DNA from: an uncultured bacterium
Lineage (GTDB): Bacteria; Schekmanbacteria; GWA2-38-11; J061
Assembly (NCBI GenBank): GCA_964549305.1
Contig: CAZJVM010000014.1
Coordinates: 1 to 49,074 of the forward strand
Reading direction: 5' to 3'
Length of the DNA: 49,074 nt
In this document: one piece after another, positions 1-49,074 of the stretch
Numbering within the stretch: position 1 is the stretch's first letter
Layout of the letters: each line of letters starts with the position of its first letter
Notes under the pieces: generated by a model
Told to the model about the DNA's origin: nothing
Databases searched by the model: none
Seen by the model: only the letters and a program-made list of their open reading frames with translations
Made by a program: the position numbers and the translations under genes

Positions 1-57
1 ACGGAGTCGTCCTTTAACAAGGGTTGCAGGCAGTGCCATAATAATGTGGACAACTAA
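1..57 (+). CDS. C-terminal end of a c-type cytochrome (partial, runs off the left edge)
   Basis: Frame 1 reads TESSFNKGCRQCHNNVDN*. A terminal CxxCH lies just before the stop, as in the downstream multiheme genes. Confidence 0.8.
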   Translation, partial: TESSFNKGCRQCHNNVDN

Positions 58-356
58 AAGGGGCTTTCTTTAAGCGATGTGTTACTTTTTTTTAAGAAAG
101 CGATTTGATTGTTTTGAAGAAAATAACTTTTTTTCAAAAGGATATTTTAGCAGACAAAACCTGCCTTTTTTACTTTTCAGATAAAAAAGGTAGGATATTC
201 TCCCCTTTTTTTCTCTTTTTTTTCCAAAAAATACCTCTTTTATTATTGTTATTACTGACGATTGCAAGTTGTCTTTTTTCAATTATTATGATTTATTTAT
301 TCTGGACAAGAGAGTTTCTTTATACGTTGATATTTAATACAAAAATGATTTTGAAG

Positions 357-1391
357 ATGAAAAAAAGCTATTTTACAACAATTGGAATTATGTTGTTTTT
401 CTGCCTGTCAACTTTCTGCTACGCGGGAGATTTTCACAGGTTTTCAACTCTCGTCTGCTCAGATTGCCACGTAATGCACGGCTCAAAATCGCATCAATAT
501 GACGGCAGTTCTACTCCCGATACCTCTATCGGAGGACTTGCCCCTTACAGTATGCTTTTGAAGAATAACGAAAATGAACTCTGTCTTTCCTGTCATGACG
601 GAAAAGCCAACAACCCCGATGTGAGAGGCGGAAATACGAATAGCTACATAAGGGCGGCAGGAGCGATTAATGTTTTGGGAGATTCCGGCACTTATGCTGA
701 AAACAAGGGGCATACGCTTGGAATCACGACGCCTCCTCCCGGAGGCATGTGGTCGGGAAACTCGGCGGGCGGGCTTAAATGCAGTCATTGCCACGATGTA
801 CATGGAAACAAATTTTACAGGAATTTAACCAAAAGTCCGGGAAATGCAACAGGAAAAAAAGTAACCTATTCAAAGGGAAGCGGATACAGCGGTACAAAGG
901 CAATTCAGCAGATATCCTCTTCACCTTTGAGCACTCATTACGCGGCGAGCAATATTTTCTACAGGCAGACCACTGTGGGTACTACCGATGACGGACTTTC
1001 AGAGTGGTGTTCCGGATGTCACGACAATATTCACGGTCAGGGAGGAAACGTTAATATGGGTGGTTCGGCATCGGGAGATACGGCATCCGCGGGCGATGAG
1101 TGGTTGAGGCATCCCACGAGAGATGTGACAATGTCCGAAGGGTCAAACAACAAACACATTGACTCGACGCACTGGTTTTCATCTCTTTCATCAAGGGTGC
1201 CTGTTGTTTCACCGTCGGGAGTCATACCGGGCACCTCAACCGGAAGCGACAATGAAGTATTTTGCGGTTCCTGCCACAAGGCGCACGGTTCAGACCAGAA
1301 ATTCGGACTTTTATATGATAATGATTCCACATCGGCAAGAGAAGACGGGTCATCGATGCTTCAGACCTGCCAGCAATGCCATTACAAATAG
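357..1391 (+). CDS. OmcS-like hexaheme c-type cytochrome (putative nanowire subunit)
   Basis: Signal peptide MKKSYF...CYA. Six CxxCH motifs (CSDCH, CLSCH, CSHCH, CSGCH, CGSCH, CQQCH). OmcS-type motifs in order: FH-x6-CxxCHxMH, KGH, PGG, CHDxHG, YRxL, GLSEWCxxCHxxIH, LRHP, CxSCHxAH, C-terminal CxxCH. Start moved from the track's TTG 105 to ATG 357 (345 also possible). Confidence 0.85.
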   Translation: MKKSYFTTIGIMLFFCLSTFCYAGDFHRFSTLVCSDCHVMHGSKSHQYDGSSTPDTSIGGLAPYSMLLKNNENELCLSCHDGKANNPDVRGGNTNSYIRAAGAINVLGDSGTYAENKGHTLGITTPPPGGMWSGNSAGGLKCSHCHDVHGNKFYRNLTKSPGNATGKKVTYSKGSGYSGTKAIQQISSSPLSTHYAASNIFYRQTTVGTTDDGLSEWCSGCHDNIHGQGGNVNMGGSASGDTASAGDEWLRHPTRDVTMSEGSNNKHIDSTHWFSSLSSRVPVVSPSGVIPGTSTGSDNEVFCGSCHKAHGSDQKFGLLYDNDSTSAREDGSSMLQTCQQCHYK

Positions 1392-1397
1392 AAATTT

Positions 1398-2867
1398 ATG
1401 ATAAAGCAGGAAAAAAAGAAAATGATTCAAAAAATATTTTATAGAAACAAAAGATTGCTTTCCATAAGCTTTATTGCTTTAGCGGCGTTTATTGCGGGAG
1501 CATCCTTTTCGGCTTACGCAGGAGGAGTTTATACGCAGACAAAGCACGGCGATTCCGGAAGCGGTGTCCTCAGGGACAGCAACATTCCAAAGGCAGACTG
1601 CAGGCAGTGCCACGATGAGCACAATGCGGGCGGTATAGCAAATACTTATGCCCTCTTCACAGCAAACACAAACGCGCTTTGCTTTACTACATCAGGCGCA
1701 AGTCCTTGCCACAATTCCGCAAGCGCGCTTGGGTTATTTCAGGGCTCAACAAAATACGGAGATTCTTCGCACGCCACGGATTCGCAGACTCTTTGGCCGG
1801 GACCCGACCCTGCCGCAAGGTCCGCGGGAGACAGTGGAAAGTGTGTTAACTGCCACTCCCCGCACGGTTATGAGGATGGAAGCGGACTTATACCCTCACA
1901 AAGCGTAAAAAGAGAGGAAAGTCTTTGCCTTACCTGCCACGATTCAAACGGGCCCGCTTCAACAGATATTCAGACTGATATTACTAAAACTTACAGACAT
2001 CCGGCGACCAATTACAACGGCAGGCATTCTCAGGATGAGGGAGGTACTTCGTCAAATTACGGAACGACTCCCACGAACAACAGACACGCGGAATGTGTTG
2101 ATTGCCACAACCCGCATATAGCTGCAGTTGATTCGCCGGCGCCCACTGCCCCCACGATGCCCCTTTCATTAAAAGGTGTGGGGCGAATAAAGGTAAGCAA
2201 CGGGTCGGCAGGTAATCCGCCATCATTTACCTATGCTTCACCTTCTAATACTTCAACCCCTTTAAGGGAATATCAAATATGCTTTAAATGCCACTCCTCG
2301 TGGACTACTCAGCCATCGGGACAGCCGGATTTATCAGTGGCATTCAACACAAACAATCTTTCTTATCACCCGGTAGAGGGTCAGGGGAAGAATCTTAATA
2401 TAAATCCCAATGCCTTTGTGAACGGATGGTCAGACACTGATAAAATGTACTGTTCAGATTGTCACGGAAGCGACAGCGGTACTGTCAACGGACCGCACGG
2501 CTCTACATATAATTTTATCCTTAAAAATAATTATGTTCAAAGTTCAGGCAGCAGAACTATGTCTTCAAACGAGATATGTTTCAACTGCCATCGCTATGAT
2601 ACTTATGCGAATGACAATGCAAGTAAAACTGTTAAAAAGTACAGCCGTTTTAAAGAACACGACAAGCACGTGGCAAAAGAAAAATTTCCCTGTTATACGT
2701 GCCACGACAGCCACGGCTCGACAACAGATGCCCACCTCATAGTAATAGGAAGAAACCCCGGTCCCGCAGATTATCAGGAATATTCGAACGGCGGAAACTG
2801 TAAGGCAAACGGGGGGCAATGCCACGATGGCAAATATGAAAACTACGATGTTGAATATCCAAGATAA
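1398..2867 (+). CDS. Secreted multiheme cytochrome c (8 CxxCH plus CX8CH and CX6CH)
   Basis: Signal peptide ending AYA. Eight canonical motifs plus CFTTSGASPCH and CKANGGQCH. Ser/Thr/Gly/Asn-rich. Alternative start at 1422. Confidence 0.9.
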   Translation: MIKQEKKKMIQKIFYRNKRLLSISFIALAAFIAGASFSAYAGGVYTQTKHGDSGSGVLRDSNIPKADCRQCHDEHNAGGIANTYALFTANTNALCFTTSGASPCHNSASALGLFQGSTKYGDSSHATDSQTLWPGPDPAARSAGDSGKCVNCHSPHGYEDGSGLIPSQSVKREESLCLTCHDSNGPASTDIQTDITKTYRHPATNYNGRHSQDEGGTSSNYGTTPTNNRHAECVDCHNPHIAAVDSPAPTAPTMPLSLKGVGRIKVSNGSAGNPPSFTYASPSNTSTPLREYQICFKCHSSWTTQPSGQPDLSVAFNTNNLSYHPVEGQGKNLNINPNAFVNGWSDTDKMYCSDCHGSDSGTVNGPHGSTYNFILKNNYVQSSGSRTMSSNEICFNCHRYDTYANDNASKTVKKYSRFKEHDKHVAKEKFPCYTCHDSHGSTTDAHLIVIGRNPGPADYQEYSNGGNCKANGGQCHDGKYENYDVEYPR

Positions 2868-4320
2868 AACAAAAGATAAACTCACACATCTTCCAATAAT
2901 TCTACTTATTGCCGGATTTTTCCTTTGTAATTTACTTTCCTGCGAACAATTGATTACGGCAGTGAAGGAGACTCAGAATAAAAGCAGGACAAACAGAGAT
3001 GCAGGCAAGATAGTTCTCTATTTTAACGGTGCTGAAAAAACTTCGATCAACCTTACTATGACAATTGAAGGTGTAAAGGTAAAGTCTGACCGTGATGAAT
3101 GGAAGGATATAAACATTCCACAGCTTGAAATAAATTCAATAAAAACTACGGGAAAGCAGGTTCGTCTCGGTGAGATTTTTATGGAGTCGGGAAAATATAA
3201 AGGTGTTGAAGTTACAGTTTCTGAAGCAAAGATGATTGAGGATGGAAAGGAAAAAGAGCTTCTTGATGTGGATGAGAAAAAGCAGGTCTTCATTCCTTTT
3301 GAATTTAATGTTCTGCCTGAGATGAACACTCCTCTTTTTATTCACTGGGATCCTGTAAAATCGGTAAAGGTCAATTATATTTTTGAGCCCATTTTCAAGG
3401 TTTCCACCAAGAAATTTGAAGTTAGGGGTGTTATGGCTTATGTGTCAAATGAAGGGTCCGGCAATATTTCACTAATTGACAGGTCGTCAAGAAGGGTCGT
3501 TTCCGTAATAGAGGTTGAATCCGCTCCCAAGGGAATGGTTGCAACTCCCGACGGAACAAGGATTTTTGTGGCGAATTCCGGCTCTGACAGCATATCGGTT
3601 ATTGATACCAACTCAAACAGGGTGCTTCAGCACATAAACCTTGAATCAGGGTCAGGACCCGAAGAAATAGCGATACTTCCCGACGGAAGCAAGCTATACA
3701 CGGCAAATTACAGGAGCAATTCCGTATCCGTTGTCGATGCGCGCAGTTTTCAACTTTTAAGGACAATCGGAGTTGGTGTTTCTCCCGTTGCCCTCGATGT
3801 TGACAGAAGGGGAAGAAGGGTTTATGTGGCAAACAGCAGGTCAAACGATGTAAGCGTGATTGATGTCCTAAGGGATGCAATTATTGAATCGTCCATCTCT
3901 GTCGATTCATCTCCGAAGGACATTAAAGTTGACCGAGATGACGGCAGAGTCTATGTTGCCTGCTATAATTCAAATAATGTCGATATAATTTCTCCTTCCT
4001 CACTGACTGTGGAAAAAAGACTTAATACGGGAAATTCTGTTGTCGCGATTACCGAAGACAGGAGAAGACCCTCGATAATATATTTTTTTCAGCAGTATCC
4101 TGACAGGATTGTGCAGTTTGACACTATTTCAAACTTTGCTATTCATACTTTGCCTGTAAGGGGAGTTGTGAGAAATATAGAAATAGATGAGGACAGAGGC
4201 AAGATTTATGCCGTGATGCAGAATGATAATGAGGTTGCGGTAATCAATAAGCTTTCAAAAATTGTAGAATGGAAGGCGGATGTGGGCAGGAAACCTTATG
4301 ATATTGTCATTTTAAGATGA
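2848..4320 (+). CDS. Lipoprotein with N-terminal DUF4382-like domain and YVTN-type beta-propeller (OscD-like)
   Basis: Lipobox LLSC. Repeated blades YVSNEGSGNISLID, FVANSGSDSISVID, YTANYRSNSVSVVD, YVANSRSNDVSVID. Start uncertain (2827, 2848 or 2851). Confidence 0.8.
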   Translation: MLNIQDKTKDKLTHLPIILLIAGFFLCNLLSCEQLITAVKETQNKSRTNRDAGKIVLYFNGAEKTSINLTMTIEGVKVKSDRDEWKDINIPQLEINSIKTTGKQVRLGEIFMESGKYKGVEVTVSEAKMIEDGKEKELLDVDEKKQVFIPFEFNVLPEMNTPLFIHWDPVKSVKVNYIFEPIFKVSTKKFEVRGVMAYVSNEGSGNISLIDRSSRRVVSVIEVESAPKGMVATPDGTRIFVANSGSDSISVIDTNSNRVLQHINLESGSGPEEIAILPDGSKLYTANYRSNSVSVVDARSFQLLRTIGVGVSPVALDVDRRGRRVYVANSRSNDVSVIDVLRDAIIESSISVDSSPKDIKVDRDDGRVYVACYNSNNVDIISPSSLTVEKRLNTGNSVVAITEDRRRPSIIYFFQQYPDRIVQFDTISNFAIHTLPVRGVVRNIEIDEDRGKIYAVMQNDNEVAVINKLSKIVEWKADVGRKPYDIVILR

Positions 4321-4383
4321 CTATATTAAAGAAAAAAGTGAAATTTTTATCTCTTTAAGGTTTTTTTGAAATTTAGCTAAGTT

Positions 4384-6516
4384 ATGAAAAAGAGTATTTT
4401 AGTTTTTTTTTTATTTATTACATTTGTTCCTGTTGCGTGGGGAATTGACGGGTTTTCTACCATCGATTACACCATCAATGAAAATGAAACAGGCAAGGAA
4501 TCAATAGACAATGCGGATTTTAATCAGGTGTACGATTTGAATGTAAACAAAGACATAACGAGTATGTTGAGACTTCGCTCGAGTTTGAGGTTCACAAGGT
4601 TTGACCAAAGGACAAACACCGAAGGAGTGAAGAAAAGGACTACCAATGAAGTTTTGCAACCCTATCTTGAGGTTAATTTTTCAGGACCTAAATATAACAT
4701 TAATTCGGGATACAGGAGAAGTGAAACTTCGATTTTTAATTTCGGAAGCAGTGCGGTGAAGAATATTGACAACAACTTTTTCATAAGGTCTTTCTTCAAT
4801 CCTTTTCCCAATTTACCTGTTTCTCTTCAGTTTGAAGATAATCACTCATATGACGACCTTAAACCGAGGGAGAGAAGCGCCGAAAATACCAGACTCCTGA
4901 CGAATGTGGGATATTCAATTTATCAATTCACTTTTAACTATAACTTTAACAAACAGCTAAATGAGAATAAAATAAACGGCATTGTTTCAAATGTGGACAA
5001 TAACACTATAAACCTTTCCTATAATGATACTTTTCTTAATGAGATGTTTACCATATCGTCGAGTTTCGTTTCCAATATGACAAGATCTGAGCAGGATGTT
5101 GATATTGAAAGCTCAACAGCGGCGCAAAATGTGAATATAGAACTTCTTCCGGTAAAAGGGCTAAAAAAGAATAATGACAGAACCCCGAAAACAGGAGAGC
5201 TTGAAAACGAGTCTTTTCTTATAGACAATGACTTTTCCGAAGGTGTCGTAGATATTGGAAGCGGAGAAAAAGGGGAAGATACTGCCATAGGAGTTGAACT
5301 TTTTACACCACAGACCGCTAAAGTGCTTGTCATTCATATGAGCAACAACTTTGACTCTTCCCTTCAATCCTTTTTTGCCTTCAGGATATATGTGCGGGAG
5401 TCTGACAATGGGGATTGGAGTCTTGTGAAGTTTTCCAGGAATCCGCAATATAATCAGCCTGAAAGGGATTTTGAAATAAAAATACCCGGGGATGTTACGG
5501 CAAAATACGTTAAAGCGGTTGTAGTTTCAAACAGCACCACTGAAGCGCTTGTAAGTGAGGTTCAGGTTTTGGGACCTGCCGGTTCGGGACGGGAGAAAAA
5601 GATTGTCTCCACATCAAATGTTCAGACCATTAATGCCAATGTTTCCTTTTCTCCACTCGAATATCTAACCTTCGGATTCAATATGGACCGCACGAAAAGC
5701 AAGAATGCGTCTCCCACGAGAATACAGAGAAACGGAACGCAGACCTGGAGACTTGCTTTCAATCCCAATAAATATTTCGATATCAATTCAAGCTTTCAGC
5801 AATCTTTTACGAAGTTCGAAAGGCAGGATGCTGATGATAGCGGCAACAGTATTCTTACTCTCTCGTGGGGAATGACTCCTCTCGAAACGTTATATACAAG
5901 CGTTAATTATCTTATTAATCAGAGCGATACAGAGTCAGAGGAGGTTTCGCGCAACAAGACAATCAACTGGAATCTCGAAGCCAATATATACAGAAATCTC
6001 GATTTTCAGTTAACCTATACAAATACGAGAAATAAATCATTCGAAGAAGGGACTAAAAACAGGGTTGATACGGTTTCGATCAATTTAAACTCTGACCTGA
6101 CGGACAGACTTCAGGGTATATTCGGATATACATGGCGTGAAGCTAAAAGTTACGGAAAAGATGAACCCCGTCTGGTTTTCTCAAATGACGCATTTTTATT
6201 TTTTACTTATACCTTAAGCGGTAATTTCAATCTCAATGCCCGGTATAATTACCAGAAATCAGCGGAAATGAATAACTTTCAGCAGGCATACACCATAGAC
6301 TGGGTGATTATTCCCAAATTATCGGCTTTCATGTCATACACAAGGACAAATGAAAATTCGGATATTACAAACACAAACAATTCTGAAAATATGATTTATG
6401 AACTTCGATGGTTTGTAAATCGCTCGATAGACATAAGGTTAAGCTATCAACTTACTCGCAGTCTTGATAACAATGAGGTTACAAGATATTTTGTTCAGGG
6501 AAATGTGAGATTTTAA
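4384..6516 (+). CDS. Outer-membrane beta-barrel protein with an inserted discoidin/galactose-binding-like domain (OscE-like)
   Basis: Signal peptide, alternating amphipathic strands, and C-terminal Phe (VQGNVRF, BAM-type signal). Central segment ...GDWSLV...TAKYVKAVV...VSEVQV resembles an F5/8-type fold. Confidence 0.75.
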   Translation: MKKSILVFFLFITFVPVAWGIDGFSTIDYTINENETGKESIDNADFNQVYDLNVNKDITSMLRLRSSLRFTRFDQRTNTEGVKKRTTNEVLQPYLEVNFSGPKYNINSGYRRSETSIFNFGSSAVKNIDNNFFIRSFFNPFPNLPVSLQFEDNHSYDDLKPRERSAENTRLLTNVGYSIYQFTFNYNFNKQLNENKINGIVSNVDNNTINLSYNDTFLNEMFTISSSFVSNMTRSEQDVDIESSTAAQNVNIELLPVKGLKKNNDRTPKTGELENESFLIDNDFSEGVVDIGSGEKGEDTAIGVELFTPQTAKVLVIHMSNNFDSSLQSFFAFRIYVRESDNGDWSLVKFSRNPQYNQPERDFEIKIPGDVTAKYVKAVVVSNSTTEALVSEVQVLGPAGSGREKKIVSTSNVQTINANVSFSPLEYLTFGFNMDRTKSKNASPTRIQRNGTQTWRLAFNPNKYFDINSSFQQSFTKFERQDADDSGNSILTLSWGMTPLETLYTSVNYLINQSDTESEEVSRNKTINWNLEANIYRNLDFQLTYTNTRNKSFEEGTKNRVDTVSINLNSDLTDRLQGIFGYTWREAKSYGKDEPRLVFSNDAFLFFTYTLSGNFNLNARYNYQKSAEMNNFQQAYTIDWVIIPKLSAFMSYTRTNENSDITNTNNSENMIYELRWFVNRSIDIRLSYQLTRSLDNNEVTRYFVQGNVRF

Positions 6517-6535
6517 AAACAATACGGGGAATATT

Positions 6536-7123
6536 ATGGACCAGAAAAAGATTTTTTCACGAATCTTGCTTTTGATGTTTATTCTCGGATATGCATCTTT
6601 CTTTACATCCTGCACAGGTATGCCTGCAAACTATATTAATCCGAATTATGATTTCAGTCTCATTCAACGAGTTGCGGTGCTTCCAATAGAGAATTTTACG
6701 CAGGATTCAAATGCCGGCGAAAAGGTCAGGAGAGTTGTGATTAACGAAATACTGTCGGCGCAGTTTGTCGATGTAGTTGAAGTAGGGCAGGTTAACAGAT
6801 CAATTAAGGAAGCGAAGGTAGAGGATTTGTTTAATATGAGCAAGGAAGACTATAAGAAAATAGGCGAAGCGCTCGGAACGCAACTGCTGATGAAAGGTTC
6901 GATTGAACATTACGGGACGAGTAATATAGGAGGTGCTTCCATTGCCGAGATATCAATTTCACTTGCCGCGATAGACATAACAAGCGGGGAAATCGTGTGG
7001 TCTTCAAGCGGTTCGAAATCAGGTTCGGGAATTATCGAGAAAATATTCGGCATTTCGGGACCGTCTTTGCCCTATGTTACAAGAGAATGTGTTACAGACC
7101 TTGTTAATACGCTTTTTGAATAG
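6536..7123 (+). CDS. CsgG/LpoB/GNA1162-like lipoprotein (OscF-like)
   Basis: Lipobox FTSC, RVAVLPIENFT, and ID..SGEIVWS, typical of the TolB-N/CsgG fold. Confidence 0.75.
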   Translation: MDQKKIFSRILLLMFILGYASFFTSCTGMPANYINPNYDFSLIQRVAVLPIENFTQDSNAGEKVRRVVINEILSAQFVDVVEVGQVNRSIKEAKVEDLFNMSKEDYKKIGEALGTQLLMKGSIEHYGTSNIGGASIAEISISLAAIDITSGEIVWSSSGSKSGSGIIEKIFGISGPSLPYVTRECVTDLVNTLFE

Positions 7124-7162
7124 AGAGATACAGATTTAGATATCAATCACATTTTAAATACA

Positions 7163-8269
7163 ATGTTTAAAAGAATTCGAATTATATTTTTTGCTATGGT
7201 TTTTATATCATTTGCCCCCCTTTCCTCTTATTCAAATGAAAAGCCGTCAAATGACAAAAAAATCGTTATTCTTCCTTTCGAAAATATCGGAGGACAGCAA
7301 ATCGGATGGAATTTCGTACTTGAAGGAATTACAGGTGTACTTGAAAAAAAAGGGTATGATGTCATAGGAAACGATGCCGTGGAAGAGTATCTCCTTGAGG
7401 AGAGAATAAGGGATACTTCCAATGTCAATGCGCAATTTCTGTCAAAAATCGGAGAAATTACCGATGCGCCGTATATATTGGTCGGTATGATAGACATAGT
7501 AGTAGTTTCCGACGAGAATCCTCAGTTTGGGCTTTCTGCCCGTGTACTCTCTGCAGATGAGGGCAACATTCTTTGGGGAGATTATGTGGGAAGCACCGGT
7601 GACAGTACCAAAATGATACTCGGTCTGGGAAATATAAAATCTTTGGAAAAATTAACGTTGAAGGTAATAAGTGAACTTTTTTCATCTCTTCCATCTTCGG
7701 GAAGAGGTTTTTCGGGAAAAAGTTTCATAGATAGGATAAGTTTGATGAAATTTTTTCCGAATGTTGACTACTATTTTGCCAGTGATTTTATTAAAGAAAC
7801 GGAAAATTTCAAAATTGCCGTTCTTCCCTTTGAGAACCAAAGTGAAAGAAAAGGCGCCGGGAAGGTATTGAAGGATATTTTTGCCGTGTCTCTCTTCAAG
7901 TACAGCACCTTTGACGTGATAGATTCCGGAAGAATAAAAAACGCAATCGTAACTTATAAGGTTTGGCCATACGGGGGAGTTGACATTCAGGGATTAAAAA
8001 AAATTAAATCTGCCCTTGACGCAGATGCCGTGATAATTGGAATAGTGGAGGAATACAATGAGGGTCTTAAAAAGGGCGGTATCACTTCGTCTCCTGAACT
8101 TACCGTATATGCGAGAATGGTTGATACCGAAAACGGCAGAATTCTCTGGACTTCCGAGGATACGGAAAAGGGAGATGATACTCAGATAGTCCTTGATTTT
8201 GGTGTAATTAAATCCGCAGTCGAACTTGCTAAAAGACTTACTAAAAAAATGATTTTTACTATGAGGTAA
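7163..8269 (+). CDS. Exported protein with two tandem CsgG/TolB-N-like domains (OscG-like)
   Basis: Signal peptide and two repeats: KIVILPFEN...GNILW and KIAVLPFEN...GRILW. Confidence 0.75.
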   Translation: MFKRIRIIFFAMVFISFAPLSSYSNEKPSNDKKIVILPFENIGGQQIGWNFVLEGITGVLEKKGYDVIGNDAVEEYLLEERIRDTSNVNAQFLSKIGEITDAPYILVGMIDIVVVSDENPQFGLSARVLSADEGNILWGDYVGSTGDSTKMILGLGNIKSLEKLTLKVISELFSSLPSSGRGFSGKSFIDRISLMKFFPNVDYYFASDFIKETENFKIAVLPFENQSERKGAGKVLKDIFAVSLFKYSTFDVIDSGRIKNAIVTYKVWPYGGVDIQGLKKIKSALDADAVIIGIVEEYNEGLKKGGITSSPELTVYARMVDTENGRILWTSEDTEKGDDTQIVLDFGVIKSAVELAKRLTKKMIFTMR

Positions 8270-8276
8270 AAGCTGA

Positions 8277-9950
8277 ATGAAAAAGATATTTTTAATCGCA
8301 CTGCTGACAATGATTATTTTTACCGGTTGCAGAAAACCCTCCTACTGGCTTATGGAAGCTAAAATGGCTGAAGTTAACGGAGACGTGATTACTTTTGAGG
8401 ATATGAAGCGTAGTTTTGAAAAAGGACACGGAGGGCACGGCGCTTTCCTCGAAGACTATCAAATGAACAGGGATTACCTGCAGAAAGTTATCGATAAACA
8501 GCTTCTTGTACAGGAAGGGCTTAGAATAGGGCTTGATAATGATGAAGACATAAAAGGTATTATTGCCGATTCTTATAATTCTAAAATTTCTGAGCTGTTC
8601 TATACTGAGGAAATAGTTAAAAAAGTTGAAGTTTCCGAAGCTGAAATCAAGGAAGCATTCGAGAAAAGCAGAAATCTTTATAAAGTCCTTTATATCCTTG
8701 TAAAGGAGGAAGATGAAGCAAAGAAGGCGATTGAAAGAATCGAGGCAGGAGAGGATTTTGAAAAGGTTGCCGCAGAAGTTTCCATACACGATTCCAAAAA
8801 GCGCGGAGGTAAGCTTGGGTTTATAATGTGGGGCGTTATGGTTAAAGAGGTAGAGGATGTTGTTCTTACAATGAATGAAGGTGAAATGAAAGGGCCTATT
8901 AAAACAAAGGACGGATGGGCAGTAGTGAAGGTCATTGCAGTAGAGCCTCAGGACGAGGTTGAATACGAAAAAGTAAGGGAAGAGCTTAAAAACAAGGTTT
9001 ATAACCGAAAACTTGAGAATTCGAAAATGGAGTATTTTGACAGTGCGAAGAAGAGATATAATGTTGAAATATTCGAATCGAAAATAAATCCTGAACTCTT
9101 TATCGGTGATGAAAATAATGACGAGATGATTCTGGCGTCGGGCGAAGGTTTAAAATTAAGCGTCGCGGATTTGAAAAAACTTATAAACTTCAAGAAACTA
9201 AATAAATTCCCTTATGAGGAAAAAGCTAAAATCGTTAAGGAATTTTTAAACAATTCGGTCGAGAATAAACTTCTTGTTCTTGATGCGGAAAGCAAGGGAT
9301 ATGATAAAAGGGATGAAATTGTAACTTATGTGAGGCGCATAAGAGATTCGCTTATTACAAAAAAACTGCTTGCTACAATTGTTTCAAGAGACCTTGAGGT
9401 GACTGAAGAGGATATTAAATCGTTCTATGATGAACATAAGGATAAATACAGGTTGATTGAGAAAGTTTTTCTCAATGTCATAGTTGTTGACAGTGAAGAG
9501 AAGGCAGAGGAAATAAAAAAGCAGATTGAAGAAGAGGCAGTTGATTTTGCAGAAATTGCAATAAAAGAGTCAAAAGATTCTTCAGGTGTAAACGGAGGAC
9601 AGGTTGGTTGGTTTTCAAGAAAAGAGTTAAGGCCTTCCGTAGTTGATATGATTTTTTCACTGAAGGAGAATAAAATCGGAATTGCTAAAGAAGAAGATGG
9701 AGTTTATATTTTGATGGTTTCAAAGAGGCAGGAGGAAAGACAGCAGGAATTTGATGAAGTTAAACCTAAAGTTAAAAAAGACGCTTACAAGAAAAAATAT
9801 AATGATAACCTCAAAAAATGGACTCAGAAACTTAGAGAAACTGCTGAGATAAACATTCATAATTGGAGTCTTAAGAAAGCGACAAAAGTTTACGTGAAAG
9901 AAAATTATGATAAGAAAGAAAAGATGAAGAAAATGGGGGGTGGGCATTAG
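8277..9950 (+). CDS. SurA/PrsA-like foldase lipoprotein with two PpiC rotamase domains (OscH-like)
   Basis: Lipobox FTGC. Two parvulin signatures: FEKVAAEVS.HDSKKRGGKLG and FAEIAIKESKDSSGVNGGQVGW. Confidence 0.88.
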   Translation: MKKIFLIALLTMIIFTGCRKPSYWLMEAKMAEVNGDVITFEDMKRSFEKGHGGHGAFLEDYQMNRDYLQKVIDKQLLVQEGLRIGLDNDEDIKGIIADSYNSKISELFYTEEIVKKVEVSEAEIKEAFEKSRNLYKVLYILVKEEDEAKKAIERIEAGEDFEKVAAEVSIHDSKKRGGKLGFIMWGVMVKEVEDVVLTMNEGEMKGPIKTKDGWAVVKVIAVEPQDEVEYEKVREELKNKVYNRKLENSKMEYFDSAKKRYNVEIFESKINPELFIGDENNDEMILASGEGLKLSVADLKKLINFKKLNKFPYEEKAKIVKEFLNNSVENKLLVLDAESKGYDKRDEIVTYVRRIRDSLITKKLLATIVSRDLEVTEEDIKSFYDEHKDKYRLIEKVFLNVIVVDSEEKAEEIKKQIEEEAVDFAEIAIKESKDSSGVNGGQVGWFSRKELRPSVVDMIFSLKENKIGIAKEEDGVYILMVSKRQEERQQEFDEVKPKVKKDAYKKKYNDNLKKWTQKLRETAEINIHNWSLKKATKVYVKENYDKKEKMKKMGGGH

Positions 9951-9951
9951 A

Positions 9952-11967
9952 ATGAAAAATAATTTAGAGAAATTTAAAGGAGTTGTTTATTTGATAATAG
10001 TTGTTGCGGGATTTTCACTAATTCTTTCTTCCTGCACCGGAGGCAAGAGGAGGCGGGCAAAGAGGTTTGCTCCGAAGTCCTGCATTGACGCGGGATGCCA
10101 TCCCACAAAACTTGCGGAATATACTGCAAAGCCCTTTGTGCACAGCCCTTTAAATGATAAAAAATGCGAATCCTGCCATAAAAAACACGGGCTTGTAGGT
10201 GCTGTAATTCTTGTAAAGGAAAAAAATGAAGAATTATGTTACTCCTGCCACAGCGAGGAAAATGTAAATTTTAAAGCGAAACAGTATGCCCATAAACCGA
10301 TAAAGGAAGGCGAATGTCTTAAATGTCACACCCCTCACTCAGCGGATAATAAGGCTCTGCTCAAAACTTCGGAGCTTGAATCCTGTTTTCAATGCCACGA
10401 AAAGAGTAATTTCGAGGGAAATGTGAAGCACGAACCTTTAAACAAGTCCTGTCTCGATTGCCATGACCCTCATTCATCGAACAACCTTTACGGATTGAGA
10501 GAGGATACAAAAACTCTTTGTCAGAAATGTCATGATGCTGATAGTGCCAGAATCAAAGACACTCATTACGGGTATTCGCTAAAAGGGACTGATTGTACCA
10601 CCTGTCATACACCTCACGCATCGGATAAGAAAGCTTTGCCGAGAAGGTATTTTCATCCGGCAATGGAATTTAATGATTGCAATGTATGCCATAACGAGAA
10701 AAATTCTTCAGACCCTATAGGAGTGAAAGAAGCACAGCCGGATTTATGCCTGCAGTGCCATTCAACTGATAAGGTTGGCGAATCAAAGAGAATTACCGAT
10801 GAGACCTTTAACAAAAATGTTGTTCATCCTGCCTTTGCCGATGAAAACTGTACTTTCTGCCATTCACCGCACGCAAGTGACTATCCGGGCAGATTTGTGT
10901 CTAAACAGAAGGATGTATGCTTCCAGTGTCACGATGATATACAGGAGTTATACGAAAAGAAATATTCACACCTTAAAATAGAAGATATTGTTTGCAGTGA
11001 CTGCCACGAACCACATGCTTCGGATAACACCTTCAGGCTTCGTGAAGAGGAAAATGAAGTATGCTTTCAGTGTCACGATGACAAAAAGGATATTCTGGAA
11101 AATGCCGGTACCATTCATCCGGGATATGTCGATGAACCTTGCACAACCTGTCACAATCCTCATGGCACCGATTATAAGAGTTTTGTTAAATCCGATTTAA
11201 ATACACTCTGTTTTGAGTGTCACGATACTGAAGGATTTGAAGAAATATTCAAGCATAAACCCGTAAGAGAGGGACAATGTACGGAATGTCACAATCCTCA
11301 CGGAAACGATAACACAACACTTCTCAGGGAATATCCGCCTGACCTGTGTAAAAAGTGCCACAGCAAGCTTTTTGTAAGGATGCAGGGACTTGACCAGCGC
11401 CATCCTCCTTTTGATGATGGAGAGTGCTTGACCTGCCATCTCCCGCACTCGAGCAGGATAAGCGCCAGTCTTTTGTCGGATAAGATGCCGCAGGTATGCG
11501 ACCAGTGTCATGATTTTGTTTCAGAAGGGAATGCGTCAACGAGTTTTCACGAGCCGGTTAAGGAAAGCTGTATCCTCTGCCACGACCCTCACGGGAGTGC
11601 AAACGGCAGACAGCTAAAAACGACAGGAAATGATTTGTGCCTTTCCTGCCATACGGAAAAGAAAGAGCTGATAGAAAATAAAGAGGCAACGATTCATACA
11701 GCGGTTGCAGGTGGTGAATGCCTTGACTGTCATGTGCCTCATTTTTCTGATAATCCCAAACTGCTCTCGGAAAATGTTCCGGCGCTTTGCAGCAATTGCC
11801 ATGATTTTGCCGATGAATATCTCGTTGAAAAACATAGGAATATAGATATAAGTGAAAGCAAGTGTACCGGATGTCATGACCCGCACGGTTCAATGGACAG
11901 AAAACTTTTTAAAGAAAACCAGCACAAACCTTTTGCCGAAAGGTCTTGTGATTCGTGTCACGAATAA
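9952..11967 (+). CDS. 26-heme cytochrome c lipoprotein (25 CxxCH plus one CX4CH; OscI-like)
   Basis: Lipobox LSSC. Motifs counted by hand. Paired-CxxCH repeats of the form H.P....CxxCH.PH...LCxxCH. ATG at 9952 follows the upstream stop directly. Confidence 0.92.
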   Translation: MKNNLEKFKGVVYLIIVVAGFSLILSSCTGGKRRRAKRFAPKSCIDAGCHPTKLAEYTAKPFVHSPLNDKKCESCHKKHGLVGAVILVKEKNEELCYSCHSEENVNFKAKQYAHKPIKEGECLKCHTPHSADNKALLKTSELESCFQCHEKSNFEGNVKHEPLNKSCLDCHDPHSSNNLYGLREDTKTLCQKCHDADSARIKDTHYGYSLKGTDCTTCHTPHASDKKALPRRYFHPAMEFNDCNVCHNEKNSSDPIGVKEAQPDLCLQCHSTDKVGESKRITDETFNKNVVHPAFADENCTFCHSPHASDYPGRFVSKQKDVCFQCHDDIQELYEKKYSHLKIEDIVCSDCHEPHASDNTFRLREEENEVCFQCHDDKKDILENAGTIHPGYVDEPCTTCHNPHGTDYKSFVKSDLNTLCFECHDTEGFEEIFKHKPVREGQCTECHNPHGNDNTTLLREYPPDLCKKCHSKLFVRMQGLDQRHPPFDDGECLTCHLPHSSRISASLLSDKMPQVCDQCHDFVSEGNASTSFHEPVKESCILCHDPHGSANGRQLKTTGNDLCLSCHTEKKELIENKEATIHTAVAGGECLDCHVPHFSDNPKLLSENVPALCSNCHDFADEYLVEKHRNIDISESKCTGCHDPHGSMDRKLFKENQHKPFAERSCDSCHE

Positions 11968-11976
11968 CTTAGGAGA

Positions 11977-13281
11977 ATGATTAAAATAATGGCTTTGCTG
12001 AGGAATAAGAAAATGAAGAAAACGAGAAATGCTTTATCGTATTTGGTGTTGTTGTTGATTCCTTGTATGTTTTTTGTTTTGAGCTCCGCGGATATTTCGC
12101 AGGGAAAAGTGAAACTCAAAAATAAGGGCTCTAAGTTATGTTTTACATGCCATGACAAGATGAAAATAAAACTTAAAGCGAAAAAATATCTGCATAATCC
12201 TGTTAAAAGGGGAGAGTGCGAAAAATGTCACAATCCACATACATCGGTTGACACCAAGCTTCTGAATGTAAAATCTGATGAACTATGCCTGAGTTGCCAC
12301 ACTGAAAAGAAGGCGGAATTTAATGATACGACTGTTCACCCTCCGGTCAGGGAAGGAAATTGTCTTGCTTGTCACGATCCTCATGGGGCGTCAAACAAAT
12401 TTTTTCTCAAAAAAATGGGAAGTGACTTGTGCTTTAATTGTCATGTTGACTTTAAATTAGTGGATCTTTCATCTACACATCCTCCTTTTAAACTTGGACA
12501 GTGCCTTAAGTGCCATAACCCTCATGCTTCAAAAGAAAAATCATTATTGAAAAAAGCGCCGAGAGAACTTTGCCGTTCCTGTCATAATATAGGAAGCAGT
12601 GCACTAAGATCAAAGCACTGGAAAGTTAATCTTAAAGAGGTTAACTGTACTTTTTGTCATGACCCTCACGGCGCGAAGAATTTAAACCTTGTTAAAGATT
12701 ATGTGCATCCGCCTTTTGAAGACCGTGAATGTGATGCCTGTCACTCTAATTTGGCGAAAGACCCGCAGTTGTTTGTCGAAGAGGGGAAAGATTTATGCCT
12801 GCAGTGTCATGGAGAAAAGGAATCAATTTATGATGATAAAGTAATTCATCCTCCTGTTGCTGACGGAGATTGTGTCGCCTGTCATACCCCGCATGCTTCG
12901 AATTATGAAAAATTGCTTGTCAGGGGCGAAAGGGAAATGTGTCTTGATTGTCATACCGAAAAGAGAAGTCAGTTTGTTAACACCAAATATTCACACCCTG
13001 CAGACGCAGGCGGTGGAAAGTGCACAATTTGTCACACTCCTCATTCATCACAGGGCAGATATCTCTTTAAAGGTGAAATCCTCTCTGTTTGTGAAACCTG
13101 CCATAAAACGCAGGGAACATTTACACATCCCGTGGGAGTGGGGATAATTGACCCGAGAGACAAGACTTCACAGGTGACCTGTATTTCCTGCCACGATGTT
13201 CATGGTACTAACTATGAATATTTTCTCAGGGGTGAAAGGAAGAGAGACCTTTGCGTAATGTGTCACCAGAGTGCGGGATAG
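11977..13281 (+). CDS. 16-heme periplasmic cytochrome c (OscJ-like)
   Basis: AGGAG RBS, signal peptide, and 16 CxxCH motifs counted in paired-CxxCH repeats. Confidence 0.92.
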   Translation: MIKIMALLRNKKMKKTRNALSYLVLLLIPCMFFVLSSADISQGKVKLKNKGSKLCFTCHDKMKIKLKAKKYLHNPVKRGECEKCHNPHTSVDTKLLNVKSDELCLSCHTEKKAEFNDTTVHPPVREGNCLACHDPHGASNKFFLKKMGSDLCFNCHVDFKLVDLSSTHPPFKLGQCLKCHNPHASKEKSLLKKAPRELCRSCHNIGSSALRSKHWKVNLKEVNCTFCHDPHGAKNLNLVKDYVHPPFEDRECDACHSNLAKDPQLFVEEGKDLCLQCHGEKESIYDDKVIHPPVADGDCVACHTPHASNYEKLLVRGEREMCLDCHTEKRSQFVNTKYSHPADAGGGKCTICHTPHSSQGRYLFKGEILSVCETCHKTQGTFTHPVGVGIIDPRDKTSQVTCISCHDVHGTNYEYFLRGERKRDLCVMCHQSAG

Positions 13282-13332
13282 AATATAATCAGATTTAAGT
13301 ATTTGTTTTATTGTGAAATATCCAATATAGCT

Positions 13333-13373
13333 ATAGTCGGCAGTTTTTTTTCTGCCGGCTATTCTTCTTTTTT
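13333..13373 (+). terminator. Probable intrinsic terminator closing the cytochrome cluster
   Basis: Stem ATAGTCGGCAG / CTGCCGGCTAT (one G-U pair) followed by TCTTCTTTTTT. Confidence 0.65.
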
Positions 13374-13392
13374 CTCACTTATTTCTTCCTGT

Positions 13393-13472
13393 TGTCGGTT
13401 TTTTGAACACAAATTCTTTAATAAAATCAATTAGTTAATTGTTGAATAATAAAAGTGTCTAAAAATCTGACA
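13393..13472 (+). promoter_or_regulatory. Paired 17-bp enhancer-like boxes with an intervening IHF consensus site
   Basis: TGTCGGTTTTTTGAACA (13393-13409) and TGTCTAAAAATCTGACA (13456-13472), starts 63 bp apart. AATCAATTAGTTA (13425-13437) matches WATCAANNNNTTR. Confidence 0.7.
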
Positions 13473-13591
13473 CTTTATCTTAAAAGAGGACAAAATAACT
13501 CCTGTTTAAAAACAATGAACATATATGGTGAACATAATTTTATCATATAAATCAAAGAGATATAAAAATATTATTCGTTATATTATTGACG

Positions 13592-13607
13592 TGGCACGAT
13601 TATTGCA
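13592..13607 (+). promoter_or_regulatory. Sigma-54 (-24/-12) promoter
   Basis: TGGCACGATTATTGCA matches TGGCACG-N4-TTGCW and lies 57 bp upstream of the PEP-CTERM start codon. Confidence 0.9.
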
Positions 13608-13664
13608 TATGTCACAGTTACAGATAAAAGTGTCTTAATTAAAAACTTAAAGCAGGAGAGAAAA

Positions 13665-14504
13665 ATGAAAAAAACTATTTTAACTTTTACGATAGTCGCC
13701 TTGGCGGTTTTTTTATCGGCGAGCTTTAATTTTGCAAATGCAACAATTCTTGGGAATCATTTTGGAGTCACATTGAGTGTTGATAGTAACGGTTCATTCG
13801 ATAATTCATGGATACCAACCCCTTCAACGGCAGACTATGTAACAGGCGACTGGAAGTCAACTTCGGGGGCACCCAATCCGTCTCCCCATGGGACACAAGG
13901 AGAAGCCTTTGATGTAGAAGCGATTTATATCGATGATGCGGGAACAGATTTTCTCTTTGCAATCGTTACATCAATTCCCGAGGCAGGTTATGATGGAGCA
14001 GACTTTGGTTGGTCGGGATATCACTTCAATCCCGGTGATATTCGCATTGATGCCGGAGGAGGCAAATATGAATACGGTGTTAAAGTCACCGGAGCAAATC
14101 AGGGCGATATATTGAAAAATGCCACATGGAGTTACGATAAGGGAAACGCAGGTTATAAAAACGGATATCCGAATTCCGGTTCAACGATGTATAACAATAT
14201 GCATGTGGGGACTGGTTTAAAAACAGGTGATGTGACATCATTTGCCTATTATGATGCGCAGATTACAGAAAGAAATTATGGGACTTATGTGATTGAGGGA
14301 ATCATCTCAAAATCATCGCTTGGCAATCCGGGAAAGGGTTCGTCAATTGGATTGGAGTTTTCTCCTGACTGCAATAATGATTGGCTTTCTCTCACGGGAG
14401 ATATTGACGGTTCGTCTATTCCTGTTCCCGAGCCATCAACTTTTCTTCTTTTAGGCGGAAGTATTGGGATAGTTGTTCTTTTAAGAAAGAAGATTAAGTT
14501 GTAA
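13665..14504 (+). CDS. PEP-CTERM sorting-domain surface protein
   Basis: RBS AGGAG, signal peptide, and C-terminal VPEPSTFLLL + TM helix + RKKIK. Confidence 0.93.
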   Translation: MKKTILTFTIVALAVFLSASFNFANATILGNHFGVTLSVDSNGSFDNSWIPTPSTADYVTGDWKSTSGAPNPSPHGTQGEAFDVEAIYIDDAGTDFLFAIVTSIPEAGYDGADFGWSGYHFNPGDIRIDAGGGKYEYGVKVTGANQGDILKNATWSYDKGNAGYKNGYPNSGSTMYNNMHVGTGLKTGDVTSFAYYDAQITERNYGTYVIEGIISKSSLGNPGKGSSIGLEFSPDCNNDWLSLTGDIDGSSIPVPEPSTFLLLGGSIGIVVLLRKKIKL

Positions 14505-14538
14505 TATATTGTCCACTTGTGACGGGTTACTGAATTTC

Positions 14539-14568
14539 TTGACAAGGAAGTTATCCTTCCTGTAAAAT
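14539..14568 (+). promoter_or_regulatory. Sigma-70-type promoter for the mreB operon, with a palindrome in the spacer
   Basis: TTGACA-N18-TAAAAT. The spacer contains AGGAAG-ttatc-CTTCCT. Confidence 0.55.
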
Positions 14569-14597
14569 TCGTCTAAACGATAAAGATTATTTAATAA

Positions 14598-14621
14598 GGC
14601 GAGTCTTTTTTAAGACTCGCC
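14598..14621 (+). terminator. GC-rich hairpin (PEP-CTERM terminator or mreB leader structure)
   Basis: Perfect 10-bp stem GGCGAGTCTT / AAGACTCGCC followed by GATTTTACTTT. Confidence 0.5.
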
Positions 14622-14688
14622 GATTTTACTTTACGGTAAATATAAAATCTTTATTCTATAGGTAGATGATTTTTAGGGAATAAAAAAA

Positions 14689-15705
14689 ATGTCTTTCTTC
14701 CCCTTTTTTTTAAAGGATATTGCAATAGACCTAGGTACTGCCAATACTCTCATCTTTCTTAAAAACAGGGGCGTCATTATAAATGAGCCGTCTGTCATAG
14801 CCATTGAAAAATCATCGGGGAAACCTGTCGCATTCGGTAAAGAAGCAAAAAGAATGTTGGGAAAGGCACCACCTTCGATTGATGTTATAAGACCTATAAG
14901 AGACGGTGTCATCTCAAACCTTGAAGCTACTCTCCTGTTGCTTGAATACTTCATTCAAAAAGTCTACAACCGCAAATTTTTTTTAAATCCGAGAGTTGTC
15001 ATTTCTATACCTCTTGGAATTACATCGGTTGAAAGAAGAGCGCTCAAAGAGTCGGTGGAAGAAGCAGGTGCAAGCGAAGTTTATATAATTGAACAGCCTA
15101 TGGCAGCAGCAATAGGGGCAGGCCTTGCCGTGCAGGAACCCGCGGGAAGTATGATTGTCGATATCGGAGGAGGTACAACGGAAGTGGCGGTTATTGCTCT
15201 TGCAGGTATAGTTAACGGACGATCCCTTAGAGTTGCCGGTGATGAAATCGATACCGCAATTATAAATTTTGTAAAAAATAAATATAATATTCTCATCGGA
15301 GAGCAAATGGCCGAGAGAGTAAAGATAGAAATATGCTCCACTATAGGCAATGGCAGCAGCAATGAAATGCAGTTAAAAGGCAGGGGATTGATTGAAGGCT
15401 TGCCGATTACGGTAATAATCAGAAGAGAGGAGATTAAGGAAGCTTTGAAGGAGACGCTTTCCACAATAGTTAATTCGGTGCTTCAGACACTTGAAAACAC
15501 TCCTCCTGAACTTGCTTCCGATATAGTTGACAGGGGAATATATCTTGCCGGAGGAGGGGCGCTTCTTGACGGTATTCACGAGCTTATGAATCAGGAAACG
15601 GGCTTGCCTATATTTACTGCAAGCAATCCCCTTTCAGCGGTTGCTGAAGGTGCGGGAAAAGTACTCGATGAGATTGATTTGCTGAAAGAGATTTCTTTGG
15701 AATGA
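14689..15705 (+). CDS. mreB: MreB/Mbl-family actin-like protein (no mreCD adjacent)
   Basis: IAIDLGTANTL, MIVDIGGGTTEVA and GIYLAGGGALL motifs. Confidence 0.93.
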   Translation: MSFFPFFLKDIAIDLGTANTLIFLKNRGVIINEPSVIAIEKSSGKPVAFGKEAKRMLGKAPPSIDVIRPIRDGVISNLEATLLLLEYFIQKVYNRKFFLNPRVVISIPLGITSVERRALKESVEEAGASEVYIIEQPMAAAIGAGLAVQEPAGSMIVDIGGGTTEVAVIALAGIVNGRSLRVAGDEIDTAIINFVKNKYNILIGEQMAERVKIEICSTIGNGSSNEMQLKGRGLIEGLPITVIIRREEIKEALKETLSTIVNSVLQTLENTPPELASDIVDRGIYLAGGGALLDGIHELMNQETGLPIFTASNPLSAVAEGAGKVLDEIDLLKEISLE

Positions 15706-15733
15706 TTAAAAGTATTTAGGAGAATATTTTAAA

Positions 15734-16441
15734 ATGGAAAAGTTGATTCATTGCCGTAAATGCGGGAGATTGATGAAAAGAGAATTAGTTGACGGATGGA
15801 AAGCGAAACTTGTATGCAGTTGCGGATTTTCCGATTTTCAGGTTTTCTACGGTGTGACACGTTCTATGGCACCGGTGCTCATTAAGACTAAAAACAACAT
15901 AGCAAAAGATTCAAAGAAGAATATTGAAGTTGAATTCGAACATAGTATTTCTGAAAGAGAAAAAAATGAACTCAATGTCGTAAGACATCTTTCCGCACTT
16001 CTAATTTCCGGAAAAGAAGAGAGTGAGTTTATAAAAATACTATTGGATATAGTCTTCAAACAAATGAATGCAAAAACAGAGTCTCTTTATCTTATGGAAG
16101 ACGGAATGTTATGCCTTAGATATGGAAAGGGTATCAAAGAAGGGCTTATAAATAATGTGAAGTTAAAAATAGGCGAAGGAGTTGCGGGAAGAGCAGTTGA
16201 TAAAAAAGAAATTTTTTTGGTAGAAGACATTTCCGTAGATGAAAGATCAAAAAAAATAGACGGTATCGATGAGGAATCTTTGAAGGCCATGGCTGCTTTG
16301 CCTCTTATGAGTGAAAAGGGAGTGTTGGGTGTTTTGAACCTTAAAGTTTCAAGCAGAAAAATATTTCGCGAAGATGAAATAATTTTTATGTCCATTGTTG
16401 CAAACCTATTGTCGTTTTGGATTCAGCTTCATAAGAAGTAA
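15734..16441 (+). CDS. Zn-ribbon + GAF domain protein
   Basis: N-terminal CRKC...CSC. GAF features GEGVAGRA, ALPL, GVLGVLNL and F.EDE. Confidence 0.75.
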   Translation: MEKLIHCRKCGRLMKRELVDGWKAKLVCSCGFSDFQVFYGVTRSMAPVLIKTKNNIAKDSKKNIEVEFEHSISEREKNELNVVRHLSALLISGKEESEFIKILLDIVFKQMNAKTESLYLMEDGMLCLRYGKGIKEGLINNVKLKIGEGVAGRAVDKKEIFLVEDISVDERSKKIDGIDEESLKAMAALPLMSEKGVLGVLNLKVSSRKIFREDEIIFMSIVANLLSFWIQLHKK

Positions 16442-16476
16442 CAGCCCAACGATATATTCAACCTTAATTTTTTAAT

Positions 16477-17139
16477 ATGTTGGAATTCCAGACAGTTTTT
16501 TTTCGCATTTTTATTACAGCGATTCTTGCGGGAATTATAGGCATTGAAAGGGAAAGAAGAAATCAACCCGCAGGGTTCAGAACGCATATTATTCTCGGCA
16601 TCGGATCAGTTCTTACGATGCTTGTATCGATACATATGGCTGATATATATCCTCAGCATACAAATGACCCCGCCAGAATTGCCGCTCAGGTTGTTACGGG
16701 AGTGGGTTTTCTCGGTGCAGGTGCAATCCTGAGATTCGGAGCAAATGTAAAAGGCCTTACTACTGCGGCAAGTCTATGGACTACCGCCGTAATAGGGTTG
16801 GCAATCGGGAGCGGATATTATATAGGTGGAGGAATTGCCGCTTTTATAATAATACTTACCCTTACCGTACTGAATAAAGTTGAAAAATATTTTCTCGGCA
16901 GCAAAGGAGACAAAAGCCTTATTTTGTCAGCAGTAGAATCTAAGAACCTTCTCGGAGAAATAGAAAAAGTCCTTGCCAGCGAAGGCATTTCCGTTATAAA
17001 CATTAAGCTGTCCAAAAATACCCTTAACAGAGAAGTTGACATCAATGCTGTTATAAGAATTTCTCCCGATATAAATCCGTTCATCATTCAAAAGAGAATG
17101 TATGACATTGAAGGAGTAAACGAGGTAGAAATAAGATGA
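16477..17139 (+). CDS. MgtC/SapB family membrane protein with C-terminal ACT-like domain
   Basis: GIERE...PAGFRTH, DPARIAAQVVTGVGFLGAGAI and GLTTAASLW motifs. Confidence 0.92.
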   Translation: MLEFQTVFFRIFITAILAGIIGIERERRNQPAGFRTHIILGIGSVLTMLVSIHMADIYPQHTNDPARIAAQVVTGVGFLGAGAILRFGANVKGLTTAASLWTTAVIGLAIGSGYYIGGGIAAFIIILTLTVLNKVEKYFLGSKGDKSLILSAVESKNLLGEIEKVLASEGISVINIKLSKNTLNREVDINAVIRISPDINPFIIQKRMYDIEGVNEVEIR

Positions 17140-18518
17140 GTTCAGTTTTACTTATAGGAACAGGAGATTTTTTGGTTTCTCTTGTCAACGGTCTTAAGTC
17201 GGAGAGAAGAAAAGTCCTTGTTTTTTGTCCGAGCAGGCAAATAAAGAAAAAAATCATCCGGAAAGGTTTTGATTTCATCGAGGGAGACCCTTTTGTACAT
17301 TCTAATTATACAAAAATAAATATGGATGACGTGACGGAGATTATTGTAACCGGCGGGAATATAAAAAAAATAAAACCTTTGCTTAATCATCTAAACGAAA
17401 TTAAAAAGCCTTCGACGCAATTAATTTTGTCACTGGAAAAAAGCAATTCATTAGATGACGAAAATGAAGAAGAGATAGAAGCCAATAAAATAATTTCACT
17501 TTCAGAACTTGTTTCAAGGGATTTTTTTATTGAACTGGGAAAGTTCAATAAGCGGAAAAATATCGAAAAATTAATTTCATCAGTAAATGACGGAGATAAA
17601 ATTCTCATTACTACTCACGATAATCCTGACCCTGATTCAATAGCATCTGCTGTGGCTTTGGAATTTTTTCTTAAAAAAGCGAAAAAAGTTAAAACCACAG
17701 TTGCTTACGGTGGTGAAATCGGTCGTTCGGAAAATCTGAATATGATTGATTTGCTTAATATCAAGATAAAACCGTTAAAAGATGTAAAACAGAAAAAATT
17801 TAATAAAATAGCTATGGTAGAAACTTATCCGGGAGGTAACAATCAATTTTCCGAAGAGATAATGCCTTCCATAGTGATTGACCATCACCCGCAAAAAAAG
17901 AAATACGCAGCAGATTATAGCGACGTGAGAAAAGACATTGGGGCGAATTCCACAATACTTACAGAATACTTTATTTATTCGCGTTATAAAATGAATAAAA
18001 AGATAGCAACTGCGCTTCTTTATGCAATTAAAACAGATACAATGTCTTTAAATCGTGGAAGTACGGCAAATGATATTGAGGCATTTTCGTATCTTTATAC
18101 AAAAGCCGACATTAATCTCTTAAAGAAAATTGAGCAACCATCTCTTTCACCGGATGAATTTGATGCTTTTGGGAAAGCTGTTCAGAATAAAAAAATTATT
18201 AAGAATGCTTTTTTTTCAGAAATCGGGAAAGTCGATGACAGAGAAATTATTCCGCAAATTGCAGACTTTTGCCTGACAAGAGAAGGAATTAAATTATCGG
18301 TTATCTTCGGATTTCTCAATGGCGACATTGTGATTTCTATGAGGAACAGGGATAACAGGAAAAATGCAGGAAAAATTCTCATAAAAGCTTTTGAAGGAAT
18401 AGGAACCGCGGGCGGGCATAAATCTATGGCTGCCGCCGTTATAAAGCTTTCGGACATTGAAGAGTCAAAGGATGAAGCCTTTTCAATGATTGTTGACAAA
18501 ATAACAAAAATGTTGTGA
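17136..18518 (+). CDS. DHH/DHHA1 phosphoesterase with N-terminal TrkA-N (RCK)-like domain
   Basis: THDNPDPDS, VIDHHP and AGGH motifs. Rossmann-like N-terminus VLLIGTG. Confidence 0.85.
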   Translation: MSSVLLIGTGDFLVSLVNGLKSERRKVLVFCPSRQIKKKIIRKGFDFIEGDPFVHSNYTKINMDDVTEIIVTGGNIKKIKPLLNHLNEIKKPSTQLILSLEKSNSLDDENEEEIEANKIISLSELVSRDFFIELGKFNKRKNIEKLISSVNDGDKILITTHDNPDPDSIASAVALEFFLKKAKKVKTTVAYGGEIGRSENLNMIDLLNIKIKPLKDVKQKKFNKIAMVETYPGGNNQFSEEIMPSIVIDHHPQKKKYAADYSDVRKDIGANSTILTEYFIYSRYKMNKKIATALLYAIKTDTMSLNRGSTANDIEAFSYLYTKADINLLKKIEQPSLSPDEFDAFGKAVQNKKIIKNAFFSEIGKVDDREIIPQIADFCLTREGIKLSVIFGFLNGDIVISMRNRDNRKNAGKILIKAFEGIGTAGGHKSMAAAVIKLSDIEESKDEAFSMIVDKITKML

Positions 18519-18559
18519 TTTCAGGTATGATTCATTGTTTTATTTAAGGAGGATTTGTC

Positions 18560-18964
18560 ATCATTTATGAATCTATTGCCATAGTTTCCGTAATCCTTTT
18601 TGCTGTGATAACGGGAGCGTTGATATCGTTGATTTTTCAGCTAAAAAAGACGCTGCAGAAAGTAGAAAAAACGGTTTCGGATATTGACGAAAAAGTTCAG
18701 CCGCTTTTAAAAGAGGCGCAGATATCAGTCAACAACATAAATTCTATAACGTGCAAAGTTGACAGAGGATTGGGTTCGGCTGAAACGGTTTTGAACAATA
18801 TCAAACTTGCCGCAGGAGCGTTGAAACAGGCGGGGTCTACCTTATCTTCGGACGGAATGTTGCGTTTTTTTGTTAAGTCGGGTGCGCTTGTGGGAATTAA
18901 AGCTGCAACAGGTGTTTTGAAGGAAAGAATATTTAATAAAGGAGGAAGAGGTGATGGAAAATAA
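18560..18964 (+). CDS. DUF948/YoxC-like membrane-anchored coiled-coil protein
   Basis: TM helix then heptad repeats, paired with the YtxH-like gene. Strong RBS AAGGAGG at 18546-18552 points to an ATC/ATT start at 18560/18563; the track starts at GTG 18605. Confidence 0.7.
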   Translation: MIYESIAIVSVILFAVITGALISLIFQLKKTLQKVEKTVSDIDEKVQPLLKEAQISVNNINSITCKVDRGLGSAETVLNNIKLAAGALKQAGSTLSSDGMLRFFVKSGALVGIKAATGVLKERIFNKGGRGDGK

Positions 18965-19298
18965 GGGGGGAGGATCAGGATTTTTAACGTTTCTTATGGG
19001 AGTACTTACAGGGGCTTTTCTGACTTCTTTTATAATATCGCAGGATGAAAAAGATGACGTAAAGGAGAGAATAACCGATACGACAGATGCTATGGCCGAA
19101 AAGGTAAAGAGAGCTTCAGACTCGGTACAACAGAAAGTTGATGAAGTTGTTGAATTCAGCAGGCAGAAGCTTGATGAACAAAAATCCATTTGGCAGGATG
19201 CTATCGACGCGGGTAAAGAAGCAATTAAAAAGGAAAAAGATCTTTTGGATAAAACGGAAGATTCTGGTAGCGATAGTGACCCGGAAGATACTCTTTAG
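18951..19298 (+). CDS. YtxH-like protein
   Basis: GFLTFLMGVLTGA N-terminal helix followed by a charged helical region. RBS GGAGG. Confidence 0.8.
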   Translation: MMENKGGGSGFLTFLMGVLTGAFLTSFIISQDEKDDVKERITDTTDAMAEKVKRASDSVQQKVDEVVEFSRQKLDEQKSIWQDAIDAGKEAIKKEKDLLDKTEDSGSDSDPEDTL

Positions 19299-19301
19299 AT
19301 G

Positions 19302-20414
19302 TTATGATACGTTTTGAATTTTGATATGGTTGTCATTATAGATATTATAAAGAGTATCTCTTTGCGCGGGAATCCTTCCTGCTGATTTGATAATTTCTCT
19401 AAGTTCACTCTCTGTAAGTGATTCTCCGAAAAGGGAACCGGCGGCTTTAGATATTTTTTCTTCTCCGAGTGTTCCCCCTATATCGTTCACTCCGCAGGAA
19501 AGCGCTTTTTTGACACCATCAATTCCTATTTTAACCCAACTTGCCTGAATATTAGGAATGCGGGTTCCGAAAAGGAGCCTGCTTACGGCATAGACTTTGA
19601 ATATTAGGGAGTCATTGCCGGAGGTGAGAAAGAATTTATTTGCGAGCTCCGTGTTTTGTGAAATAAACGGTAAGGGAACAAATTCGGTAAACCCGCCTGT
19701 TTCGTCCTGAATGCTTTTAATTGTGTATAGATGTTGGGCAATATCCTCAGTATTTTCAATATGTCCGAACATCATTGTAGAAGTGGTTTGTATTCCGGCT
19801 TTATGAGCGGATTTTATAATTTCGCTCCATTGCCGGCTATTTATTTTTTCAGGGCATATCTTTTGCCTTACATTATCCGAGAGAATTTCCGCGGCAGTAC
19901 CGGGTATGGAATCAAGTCCTTCGTCTTTGAGGATTTTAAGCACTTTATCAATATCCATATTTGACATTTCAGCCATAAAGCTGATTTCCATAGGGGAAAA
20001 TGCATGAATATGAATAAAGGGGTATTTATTTTTAATGGAGCGAAGGATTTTAATATAATAATCAATTGTTAAATCTTCATTTAACCCGCCCTGGATACAA
20101 ACTTCAGTTATTTCTTTGGTATCGATTTTTTCAAGTATTTCATCAGTTGTCATACAGTAACTTTCCCTATCGTGGCGGTCTTTTCGAAATGCGCAGAAAG
20201 TACATTTGTTGCGGCAAATGTTGGTGAAATTTATATTTCTGTTTTTTACATATGTGACGGTATCTCCGCAGATAGACTTTCTGAAAGAATCCGCCGCATT
20301 AAGCAAATGAGAAATGTTTTCTTCACCTTCTGTTTGAAGAAGTTGTGACGTTTCGGAAAACGATATGCATTTTCCCGACAGAGCTTTATCAGTTATTTGT
20401 TCAATATATTCCAT
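19302..20414 (-). CDS. cofH: CofH-like radical SAM protein (FO synthase subunit 2)
   Basis: VTYVKNRNINFTNICRNKCTFC, PGTAAEIL, NIQASWVKIG and NDIGGTL.EE.IS.AAG, the last two more CofH-like than MqnC-like. Start moved to ATG 20414, supported by TTGACA-N17-AATAAT at 20465-20437. Confidence 0.75.
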   Translation of the reverse strand: MEYIEQITDKALSGKCISFSETSQLLQTEGEENISHLLNAADSFRKSICGDTVTYVKNRNINFTNICRNKCTFCAFRKDRHDRESYCMTTDEILEKIDTKEITEVCIQGGLNEDLTIDYYIKILRSIKNKYPFIHIHAFSPMEISFMAEMSNMDIDKVLKILKDEGLDSIPGTAAEILSDNVRQKICPEKINSRQWSEIIKSAHKAGIQTTSTMMFGHIENTEDIAQHLYTIKSIQDETGGFTEFVPLPFISQNTELANKFFLTSGNDSLIFKVYAVSRLLFGTRIPNIQASWVKIGIDGVKKALSCGVNDIGGTLGEEKISKAAGSLFGESLTESELREIIKSAGRIPAQRDTLYNIYNDNHIKIQNVS

Positions 20415-20687
20415 ACAAGATACCTTTTTAACAGGGATTATTTTACTTTTACCGGTGTTTGTCAAATCGATTTTAAAAGGACTGAAAAAATAATAAAAAC
20501 TTATTATACTCTTTTTGGAACATTTAACATTTAATGAAGATGTTAAAATTTGCCGCATTGAAAAAATAGTAAAAATCTAAGCTGAAATTAAACAAATGTT
20601 TCAGATAGAAACATATTTGCTTTATTAATAAGATTGACTCAAAGGGTTATTTTTATTATCAATGCCGAAATTTTTAAGGAAAAATAA

Positions 20688-22481
20688 GTGAAACTTGAGC
20701 ATATAAGAAACTTTTCAATCATTGCGCACATTGACCATGGAAAGTCTACTCTGGCAGACCGTTTTCTTGAAGCAACGGGCGCGCTTAGCAAAAGGGAAAT
20801 GGCAGAGCAGGTTCTTGACGGAATGGACCTTGAGAGAGAAAAGGGAATTACCATTAAATCCCATGCCGTAAGGATAAATTACAAGGCAAAAGACAAGAAA
20901 AAATATATTCTCAATCTTCTTGATACGCCGGGACATGTTGATTTTAGTTATGAAGTGTCCCGAAGCCTTGCTTCCAGTGAAGGCGCGCTCGTTCTTGTCG
21001 ATGCTTCACAGGGAATTCAGGCTCAGACCCTTGCAAATGTTTATCTGGCAATGGAAAACGATCTCACGATGATTCCTATTCTTAACAAGGTCGATCTCCC
21101 TCAGATTGATATTGAATCGTCAAAAAGAGAGATGATTGACATCTTAGGATTTAACAAAGACGAGATTATATGTGTAAGCGCGAAAAAAGGAACAGGAGTC
21201 TCTGATGTTCTTGAAGCGATAGTAAATACGATTCCTCCACCTGACGGTACAGTCGACAATCCCCTGAAAGCGCTTATCTTTGATTCATGGTTTGATTCTT
21301 ATCTTGGCGCTGTAATCCTTGTCAGAGTACTGGATGGGATACTCAGAAAAGGCGAAAAAATGATGTTTATGTCAAATCGCAAGACTTTTGAAGTTACGGG
21401 AGTGGGCGTCCTGACTCCGAAACCTCTTTATGTTGACAGTTTGTCCGCGGGAGAAGTCGGGTTTGTTGTTGCAAGCATTAAGAATGTAAAAGATACAAAA
21501 ATAGGAGATACCGTTACACATGCAAACCGCCCGGCTCTCAAAGCCTTTCCGGGATTCAAAGAAGTAAAACCTATGGTGTTTGCCGGGCTCTATCCCGGTG
21601 ACAGCGAGAATTACGATATTTTGAGGGATTCCGTGGAGAAACTGAGCCTCAATGATTCGGCATTTACCTTTGAGCCCGAAAGCAGTATGGCATTGGGATT
21701 TGGATTCAGATGCGGTTTTTTGGGACTTCTCCATATGGAAATAATTCAGGAGCGTCTCGAGAGAGAGTATGAGATGTCTTTGATAACTACGGCGCCTACG
21801 GTAAAATATAAAGTGTTCGGAACAAACGGAGAGGTCTTTGAGGTTGACAATCCAAAAAAACTGCCTCCTGCCGGAGAAATAGAGAAGATAGAAGAACCAT
21901 ATATTCTTGTAAGCATTTTTACTCCTCCCGAATACATTGGAAATGTTGTCAGTCTCGCGCAGGAGAAAAGAGGAATACAAAAGGAGATTGAATATCCCGA
22001 TGTAAACCGTGCCATTATTCATTATGAGATTCCCTTTAATGAAATGGTCCTTGATTTTTATGACCGCCTTAAGTCAGTAACGAAAGGATATGCCTCTTTA
22101 GATTACGATTTTATAGGATTCAGGCCATCTAATCTTGTCAAGCTTGATATCTTGATAAACGGACAGGAAGTTGATGCGCTTTCAGTAATAGTGCATAAGA
22201 GCAAGTCATATATGAGAGGACGCGAGCTTGTAGAAAAAATGAAAACAGTCATTCCGCGCCAGATGTTTGAAGTAGCGATACAGGCGGCAATAGGAAACAG
22301 AGTCATTTCAAGGGAAACAGTGAAAGCTTTGAGAAAGAATGTTACCGCAAAGTGCTATGGAGGAGATATAACGAGAAAAAGGAAACTTCTTGAAAAACAG
22401 AAGGAAGGTAAAAAAAGAATGAAGCACGTTGGAAACATTGAAATTCCTCAGGAAGCCTTTATGGCAATTTTAAAGATATAA
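20688..22481 (+). CDS. lepA: Elongation factor 4 (LepA)
   Basis: [28 protein letters not shown] and [18 protein letters not shown] motifs. Confidence 0.98.
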
Positions 22482-22544
22482 CACAGGTAATGTTGTTTTT
22501 TTAAGCGAATTGGATTAAGGATAGATAAAATTTAAAATAAAATT

Positions 22545-23165
22545 ATGGCTTCGGAAAACGTTAAAAAAGATAAATCGACAGTTAGAGAATATGTTGAAGC
22601 AATTCTCATTGCGTTGCTACTTGCTCTTGTAATCAGAACATATATTGTTCAGGCATTTAAAATTCCTTCCGGTTCGATGTTGGAAACTCTTCAGATAGGC
22701 GACCATATACTTGTCAACAAGTTTGGTTATTGGTTTTATGACCCTCAGAGAAGAGACGTAATAGTTTTTAAATATCCAAAAAACGAAAAACGGGATTTTA
22801 TAAAAAGGATTATAGGAAAAGAGTATGATGTGGTGAAAGAGAGGAATAAAGTAATTTTTGTGAATGGTGAAAAACAGAATGAAAAATATGCGATTCATAA
22901 GGATTCTTTCATTATTCCGCGAAAGTCTTCTGAAAGATATGGTGATGAGGCAGTGCGGGATAATTTTGGCCCCATAAAGGTTTCTGAAAAATCCTATTTT
23001 ATGATGGGTGATAACAGAGACAGTTCACTTGACAGCCGTTTTTGGGGGTTTGTAAGGCGGGAAAAGATAAAAGGGCAGGCATTTATCATTTACTGGTCAT
23101 GGAATTCCCAAAAAAGCTTTCCGAAAAATATTCGCTGGAACAGAATCGGAAAACTTATCCTTTAG
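22545..23165 (+). CDS. lepB: Signal peptidase I
   Basis: IPSGSM, FIKRI and GDNRDSSLDSRFWG motifs, located after lepA. Confidence 0.97.
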   Translation: MASENVKKDKSTVREYVEAILIALLLALVIRTYIVQAFKIPSGSMLETLQIGDHILVNKFGYWFYDPQRRDVIVFKYPKNEKRDFIKRIIGKEYDVVKERNKVIFVNGEKQNEKYAIHKDSFIIPRKSSERYGDEAVRDNFGPIKVSEKSYFMMGDNRDSSLDSRFWGFVRREKIKGQAFIIYWSWNSQKSFPKNIRWNRIGKLIL

Positions 23166-23177
23166 GCAGCCTTTCAT

Positions 23178-25838
23178 ATGGATAAGACAGATAGCAGAAA
23201 AAATCAGCAGTCTGTAACTCCGATGATAAAGCAGTATTTAAAAATAAAGTCCAACCATAAAGATGCAATTCTCTTTTTCAGAATGGGCGATTTTTATGAA
23301 ATGTTTTTTGACGATGCAAAAATCGCATCAAATGTACTTCAGATTGCTCTAACATCGAGAGGCAAAAACATCGGAGAAGAAATTCCCTTATGCGGAATTC
23401 CATATCATTCCTTAGACTCCTATCTTCCCAAATTACTTAACCGAGGTTTCAAAGTAGCAATATGCGAACAACTTGAGGATCCGCGCTCAACTAAAAAAAT
23501 TGTAAAAAGAGATGTGGTGCGAATTGTAACTCCCGGCACTATCACTCAACCTGAATATCTCAACCCTAAAAGTAACAATTACCTGGTTTCGCTGTGCAGG
23601 GGACGGTGCGGAACGGGTTTCGCCGGTGTAGATATAACAACGGGAGAGTTTTTCACTACGCAGTTTCCTGAAAACGATAATTTAGGATTTATCAATGAAA
23701 TTATTAGGCTTGAACCGAGAGAGATATTATTGCCTCAATCTATGGAAGAAGAATTTCAAAAAGAAATATCCAAAAAGATAAATGTCATTCCTCTTGTTTC
23801 TCCCTATGACAGTTGGCGTTTTGAAGAAGATACGGCAAGAAGGTCTCTTCTCGAGGGATTTGGAGTTTCGTCACTTGCGGGATTCGGTTGCGAGGATATG
23901 ATTGAAGCAGTAAGGGCGGCAGGCGGAATGTTTCAGTATCTTGTAGAAACGCAGAAGAATGCTTTAAAAAATATAAACTCCATAAAAACTCTCAATACGG
24001 GAGATTATCTTGTTCTGGACGGGATGACATTAAAAAATCTTGAAATAATTAAAAACAATATTGACGGTTCACAGTCTGCTACGCTTCTCGATGTTATTGA
24101 TAGAACAATAACGGCTATGGGAGGGAGATTGCTCAGAAAATGGGTAATGAAACCTTTGATTAACGTAAAACAGATAGAGAAAAGGCAGGACGCGGTTGAA
24201 GAATTTATTGAAAGAAAAACCGAATTCGGAAAAGTTTCAGTTGAACTGAAAGGCATAAGTGATATGGACAGAATTACGGGAAAAGTCGCCTCGGGAAACT
24301 GCGGGCCGAGAGATTTGGTTTCCCTAAGAAAATCTTTACACCATGTTCCCGCTCTAAAAGAACAGCTTTTATCTTTTGAATGCGGATTAGTTCAATTCAT
24401 TAACGGAAAAATTGCTCCTCTTACAGATTTAACAAATATTCTCGCTATGGCTCTCGTTGAGTCTCCTCCATTAAATATTAGGGATTGCGGTGCAATTAAA
24501 GAGGGATTTAATCCTGATCTTGATCGTTTACGGGACATAAAAAATAACACGAGAAAGTGGATATCTGAGCTTGAAGAGAAGGAAAGACGCCGCACTTCCA
24601 TTTCGTCTCTAAAGGTTAAATTCAATAAGGTGTTTGGCTACTATATTGAAGTAACTAAAGCCAATCTGGATAATGTCCCCGAAGACTATATAAGAAAGCA
24701 GACATTGGTCAATGCCGAGAGATTCATAACTCCCGAATTAAAGGAGTATGAAGAAAGCATTTTGAATGCAGAGGAAAAAATAAAAGAGATGGAAGCCGAT
24801 ATCTTCAACGCCCTGTTAAAAGATGTTGAGAAAAACATGATTGCTATTCAGGCGACATCCTCTGCGATAGCTGAAGTTGACGCACTATTCTCTCTCTCGG
24901 CAATTGCCCTTGAAAATAATTATGTTCGTCCTGAAGTTAATGATTCCGAATCTATTGATATAAGAAACGGACGCCATCCGGTGATTGAACGAATTTTTTT
25001 CGATGAAAAATTTGTTCCCAATGATGTTTTCCTTGATTGCGGAGACAACAGGATGATGATTATTACCGGGCCTAATATGGCGGGGAAATCCACATATATG
25101 AGGCAGGTGGCATTGATAGTAATTCTTGCGCAAATGGGGTCTTTTGTGCCTGTGGAAAGCGCTCAAGTGGGAATAGTCGACAGGATTTTCACAAGGGTTG
25201 GCGCGAGTGACAATCTTGCAAGAGGGCAAAGTACTTTCATGCTTGAGATGAGCGAGACTGCAAATATTATCAATAATGCCACTCGAAAGAGCTTGATAAT
25301 TCTTGATGAAATAGGAAGAGGGACAAGCACCTTTGACGGTGTAAGCATTGCTTGGGCAGTTGCGGAGTTTATCCATTCTCATCCAACAATCGGAGCAAGG
25401 ACGCTTTTTGCGACCCACTATCATGAACTGACTGAATTAAGCAACATACTCGATGGTGTAAAAAACTATAATGTCGCTGTTAGAGAATGGAACGACGAAG
25501 TAATTTTTTTGAGAAAAATAGTGGAAGGCGGAACAGATAAAAGTTATGGAATACATGTGGCAAAGCTAGCGGGGTTGCCTGAGAAGATAATATTAAGGGC
25601 GAAAGAAATCCTTAAAAATCTTGATTCACGGGAATACAATGAGAGGGGAAACTTATCCATATTAGGTAAAGAATCCCCGGTTGAATTAAAAGAACAACAG
25701 ATGCTTCCTTTGTTTAATAAAGATGAGTCTGATGTTATAGATGATTTACGCAATGTTGATGTAAATATTTTGTCTCCCGTTGATGCCCTGAATTATTTGA
25801 ACTGTCTAAAAGAAAGATTAAATAAAGGAGAAAATTAA
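23178..25838 (+). CDS. mutS: DNA mismatch repair protein MutS
   Basis: FRMGDFYEMF, TGPNMAGKST, DEIGRGTST and FATHYHEL motifs. Confidence 0.98.
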   Translation: MDKTDSRKNQQSVTPMIKQYLKIKSNHKDAILFFRMGDFYEMFFDDAKIASNVLQIALTSRGKNIGEEIPLCGIPYHSLDSYLPKLLNRGFKVAICEQLEDPRSTKKIVKRDVVRIVTPGTITQPEYLNPKSNNYLVSLCRGRCGTGFAGVDITTGEFFTTQFPENDNLGFINEIIRLEPREILLPQSMEEEFQKEISKKINVIPLVSPYDSWRFEEDTARRSLLEGFGVSSLAGFGCEDMIEAVRAAGGMFQYLVETQKNALKNINSIKTLNTGDYLVLDGMTLKNLEIIKNNIDGSQSATLLDVIDRTITAMGGRLLRKWVMKPLINVKQIEKRQDAVEEFIERKTEFGKVSVELKGISDMDRITGKVASGNCGPRDLVSLRKSLHHVPALKEQLLSFECGLVQFINGKIAPLTDLTNILAMALVESPPLNIRDCGAIKEGFNPDLDRLRDIKNNTRKWISELEEKERRRTSISSLKVKFNKVFGYYIEVTKANLDNVPEDYIRKQTLVNAERFITPELKEYEESILNAEEKIKEMEADIFNALLKDVEKNMIAIQATSSAIAEVDALFSLSAIALENNYVRPEVNDSESIDIRNGRHPVIERIFFDEKFVPNDVFLDCGDNRMMIITGPNMAGKSTYMRQVALIVILAQMGSFVPVESAQVGIVDRIFTRVGASDNLARGQSTFMLEMSETANIINNATRKSLIILDEIGRGTSTFDGVSIAWAVAEFIHSHPTIGARTLFATHYHELTELSNILDGVKNYNVAVREWNDEVIFLRKIVEGGTDKSYGIHVAKLAGLPEKIILRAKEILKNLDSREYNERGNLSILGKESPVELKEQQMLPLFNKDESDVIDDLRNVDVNILSPVDALNYLNCLKERLNKGEN

Positions 25839-25840
25839 TA

Positions 25841-26302
25841 GTGAATGTTTATGAAAGAAATATAAATGCTTCTATAGAAACACCTGCCGGAAATTTTCTT
25901 ATAACAAGGGCATCGCTTCTTGACCTTGACCATAACATAAGAATTCAGCTTACAACGGAAATAATTACAAGGACTATAGAATCGGCTTCCGTGGAAATGG
26001 TTAAAACTCCTTTTGAAGTGTGCCGAAATGCGATGCCCAATATTGAAAATCTCAAGGGATTGAAAATTGAAAGAGGGTTTACAAAAAAAATGAGAAAAAT
26101 AGTGGGCGGTAATACGGGATGCACCCACATAGTTGAACTTCTTATGACCGCATCATCTCTTACATCAAACGCGATACTTCTCGAGGCGGCGAGAGATCCA
26201 GTAAAAAGACGTCTTTTTGCAATGAAATCGGAAGGCGAAAGAATGAACGAACTGGAAGGTTTTCTTAAAAACAGTTGTGTTGTATTTAAGGAAAAACCGT
26301 GA
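25841..26302 (+). CDS. DUF2889-like protein
   Basis: PFEVC...GG..GCTHIVEL...NSC pattern. Confidence 0.7.
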   Translation: MNVYERNINASIETPAGNFLITRASLLDLDHNIRIQLTTEIITRTIESASVEMVKTPFEVCRNAMPNIENLKGLKIERGFTKKMRKIVGGNTGCTHIVELLMTASSLTSNAILLEAARDPVKRRLFAMKSEGERMNELEGFLKNSCVVFKEKP

Positions 26303-26318
26303 CAGCGGAAAAAGCCCC

Positions 26319-27014
26319 TTATTCCTGATGCGAATTTCCTGTTTTACGCCCTCTGCAGGCTTTTACGCATATCCCACAAATCGATACACCTATGCCTCTG
26401 ATTTTTGAAAACTCTTTGAGCTTTACAATGCACTTTTCTCTCACATACCCATTGTCTGTTATAGCTTCGGCAGGGCAGGCAGATACGCATTTCCCACATT
26501 TTCCACAATTGCCTTCAAGAGGTTTTCCCACAGGCAAAGGAGTATCGGTTAATATGGTTACAAGGCGAATTCTTGCGCCGTATTGCGGAGTAATGAACAA
26601 TGTTGAGCGACCAATATAGCCAAGTCCTGCTTGCCTTGCAACAAGACGATGGGAAAGATGCCCAAGCTGTTTTTCCCAGTCAACCATTTGGGATGACGGA
26701 ATGGGGACGCTTTTGTGTCCGAGGGAATCTATTTTTTTGCAGACGGCCAGGGCAATCTGGTCAAGACGGTAATTGACTGCCTTATAATGGTGCTTGTAAA
26801 TAAGTGTAGGCGCATCATCGATATCGTCAATTATTGAATCGGATAGCTTTACAACAATTGAAATTGCATAAGGATGAGAATCTGCGATTTCGGCAATTAA
26901 TGGGTGAAAGGTCTCTTTGATTTCCATTATATCCGCTACGCCCAAAAATGTCGCTCCTTCATCGATGGCGACTTTCTTTAATATTCTGAGATTTTCGTCA
27001 GCGTTATTGCTCAT
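26319..27014 (-). CDS. QueG/reductive-dehalogenase-like 4Fe-4S protein
   Basis: SHR..A..AGLG.IG, ITPQYGARIRL..ILTD, CGKCGKCVSACP and CGICVKAC motifs. Confidence 0.8.
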   Translation of the reverse strand: MSNNADENLRILKKVAIDEGATFLGVADIMEIKETFHPLIAEIADSHPYAISIVVKLSDSIIDDIDDAPTLIYKHHYKAVNYRLDQIALAVCKKIDSLGHKSVPIPSSQMVDWEKQLGHLSHRLVARQAGLGYIGRSTLFITPQYGARIRLVTILTDTPLPVGKPLEGNCGKCGKCVSACPAEAITDNGYVREKCIVKLKEFSKIRGIGVSICGICVKACRGRKTGNSHQE

Positions 27015-27031
27015 TAAAATTCCTTTTATTT

Positions 27032-28384
27032 TTATGTTGTCGCTTTTATCGAATTATATGTTATTTCAAGAAGTGTTGTTAACTCACCTTTGCTTATAGA
27101 AAGAGGAGGCATCAGGACAACGACATTGCCCAAGGGGCGGATAATCGCGCCCATTGAACGCGCTGAATCCGAAACTTTATATCCCATTTTCAATTCTATA
27201 GGGTATGGTTTTTTTGTTTCTTTGTCCTCTACAAGTTCGATTCCTGTAATGATTCCCTTCTGCCTTACATCTCCCACATGAGGAAGTTTTTTAAAATCTT
27301 CAAGACGCTCACTGAGAAGTGTTATTTTCGTTTTAAGATGTTCAAGTACGTTTTCATTTTGAAAAACCCCGATTGAAGCAAGCGCTGCTGCACAGGCAAG
27401 AGGATTTCCCGTGTATGTATGCCCGTGGAAGAATGTTCTGAATTCATCATAATTTCCAATAAATCCGTTATAGACTTCGTCGGTAGTAACGGTTGCCGCA
27501 AGGGGGAGATAACCTCCCGTTATGGATTTTGCAACGGCAAGAATATCGGGAGAGACATTTTCGTGCTCGCAGGCAAACATTTTTCCGGTTTTCCCGAAAC
27601 CTACTGCGACTTCATCTGCTATTAAAAGTACATTGTATTTTGTGCATATTTCCCTTACCTTTTTGAGGTATCCCTGAGGAGAGACTATCATTCCGCCGGC
27701 ACCCTGCACAATCGGTTCGATTATCACTGCGGAAATATTTTCAGCATCATTTGAGATTATCTCTTCCATTTTATCCGCGCAGGCAAGTGAGCAGGAAGGG
27801 TAGTCTAATTCAAGTTCGCACCTGTAACAGTATGGCGAAGGTGCTTTATAAGAATCGAAAAGCAAAGGTCTGTAAAGTTCGTGGAAGAGGTCGATACCGC
27901 CAACACTTACGGCGCCGAGAGTATCTCCGTGATAACCTTCTTTAAGGCATACGAACTTTTTCCTTTCTTTGCCGGTTGTCTGTTTCCAGTATTGAAAAGA
28001 CATTTTTAGTGCGATTTCAACAGAAGTCGAACCGTTATCGGAATAGAAAACCTTAGTCAGCCCTTTTGGCATGATTTCAGTGAGTTTTTCCGCAAGCTTA
28101 ATTGAGGGTACATTGGAAAGACCCAAAAGTGTTGAGTGAGAAATTTTCCCAATTTGATTTATTATGGCTTCGTCGATTTCCTTTTTCCTGTGTCCGTGTG
28201 TTGTAACCCAGAGAGACGACACACCGTCTAAATACTTGTTGCCGTAGATATCGATGAGGTAACTTCCCTCGCCTTTTTCGATTATGAGGGGTTTCCCTTC
28301 CCTGTACTCCTTCATTTGAGTAAAAGGGTGCCATATGGATTTGCAGTCGGCATCTTCAAGCGCTTTTTTCTCGTTAATATCCAT
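27032..28384 (-). CDS. bioA: Adenosylmethionine-8-amino-7-oxononanoate aminotransferase
   Basis: IWHPFTQM, DGVSSLW, YHGDTLG, DEVAVGFGKTG and AKSITGGYLP motifs. Start at ATG 28384 overlaps the bioB end. Confidence 0.95.
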   Translation of the reverse strand: MDINEKKALEDADCKSIWHPFTQMKEYREGKPLIIEKGEGSYLIDIYGNKYLDGVSSLWVTTHGHRKKEIDEAIINQIGKISHSTLLGLSNVPSIKLAEKLTEIMPKGLTKVFYSDNGSTSVEIALKMSFQYWKQTTGKERKKFVCLKEGYHGDTLGAVSVGGIDLFHELYRPLLFDSYKAPSPYCYRCELELDYPSCSLACADKMEEIISNDAENISAVIIEPIVQGAGGMIVSPQGYLKKVREICTKYNVLLIADEVAVGFGKTGKMFACEHENVSPDILAVAKSITGGYLPLAATVTTDEVYNGFIGNYDEFRTFFHGHTYTGNPLACAAALASIGVFQNENVLEHLKTKITLLSERLEDFKKLPHVGDVRQKGIITGIELVEDKETKKPYPIELKMGYKVSDSARSMGAIIRPLGNVVVLMPPLSISKGELTTLLEITYNSIKATT

Positions 28385-29363
28385 TTGAATTTTCACCCTC
28401 TGCTTTAAGTCCCGCATCCTTTATCATTTGTATGTCATCTTCAGGAGAATTGCCTGAAGTTGTGAGATAATTTCCCATTAATGTTCCATTGGCGCCTGCA
28501 AAAAAAATCATAGATTGAAGGCTTCTGATATTTATTTCTCGTCCACCGCAAATGATTATGTCTTTCATGGGATTAATTAACCTATAGACACCAATTAGGC
28601 GAAGAATTTCGAGAGGAGTCATCGGTTTTACATCTTCAAGAGGAGTCCCTTTTATTGGATTTAAAAAATTCATTGGTATCGAATCAACATCGAGTTCCTT
28701 TAGAGCAAATGCCAGTTCGATTCTCTGTTTTTCCGTTTCTCCCATTCCGAATATACCTCCCGAACAGACTTTGAAGCCCAGTGATTTTGCGATTTTTACA
28801 GTTTCAATTCTGTCTTTATAGGAATGAGTAGAGCATATATTGTCATAGAAACTTTCAGCCGTTTCAAGGTTATGATGATAATTTGTAAGTCCGGCTTCTT
28901 TTAGCTTTTTTCCCCTTTCATAGGTAAGAGTGCCAAGAGATGCGCAGGAAGGAATATTGAGGCTTCCTTTAAACTGTTCAAAGGAATTTGTTAATTTTTT
29001 TAAGTCGGTTTCAGCACTTATTTCTCTTCCGCTTGTAACTACTGAAAATTCGCTTGCGCCTGCATTATATGCCTCTTTGGCTTTTTGCATTATTTCTTTC
29101 GGATTCATCATAGAATAGACAGGCGCTCCGGTTTTGTAATGAGCGGATTGCGCGCAGAATGAACAGTCTTCGGAACATTTTCCGGATTTTGCGCTCACAA
29201 TAGAGCAAAGCACTATTTTATTGCCTTTAAATTTTTCCCGAATTCTCGAGGCAGACGCGAATAAGTCAAGAAAGTCTTTTTTGGATGCACTGTAAATCTC
29301 CGATGCATCGTCAAATGATATTTCTTTGCCTGATGTTATTTTTTTCTCTATTTCTTTAAACAT
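28374..29363 (-). CDS. bioB: Biotin synthase
   Basis: CSEDCSFCAQS, YHHNLET, CSGGIFGMGE and GNYLTT motifs. Confidence 0.97.
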   Translation of the reverse strand: MFKEIEKKITSGKEISFDDASEIYSASKKDFLDLFASASRIREKFKGNKIVLCSIVSAKSGKCSEDCSFCAQSAHYKTGAPVYSMMNPKEIMQKAKEAYNAGASEFSVVTSGREISAETDLKKLTNSFEQFKGSLNIPSCASLGTLTYERGKKLKEAGLTNYHHNLETAESFYDNICSTHSYKDRIETVKIAKSLGFKVCSGGIFGMGETEKQRIELAFALKELDVDSIPMNFLNPIKGTPLEDVKPMTPLEILRLIGVYRLINPMKDIIICGGREINIRSLQSMIFFAGANGTLMGNYLTTSGNSPEDDIQMIKDAGLKAEGENSNGY

Positions 29364-29537
29364 GGTATGAAGGTACTCTTGTTAAGTAGTAGACAGGTTG
29401 CCTTGATTAGCATTATTTTTTTTATAAATAAAGCTGTTTTTCAAACAGTTACCGTCATTTTTTTGTAAAATGTGTTTGTTTTATTTCTTCGCCCATTGTA
29501 AATTCAAATATAGGGTTTAAGCGATAGGAGAATCTTT

Positions 29538-31025
29538 ATGAATAAATCTTTTAAGTGCGCGCTGGTTGCGGTTTTACTTCCGCTTTTTTCACTTGCCTTT
29601 ATATTGTTTCCCGGCAATGTTAATTCAAAGAAAAAAAAGAAAGGACGTCTTGTAATTATAACTAAAGATAAAAATAAAAAGAAAATAGATGCCCCGATAT
29701 TTATAAAGGGCAAAAAGAAAGGCAAGGGAAAAGTCACTCTCAAGTTGAAACCCGGGAAATATAAAATTAAGTTTGGCAATTTAAATGGTTATATTATTTC
29801 AAAACCTTCGAAAGGTTCAGTGAAGGTAAAAATTAAGGCAGGCAAAAAGAAAACGGTAACCGCTATTTATGATATTGCCACTCAAAACGCCCCTGTTGCC
29901 TCTTTTACCATATCTCCCGAAACAGGTCATAATCTGACAGAGTTTACCTTTAATGCGTCAGAGTCAACAGATACAGAGGACTCTTCCTCTAAACTGAAAT
30001 TTCGCTGGGATTTCGATGGTGATGGGACTTGGGATACAAGTTTCGCAAAAACAATAACATCAACGAATATGTTTTTTGTATCAGGAGTCTATACGATCTC
30101 TCTTGAAGTAAAAGATACAGATTCAATGGTGGATACCGTTACTAAAACACTTACCGTTGATGATTTCGGTTGGGGAGCAAACGGAGGAAGTGCGATACAA
30201 TTTGTGCCCGATACGGGACAAACAACTGATTATACGGCAACATTCGGAGAAGATTCCGATTATTCTATTAACACTCCATTGTATATCGACAATGGCGACG
30301 GGACAATTTCAGATACGATTACAGGCCTTATGTGGCAAAAAACAACTGATGGAGCGACGCGGACATTTATAGATGCAGTGGATTACTGCGACAATCTTTC
30401 CCTTGCCGATTACACCGATTGGCGACTACCAACGTGGAAAGAGCTGGTCGGAATCATAGACTACGGAATGACTAATCCTTCTCTCGACGCGACAGTATTT
30501 ACGGGAACTAATGTAACATCTTTCCATTGGGCATCGACAACAAACGGCAATAATGGGTGGAGAGTAGGTTTTTATAACGGATATGCCGAAGGATTTCTTG
30601 AAAGCACGAATTATCAGGTGCGTGCCGTAAGGGGAGGTATTAAAAAGGAAGGATTCGCTGACAATGGCGACGGGACGGTTACAGATAACGGCACGGGATT
30701 GATGTGGTATCAGACTACGGCAGGACCAATGACCTGGACAGGCGCCCTTGATTATTGTGAAACACTTGATGCGGCAGGACATACGGATTGGCGACTGCCC
30801 ACGGTTAAGGAGCTCGCCTCAATAATTGATAACACAAAATCATCACCTGCAATAGACACAACTATCTTTCCCGGCGCTTCTTCATGGTATTGGACATCAA
30901 CCGTGTTTGATGACACCAACAGCCTTGTGTGGGTAGTAAATTTTAACACCGGAGGAGGTCTTGAAACTCACGATAAAAGCTCAATAAGCACATCAAATGT
31001 TCTTGCTGTGCGCTTGGGGAACTGA
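29538..31025 (+). CDS. Exported protein: Lys-rich domain + PKD domain + two DUF1566 (Lcl C-terminal) domains
   Basis: APVASFT...WDFDGDG (PKD) and two copies of DNGDGT..D..TGLMW...YC..L...DWRLPT..EL. Confidence 0.88.
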   Translation: MNKSFKCALVAVLLPLFSLAFILFPGNVNSKKKKKGRLVIITKDKNKKKIDAPIFIKGKKKGKGKVTLKLKPGKYKIKFGNLNGYIISKPSKGSVKVKIKAGKKKTVTAIYDIATQNAPVASFTISPETGHNLTEFTFNASESTDTEDSSSKLKFRWDFDGDGTWDTSFAKTITSTNMFFVSGVYTISLEVKDTDSMVDTVTKTLTVDDFGWGANGGSAIQFVPDTGQTTDYTATFGEDSDYSINTPLYIDNGDGTISDTITGLMWQKTTDGATRTFIDAVDYCDNLSLADYTDWRLPTWKELVGIIDYGMTNPSLDATVFTGTNVTSFHWASTTNGNNGWRVGFYNGYAEGFLESTNYQVRAVRGGIKKEGFADNGDGTVTDNGTGLMWYQTTAGPMTWTGALDYCETLDAAGHTDWRLPTVKELASIIDNTKSSPAIDTTIFPGASSWYWTSTVFDDTNSLVWVVNFNTGGGLETHDKSSISTSNVLAVRLGN

Positions 31026-31067
31026 AAAAGTTTTAAAATAAAAATCGAAAAGCCGAAAATATAGTCT

Positions 31068-31517
31068 ATGTTTTCGGGTAAAAAATACAAAAAAGGTTTT
31101 ACACTTATTGAGCTGATGGTTGTAGTTGCAATCATTGGTATTCTTGCCGCAATTGCGGTGCCTAATTTTCTTAAATTTCAAAGCAAAGCTAAACAATCGG
31201 AGGCGAAAAATAATCTTTCTGCCATTTTTACTTCAGAAATTTCCTATTTTGGAGAATTCAACAGCTTTGGCACAACATTTTCCGATATCAGATGGGTGTA
31301 CGAAGGAAACACGAAATATGAATATTTTCTATCAAAAAGCGAAACAACGGGAAGTGTAAACGGGTTGTCGATGCCTTCCGCTGTGGCGGTAAGCGCTTAC
31401 GCTTTTACCGCGGGAGCTGCGGGAAATATCGATACTGAAACAAACTATTATGATATGTGGACCATTAACGATAAGAAAAATCTGAGCAATACTACAAATG
31501 ATGTTTACACTGACTAA
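31068..31517 (+). CDS. pilA: Type IV major pilin (aromatic-rich)
   Basis: Class III signal [27 protein letters not shown]. Confidence 0.88.
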
Positions 31518-31643
31518 ACCCTCATTTTTTATCCTCTTAAAATAAACCTTTTAAATAGAAATCTTTAAAATATTTCTATTTCTGGATTTTTTCTGTTTTA
31601 AAATGTAATTATTAATAAGAATATTTTTTAAAGAGAGTGAAAT

Positions 31644-32576
31644 ATGAATAGAAAATTTCTTTGCGGTTTTGCCTTTATGTCGGTTTTAGTTATTTCATTT
31701 GCATCAATGCCTGTGGTTGCTGATTCTGCGCCAAAAAACAATAAAGAATTTTTTAAAAAATCAAGAGTTGCTAAATCTACATTGAATTCTTATCGCGTTG
31801 GCGTATCTTCTTCCGCTCTCAAATCGTTGAGCAAATATATGGTAAAGCTTATTAACAAAGACAGAAAAAAGAACGGGGTTTCTAAAGTTAAATTGGACAC
31901 GGTCGCATCAAAAGCAGGACAAAAACATTCAGATGATATGGCAAAAGGCGGATATCTTTCACACTGGGATAAAAAGGGGCAGAAACCCGACCAACGGTAT
32001 ACGAATGTGGGAGGTAGAGATTATGTTGCGGAAAATGTATATATGCATTGTGAATTCAGCGGAAATATAAGTGCTTCGAAATCAACTGTAAAAGCTGCGG
32101 AAAAGGCATTTATGAACAGCGCGGGCCACAGAGCGAATATTTTACTCGGCAACCACACACATGTGGGAATAGGAATTGCAGTAAAGAACGGATGTATATT
32201 AATTTCACAGGAGTTTGTGGACAGGTTTGGAAAATATGGAAAAATTCCAAAAAAGGCAAAAGTGGGAAAGGAAATAACGATTACGGGGACTCTTAAAAAG
32301 AATGTTGATTTTGATTTTATAGGAATATACTGGGAAAAGAAACCGAAGAAGATGACTAAGAAAAAACTCAAAAAAACCGGACCGTACTATGCGCCTGAAG
32401 ACTTTTCAAGCCCAACCAAGTATTCAGCTTCATCAGGTGTAACTATAATTGACAGGGATTTTTCACTGACTGCTCCGGTGGGAGATTATGGCCCCGGGTT
32501 GTACTATATAGCAATTAGAGTTACTAAGGGCGGAAAAGACATCCTTGCATCACAAAGAACCATTCTCGTTAAGTGA
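31644..32576 (+). CDS. CAP (SCP-like) domain exported protein, highly basic
   Basis: LIN.DR, HS.DMA...YLSH, AEN and MNSAGHRANIL...HVGIG motifs. Confidence 0.88.
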   Translation: MNRKFLCGFAFMSVLVISFASMPVVADSAPKNNKEFFKKSRVAKSTLNSYRVGVSSSALKSLSKYMVKLINKDRKKNGVSKVKLDTVASKAGQKHSDDMAKGGYLSHWDKKGQKPDQRYTNVGGRDYVAENVYMHCEFSGNISASKSTVKAAEKAFMNSAGHRANILLGNHTHVGIGIAVKNGCILISQEFVDRFGKYGKIPKKAKVGKEITITGTLKKNVDFDFIGIYWEKKPKKMTKKKLKKTGPYYAPEDFSSPTKYSASSGVTIIDRDFSLTAPVGDYGPGLYYIAIRVTKGGKDILASQRTILVK

Positions 32577-32596
32577 TTACAGTTTAAAAAAGATTT

Positions 32597-33331
32597 TTAT
32601 TTTTTTCTTCTCAGACCTGCCATAGAAAGAAGAAGTGCTCCGGAGAGAAGCAGTAATGTTGAAGGTTCCGGTACCGCGGTCACAAAGTTATCAAAGAGCA
32701 TATCTGTCCCACCGAATATACTGCCGTCTATAAAAAGTTCTATCGCTCCCACATTGGAAAAGTTTGCTCCGCTTCCTGCCTGAGTTGCAAAGTTTGAAAA
32801 CAAAATGCCGTATGTCTGTGGAGTGAATATTAAACCGGGAAGATTGATTGAATACTTTGACCAGTTGCCCGAATCAGTATAAACCGAAATATCAAGAGAT
32901 GCCGGAAGGTCATCAAAAAGAACGGTTAATGAAATCCCGTTGTTAGCGCCTCCGGAAGTTATATCAATGCCTCCAAGGCCTGTAGGATTAAGAATCGGGC
33001 TATTGTCAATGCCGTCCCAGCTAAGAGTGGTTGTTGCCGTGCTTGCGGCATCTTGAGATTGGTTAAATATTGAAAAACCTCCAAGGTTAGACTCTGCTGT
33101 CACTCCTGAACCTGATATTAATTGAACTGTCATATCACGTTCGTTGCCGAGAATATCACCTGCAAATGATGTAACGGAGCTGCTTGCCGTACCCGGAGTG
33201 GATAACTGAATAATCTGACTTGTATCAAAGGAATCTATTACTGTTGCTTCCACGCCGAGTGGAAAAAATGACAGTAATGAAATAATTGAGAGCATGGTAA
33301 ATGAATAAAGAACGAATTTTTTAAAAATCAT
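32597..33331 (-). CDS. PEP-CTERM sorting-domain surface protein
   Basis: Signal peptide, Ser/Thr/Gly-rich body, VPEPSTLLLL + TM + RRKK, and RBS GGAGG. Confidence 0.93.
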   Translation of the reverse strand: MIFKKFVLYSFTMLSIISLLSFFPLGVEATVIDSFDTSQIIQLSTPGTASSSVTSFAGDILGNERDMTVQLISGSGVTAESNLGGFSIFNQSQDAASTATTTLSWDGIDNSPILNPTGLGGIDITSGGANNGISLTVLFDDLPASLDISVYTDSGNWSKYSINLPGLIFTPQTYGILFSNFATQAGSGANFSNVGAIELFIDGSIFGGTDMLFDNFVTAVPEPSTLLLLSGALLLSMAGLRRKK

Positions 33332-33393
33332 TTTTCCCTCCTCCCCAAAAGGGTAATGTTTTTGAAATAAATATATATTAGTTAAAAAAATTA

Positions 33394-33409
33394 TGCAATT
33401 ATTGTGCCA
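33394..33409 (-). promoter_or_regulatory. Sigma-54 (-24/-12) promoter
   Basis: Minus strand reads TGGCACAATAATTGCA, 62 bp upstream of the PEP-CTERM start. Confidence 0.88.
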
Positions 33410-33517
33410 AACTTATGAATAATTATTAAAGACAGACTAACTTATTGAATAAATAAGACATTATTGCATTATATTGAATATGGATTTTAATTAATAATAT
33501 TTTATTACTATAATAAT

Positions 33518-33597
33518 TGTTCAATATTTCGACACTTTTTTATTGAAAAAGATAACATATTGAAATATTTATATAAAAAGTGTTCAATAATCCGACA
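33518..33597 (-). promoter_or_regulatory. Paired 17-bp enhancer-like boxes
   Basis: Minus strand TGTCGGATTATTGAACA (33597-33581) and TGTCGAAATATTGAACA (33534-33518), 63 bp apart. Same motif and spacing as at 13393-13472. Confidence 0.75.
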
Positions 33598-33704
33598 GGC
33601 GTGCAATGAAATGAATAAAAATTATTAATTTTATAGTATTTTAAATAATATTATATTATTTTTGCGAATAAGATAAGGTGGTTTTGAAGAGACAGGTTAA
33701 GGTT

Positions 33705-35759
33705 TTACTGAATATATCCCAAAGTCCTTAATTCACGGGCAACATTTTTGTTAATATTAATTTCTTCTTTTTGTAGAACATCATATTTTTTTCTCAGTTT
33801 TGCGGATATTTTGTCAAAGTTATTTAAAATGTTTTTTGCTTCCTCAAGTTGTTCCGCCGATGTATATGCAATGGATTTTTTTTCTTCCGGATCAACTCTT
33901 AAATCATAGAGTTCTTCTACCGGGGGGTTTTCCTCAACTTTGACGGAAATATATTTCATTCCATTAAAGATTACGGAACGTTGAAGTCTGATACTGCTGA
34001 AAACATTTACAGAAACAATAGGTTCTTCAATAAGAGAACCGGCAGTTTTTGAAAACATCCCACTTAGAGAATCAGGATTAATCACGCTGTTGTCATAAGG
34101 GATATCGCAACTTTTTAAAATGGTTGGCATTAAGTTTTCAGTTGTTACAAAATTTTCAACAATTTTTCCTGAAGAAGAGAATGGCATTTTAATTATTAGA
34201 GGGACCCGCAGAAGTTCATTATAAACAGTGTGTCCGTGTTCAAAACCACCGTGTTCCCAAAACTCTTCTCCGTGGTCGCTTGTGAAAACAATCATCGAGT
34301 CATCATATAATTTTATTTTTTTTAAAGTTTCAAAAAGTCTTCCAATGTTCTCATCAACATAACTTACTTCAGCATCATAAAGTGTTTTTATCCATTTCTT
34401 TTCATCAGAGGTGGGTACAAATTTTCCGTTTCTTATGGGTTCCCGGTTAATCAGAGATGCTTCCATTGAATTTGGAGCTTTTTTCCCATCAAGATATTTT
34501 AACGGAGGAGTATAAGGAAGATGAGGGTCAAAATAATGAATCCAAAGGAAAAAGTCATTATTTCTGTTTTTTTCAAGCCATTGGCAGACTACATCTGTCA
34601 GTTCTTCGGTTTTCGGTTTTGATAAAAAATACTTTGGAAATAAATTCCTTAAAATTGTTTTGCCGAAAGATGAACCATACCATTTGGGATAAAAAATGTA
34701 TTCATTAAATCCCTGCGACATATTATATGAATGATGAAGGACTGAATTGTATCCTATTGCTGCAGTTTGATAACCGGATTCTTTCATTTTTTCTGCGAGA
34801 GTTTCGAAATTGTCGGAAAGTTTCCTGTTTGTCGTCGTTACGATGTGGACAGATGGAGGAAGTCCGGTCATTATGGAAGCAACTGCAGGAAGTGTCCAGG
34901 GGGCAGGTGATATGGCATTTTTAAAAACTATACCTTCCTTTGAAAAATTGTCTATATTCGGCGTCAGCTTAGATTCTGAGTTGTAACAGGAAACTGCATC
35001 CTGGCGAAGAGTGTCATCTATTATTAAAATGATATGCTTTACTCTATGATTGAGAGAAGACCGCAGTACCAAAGACTTAAAAATTGTTTCCGAAGCAAGA
35101 AAGATAAAAGGACTAACTATCACAAGGCAGGTAAATAAATAGAGAGTTTTTTGATGTAAAGCGTTTTCTTTTATTTTAAAGAAAACCCATATCAGAAGGA
35201 TAGCAATACAAATGCAAACGAAATAAATTAGTAATGCCTTTCCAGATGAATAGGATTTGATAGCGTATTTCAAAATCCAGAGGCATATGACTGTTTCTGA
35301 AAGTATCAGCGGAAATAATAAACCGATAATTCCAAAGGTAGAAGATATTTTATCACTCTGTAAAATTGCCGAGCATAGGAAATAAGCTGATATGGTAATG
35401 GACAATGGGATTAAAAAAACCAGTATTTTGCCAAAGAGTGTTGAACCTAAAATGGAAAATAGGTAATTTGGCACTTGAGTATATCTTAGAAATAAAACTG
35501 TTAAGAAAAAAGCAAGAGTAATTGCAAGTGGCAACTTTTGCAGTTTGAAAAAAAAATCTGAAACTGATTTTGCAAAAACCCAGAAAAGCAAAAATGCCGT
35601 AAAATATACAATTGCAGTTGTTACCGGTGGAAACAATAAAAAACTGACGGAATAATATTCAGAGGATCGTTCAAAAAGAGCGTCAAGAAATCCGCAGGAT
35701 AGGGATGCGACAATAGCAGTATTAATTATTTCTTTTGAAAAAAGTCTTTTCTTTTCCAT
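33705..35759 (-). CDS. Membrane-anchored sulfatase-fold (alkaline phosphatase superfamily) protein
   Basis: About 6-7 N-terminal TM helices, then DTLRQD, PWTLPA..SIMTG, HYFDPH.PY, TSDHGEEFWEHG..EHG and C-terminal LRTLGYI. Confidence 0.85.
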   Translation of the reverse strand: MEKKRLFSKEIINTAIVASLSCGFLDALFERSSEYYSVSFLLFPPVTTAIVYFTAFLLFWVFAKSVSDFFFKLQKLPLAITLAFFLTVLFLRYTQVPNYLFSILGSTLFGKILVFLIPLSITISAYFLCSAILQSDKISSTFGIIGLLFPLILSETVICLWILKYAIKSYSSGKALLIYFVCICIAILLIWVFFKIKENALHQKTLYLFTCLVIVSPFIFLASETIFKSLVLRSSLNHRVKHIILIIDDTLRQDAVSCYNSESKLTPNIDNFSKEGIVFKNAISPAPWTLPAVASIMTGLPPSVHIVTTTNRKLSDNFETLAEKMKESGYQTAAIGYNSVLHHSYNMSQGFNEYIFYPKWYGSSFGKTILRNLFPKYFLSKPKTEELTDVVCQWLEKNRNNDFFLWIHYFDPHLPYTPPLKYLDGKKAPNSMEASLINREPIRNGKFVPTSDEKKWIKTLYDAEVSYVDENIGRLFETLKKIKLYDDSMIVFTSDHGEEFWEHGGFEHGHTVYNELLRVPLIIKMPFSSSGKIVENFVTTENLMPTILKSCDIPYDNSVINPDSLSGMFSKTAGSLIEEPIVSVNVFSSIRLQRSVIFNGMKYISVKVEENPPVEELYDLRVDPEEKKSIAYTSAEQLEEAKNILNNFDKISAKLRKKYDVLQKEEININKNVARELRTLGYIQ

Positions 35760-35980
35760 TGTTTATATAAAAGGTTATTGTACATTAATTACTCTACCAA
35801 TTTTTATAATTCTAAAACAAATCATTTGTTGCTTTAAACGAATACACTCTTGTTGTGTTTTAAAATGTTAGAACAGAATATTTGATATCTTTGGATTGTT
35901 AATAATAGAGATGAAGAAATTATAAGAGTGACAATATGCGTATGCTGCAAAAGTTAGTATGTGTGGAAAATAATCCGGGT

Positions 35981-37033
35981 TCACTTTCTGCATATATAAA
36001 TGCAGTTTTGCGGTCGGGGTGCGTCTACAAGGTCAACATTTGAAAATCCCGCATCAGATAACATTTGAAGTGCGTTTTCCGTACCCCAAACTGCACCAAG
36101 TCCGGGACCTCCCGAGGCAAGAGAAACAGTCATACAATGAAGCAGACTTATACCGTAATAAAGAGGAGAAAGGGGGTTGCCTATATTATTTTTAACATCG
36201 CTTGAAAACTTGAACTCTATCATCAGAAAAATCCCGTCTTCAGCAAGTATATTTCTGACATTTTTTAAAACTTTGAACGGTTCTTTCTGGTCGTGAATAG
36301 CGTCAAAGGCGGTAATGAGCTCAAACTTCGGGTCAGGCGGAAGCTTTGCAATGTCCAATACTTCAAAAGATGCATTAGCAAGGTTCATGCTCCGGGCCTC
36401 TATATTTGCTCTTTCAATTGCGTCATCTGCAATATCATATCCTCTGAAAACTGAGCGCGGATATTTCCTGGCAAGTATATTTACTGCGTGTCCAGTACCG
36501 CAACCGATATCAAGGACCCGTAATCCTTTTTTGAGGTTTTCCCTAAGTCCTTTGACTGTCCCTATAAATCCTTCATCAAGAAGTTCATCGAATATTCTTC
36601 TCCAGACATCATCCATACAGTCGGTAAATTCAGGACGGAAGTCCGAATAGGGGATCCCTCCTCCTTTTTGAAAGCACTCAGTAAGTTTAGGTAAGAGTTT
36701 TCCGAAACTTCCCAACATTTTGCTGTGAGGGCAACAATTATTGGAACTTTTTCCTGTTAAAAACAAAGCGTGTTCAGGAGGTAGAGTATATTTTTTTGAT
36801 TCTCCGTCATATAAGTAAATATCTGCTGTTGCCATTGCATTAAGCCATTCGCGAACATATCGCTCTGACAGGTGTAATCGATCACTTAACTCTTTGCTTG
36901 TGATAGGGGTTTTTGCAGATTCTTCAAACAATCCCGTTTGGTAACCTATTTCAATTAGGTTTGTAAGGACTGCTCCTGTATAAATAGAAAGAATTTTGGA
37001 TTGAAATTCTTCTTTTTTCTTTTCCTGATTCAT
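35981..37033 (-). CDS. Class I SAM methyltransferase with N-terminal wHTH (Rv2258c-like)
   Basis: ERYVREWL, VLDIGCGTG, FDAIHD and HCMTVSLA.GG.GLG motifs. Confidence 0.88.
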   Translation of the reverse strand: MNQEKKKEEFQSKILSIYTGAVLTNLIEIGYQTGLFEESAKTPITSKELSDRLHLSERYVREWLNAMATADIYLYDGESKKYTLPPEHALFLTGKSSNNCCPHSKMLGSFGKLLPKLTECFQKGGGIPYSDFRPEFTDCMDDVWRRIFDELLDEGFIGTVKGLRENLKKGLRVLDIGCGTGHAVNILARKYPRSVFRGYDIADDAIERANIEARSMNLANASFEVLDIAKLPPDPKFELITAFDAIHDQKEPFKVLKNVRNILAEDGIFLMIEFKFSSDVKNNIGNPLSPLYYGISLLHCMTVSLASGGPGLGAVWGTENALQMLSDAGFSNVDLVDAPRPQNCIYICRK

Positions 37034-37045
37034 TAAAAATCTTAA

Positions 37046-37654
37046 TTATTCTGACGCAAGTTTTTTTCCTAATGCAAATATCTTATCAAGTTCTTCCTGT
37101 TTATTGTTTATGTCCCCCACATCTCTTACATCGGGAACATGAAGTTTGCCCACAATATTCATCATATAAATTTCACTTATATTATGTTCAAATGCCTTGA
37201 ATGCTAAATCTGCTACCTGCGGAATCTTAAAATCATGAACCATTCCGATTACTGCCTTTTTATCTTTCACGGGATTGCTTAAAATATTATACGATTCAGG
37301 TATCCCGGGTTCGCCTGTGATTTCAACTTCCCAGAACGGAAGGCATCTTTCCAGAAAGCGGGCCATTATTGCCGAATAAATCGCACAATAGAGGGGAGAT
37401 GTAAAAAGCATAATATCAGCGGAAATCATTTCCGGAATAATGGTGTCCATATCGTCACGATGAACTTTACACTTGTTTTGCGGTCCAAGCATACAGTTTC
37501 TGAAGCATCCCTGACATTGCCTTATATCGAGTTCCGCAAGAAAGTATTTTTTTGTCTGCGCGCCTGCCGATTCTGCGCCTTTCAGGAAAGTGTCTGTCAT
37601 TACATCGCTGTTTCCGCCTTTTCGTGGACTTCCCGAAAAACCAAGAACTTTCAT
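37046..37654 (-). CDS. Flavodoxin-fold iron-sulfur flavoprotein / NADPH-dependent FMN reductase family
   Basis: GSPRKGGNS and CQGCFRNC...C...DDM motifs. Confidence 0.85.
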   Translation of the reverse strand: MKVLGFSGSPRKGGNSDVMTDTFLKGAESAGAQTKKYFLAELDIRQCQGCFRNCMLGPQNKCKVHRDDMDTIIPEMISADIMLFTSPLYCAIYSAIMARFLERCLPFWEVEITGEPGIPESYNILSNPVKDKKAVIGMVHDFKIPQVADLAFKAFEHNISEIYMMNIVGKLHVPDVRDVGDINNKQEELDKIFALGKKLASE

Positions 37655-37842
37655 GAAAAATCATCTCCTTTTAAAAATGTGCATAAAAAAAGGTTTCGAA
37701 TTGGAAGGATTGAAATATCCGTTTTAATATTTTTGGTCAAGGATTATTGTTATTTCTGATATTTATTAAGGAGTTAGTTTTGAAGAGGAGATGATGCATT
37801 AAGAAGCCAAAGAGTAAAATAAGTAGTTTTTTATGAAGATAC

Positions 37843-37873
37843 AAAAAAAAAGGAGGGGTTATCCCCTCCTTTT
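37843..37873 (-). terminator. Intrinsic terminator after the second OmcS-like gene
   Basis: Minus strand AAAAGGAGGGG-ATAA-CCCCTCC followed by a T run, 14 bp past the stop codon. Confidence 0.88.
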
Positions 37874-37887
37874 GAAAGCTCCTTTAA

Positions 37888-38919
37888 TTAACTTCCCTGA
37901 ACATGACAGTTTTTGCAAAGGTCTCTGACATTTGTTCCGTCGCCGTCCTCGGTCACCGTCGACGTACCTGCCTGAAAGATTAGCCCGAAACTATTTGCGT
38001 TTCCGTGTGCTCTGTGACAGGTTAAGCATGTAGGTGTTTCATTGCCGTCATATGCGCCCGCAGTCCAACTACCATCGGGGTCCATAACTCTTACAGGATT
38101 ATTAACTGTATTTAATGTTGCAAGGCTCGAATGTCCACCACCTATGCTTCCTATGTCAACACCTGCCGCAGGATGGCGAATGAATGCTCCGCTTGCTACG
38201 CTTCCGCCGACTTCACTTCCTCCAACATCACCGTGAAAATCCGTATGACATTTTTTGCAGAATTCGCCGATACCGGATTTAGTTGAGTTTGGTTCATTGA
38301 GATTGATTCCGGCGATGGTTCTCAATCCTACGCCTGCTTCAAAAATATCTTTGGTAAGATCATTTGTTCCTGCAGCATAGCTAATTCCCAATGTAGGAGT
38401 TGCTCCGCCTGCATCGGGTTTAAGGTTTCTGTAATTGTCTATATTCGTATTTCCTCCCACATCTCCTGATCCAAGGTCTTGACCGTGATGCTGGTGACAG
38501 TCAACACATTCAAAACCACTGCTGTTGCTCCATGTTCCTCCGGGGGTTGTTGCTGTGCTATTGATGGTATGTCCCATATACTCTGCGTAAGAACCGCTTC
38601 CGCCTACTTTGTTTAACGCGCCTGCAGACCTTTCCGTTGAACCCGTGTCATTGTTTCCCATTACATCAGGGCCTATTCCATTGTCATGGCAAGTGAGACA
38701 TAAATCATTCGAAGAACCACCCGACTTTAAAAGGTGTGCCGCAGGTGTGTAGCTATAACCTCCACTTCCGGAACCATAATCATGCGCACTGCTTGCGTGC
38801 ATGGTATGGCACTGATTACAAACAAGACTTGCACCATCATGATAATCACCTGCATATATTGTTGAACCAACCCCAAGTGCCACTACAGTTACTGCAAAGA
38901 TAAGAACTAATTTCCTCAT
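37888..38919 (-). CDS. OmcS-like hexaheme c-type cytochrome, second paralog
   Basis: RBS AAGGAGG before MRKLV; signal peptide ending IYA; six CxxCH. Motifs YH-x6-CNQCHTMH, MGH, PGG, YRNL, GIGEFCKKCHTDFH, IRHP, CLTCHRAH and terminal LCKNCH. Colinear with the 357-1391 protein. Confidence 0.88.
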   Translation of the reverse strand: MRKLVLIFAVTVVALGVGSTIYAGDYHDGASLVCNQCHTMHASSAHDYGSGSGGYSYTPAAHLLKSGGSSNDLCLTCHDNGIGPDVMGNNDTGSTERSAGALNKVGGSGSYAEYMGHTINSTATTPGGTWSNSSGFECVDCHQHHGQDLGSGDVGGNTNIDNYRNLKPDAGGATPTLGISYAAGTNDLTKDIFEAGVGLRTIAGINLNEPNSTKSGIGEFCKKCHTDFHGDVGGSEVGGSVASGAFIRHPAAGVDIGSIGGGHSSLATLNTVNNPVRVMDPDGSWTAGAYDGNETPTCLTCHRAHGNANSFGLIFQAGTSTVTEDGDGTNVRDLCKNCHVQGS

Positions 38920-39099
38920 GGCAATCCCTCCTCCTTTTTTAGTTTGAGACAAATTAAATTTACTCAATACTAGAAAATCACAGGATTTGAATATGCTTAT
39001 TTTTGCTGAATATTTTAACATTAATGTAAATACTATAAATGTTAAAAGAGTTTGTAAAGTTGTTAAAATCATTCTTTATCTCCTTTGTTGTTTTATATA

Positions 39100-39115
39100 T
39101 GCATAATTTATGCCA
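39100..39115 (-). promoter_or_regulatory. Sigma-54 (-24/-12) promoter of the orphan OmcS-like gene
   Basis: Minus strand TGGCATAAATTATGCA (GG-N10-GC). IHF-like ATTCAAGTGGTTA at 39163-39175 and palindrome AGTGCG-N4-CACACT at 39238-39253 lie upstream. Confidence 0.75.
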
Positions 39116-39374
39116 ACTTCTTGAAAAAATGAAAAAAATTTTATGGATAAAATAGTTAATTAATTCAAGTGGTTAATTGTTAAGCTTATTTGAAGAGTTT
39201 TTTGAATAATAACAATAATGGAAAGTTTTTTCAATTAAGTGCGTTTTCACACTCTAAATGTGCGACTTTAAATTATGTTCTTTTAATAGATTTGTTTGAA
39301 ATGATATTTATGAATAAGAAATGCTTCATATGAAAATAATAAATACTGCAGAACGAATTGAAATTATTAATATC

Positions 39375-39491
39375 CTAAATATTTTGTTCATCTTCTTCAC
39401 AGTCACTTTTTTCCATGTCTTCATTTTCTTTGCATATGAGAAGTAACATCAAAATGGCCAATATGACTTTTTCAACGCTTTTCATTTCCAT
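39375..39491 (-). CDS. Putative 38-aa small protein downstream of the riboswitch (not in ORF track)
   Basis: GGAG RBS, then MEMKSVEKVILAILMLLLICKENEDMEKSDCEEDEQNI*: a hydrophobic stretch followed by an acidic tail. Confidence 0.5.
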   Translation of the reverse strand: MEMKSVEKVILAILMLLLICKENEDMEKSDCEEDEQNI

Positions 39492-39498
39492 TTTCTCC

Positions 39499-39540
39499 AA
39501 AAAAAAACCTGTTTTCCGGATTACCGAAAAACAGGTTTTT
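39499..39540 (-). terminator. Riboswitch expression-platform terminator
   Basis: Minus strand AAAAACCTGTTTTTCGG-TAAT-CCGGAAAACAGG followed by a T run, directly 3' of the aptamer. Confidence 0.85.
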
Positions 39541-39552
39541 CCCTGATTTTAT

Positions 39553-39637
39553 GTCTTTTCGGCAACCCAGCCATTCTTAAAAAAAGAATCTGTAGTTTTG
39601 CGTCCCTTGTTTTCACAAGGTTTGCCTTTTCGAAGAC
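39553..39637 (-). ncRNA. Cyclic di-GMP-I (GEMM-I) riboswitch aptamer
   Basis: Minus strand GUCUUCGAAAAGGCAAACCUUGUGAAAACAAGGGACGCAAAACUACAGAUUCUUUUUUUAAGAAUGGCUGGGUUGCCGAAAAGAC. It shows GGCAAACC, a GAAA-tetraloop P2, GGGACGCAAA, a 3' GUUGCCGA and a closing P1. Confidence 0.92.
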
Positions 39638-39826
39638 TATTAATAATAACGGCATTGATGCAGAGCATCATTAATTTTTTATTTTTTTTGCTTTTCTTTT
39701 AAAAAGATGTCTCTTTGATTCGTTATGCTGACAATTTTAATGTCTATATTTCGACAAACATAAATGGAGTTTTTTATTATGAAGCAGAAGGCCAATGTAA
39801 AATTAGCAAATTAAAAAATATTCCTT

Positions 39827-40549
39827 ATGGAGATTAAAATGGATAAGATTAAATCAGTAGCTGATGGAATTTTCCAAATTAAAGGGACTCGCTCTAATAT
39901 TTTTCTAATTGTAGACACCAATCTTGTTTTGGTTGATACGGGGATGCCGGGAGATTATGAAATTATTTTAGACTCCATTAAAAAAATCGGACGCAATCCC
40001 GGGGAATTGACTCATATTCTTATTACTCACGCCCATATGGACCATATAGGTTCACTTTCAAAAATTAAAGAGGCAACAGAAGCAAAAGTTGTGGCAAACA
40101 GCAATGAAGTGGATTTTGTGGGCGGGAAAAAGAAAATGTGGACTATGGGAAGAAGCGGTTTCGGAGGTAAGATATTTAAAGCAATAATGTTTTTTATGGA
40201 AACTTTTGTATGGAAATATGAACCTGTTATCGTTGATATTTCGTGCAAAGGAGGAGAAGTAATTGATTCCTGCGGAGGTATTGAAGTCATCTCCACACCG
40301 GGACATTCATTAGGAAGTCTGAGTTTTTATTTGAAAGAGAAGAAAGCTCTTTTTGTTGGAGATTCTTTGAGTACAATGCCTAAACTGAGAATGCCTTTAA
40401 AGGCAGGTTGTGAAAGCCATGGAGAAGCAATAAATTCCGTTAAGAAGATAAGTGAAATACCCATTGATTTGTGTTTTGTAGGACACGGTGATTCAGTAAT
40501 AGGCAATGCGTCGGAAAAAATAAAAGCAATTCTATCGGAATCTAAATAA
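39827..40549 (+). CDS. Metallo-beta-lactamase-fold hydrolase
   Basis: LVDTG, THAHMDHIG, TPGHS, GD and GHG motifs. Alternative start at 39839. Confidence 0.9.
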   Translation: MEIKMDKIKSVADGIFQIKGTRSNIFLIVDTNLVLVDTGMPGDYEIILDSIKKIGRNPGELTHILITHAHMDHIGSLSKIKEATEAKVVANSNEVDFVGGKKKMWTMGRSGFGGKIFKAIMFFMETFVWKYEPVIVDISCKGGEVIDSCGGIEVISTPGHSLGSLSFYLKEKKALFVGDSLSTMPKLRMPLKAGCESHGEAINSVKKISEIPIDLCFVGHGDSVIGNASEKIKAILSESK

Positions 40550-40582
40550 ATTATTTACCTATGAAACGTTTTTTCTAATTAT

Positions 40583-42478
40583 TCAGTGGGCTGAAACATA
40601 GTTCATTGTTCCAAGTTCAGTCATACAGAAGGGGCAGTATTTCCACTCGGCGTGAACATGTTTTCCGCAAGAAAAACATTTTGCGGAAATTGAATGACAG
40701 CAGAAAGGGCAAGCTACGAAATTAGATTTTAGATAACCGTGGCATTCGGGACAAAAGTTCATTGATTCCTCTTCAAAAGCAAAAATTCTGTTTAATTCTG
40801 AAAGAGTAGTTATTCCTGCCGAAACTTTATTGATCCCATCAATAAGTATTTTTTTCATCCCGAAAGATACGGCAACTTCTTCAATATCATCTTCCGATGC
40901 TTCATCAAGAATCATTTTTTTAATCTGTTTGTTTATGACCAGCACTTCAAACAGTCCTATTCTTCCTTTGTAGCCAAGATAATTGCACTCCTTGCATCCT
41001 TTTGCCCTGAAAAAAGTTATGTCTTTTAATTCTTCTTTACACATGCCTAAATTCGCAAATTCCGTTGCATCAGGGGTATAAGATTCTTTACAGGAGGGGC
41101 ACAGGAGTCGTACTAAACGTTGTGAGATTATTCCATTTAAGGAAGAAGCTATCAGGTATGGAAGAACACCGATATTTTTTAACCTTGTTATTGTGCCTAT
41201 TGCGCTGTTGGTATGGATAGAGCTGAATACACTGTGTCCCGTTACTGCCGATTGAAAGGATATTAACGCAGTTTCGGAATCTCTGATTTCACCTAACATT
41301 ATTATGTCGGGGTCCTGTCTTAGTATTGACCTGAGGACAAAAGGGAATGAGAGACCTATTTTATCGTTCACTGCCACCTGATTTGCATTAGATATTTCAT
41401 ATTCAACAGGATCTTCAATACATACAATATTTATATCAGGAGATTTAATATGATTTAACATTCCGTAAAGAGTCGAAGTTTTCCCGCTGCCTGTGGGACC
41501 TGCTACTAATACAATTCCCTGATTTTTTTCTACCATAGTTTTTATTTTTTGAAAGTCATCTCCTGAAAAACCTATTTCATCGAGGTCCAATATATCCGAG
41601 CGTGCATTTAAAAGCCGGATAACAATTTTTTCTCCGTATATTGTTGGAAGAGTAGAAACCCTTAAATCCATTTCTCTTTCCTGAATGCGAATTTTTATTC
41701 TTCCGTCCTGAGGGATCCTTTTTTCAGTAATATCAAGACCTGCCATAATTTTGATTCTTGAAGTTATGAAACCCTGAGTCCATTTTGGGAAGACCATTAC
41801 ATCACGCAGTATCCCGTCAATTCTTTCTCTCATCATAAATTTTTTCTGGCGCGGTTCTATATGAATGTCGCTTGCACCGTGCTGAACAGCACTTGCAAGA
41901 ATACTGTTAACCATTTTTATAATCGGAGGGTCTGCACTCTTTTTTATTAGCTCGGATACTTCCATCTCATCTTCCGATGAAAAAACTATTTCCACCACTC
42001 CGGGCGCCGCCATTCCCTTAACCAATTCTTCTACGGGGGTAGATAAATGATAGTACTGGGCGATTGCTTCTTTTATTTGCCTTGCCGTTGAAAGAACGGG
42101 TTTGACAGACCGTCCCGACGCAAAACTGAGATCATCTATTGCCGCAAGGTCCAGAGGGTCGGTAAATGCCGCTTTTAGGGTGTTTTTGTCGATGTTGATT
42201 GGAAGGACCATATGTTTCAGACAAATCTTTTCCGAAATCAACTGAATAGCTTCCGGTTCTACAACTATAGTGGAAAAATCCACAAATTCTATTCCCAGTT
42301 GGAGAGAAAATGTTTTGGCTATATCTATTTCTGATACAAAACCCATTTCCACGATTAACTCCCCGAATTTTTTTTTACTCCATTTTTGTTTTTTGAGTAC
42401 CTGGTCAAGTTGATTTTGGGTTATAAGTCCGGACTCAAGAAGAAGACTTCCAAGTTTTTTAGATTTTTGCAGGTCCAT
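40583..42478 (-). CDS. PilB/GspE-type assembly ATPase with MshEN domain and C-terminal double zinc ribbon
   Basis: KLGSLLLESGLITQNQLDQVLKKQ, ASDIHIEP, GPTGSGKTSTLY, LRQDPDII.GEIRD, and terminal CxxC x4. Confidence 0.92.
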   Translation of the reverse strand: MDLQKSKKLGSLLLESGLITQNQLDQVLKKQKWSKKKFGELIVEMGFVSEIDIAKTFSLQLGIEFVDFSTIVVEPEAIQLISEKICLKHMVLPINIDKNTLKAAFTDPLDLAAIDDLSFASGRSVKPVLSTARQIKEAIAQYYHLSTPVEELVKGMAAPGVVEIVFSSEDEMEVSELIKKSADPPIIKMVNSILASAVQHGASDIHIEPRQKKFMMRERIDGILRDVMVFPKWTQGFITSRIKIMAGLDITEKRIPQDGRIKIRIQEREMDLRVSTLPTIYGEKIVIRLLNARSDILDLDEIGFSGDDFQKIKTMVEKNQGIVLVAGPTGSGKTSTLYGMLNHIKSPDINIVCIEDPVEYEISNANQVAVNDKIGLSFPFVLRSILRQDPDIIMLGEIRDSETALISFQSAVTGHSVFSSIHTNSAIGTITRLKNIGVLPYLIASSLNGIISQRLVRLLCPSCKESYTPDATEFANLGMCKEELKDITFFRAKGCKECNYLGYKGRIGLFEVLVINKQIKKMILDEASEDDIEEVAVSFGMKKILIDGINKVSAGITTLSELNRIFAFEEESMNFCPECHGYLKSNFVACPFCCHSISAKCFSCGKHVHAEWKYCPFCMTELGTMNYVSAH

Positions 42479-42687
42479 ATGATTTACCCCTTGGATATAG
42501 ATTTCATACAGTTGAGTATATTGAATTATTAAAAATTCAACTCTAAATTATGATGAAAAAAATTAAAGTCAATTAATAATATTTTTTTATAGAAAATATG
42601 CTAAATTTAATTTCAAATTAAAAAATAACTTATCTTTGAAGAGATGTAAAAATGAATTGTCCGACAAAATTATTAGATAAATATAAT

Positions 42688-43884
42688 CTAATTATCTTTC
42701 AGAACTGACATTCTGATTTCTTTTACGTTTTTTGTTTCTGTTAATTTCTTTACCATTTGCAACATATCTTCATTCCAACTGCCTGATTTTAGAATTTTTT
42801 CAAGCACAAAAGTGTCGAGAGTTGAAACTTCGTCCCATTTTTTGAAAGAGCGGATGATTTTATTAAGTTGCTTACGCTCTTCACTCTTTTTCGGCGGTAT
42901 AGAAATTTTTTCACTTTCGGATATTTTAAGCTCTTTTACGCTTCCCCGAATGACTTTTAACTGTTCTTTTTCGGAATAACTGAACAGGGCATCCCTGACT
43001 TTTTCTATCTCCGCTTTTTTTTCGGCGATTTCTTCTTTTAAGTTTGCGTATCTATCAACAAGCTTTACACCGTCATCATTGAGATATTCGTTTTCAGGAA
43101 GGGATTCCAGCTTCTTTTTATGTTTAATCAAAGGGCAGAGGTCCTGATATGAACACCAGTTGCAAAGGAAACTTTTATGCGGTTCAAATGTTTCCGTAGA
43201 TTCAATTTTGTCGATAAGGGCGATTGTATCCGTCTTGATTTTTTTAAGATTATCAGAATCTCTCTTAGACACTATTTCCTTATCAAAGACAACATAGTGC
43301 CAGATTAGATCCACTTTTTTCACATCGTTCCACAGGTCCTGCACCCCAATCTGGTAAAGCGCAAGTTGGCGGTCAGAGTCAGCTTTTTCCTGAGTGGGTA
43401 ATGTGCCTGACGTTTTATAGTCGTGAATTTCGTATGTGCCGTCTTCTCTTTGGGATAGTCTGTCGATATATCCTCCCAAACGGTATTTCCCTTCACCGTC
43501 AAGATTAATTTTTACATATTGTTCAAGTCCGATTAACTGCGAAGAATTAAAGGGATAATACTTTTTATAATATGTTCTGATACATCCCTTGCAAAGTTCG
43601 TAATAGTCCTCCTTTTTTCTATCCTTCCTTACAATCAGTATGTTGTCTGACCAGTTTTTTTCCCATAGTGATTCAAAATGAGCAATAAGTTCATCGAGAG
43701 TGAGTGTTTTGAATTTGAGTTCGCCGTAAAGTTTTTCCATTGCCTCGTGAAACATCGACCCCATAAATGCCTCGATGCCTTGTTCGTAACGCTTAATCTT
43801 GTCAATGTACTGATATTTATATTGCAATGGGCAGTTTTCAAATGTCCCGAGACGTGAATGAGAATAGATTTTAGTCGTTTTCAT
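42688..43884 (-). CDS. PD-(D/E)XK RecB/AddB-like nuclease with Fe-S cysteines
   Basis: YSHSRL..FENCP, GYIDRL, IHDYKT, QLALY and CNWCSYQDLCP motifs. Confidence 0.88.
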   Translation of the reverse strand: MKTTKIYSHSRLGTFENCPLQYKYQYIDKIKRYEQGIEAFMGSMFHEAMEKLYGELKFKTLTLDELIAHFESLWEKNWSDNILIVRKDRKKEDYYELCKGCIRTYYKKYYPFNSSQLIGLEQYVKINLDGEGKYRLGGYIDRLSQREDGTYEIHDYKTSGTLPTQEKADSDRQLALYQIGVQDLWNDVKKVDLIWHYVVFDKEIVSKRDSDNLKKIKTDTIALIDKIESTETFEPHKSFLCNWCSYQDLCPLIKHKKKLESLPENEYLNDDGVKLVDRYANLKEEIAEKKAEIEKVRDALFSYSEKEQLKVIRGSVKELKISESEKISIPPKKSEERKQLNKIIRSFKKWDEVSTLDTFVLEKILKSGSWNEDMLQMVKKLTETKNVKEIRMSVLKDN

Positions 43885-44052
43885 TATCTGACCTTTCTAA
43901 ATCTTTCATAAATCAATATCTTTTAAACTATATTATAATGAATTTAATATAAACAGATAAATCGCTTTGACAGGTATGAATCAATATAATAGCTATTAAA
44001 AAAAAGCGCGCGGGCGCTAAATGCTTCACTTTTTAAATAATAAGGAATTCCA

Positions 44053-45090
44053 ATGAAAAAGAACGAAAGCGGATTTTCAAGAAGGGATTTTATCAAAAAA
44101 ACATCTTATGGTGTTGCGGGCGCATTTGCTTATCAGTTTTCTTCTTTCAATAGCGGGAATGCTTTTGCGGAAGAAATAATTTCCCCGAGGAAAGGGCTGG
44201 GCAACTTATATTTAAAGGAAGGGAAACCTCTTCTTGTCGTATCTGAAGGGAAAGACCGTGCAGAAAGATTTAAAAAGGCGCTTGATAAAATAGGCGGGCT
44301 CGAAAAACTGGTAAAGGGGAAAACCGTAATTTTAAAACCAAACGCAGTCGCGCCCACTCCTTTCCCGGTATGCACAGAGCCGGATTTCCTTATTTCTGTT
44401 TTAAAAACCGTTATTGATTCAGGCGCTGAGAAGGTTACAATTTACGATTCCGTTCCTCAAAGGACTTTCAGATTGATGGGGCTTTATGAAAATGTCAAGA
44501 AAATTGGCGCGGAAGCAATTGCTGTTGACCCTGCCGATGATAAAGCTTTTACTGATGTGAAAAAGGAAGGTTGGGTTGTGCAAAATCCTGTGGGTCTTTC
44601 AAATCATATGAGGGTTGCGGATGTGGTAATAAATATTCCCAATGTAAAACGGCACGACGACGCGGGATTTACCTGCGCAATGAAAAATCATTTTGGTTCT
44701 GTGCGCGGGTCAAACCGCTGGGACGGACATCTAAAACTCCATAACGGGAAATCGGTAACATCGGGAGAGTGGAACGAGGAGTTCAAGATTCCCTTCAGAA
44801 AGCTTGCCGCGGAGTTTTCCGATGCTGTTAGGTGTGAGCTCAATATCGTGGACGCTCAAGACCTCCTCACCGTATCGGGACCTTATCTTACCAGGGGAAA
44901 GGTTAAAAAAGGCATTAACAAAATGATTATAAGCGGTGATATTGTCGCAACAGATGCCTATTGCTCAAATCTTATGGCAGAACACGATTCCACATACAGC
45001 GCCGATATGTGGACGCCTGTGCTCGAATATGCAGAAAAACTGGGACTTGGAACGGCAGATCTCAAAAAAGCCGAGCTAATCGAGGTATAA
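44053..45090 (+). CDS. Tat-exported DUF362 protein
   Basis: SRRDFIK Tat motif, LKPN, INIPNVK.H...FT.AMKN.FG and D.VA.D motifs. Confidence 0.85.
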   Translation: MKKNESGFSRRDFIKKTSYGVAGAFAYQFSSFNSGNAFAEEIISPRKGLGNLYLKEGKPLLVVSEGKDRAERFKKALDKIGGLEKLVKGKTVILKPNAVAPTPFPVCTEPDFLISVLKTVIDSGAEKVTIYDSVPQRTFRLMGLYENVKKIGAEAIAVDPADDKAFTDVKKEGWVVQNPVGLSNHMRVADVVINIPNVKRHDDAGFTCAMKNHFGSVRGSNRWDGHLKLHNGKSVTSGEWNEEFKIPFRKLAAEFSDAVRCELNIVDAQDLLTVSGPYLTRGKVKKGINKMIISGDIVATDAYCSNLMAEHDSTYSADMWTPVLEYAEKLGLGTADLKKAELIEV

Positions 45091-45095
45091 AAGAA

Positions 45096-46124
45096 TCAGG
45101 AAAATTTTTCCATCAAATCCTTTTTTCTCTCGATTGTGGGAAGGTCGTAGGGGCATTTTTGTTCGCATTCCCCGCACTCAACGCATGCCTGCCACCAGAT
45201 AGATAGATTTTTTGCCCTTTCCTTATCCTCGTCAGTCATCTGTTCATATCCCTGTCCGTTTATCCTCTGCCACGTAAGATGTATCATGACGGGGATTATA
45301 ATATCGTTTGGGCAAGGCATACAGTAGTTGCATCTGCGGCAGAAGTCTTTTCCGAGAGGCGCGACTTCTTCTTCAAATGCCCTGAGTTCCTCTTCTGTCA
45401 AAGCTTCGGTTGATTCTATATATTTGATGTTCTCATCCAGTTCTTCTATCGTTGCGACTCCCACAAGAATGTTATCGAGGGGATATCCTCTATGAAATTT
45501 GTGAGATTTTTCGATATTTCTTATTACTCCTCCTGCAAGTGCTTTCATTACGATGCTTCCCACATTCAATGATTTTGCAAGCTCTATCAATTCTTTTTCA
45601 GGCTCTCTTTCTATTACATTGAATGGAAACATTACGGTGTCGAATTCTTCCGTTTTAATTAAATCGACCATAACCTTTGTGTGATGGCTTGTAAGGCCTA
45701 TGAAATCAATTAATCCTTCTGATTTAGCTTTTTTAAAAGCGTCTAAGGTTCCGCCTTTTTTTGTAACCTGCGAAACTTCATCAGGTCCGAGTTCGTGAAT
45801 CTGATAAATTTCGATTTTATCGGTCTGAAGTTTTTTGAGGCTTTCATCAAGGTCTTCGAGCACTTCATCAAATCCCCTTCTGTGTGATTTGCTTGCAAGA
45901 ATACATTCTTCTTTCCGTGTTTTCATAACTTCACCGATATTGTCTTCCGAATCCATATAAACGCGTGATGTGTCGATAAAGTTTATTCCCGAATCAAGAG
46001 CTTCGTTGATAACCTTGCTGATAGTTTCTTCGTCTTTTCCGCCCATAACGGTTGAAAGAGGGATGCCGCCAAGCCCCATTTTTGTAACTTCAAGATTTGT
46101 TCTTCCTAATACGGTCATTTCCAT
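45096..46124 (-). CDS. Aldo/keto reductase with C-terminal 4Fe-4S domain
   Basis: LGRTNLEV..MGLG, GINFIDTS..Y, CRRCNYCMPCP and CVECGECEQKCP motifs. Confidence 0.92.
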   Translation of the reverse strand: MEMTVLGRTNLEVTKMGLGGIPLSTVMGGKDEETISKVINEALDSGINFIDTSRVYMDSEDNIGEVMKTRKEECILASKSHRRGFDEVLEDLDESLKKLQTDKIEIYQIHELGPDEVSQVTKKGGTLDAFKKAKSEGLIDFIGLTSHHTKVMVDLIKTEEFDTVMFPFNVIEREPEKELIELAKSLNVGSIVMKALAGGVIRNIEKSHKFHRGYPLDNILVGVATIEELDENIKYIESTEALTEEELRAFEEEVAPLGKDFCRRCNYCMPCPNDIIIPVMIHLTWQRINGQGYEQMTDEDKERAKNLSIWWQACVECGECEQKCPYDLPTIERKKDLMEKFS

Positions 46125-46167
46125 AAGAAAATCCTTTTTTTAAAGGCGATAAGTATTGTTAGTAGAT

Positions 46168-47322
46168 TTATAATTTGTTTTCACCTACTATTCTCACAAT
46201 TTCAGGCGCCACAAATACTCTGTTTCTCTTTTTGCCGGTTATTTCCTTTAGAATATTTTTTGAAATCAGTTTGTCGATATTTTTTTGCGCTGCACGGGGT
46301 GTGATTTCGCAGCTTTCGGCAACACGACTCACAGTAACGGCGGGATTTGAAAATAGGCCGTCTATAAGTTTTAGCAGTAGGGCTGATGAGCGTACCGACT
46401 GGAAGGTGTTTCTATACCGCTGGCGAAGAGCAAGCAAAAGGTTTACCCTTTCGACTACATCTCTCGATTGCTCGGCAATGCCTCTGAGAAAAAAGCGAAT
46501 CCAATTTTCCCATTCACCGTTTTGGCTTACCGCAAGAAGAAGCCTGTAATACTCACTTCTGTTTTTTTCGAAATATGCGCTCAGGTAAAGGAGTGGTTTC
46601 GACAAAAGCCCGTATTTATTCAGAAGCGAAACGATGAGAAGCCTTCCAATGCGACCGTTCCCGTCTGCAAAAGGATGAATGACTTCGAATTGAAAATGGA
46701 TGAGCGCGGTTTTTACAAGTCCCGGAAAATGCGATGCCCGGCAAATATAGGATTCAAGACTCTCGAGGGATGCTGACATTTCATCAGGCGGGGGAGGAAC
46801 AAAAAATGCTTCATTAAGATTACATCCTTTTGTCCCTATCCAGTTTTGCGTAGTTCTGAAATTTCCGGGCGTGTTAAATCCCTTGTCAGATCCGGCAAAA
46901 AGTTTGCTGTGCAGTTCTTTTATAAACTCAAGATTGATTTCATTCTCTTGTTTTTCATTAAAAATGGATTCAAGCGCTTGAGCATAATTGGATACTTCCC
47001 TCACATCGGGAAGATCTTTTTCGGAAGTTTGAATGGCTTCAAAGTAAAAGAGGTCCGAAAGAGATGTCTGTGTTCCTTCTATCTGGCTTGAAAGCACGGC
47101 TTCACGCCTGACGAAGGGACTTATGAGAAGTTTTGGGTCGGGAAGAAATTTCAATGAACCTTCAAGACGGCTCAGGCTTCTTTCAGCATCGGATATTTCT
47201 TTTACAAGACTCCACGATAATTCGATATCTGGCGGAAGGGGATTGGGAACAAAAGCTTCATATCCTTGAGGCGCTCTTGTAAAGCTTCCGGTTTTTTTCT
47301 TTTTGAATTCGGAAATATTCAC
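46168..47322 (-). CDS. Fic-family protein (class II-like) with C-terminal HTH
   Basis: HPFADGNGRIGR active site and N-terminal inhibitory motif SSQIEG. Confidence 0.92.
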   Translation of the reverse strand: MNISEFKKKKTGSFTRAPQGYEAFVPNPLPPDIELSWSLVKEISDAERSLSRLEGSLKFLPDPKLLISPFVRREAVLSSQIEGTQTSLSDLFYFEAIQTSEKDLPDVREVSNYAQALESIFNEKQENEINLEFIKELHSKLFAGSDKGFNTPGNFRTTQNWIGTKGCNLNEAFFVPPPPDEMSASLESLESYICRASHFPGLVKTALIHFQFEVIHPFADGNGRIGRLLIVSLLNKYGLLSKPLLYLSAYFEKNRSEYYRLLLAVSQNGEWENWIRFFLRGIAEQSRDVVERVNLLLALRQRYRNTFQSVRSSALLLKLIDGLFSNPAVTVSRVAESCEITPRAAQKNIDKLISKNILKEITGKKRNRVFVAPEIVRIVGENKL

Positions 47323-47502
47323 TTCTTATTATACTTGTGTATTCAAGAACAAAGAAATAATATACATTCAAGATTAAAAGTATAATAAGAAAAGAGAACT
47401 GTCAATTCAATCATATCATCTGTATCTTTATTATACAGGCAGGATTCCTGAAACCATTCGCTTATTTGACAGAAACATCTTTATTTTTATATAGTCTGCG
47501 CA

Positions 47503-47949
47503 ATGAAAAAACTAATTATTATATTCGTGAGCTTCTTTTATCTGGGCTATGCGCCCATAGTTCCGGGAACATTCGGTAGTTTGGGCGGACTGGTTGTTTA
47601 TTATTTTATTGCAGATTTTTCGCCTTATTTGTTTGCAGCGGTGACGATTGTTATTTTTGCGGGAGGGTGTTTTGCCGCAACACGCGCAGAGGAGTATTAT
47701 GGGAGAAAGGACAGCTCGGAGATAGTAATAGATGAAGTCGTGGGGATGCTCATAACTCTTTTCCTAATTCCATTTGACTGGAAGTATATAATAGCGGGAT
47801 TTGTGATTTTTAGAATAATGGACATTATAAAACCCTTTCCCGGAAGAGCAGCGGAAAAAATACCCGGAGGCACAGGTGTAATGCTCGATGATGTTATTGC
47901 CGGCATATACGCAAACATTGTGATGCAGTTAATTGTAAGGTTTTTTTAG
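47503..47949 (+). CDS. pgpA: Phosphatidylglycerophosphatase A
   Basis: PGTFGSL, IVIDEVVG, FRIMDIIKPFP and GVMLDDVIAG motifs. Confidence 0.95.
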   Translation: MKKLIIIFVSFFYLGYAPIVPGTFGSLGGLVVYYFIADFSPYLFAAVTIVIFAGGCFAATRAEEYYGRKDSSEIVIDEVVGMLITLFLIPFDWKYIIAGFVIFRIMDIIKPFPGRAAEKIPGGTGVMLDDVIAGIYANIVMQLIVRFF

Positions 47950-47973
47950 AAGGGATAAATTTGGAGTTTTCTC

Positions 47974-48912
47974 ATGGGCGGCATGGATAACGTATTTTCA
48001 GATGATGAGTTAAGAGAGAAAATTATTGAACTGAAGAAGGAAAAGAATGCCATAATCCTTGCTCATAATTATCAGCGCGACGAAGTGCAGGAGATTGCCG
48101 ACATATGCGGCGATTCTCTCGGATTAAGCATCGAGGCGTCTAAAAGCGATGCCGAAGTGATTGTTTTCTGCGGTGTTCATTTTATGGCGGAAAGCGCAAG
48201 CATACTCTCTCCCGAAAAGGCCGTTATTCTACCGCGACTCGAGGCGGGATGTCCTATGGCGGATATGGTTACCGCGAAAGCGCTTATTGAAAAGCAAAAG
48301 GAGTATCCTCACGCAGAAACAGTTTGCTATGTCAATTCCACCGCGGAAGTAAAAGCCGTAAGTGATATCTGTTGCACATCGGCAAACGCTATTAATGTTG
48401 TCAATTCAGTTGAAAAGGATACGGTCTTGATGGTGCCCGATAAAAACCTTGCAATGAATACGGCAAAGTTTACATCGAAAAAGGTAATCCCGTGGGAGGG
48501 ATTCTGCCCGACACATCACCTGCTGAAAGAGGAGGATGTGATTCGGGCGAAAGAGGACCATCCCTTGGCGCTTCTTGTGGTGCATCCGGAATGTCCTCCC
48601 GATGTTGTTAAGCACGCAGACCATGTTTGCAGCACATCCGGTATGTATAGTTTCGTTAAGGATAATCCTTCCAAGGAATTCATAATTGGCACGGAGCAGG
48701 GAATACTCTACAGAATGAAGAAAGAAAATCCTGACAAGACCTTTCACCTTCCCGCAGACAATGTAATGATATGTCCCAATATGAAGCTTACCCGCCTGAT
48801 AGATGTTTTGAGCGCACTTGAAACACTTTCTCCCGTTGTCGAAGTGGAGAAGGATATTCGGGAGAAGGCATACCGCGCCCTCAAGAGAATGATTGATGTT
48901 CCCCGTGATTAA
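47974..48912 (+). CDS. nadA: Quinolinate synthase
   Basis: [30 protein letters not shown] and CPNMK motifs. Confidence 0.97.
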
Positions 48913-48940
48913 CTATATACTGGCGCCGTTAACCTTTTGA

Positions 48941-49074
48941 TTTGAAAGCCTAAGCCAGAACCTGTATGACATTTTAAGAAATATTGACGGGAACGGAGAA
49001 GAACTGAAATTGAACGTCATTTTGATTTCCGTTGAAAGCCTTAATGCAAAATATTTGACAAGGTTTGGGGGGAC
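48941..49074 (+). pseudogene. Internal fragment of an LTA-synthase/sulfatase-family gene, lacking its N-terminus (runs off the right edge)
   Basis: Frame reads FESLSQNLYDILRNIDGNGEELKLNVILISVESLNAKYLTRFGG. It is preceded by an in-frame TGA at 48938-48940, and nadA ends only 28 bp before the frame. Confidence 0.55.

Follow-up and report, generated by a model that had tools for sequence, protein, structure and literature searches.

A relative of the Geobacter OmcS filament gene set in a Schekmanbacteria genome, with a short hexahaem cytochrome of the OmcS superfamily

A contig from an uncultured member of the Schekmanbacteria (GCA_964549305.1, CAZJVM010000014.1) carries an operon of multihaem cytochromes and outer-membrane partners. 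The operon is related to the Geobacter OmcS filament gene set and so represents a further instance of a system already known, not a new one. Anaerobes are thought to be able to exchange electrons with other cells, minerals and electrodes by means of cytochrome filaments and the outer-membrane proteins that go with them. Clusters of this type are already in print under two readings, as a nanowire assembly cluster (osc) and as a porin-cytochrome conduit (OetABI). On balance, we consider it probable that this is an osc/oet-type extracellular-cytochrome operon that works in the way proposed below. New here are the PelC homology of its lipoproteins, a model that gives its outer-membrane barrel about 28 strands and a loop-domain insert, and an apparent exchange of short and canonical filament subunits on one backbone within one bacterial family.

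The window, by which we mean the whole stretch of 49,074 nucleotides that was analysed, starts at the first base of the contig. Its positions 1-13362 hold the cut tail of a cytochrome gene and nine complete co-oriented genes, followed by a terminator (Table 1), and this order and orientation are those given by the original prediction. A recount of the haem motifs in the four complete cytochromes also agreed with the predicted total (6+10+26+16 = 58). Among the open frames of 80 codons or more in the whole 2.94-Mb genome, just 32 contain at least three CxxCH motifs; therefore the density of haem motifs in the cluster is not due to chance. The cluster had also been called complete, which the sequence does not support: the contig begins within the cluster, whose 5' border lies beyond the contig start, and completeness therefore cannot be shown. 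Indeed, a genome of the same genus has two further OmcS-like genes upstream. Pfam and NCBIfam scans identified a gene for a PEP-CTERM protein after the operon.

Table 1. Genes and other features of the cytochrome operon, in window positions
Feature	Positions	Strand	Basis
3' end (18 codons and stop) of an OmcS-like cytochrome gene	1..57	+	Frame +1 ends in CxxCH; cut by contig start
Short OmcS-superfamily hexahaem cytochrome with signal peptide; candidate extracellular/filament subunit	345..1391	+	6 CxxCH
Companion cytochrome (cyt8) with signal peptide	1398..2867	+	8 CxxCH and two wider-spaced haem-type motifs
YVTN-type beta-propeller lipoprotein	2827..4320	+	TIGR02276, Lactonase and YNCE matches; lipobox Cys in N-terminal signal
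Large outer-membrane beta-barrel with beta-rich insert of ~160 residues	4384..6516	+	AF2 model, signal peptide, C-terminal Phe
lpo1, PelC/LpoB/GNA1162-like outer-membrane lipoprotein, one domain	6536..7123	+	Pfam LpoB and GNA1162-like; PelC profile match
lpo2, secreted protein with two GNA1162/CsgG/PelC-like domains	7163..8269	+	Pfam GNA1162-like and CsgG
Lipoprotein foldase, two parvulin (PpiC) domains and SurA-like N-terminal region	8277..9950	+	Rotamase families; lipobox in translation
26-haem lipoprotein cytochrome, MtrA/DmsE-type paired-CxxCH modules	9940..11967	+	25 CxxCH and one CX4CH; alternative start ATG at 9952
16-haem cytochrome, module type as in 26-haem protein	11977..13281	+	16 CxxCH; plain signal peptide
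Terminator-like hairpin closing the operon	13333..13362	+	11-pair stem with 6 G-C pairs, then T-rich tail; 3' of last stop codon

The hexahaem cytochrome is, on the evidence of its sequence, a member of the OmcS superfamily that belongs to a short and divergent class. We found 230 homologs of about 340 aa each, and the family profile searched against the PDB gave OmcS (6ef8) as its top match (E 7.1e-13, aligned from OmcS residue 1; runner-up E 0.015). The alignment of the short-class profile with true OmcS-type proteins by hhalign had a probability of 99.5% (E 1.4e-22) over 250 columns, with haem motifs 1-5 collinear. Seven histidines outside the motifs (H34, H48, H126, H156, H233, H259, and H317) are invariant or conserved in at least 90% of the family, and conserved non-motif histidines of the hexahaem pair with histidines of OmcS-type proteins in both the profile and the hhalign alignments. 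Among these, H48 is invariant (31/31 sequences) and aligns to the OmcS histidine located three residues past haem motif 1. We take His16 of OmcS to be the ligand to the haem of the neighbouring subunit.

With OmcS (structures 6ef8 and 6nef) the hexahaem has in common the number and order of its haem motifs (six), the conserved histidines outside them, and a signal peptide at the N-terminus. However, the hexahaem is about 30% identical to OmcS-type proteins in the hhalign match, it is shorter (about 325 aa in its mature form), and the stretch between haem motifs 5 and 6 is much reduced. We rejected its assignment as an OmcS ortholog, as the single sequence (phmmer) had no match in the PDB at E<=1, OmcS included, and the protein is roughly 80 residues shorter. 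A search of the genome for a long OmcS-type gene found none, the best match (E 8.8e-7) being a fragment of the short class. OmcS forms filaments, whereas the short hexahaem is a candidate filament subunit; an AF2 model of it computed without haems was unusable (pLDDT 49). According to passages of a paper on Geobacter cytochromes, relatives of OmcS are not callable as nanowire formers by sequence. Hence, the divergent and shorter OmcS-type subunit of the original prediction holds at the level of superfamily and class, and not at that of orthology.

Related genomes provided insights into how this subunit relates to the genes downstream. The whole cluster is present in G807, the genome of the same genus, with identities of 67-81%. 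There, three tandem OmcS-like genes precede the accessory genes. Directly upstream of its hexahaem ortholog lies a frame of 392 codons with seven CxxCH motifs (short-class profile E 1e-52), which ends in nearly the same tail as window positions 1-57, at the same place. In G808, which belongs to the same family, a tandem pair of hexahaems can be aligned to 6ef8 from end to end (residues 1-407; E 5.3e-113 and 4.8e-109). These OmcS orthologs are located directly upstream of a backbone that begins with the propeller and barrel and leads to lpo1, lpo2, the PPIase, and the 26-haem and 16-haem cytochromes. Meanwhile, G806 of the same phylum has an OmcS-type gene inside the same backbone (OmcS-type HMM 3e-167). 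The presence of canonical OmcS orthologs on the backbone of the window in G808 and G806 ties this backbone to the osc cluster of Geobacter. The barrel is present in four of the five genomes of the phylum.

The short class, together with its companion genes, is widely distributed among MAGs labelled with various phyla: a total of 80 loci was found, with many phyla, and in no case Geobacter, named in the titles of their records. Loci were found with the hexahaem alignment, and gene content was counted in the 52 with 9 kb or more of sequence downstream of the OmcS-like gene. In these, PelC/LpoB-like genes were found in 42 loci, a companion cytochrome in 40, a cytochrome with at least 16 haems in 38, and a detected barrel in 25. 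The propeller was detected in 10/52 and the PPIase in 7/52; therefore, these two are not universal parts. The novelty once expected of the cluster is accordingly low, as the type has been published as widespread and the short class occurs across so many named phyla. Among the matches listed for a literature query pairing Schekmanbacteria with cytochrome, neither word appeared in a title or abstract.

The accessory proteins were assigned to families with varying clarity. The propeller lipoprotein matched TIGR02276 (beta_rpt_yvtn, E 5.1e-42, four stretches) together with the Pfam families Lactonase (1.1e-13) and YNCE (3e-11). The foldase matched Rotamase_2 (5.9e-31), Rotamase (8.4e-28), and Rotamase_3 (2.1e-27) in two stretches each, and SurA_N_3 below the cut-off (6.2e-5). 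For lpo1, in which the lipobox cysteine is invariant (16/16 orthologs), matches were obtained to LpoB (5.5e-8) and GNA1162-like (3.7e-6), and its family profile matched the PelC chains 5t11 (2.1e-10) and 9h80_C (3e-10, positions 1-178 of 191). Two stretches of lpo2 matched GNA1162-like (6.3e-10), and as a single sequence it gave weak matches to GNA1162 and PelC in the PDB (E about 0.2). CsgG scored 26.4 bits for lpo2 (E 5.2e-6) and 20.5 bits for lpo1, against a cut-off of 20.8, and was outscored in these proteins by GNA1162-like, LpoB, and PelC. The PelC homology of lpo1 suggests a ring-under-barrel architecture for what had been called the channel-like part of the cluster.

The barrel had no match in Pfam or NCBIfam, MtrB/PioB and PelB included, and scans of the nine cluster proteins against both databases found no TPR or PelB family. 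An exhaustive HMMER search recovered 313 full-length relatives of the barrel, compared to only one in a word-indexed search. Its AF2 model is confident (pLDDT 91.2). DSSP assigned 11 long strands, an insert at about residues 240-405, and 17 long strands, about 28 in all. Among solved chains, MtrB comes closest (Z 21.4, rmsd 6.4, 337 aligned residues; Foldseek TM 0.40/0.43), ahead of TonB receptors at Z 19.9, and no PelB chain is among the fold matches listed. The original prediction had set an MtrB-type porin against a secretion channel; MtrB is indeed the closest solved fold, but by a narrow margin. The insert had no match to Pfam families or to PDB sequences, and the only lead is an F5/8 type C domain with an Atlas score of 0.83.

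Among the remaining cytochromes, the companion displayed two wider-spaced motifs whose counterparts in aligned orthologs are CxxCH or CX3-4CH motifs, and its profile had weak matches in the PDB (9yuq_N 1.4e-6, MtrA 6r2q_A 1.4e-4, and OmcE 7tfs 1e-3). The 26-haem protein (675 aa) matched Paired_CXXCH_1 in 13 stretches (E 3.3e-135) and the DmsE-family model TIGR03508 with 300.1 bits, against a cut-off of 192.2. It aligns end-to-end with a protein of 694 aa and 26 CxxCH from a Desulfuromonas sp. MAG (33% identity over 669 aa, E 2e-116), in which a CxxCH stands opposite its single CX4CH. The 16-haem protein matched Paired_CXXCH_1 in nine stretches (E 1.2e-89) and TIGR03508 with 193 bits, against the same cut-off. 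Its homologs of ~1050-1064 aa contained 42 CxxCH motifs in 4/4 cases counted, which equals 26+16, and the fusion of forty-two haems in a single polypeptide is the common form.

Regarding the proteins of the osc cluster, we take OscD to be a propeller, OscE-G to be channel-type proteins, and OscH to be a PPIase, pairing names with folds. The omcS-companion (osc) cluster of Geobacter sulfurreducens, GSU2504-GSU2493, is said to have been described as a nanowire assembly cluster by Shen et al. 2025 (Cell Chem Biol 32:239). Passages of citing papers describe an OmcS-like hexahaem (GSU2501) and an eight-gene block (GSU2500-2493), in which GSU2495 is a protein of ~70 kDa with 26 haems, and report genetic links of the block to the maturation and secretion of OmcS filaments. 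A passage of PMC13194489 assigns folding to OscH, secretion to OscE/F/G, and morphology to OscD. As in that cluster, OmcS-family hexahaem genes come first in the operon, directly upstream of an accessory block with a propeller, channel-type outer-membrane proteins, a PPIase, a ~70 kDa 26-haem cytochrome, and a further large cytochrome. The window differs in that its subunit belongs to a short class unlinked to OmcS by single-sequence search, in the companion cytochrome with 8-10 motifs between hexahaem and propeller, and in having no gene between the 16-haem gene and the terminator. The evidence for orthology of the accessory proteins to OscD-J is indirect. Still, the predicted fit to the Geobacter block was borne out by the descriptions in citing papers and by the sister genomes, which pair the same backbone with true OmcS orthologs.

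The other published reading is that of Murali et al. 2023 (PMC10553843), passages of which describe OetA as a periplasmic cytochrome, OetI as a porin, and OetB as an extracellular lipoprotein cytochrome. There, OmcS-like genes occupy the omcS/omcT position in the OetABI cluster, and filaments are proposed together with the conduit. An excerpt of PMC12246660 cites Skennerton 2017 for OetABI of syntrophic sulfate reducers. In the descriptions available in these sources, OetABI shares with the window 26- and 16-haem cytochrome genes preceded by a PPIase gene, genes for a beta-propeller and a large barrel, and OmcS-like genes. As in OetABI, the predicted barrel of the window is encoded with a candidate lipoprotein cytochrome (the 26-haem protein, with a lipobox) and a candidate periplasmic one (the 16-haem protein, with a plain signal peptide). 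The propeller gene is described downstream there and lies upstream in the window, and the products are read there as a conduit and not as an assembly machine.

Two further systems are related in part. In the PelBC exporter of Pseudomonas aeruginosa (9h80, 5t11), a lipoprotein gene also adjoins the barrel gene, and lpo1 matches PelC over the whole chain; a passage of PMC12141448 describes a ring of twelve PelC beneath PelB. However, the barrel of the window is far larger and has no PelB match, three PelC-like domains are spread over two genes whereas PelC is one homo-oligomer, the ring in the window is a putative one, and the candidate cargo is cytochromes instead of polysaccharide. MtrCAB of Shewanella (6r2q) resembles the operon in the fold of MtrB, the best structural match of the barrel, and in the MtrA/DmsE-type modules of the large cytochromes. 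It has 10 haems where the window has 26 and 16. An MtrC-type surface decahaem is absent from the operon, which has PelC-like, propeller, and PPIase genes in addition. We rejected an MtrCAB-type complex, as the barrel had no MtrB/PioB match, matches to MtrC/MtrF domains were weak or partial with no decahaem of the MtrC type, and the accessory genes are extra.

Based on these findings, we postulate the following working of the osc/oet-type operon. Its cytochromes would leave the cytoplasm via Sec and acquire their haems in the periplasm, where the parvulin lipoprotein may assist their folding. The PelC-like domains would form a ring beneath the barrel, as PelC does beneath PelB, and the barrel complex would deliver the OmcS-like cytochromes to the surface of the cell or hold them in place at it. 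At the surface these would probably polymerise as OmcS does, with a histidine of one subunit ligating the haem of the next. Meanwhile, the two large cytochromes, with 42 haems between them, may wire the periplasm to the surface cytochromes, possibly via the same barrel. The original prediction of a nanowire secretion and electron-transfer system agrees with the osc-type gene set, but it overstated filament formation and secretion, which are inferred from genes and face a published conduit rival.

In that rival, which we consider unlikely though of real weight, the OetABI reading would apply as a conduit only. The barrel would sheathe a MtrA-like wire of the 26- and 16-haem proteins, stabilised by the PelC-like and propeller lipoproteins, while the OmcS-like and companion cytochromes would act as monomeric surface reductases or acceptors, with no filament passing through the barrel. 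A barrel nearest to MtrB combined with MtrA-like large cytochromes is as compatible with a conduit as with an exporter, and the published description of the same cluster type as OetABI, the scores of both large cytochromes above the DmsE/MtrA-family cut-off, the lipobox on the 26-haem protein, and the frequent fusion of all forty-two haems in one chain argue in its favor. Yet MtrB leads unrelated TonB receptors by just 1.5 Z and lacks a Pfam counterpart in the barrel, the PelC homology points toward an export funnel, the residues for cross-subunit ligation in OmcS appear conserved in the hexahaem, and the Geobacter block is genetically linked to filament maturation and secretion in the citing papers' passages. 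A conduit is, moreover, compatible with filaments, as Murali et al. propose both in the passages noted above.

It seems very improbable that the operon encodes a multihaem redox system that is confined to the periplasm or bound to the cell and has no extracellular role (for example, electron storage or an enzyme-linked chain). The barrel and lipoproteins would then serve an unrelated export, e.g., of polysaccharide as in Pel, in agreement with the PelC homology of lpo1 and the PEP-CTERM gene after the operon. However, the genes are tightly packed on one strand with one shared terminator, and in loci of many phyla the barrel and PelC-like genes occur alongside those for OmcS-like and giant cytochromes. 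Pfam and NCBIfam scans found no polysaccharide synthesis genes in the operon.

Our preferred osc/oet reading admits a bolder and doubtful extension. The short (~340 aa) OmcS-like hexahaems may be a second, taxonomically wider class of filament subunit that is interchangeable with OmcS on one backbone, since either type occurs in sister genera of one family, with the companion cytochrome as a dedicated base or cap. The barrel of ~28 strands, with a surface galactose-binding-like insert and placed over a hetero-oligomeric PelC-like ring, would then be an undescribed apparatus that exports and anchors the haem-loaded filament.

With these findings, the carriers of the osc/oet cluster come to include a small candidate phylum. 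The subunit swap, the PelC homology, and the barrel model do not alter the kind of system, which had been published before. For the barrel, a very large one with an inserted loop domain, a confident model has been gained. Lastly, the natural swap of OmcS and the short class on the same backbone within one family offers a handle on the subunit specificity of this machinery.

The window spans contig C14 from its first base to base 49,074 and opens inside a cytochrome cluster. Bases 1-57, read in frame +1, encode the final 18 residues of a protein with a CxxCH at its end, and nine closely packed open frames follow on the + strand from 345 to 13281, with a terminator-like hairpin 3′ of the last cluster gene. 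In gene order, the four cytochromes of this series carry 6, 8, 25, and 16 CxxCH motifs. The second displays two extra wider-spaced motifs, at columns where its orthologs have CxxCH or CX3-4CH, and the third displays one CX4CH, where an aligned homolog with 26 CxxCH motifs has a CxxCH. The cut cytochrome tail, the nine frames, the hairpin, and the 58 haem motifs of the original prediction were borne out by this analysis; the cluster could not be confirmed as complete, since contig C14 starts inside it. In the genome as a whole (G000; 2.94 Mb, 169 contigs, 41% G+C), three or more CxxCH occur in just 32 of the open frames that reach 80 codons. Past the terminator lies a gene for a secreted protein of 279 residues, whose sorting tail is of the PEP-CTERM type (Pfam E 2.7e-4, TIGR02595 1.8e-4).

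The cluster is a real, conserved operon of an already known kind. The Geobacter omcS region is described as an OmcS-like hexahaem gene, GSU2501, with a block of eight genes behind it, GSU2500-2493, for which a link to the maturation and secretion of nanowires has been reported; GSU2495 is given as a protein of about 70 kDa with 26 haems (bioRxiv 10.1101/2025.11.06.686851). Roles in folding (OscH), secretion (OscE/F/G), and morphology (OscD) are reported for the omcS-companion proteins (PMC13194489). Murali et al. 2023 described the same cluster type as an OetABI porin-cytochrome conduit fed by OmcS-like filaments (PMC10553843), and PMC12246660 credits Skennerton 2017 with an operon that combines 26-haem and 16-haem genes with those for a PPIase and a propeller.

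Main features of the cluster and of related genes in G000
Feature	Location	Strand	Remarks
Short OmcS-like hexahaem	window 345-1391	+	
Companion cytochrome	window 1398-2867	+	
YVTN beta-propeller with lipobox	window 2827-4320	+	
Outer-membrane barrel	window 4384-6516	+	
Lipoprotein, PelC-like	window 6536-7123	+	family profile vs PelC, whole chain, E 2e-10 to 3e-10
Two GNA1162/CsgG/LpoB-kind domains	window 7163-8269	+	same kind as 6536-7123
Lipoprotein, two parvulin domains	window 8277-9950	+	
Terminator-like hairpin	window 13333-13362		
Secreted PEP-CTERM protein	window 13665-14504	+	
Second, stand-alone short OmcS-like hexahaem	window 37888-39072	-	A1 profile E 1e-78
Type II/IV secretion ATPase	window 40583-42478	-	T2SSE E 1e-129
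Third full short OmcS-like copy	contig C5 66991-68061		
Cut short OmcS-like gene	contig C127 2-835	-	cut at same residue as C155
Cut short OmcS-like gene	contig C155 2-832	-	cut at same residue as C127

The first complete gene encodes a hexahaem cytochrome, which as a single sequence had no match in the PDB at E<=1. It has 230 homologs of about 340 residues each, and a profile built from 31 of them (A1) matched OmcS (6ef8) in the PDB at E 7.1e-13, from residue 1 of the mature protein, with the next match at 0.015. Comparison by hhalign with two aligned true OmcS-type proteins of one sister genome gave a probability of 99.5% (E 1.4e-22, 250 columns), with haem motifs 1 to 5 in register between the two classes. 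Seven non-motif histidines are invariant or almost so in the A1 alignment and are paired with histidines of OmcS. One of the conserved histidines, H48, sits three residues past haem motif 1, and its OmcS counterpart is presumably His16, a ligand to a haem of the neighbouring subunit. Judged from these matches and conserved histidines, the hexahaem is a member of the OmcS superfamily and not an OmcS ortholog; its chain is shorter. A long OmcS-type gene was not found in G000. The divergent, shorter subunit that had been proposed holds as a short class of the OmcS superfamily, and its polymerisation into filaments is probable.

Five short-class genes were found in G000, the tail at bases 1-57 being a sixth. 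The stand-alone copy has FMN reductase-like, HTH-methyltransferase, and metallo-beta-lactamase-fold genes as neighbours; near it lies a gene for a secretion ATPase that carries an MshEN domain and, at its C terminus, a double zinc ribbon. Two of the five genes are cut at an identical residue at contig ends. The same-genus genome G807 has the continuation of their sequence type two genes before the 345-1391 ortholog, which points to an assembly break among tandem paralogs and to C127 or C155 as the contig preceding the window. Multihaem cytochromes are abundant in G000 for a 2.9-Mb genome, with further groups of several such genes on each of contigs C42, C88, C57, and C77 (8-14 CxxCH per gene).

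The barrel had no family match in Pfam and NCBIfam scans, and exhaustive HMMER searches retrieved 313 full-length relatives. An AF2 model with 51 relatives as input reached a pLDDT of 91.2, and its DSSP listing shows 11 long strands, an insert of about 160 residues, and 17 long strands. The predicted barrel would hence have about 28 strands, a count taken from this listing rather than from coordinates. By the usual topology rule, a segment after an odd-numbered strand faces outward, so the insert, placed after such a strand, would face outward; F5/8 type C is the sole hint at a family for it (Atlas score 0.83). The best solved match of the model is MtrB (Z 21.4, rmsd 6.4, 337 residues aligned, TM 0.40/0.43), followed by TonB receptors (Z 19.9). 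The 26- and 16-haem proteins are chains of paired-CxxCH modules, and both score above the DmsE/MtrA-family cut-off. Over 669 residues, the former aligns collinearly, at 33% identity, with a Desulfuromonas MAG protein of 26 CxxCH. All four counted homologs of about 1050-1064 residues have 42 CxxCH, and 42-CxxCH frames are numerous in the synteny table of loci.

The phylum is represented in the collection by five species-level genomes, four of which have the barrel, and the closest protein with a named source carries the label Candidatus Schekmanbacteria. In G807 the whole cluster is present at 67-81% identity, preceded by a 7-CxxCH OmcS-like gene whose end resembles window bases 1-57 and, before it, by another short-class gene. 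The same-family genome G808 shares the backbone (propeller, barrel, two PelC-like genes, PPIase, and 26- and 16-haem genes) with four extra genes mid-cluster, and before its propeller stand two tandem hexahaems matching the full 407 OmcS residues (E 5.3e-113 and 4.8e-109). The sister genome G806 has an OmcS-type gene within the same backbone. These gene orders indicate that a single backbone serves both subunit classes, two genomes having it with canonical OmcS and one genus with the short class. The extra genes of G808 (L087:16984 to L088:5813) separate the barrel from the PelC-like genes; one encodes an MFS-spermine/spermidine-synthase-like fusion of about 1005 residues and three encode proteins of about 630-650 residues with C-terminal TPR repeats. 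The window barrel diverges from those of G808 and G806 much faster than its neighbour genes (G000 vs G808 by phmmer: barrel E 9e-14, propeller 2e-47, 26-haem protein 7e-131), a difference that may go along with the switch in subunit class.

When one genome per species was scanned, 175 short-class relatives came up, and 80 loci were kept. Their record titles include Nitrospinota, Chloroflexota, Elusimicrobia, Gemmatimonadota, Armatimonadota, Latescibacterota, Zixibacteria, Krumholzibacteriia, Eisenbacteria, Acidobacteriota, Planctomycetota, Anaeromyxobacter, and others; Geobacter is absent from these 80 titles. Co-occurrence was counted in the 52 loci in which 9 kb or more of sequence follow an OmcS-like gene. 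PelC/LpoB-like genes occur in 42 of these, the companion cytochrome in 40, a cytochrome with at least 16 haems in 38, the barrel in 25 (as detected by insensitive searches), the propeller in 10, and the PPIase in 7; 10 have neither barrel nor PelC-like gene. Four loci (L015, L021, L023, and L035; e.g., L021:9980-15295) contain giant frames, about 1750-1860 codons long and bearing 11-12 CxxCH, that start with a short OmcS-like domain and directly precede the barrel; these seem to fuse the hexahaem and further parts in one protein.

The main alternative to assembly, and a less likely one, is that the operon serves purely as a porin-cytochrome conduit and that its surface cytochromes are monomers; the MtrB-like fold of the barrel and the MtrA-like modules of the large cytochromes favour a conduit. 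Assembly is favoured by the homology to PelC, by the conserved histidine that would bridge subunits, and by the genetics reported for Geobacter. The assembly and conduit readings overlap, and the data fit both. In the reading that we consider the likeliest, and reasonably likely, the operon serves to make extracellular OmcS-family cytochromes, to export or anchor them, and to wire them. A ring of PelC-like domains would lie beneath the large barrel, and the 42 haems of the two large cytochromes would form a wire from the periplasm to the cell surface.

Follow-up and report, generated by a model that had tools for sequence, protein, structure and literature searches.

The 49,074-nt stretch of DNA analysed here (the window) contains a genuine riboswitch of the known c-di-GMP-I (GEMM-I) class on its minus strand, where all the features described below also lie, and we consider it reasonably probable that this element switches transcription OFF in the manner of Cd1, with read-through probably reaching the gene of a six-haem cytochrome. 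The ligand identity and the regulatory sign of the riboswitch are predictions, and its control of the cytochrome is the weaker part of the case, this link being a candidate only. Since neither this class of riboswitch nor its OFF layout nor an association with cytochromes is new, the window supplies a further example, an annotation rather than a discovery.

When the window was searched with cmscan and Rfam 15, the only hit at the gathering threshold in all 49,074 bases was an element at 39635-39557, matched by the c-di-GMP-I-GGC model (RF03167) over its full length (1-80) with 66.7 bits and an E-value of 1.1e-13. As the gathering score of this model is 59, the element passed the Rfam covariance check proposed by the initial annotation, with RF03167 as the top model, and rescanning 39300-39800 alone reproduced the match. 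A second member of clan CL00126 also scored above its own threshold but was masked by clan competition, in which the best-scoring member alone is reported. Our own covariance model, R1, which covers 8 P2 pairs only and has the window among its training rows, gave the aptamer 76.1 bits.

The Rfam match, the cmscan alignment and minimum free energy (MFE) folds together delimited the aptamer to 39553-39637. It has the three helices around a junction and all the conserved strings (GGCAAAC, GGGACGCAAA and GCC). P1 is formed by GUCUUCG (39637-39631) pairing with CG..AAGAC (39561-39553), P2 carries a GAAA tetraloop (39614-39611), and P3 (39597-39564) is short, with no recognisable tetraloop receptor. 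For comparison we aligned eight of the 16 matching plasmid records (H1-H6, H9 and H11), excluding H7, H8 and H10, which matched the same 5' part of the query with weaker E-values, and H12-H16, which were short matches to other parts of it. Across the window and these eight plasmid aptamers, six of which were assigned to RF01051 (69.6-78.1 bits), 27 columns are invariant, and the conserved core is intact in the window. The distal P3 of the window aptamer shows an 11-column gap in this alignment, with UCUUU and UAAGAA versus CUAAG and UAUG elsewhere. The receptor is present in most c-di-GMP-I members and its absence could lower affinity; the Ilyobacter plasmid aptamer also has no tetraloop-receptor columns, yet it scores 69.6 bits. 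The initial annotation had described a canonical GEMM-I aptamer on the minus strand followed by a terminator, and both elements are there; the word canonical, however, has to be qualified, as the best model is that of the GGC variant, even though the diagnostic base is the ordinary A, and as P3 is short with no recognisable receptor.

The bases expected to contact the ligand are those of the ordinary class. At the Vc2 G20 column the window has G39626, the last base of AAAAG before GCAAACC (39630-39619), as had been read from the sequence at the outset, and not the A of cGAMP sensors; G occupies this column in eight of the nine aligned aptamers, the Ilyobacter one having A. At the Vc2 C92 column it has C39562, the C in the GC junction that precedes the 3' strand of P1, placed by the cmscan alignment and invariant across the nine. 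The third base is A39599, in the column where the consensus lines of RF03167 (ACGCGAA) and RF01051 (ACGCAAA) diverge and where the window reads ACGCAAA; we take this column to be that of Vc2 A47, presumably itself a pocket base (G20, A47 and C92 in Vc2 numbering). In the available text of PMC6140456, G20 of Vc2 reads the first base of the ligand, C92 is given a role as a pocket base, the GEMM-Ib 3',3'-cGAMP riboswitches are defined by A at the G20 column, and Vc2 with G20 is described as discriminating strongly between cGAMP (10 uM) and c-di-GMP (picomolar).

Two class assignments were considered for the aptamer and rejected. The GEMM-Ib 3',3'-cGAMP class requires A at the G20 column, whereas the window has G; and the c-di-GMP-I-GGC variant, although its model scored highest, needs G after ACGC, where the window has A, the meaning of "GGC" having been inferred from the consensus lines of RF03167 and RF01051. 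Regarding the ligand of this variant, none is given in PMC12452182, which has the name only; PMC13715770 covers c-di-GMP-II only, and the variants are absent from the main text of a 2017 NAR paper.

Since the pocket bases G39626, A39599 and C39562 are those of the ordinary class, the expected ligand is c-di-GMP and not cGAMP. That the aptamer senses something else, be it 3',3'-cGAMP, both dinucleotides or whatever the GGC variants bind, we regard as improbable, although the top Rfam model is RF03167 and not RF01051, P3 is atypically short and the receptor is missing, and the Geobacter omcST riboswitch is reported, in the available text of PMC6456294, to answer both cGAMP and c-di-GMP. Against this stand the G at the G20 column and the A, instead of G, at the sole pocket column that tells the two consensus lines apart. 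RF03167 was also the top model for two plasmid aptamers from Bacillaceae that have this A, so that all three sequences assigned to this model here have the ordinary base.

The expression platform was read from the sequence of the window alone. An intrinsic terminator follows the aptamer at 39499-39535, made of a 12-bp stem with a UAAU loop (CCUGUUUUUCGG / UAAU / CCGGAAAACAGG, 39535-39508) and nine U residues (39507-39499). Through A:U and G:U pairs the stem can be extended to 22 bp (39545-39498), the folding energy going from -18.0 kcal/mol for the 12-bp stem to -29.2 kcal/mol for the 22-bp form. The core of the terminator begins at 39535 and the aptamer ends at 39553, 17 nt apart and with no overlap. 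The leader as a whole (39645-39490) reached -51.3 kcal/mol versus -28.4 +/- 3.4 kcal/mol for its shuffles (z -6.7), and none of 200 shuffles was as stable. A consensus terminator scan missed this terminator, in our reading because its stem runs by A:U pairs into the U run; it was detected when we scanned for U runs preceded by a hairpin.

MFE folds and duplex energies also revealed an antiterminator of 16 bp, in which 39570-39555, running from the 3' strand of P3 through the GC junction into that of P1, pairs with 39531-39516, which takes in the 5' arm and loop of the terminator together with 4 nt at the start of its 3' arm. An earlier proposal that the aptamer 3' strand could pair with the terminator 5' arm and loop was correct, the pairing being longer than described. 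The duplex has an energy of -23.0 kcal/mol, a value that the aptamer segment, shuffled 1000 times with its dinucleotides preserved, never reached (mean -10.7, sd 2.7), and among the best 12 of the 23-nt windows taken from 41000-38000 (-), only the terminator's own 3' arm bound the terminator 5' arm better.

Folding of successively longer prefixes gave an ordered series of structures. A P1-closed, aptamer-like structure was the MFE for transcripts ending at 39550-39526 (-22.1 to -28.6 kcal/mol). It gave way to the antiterminator in those ending at 39520-39508 (-32.7 to -40.6 kcal/mol), and in those reaching at least position 39502 the MFE combined P1 with the terminator (-46.0 to -51.3 kcal/mol). 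By nearest-neighbour energies the secondary structure of the aptamer (-20.4 kcal/mol) is 17 kcal/mol less stable than the antiterminator state (-37.5 kcal/mol), so the switch could work only if the ligand kinetically traps the aptamer, within a window of about 33 nt.

With a separate terminator and an antiterminator that uses the aptamer 3' strand, the layout predicts in silico an OFF switch, as had been suggested earlier: the ligand-free state would antiterminate and the bound state would terminate. We think it very improbable that the element works instead as an ON switch, or that it is a relic with constitutive termination and no remaining regulation. The full-length global minimum (-51.3 kcal/mol) does contain both the terminator and the aptamer, ligand or not, so a slow polymerase could always terminate; however, a terminator outside the aptamer is one whose formation ligand binding cannot prevent, which excludes an ON layout like that of pilM, as given in the available text of PMC9262584. 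Moreover, 16 bp of complementarity unmatched in 1000 shuffles would hardly be expected unless an antiterminator had been selected for, and the conserved core columns of the aptamer are all intact.

The first feature downstream of this predicted OFF switch is an orphan small ORF at 39375-39491, 38 codons long (36 if the second ATG is the start), which has GGAG directly after the U run and starts 8 nt past the terminator. Its product would have a hydrophobic N-terminus and an acidic tail. It belongs to no Pfam family, and a search of 1.84 billion representatives returned only itself; having no homologue and a GC content of 31%, it is perhaps no gene. The cytochrome gene starts at 38919, 580 nt past the riboswitch terminator, and our U-run and hairpin scan found no further hairpin with a U run between 39499 and 37873, so read-through into it is possible.

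Promoter-like sites are also found between the switch and the cytochrome. One is a consensus match to a sigma-70 promoter at 39206-39234 (TTGAAA, a 17-nt spacer and TG-TATTAT; 10/12), in a scanned region with 14 such matches versus 5.9 in shuffles; upstream of the aptamer the same type of consensus scan found no sigma-70-like promoter at 9/12 or better. The other is a sigma-54-like -24/-12 element, TGGCATAAATTATGCA, at 39100-39115, which fits GG-N10-GC with TGGCA and TGCA (TGGCA-N7-TGCA) and stands before a gene. The window has three sigma-54-like matches versus 0.29 expected, none of 100 shuffles having three or more, and all three precede a gene on the same strand; the one at 39115-39100 differs from the other two at two positions, the sixth base and the one preceding TGCA. 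Pfam detected no sigma-54 activator domain in the 40 larger ORFs of the window. The suggestion that a downstream sigma-54 promoter could bypass the switch is supported in silico.

The cytochrome gene (37888-38919) encodes a six-haem c-type protein of 343 aa including a signal peptide, recognised by six CXXCH motifs and by Pfam Paired_CXXCH_1, and it is followed by an intrinsic terminator with an 11-bp stem and a U run (37848-37873), identified in the U-run and hairpin scan. When a profile of 38 members of this cytochrome family was compared with the PDB, OmcS (6ef8) was the only match, with an E-value of 1.2e-12 and spanning OmcS residues 1-54 and 124-337, whereas a search with the window cytochrome as a single sequence found no OmcS at E <=1. 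Across the family, the CHTMH histidine that follows haem motif 1 does not vary. An AlphaFold2 model of the cytochrome (pLDDT 52.8) was too poor to compare, and Foldseek returned no matches in the PDB, an outcome that speaks neither for nor against the relationship. The description of the gene as OmcS-like holds at the profile level, and the protein is a remote relative of OmcS. On the other side of the riboswitch, 40583-42478 encodes an ATPase of the PilB/MshE type whose N-terminus has an MshEN motif that binds c-di-GMP (NF053729, 57.4 bits with a cut-off of 38; Pfam MshEN and T2SSE), which shows, as context, that c-di-GMP is used by the organism.

The initial annotation had further held that the linkage between riboswitch and nanowire cytochrome is conserved, and this was not borne out. 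At 79 loci from other phyla, with cytochromes 36-50% identical to that of the window, model R1 (E <=10) found no GEMM-like element within about 4 kb. These loci represent distant cytochromes, the best being 50% identical, and closer proteins (76-81% identical) fall outside the set. Beyond the aptamer, the matches of R1 were two weak ones inside genes of the window (E 3.2 and 9.9). A strict GEMM regular expression matched none of the 79 loci, and Rfam at the gathering threshold gave no hits of any family in the 18 loci scanned with it (L001-L018). A loose regular expression gave eight matches in eight of the 79 loci, which were discarded as none had the GEMM core. We also rejected the sigma-54-like motif as a trait of the cytochrome family, finding it at three of the 79 loci versus about one expected (background 17 in 650 kb).

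The link to the cytochrome is weakened as well by the order of features, since the orphan small ORF comes first and the cytochrome lies 580 nt further on with promoter-like sites of its own. It is conceivable, though we consider it rather unlikely, that the OFF switch is real but reaches no further than the leader and the small ORF, or yields a short terminated RNA, with the cytochrome transcribed from its own sigma-54-like or sigma-70-like promoters and no functional link between riboswitch and cytochrome. The GGAG and ATG within 8 nt of the U run, which is the usual position of a regulated gene, would suit such an arrangement, as would the match at 39234-39206, the motif at 39115-39100 (one of three versus 0.29 expected, all before genes) and the lack of a riboswitch at all 79 related cytochrome loci. 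It fits less well with the small ORF, which has no homologue besides itself, has a GC content of 31% and may not be a gene, or with the absence of any predicted intrinsic terminator from 39499 to the cytochrome's own.

In the reading that we favour, a c-di-GMP OFF switch with read-through to the cytochrome, the aptamer would become foldable once about 93 nt of the leader had been transcribed. Binding of c-di-GMP while roughly the next 30 nt are transcribed would lock P1, P3 and the junction; the terminator would then form and transcription would halt at 39499. Without ligand, the weak P1 and the base of P3 would yield to the antiterminator and the polymerase would continue, meeting first the orphan ORF of 36-38 codons, 8 nt past the U run, and then probably crossing a 455-nt AT-rich spacer into the six-haem cytochrome gene, to end at the terminator at 37873-37848. 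The sigma-54-like promoter at 39115-39100 would represent a second input to the cytochrome, independent of the switch. The net prediction is that, at high c-di-GMP, the upstream promoter would contribute a smaller share of the mRNA for the cytochrome and the small ORF.

Should the switch indeed gate the cytochrome, riboswitches for cyclic dinucleotides would be linked to cytochromes of extracellular electron transfer not only in Geobacter and its relatives, where such a link is documented so far, but also in a candidate phylum known only from metagenomes. The wiring would be opposite to that of Geobacter, which would fit the report, in the available text of PMC6456294, that cGAMP and not c-di-GMP promotes particle-associated metal reduction there. 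Going further, we put forward only tentatively, as possible but doubtful, that an uncultured Schekmanbacteria-like bacterium independently placed an OmcS-family cytochrome under a GEMM-I switch, with ligand and sign reversed relative to Geobacter and a sigma-54 promoter added, giving two-input control. If so, dinucleotide-riboswitch control of nanowire-type cytochromes would have arisen more than once, and less OmcS-type cytochrome at high c-di-GMP might be a rule that applies generally to lifestyle switching. More boldly, the switch might act directly on a new acidic membrane peptide of 36-38 residues. The leader is also a compact natural element, a predicted c-di-GMP OFF switch without a P3 receptor, and as such a candidate sensor part.

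Several known systems can be set beside these features. With the RF03167 variant aptamers the window shares its best model score (66.7 bits) and a short P3, receptor columns being absent from the model too, and it differs in having A where their consensus has G, at the single pocket column distinguishing RF01051. The cytochrome, which is known from sequence alone, has 343 aa including its signal peptide versus the 407-aa chain of Geobacter sulfurreducens OmcS in 6ef8, and shares with OmcS (PDB 6ef8 and 6nef) six CXXCH motifs in the same order.

In Geobacter, an organism unrelated to the Ca. Schekmanbacteria-like source of the window, GEMM-Ib (3',3'-cGAMP) riboswitches precede the extracellular cytochromes pgcA, omcAHG and omcST, the omcST riboswitch being the one reported as responsive to both dinucleotides (available text of PMC6456294). 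Both combine a multihaem cytochrome gene with a leader that has a GEMM-I fold, the Geobacter set including the OmcS operon. As far as the available descriptions go, the Geobacter aptamers have A at the G20 column and sense cGAMP, whereas the window has G, and ligand binding there favours the antiterminator and so switches expression ON, whereas the layout of the window predicts OFF. In the window, moreover, the switch is separated from the cytochrome by 580 nt holding a small ORF and a sigma-54-like promoter.

The regulatory layout finds its counterpart in Cd1, the riboswitch of the Clostridioides difficile flagellar operon, an OFF switch whose terminator is separate from the aptamer and whose antiterminator uses the aptamer 3' strand (PMC9262584, in its available text). 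Cd1 comes from another phylum and has other downstream genes, the window aptamer differs in its P3 without a recognisable tetraloop receptor, and the ligand-binding window of about 60 nt (87-147) given for Cd1 in the same text compares with about 33 nt predicted here. What they share is the aptamer class, the G at the G20 column, a terminator and an aptamer that can coexist while both compete with a transiently stable antiterminator (as available from PMC9262584 for Cd1), and the building of that antiterminator from the aptamer 3' strand and the terminator 5' strand, so that in the window, too, c-di-GMP is predicted to cause termination.

Within the whole window the Rfam 15 scan returned a single RNA-family match, an aptamer at 39635-39557 on the minus strand, which covered the full model (1-80 of 80) at 66.7 bits, above the gathering threshold of 59 (E 1.1e-13); a more permissive Rfam scan of 39300-39800 gave the identical match, with all others far under threshold. 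P1 of this aptamer, formed by GUCUU/AAGAC and CG/CG with an AA bulge (39637-39631 paired with 39561-39553), is weak on its own (computed at -1.1 kcal/mol), and P2 carries a GAAA tetraloop at 39614-39611. The riboswitch that the initial annotation had placed at 39499-39637 was confirmed, these limits running exactly from the first P1 base to the last U of the terminator. Just upstream of P1, between A/T runs, there is also a 6-bp hairpin (UGAUGC UCU GCAUCA on the minus strand, 39656-39670), terminator-like on the plus strand according to the scan, which could belong to the leader or to the promoter region common to the divergent metallo-beta-lactamase-fold gene.

The best-scoring model was RF03167 (c-di-GMP-I-GGC) and not the ordinary c-di-GMP-I model, RF01051. 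Both consensus lines have G ahead of GCAAAC and C in the GC junction, and they diverge at a single pocket position (GACGCAAAgCc in RF01051 versus GACGCGAAgCc in RF03167), so that 'GGC' differs from the ordinary 'GAC' in the first junction base after ACGC, which we take to be Vc2 A47, the intercalating adenine. We rejected the window aptamer as a GGC variant, since it reads ACGCAAA, with the ordinary A at 39599. For comparison GEMM-like plasmid aptamers were collected by BLAST (16 records), and eight were taken for an Rfam scan, in which RF01051 was the top model for six (69.6-78.1 bits) and RF03167 for two, both from Bacillaceae plasmids (66.0 and 62.6 bits). The latter two also carry the ordinary A, so that the variant-defining base is missing from all three sequences assigned to RF03167; the label is an effect of model competition, not of a different pocket. 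In the alignment of the window with the eight plasmid aptamers, distal P3 of the window aptamer shows a gap of 11 columns, with UCUUU and UAAGAA in place of the CUAAG and UAUG internal loop of the others, which we read as a tetraloop receptor; the RF03167 model likewise has a short P3, the likely reason for its scoring best here. The absent receptor may have a cost in affinity.

The predicted pocket consists of G39626, A39599 and C39562. According to PMC6140456, one guanine of c-di-GMP is read by G20 of Vc2 and the other pairs with C92, G20 is replaced by A in cGAMP sensors, and wild-type Vc2 is credited with only 10 uM for cGAMP versus picomolar for c-di-GMP. The G assigned to the specificity base by the initial annotation is indeed present at 39626, in place of the A given there for cGAMP sensors, and c-di-GMP is the ligand expected from this pocket. 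The comparison set holds an example of A in the G20 column, a GEMM-I aptamer at 395-470 of the record (L085) of Ilyobacter polytropus plasmid pILYOP01, with a short P3 lacking the receptor columns. Such a combination is the signature given for cGAMP-sensing variants, present here in a Fusobacteriota replicon.

The terminator core begins 17 nt past the aptamer and has no bases in common with it; its hairpin (39535-39508, minus strand; CCUGUUUUUCGG, loop UAAU, CCGGAAAACAGG) is followed directly by a run of nine U (39507-39499). Folding of the leader (39645-39490) gave -51.3 kcal/mol, compared with -28.4 +/- 3.4 in dinucleotide shuffles (z -6.7), none of 200 of which folded as well. When growing transcripts were folded in silico, taking the minimum-energy structure at each 3' end, those ending at 39550-39526 adopted a P1-closed, aptamer-like fold (-22.1 to -28.6 kcal/mol), those ending at 39520-39508 a long helix joining the 3' part of the aptamer to the terminator 5' arm (-32.7 to -40.6 kcal/mol), and those ending at or past 39502 P1 together with the terminator (-46.0 to -51.3 kcal/mol). 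The predicted antiterminator comprises 16 pairs (39570-39555 with 39531-39516), longer than the one first described; the earlier structural reading was right and even understated. On the aptamer side it takes up the 3' strands of P3 and P1 and, between them, the GC junction with the C92 equivalent, and on the terminator side the 5' arm, the loop and four bases at the start of the 3' arm; in the predicted fold it is stacked on a small CAGG/CCUG hairpin. The duplex has an energy of -23.0 kcal/mol, which none of 1000 shuffled versions of the aptamer segment reached (mean -10.7, sd 2.7), and of the 12 best 23-nt windows in a 3-kb stretch, none but the terminator's own 3' arm was a better partner for the 5' arm.

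Eight nucleotides past the U run opens a small ORF (39491-39375, minus strand; GGAG and two ATGs, 38 or 36 codons), which may or may not be a real gene; the encoded peptide, hydrophobic at its N-terminus and acidic in its tail, matches no Pfam family and recovered only itself when 1.84 billion representatives were searched exhaustively. Two Bacillaceae plasmids, of Mesobacillus (L082, 505-627) and Priestia (L083, 498-629), carry a c-di-GMP-I aptamer directly upstream of a SinI-family anti-repressor gene of 40-43 residues, a further instance of such a riboswitch preceding a very small ORF.

The spacer after the small ORF (455 nt, 23% GC) contains a sigma-70-like match at 39234-39206 and the sigma-54-like element (39115-39100, TGGCATAAATTATGCA), both on the minus strand. 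The sigma-54 promoter proposed earlier is a plausible prediction, because TGGCA-N7-TGCA occurs three times in the window versus 0.29 expected (three or more in none of 100 shuffles) and all three sites precede genes on the matching strand, 39115-39100 being the least consensus-like. The other two, at 13592-13607 (plus) and 33394-33409 (minus), both TGGCAC-N5-TTGCA and closer to consensus, each lie some 60 nt ahead of a start codon, that of an ORF without a Pfam family in one case and that of a PEP-CTERM protein in the other. Since our own scan found no hairpin with a U run between the riboswitch terminator and the strong terminator just past the cytochrome gene (37873-37848, minus), read-through from the switch is predicted to reach that gene, barring Rho. 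Riboswitch control of the cytochrome is plausible, but on a stage shared with the sigma-54-like promoter and the orphan small ORF.

The cytochrome gene (38919-37888, minus) codes for a 343-residue protein that has a signal peptide, six CXXCH motifs and a match to Pfam Paired_CXXCH_1. A single-sequence search of the PDB returned no OmcS at E 1 or better, and the AlphaFold2 model was poor (pLDDT 52.8), a Foldseek search with it giving no matches, an uninformative result. The family is large, 345 of 8000 scored candidates reaching E 1e-3 or better, and a profile aligned from the window protein and 37 of the 120 relatives listed matched only OmcS (6ef8/6nef) in the PDB (E 1.2e-12), which justifies 'OmcS-like' as remote homology; five of the six haem motifs line up in order within the two significant segments, and the sixth falls in a third, non-significant one. 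Upstream of the ATG the frame is also free of stops for 52 codons (39072-38920, minus). It reaches back to an ATG at 39072, which is 28 nt past the sigma-54-like -12 element and is preceded, at 7 nt, by AAGGAG; over the same length the two remaining frames hold 9 and 4 stops, and the chance of no stop given the intergenic composition is 0.008. With a GC content of only 25%, and with family members beginning at their signal peptides, this stretch may represent an N-terminal extension, an in-frame fusion of an upstream ORF, or chance. Elsewhere in the window (105-4320 and 9940-13281, plus strand) there is a large multihaem cytochrome cluster, one member having 11 Paired_CXXCH stretches; it also includes LpoB/CsgG-like lipoproteins, a PpiC-type isomerase and a beta-propeller protein, and resembles a gene set for extracellular electron transfer.

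The nearest named relatives are Candidatus Schekmanbacteria MAG proteins (cytochrome 81%; LepA 86, 78 and 70%). Linkage was surveyed in 79 cytochrome loci from Planctomycetota, Eisenbacteria, Zixibacteria, Acidobacteriota and other groups, a set without Schekmanbacteria genomes whose best member is 50% identical. A covariance model trained on the window aptamer together with the eight from plasmids, which scores the window aptamer (one of its building sequences) at 76.1 bits, found nothing in these loci at E 10 or better, a strict aptamer regex matched none of the 79, and Rfam at gathering threshold found nothing in the 18 best. These searches argue that the riboswitch is not a trait of this cytochrome family, at least among loci of other phyla at up to 50% identity, and leave the conserved riboswitch-nanowire link of the initial annotation unsupported.

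The organism itself evidently uses c-di-GMP: upstream on the same strand lies a PilB/MshE-type secretion ATPase gene (42478-40583, minus) with an N-terminal MshEN and a C-terminal double zinc ribbon, the N-terminus matching the c-di-GMP-binding MshE motif NF053729 (57.4 bits versus a cut-off of 38). This places a predicted c-di-GMP protein receptor two genes from the riboswitch.

Among known switches, the OFF riboswitch Cd1 of the Clostridioides difficile flagellar operon offers the closest arrangement. According to PMC9262584, its aptamer and terminator can coexist, both competing with an only transiently stable antiterminator, and the riboswitch here shares its P-A-T-H arrangement; it differs from the Geobacter pilM ON switch, described as having mutually exclusive aptamer and terminator. 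Being Cd1-like and not pilM-like, the predicted OFF logic is well supported by anatomy and energetics, and the element is judged a true c-di-GMP-I riboswitch whose predicted expression platform is an OFF one of the Cd1 type. Since the antiterminator state (-37.5 kcal/mol) lies 17 kcal/mol under the aptamer secondary structure (-20.4), the ligand must trap the aptamer kinetically, and only about 33 nt of synthesis are left for its binding, compared with the roughly 60 nt given for Cd1. Within the antiterminator loop (39532-39545, minus) a CAGG-GAAAAA-CCUG hairpin is followed by U5, a run that could act as a pause site and allow more time for binding. The Geobacter background of the initial annotation also held: PMC6456294 describes GEMM-Ib cGAMP riboswitches upstream of many cytochrome genes, including the omcST operon, whose switch reportedly responds to both cGAMP and c-di-GMP, with ligand binding turning genes on. 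The likeness between the Geobacter systems and the switch in the window is thus one of kind, not of descent.
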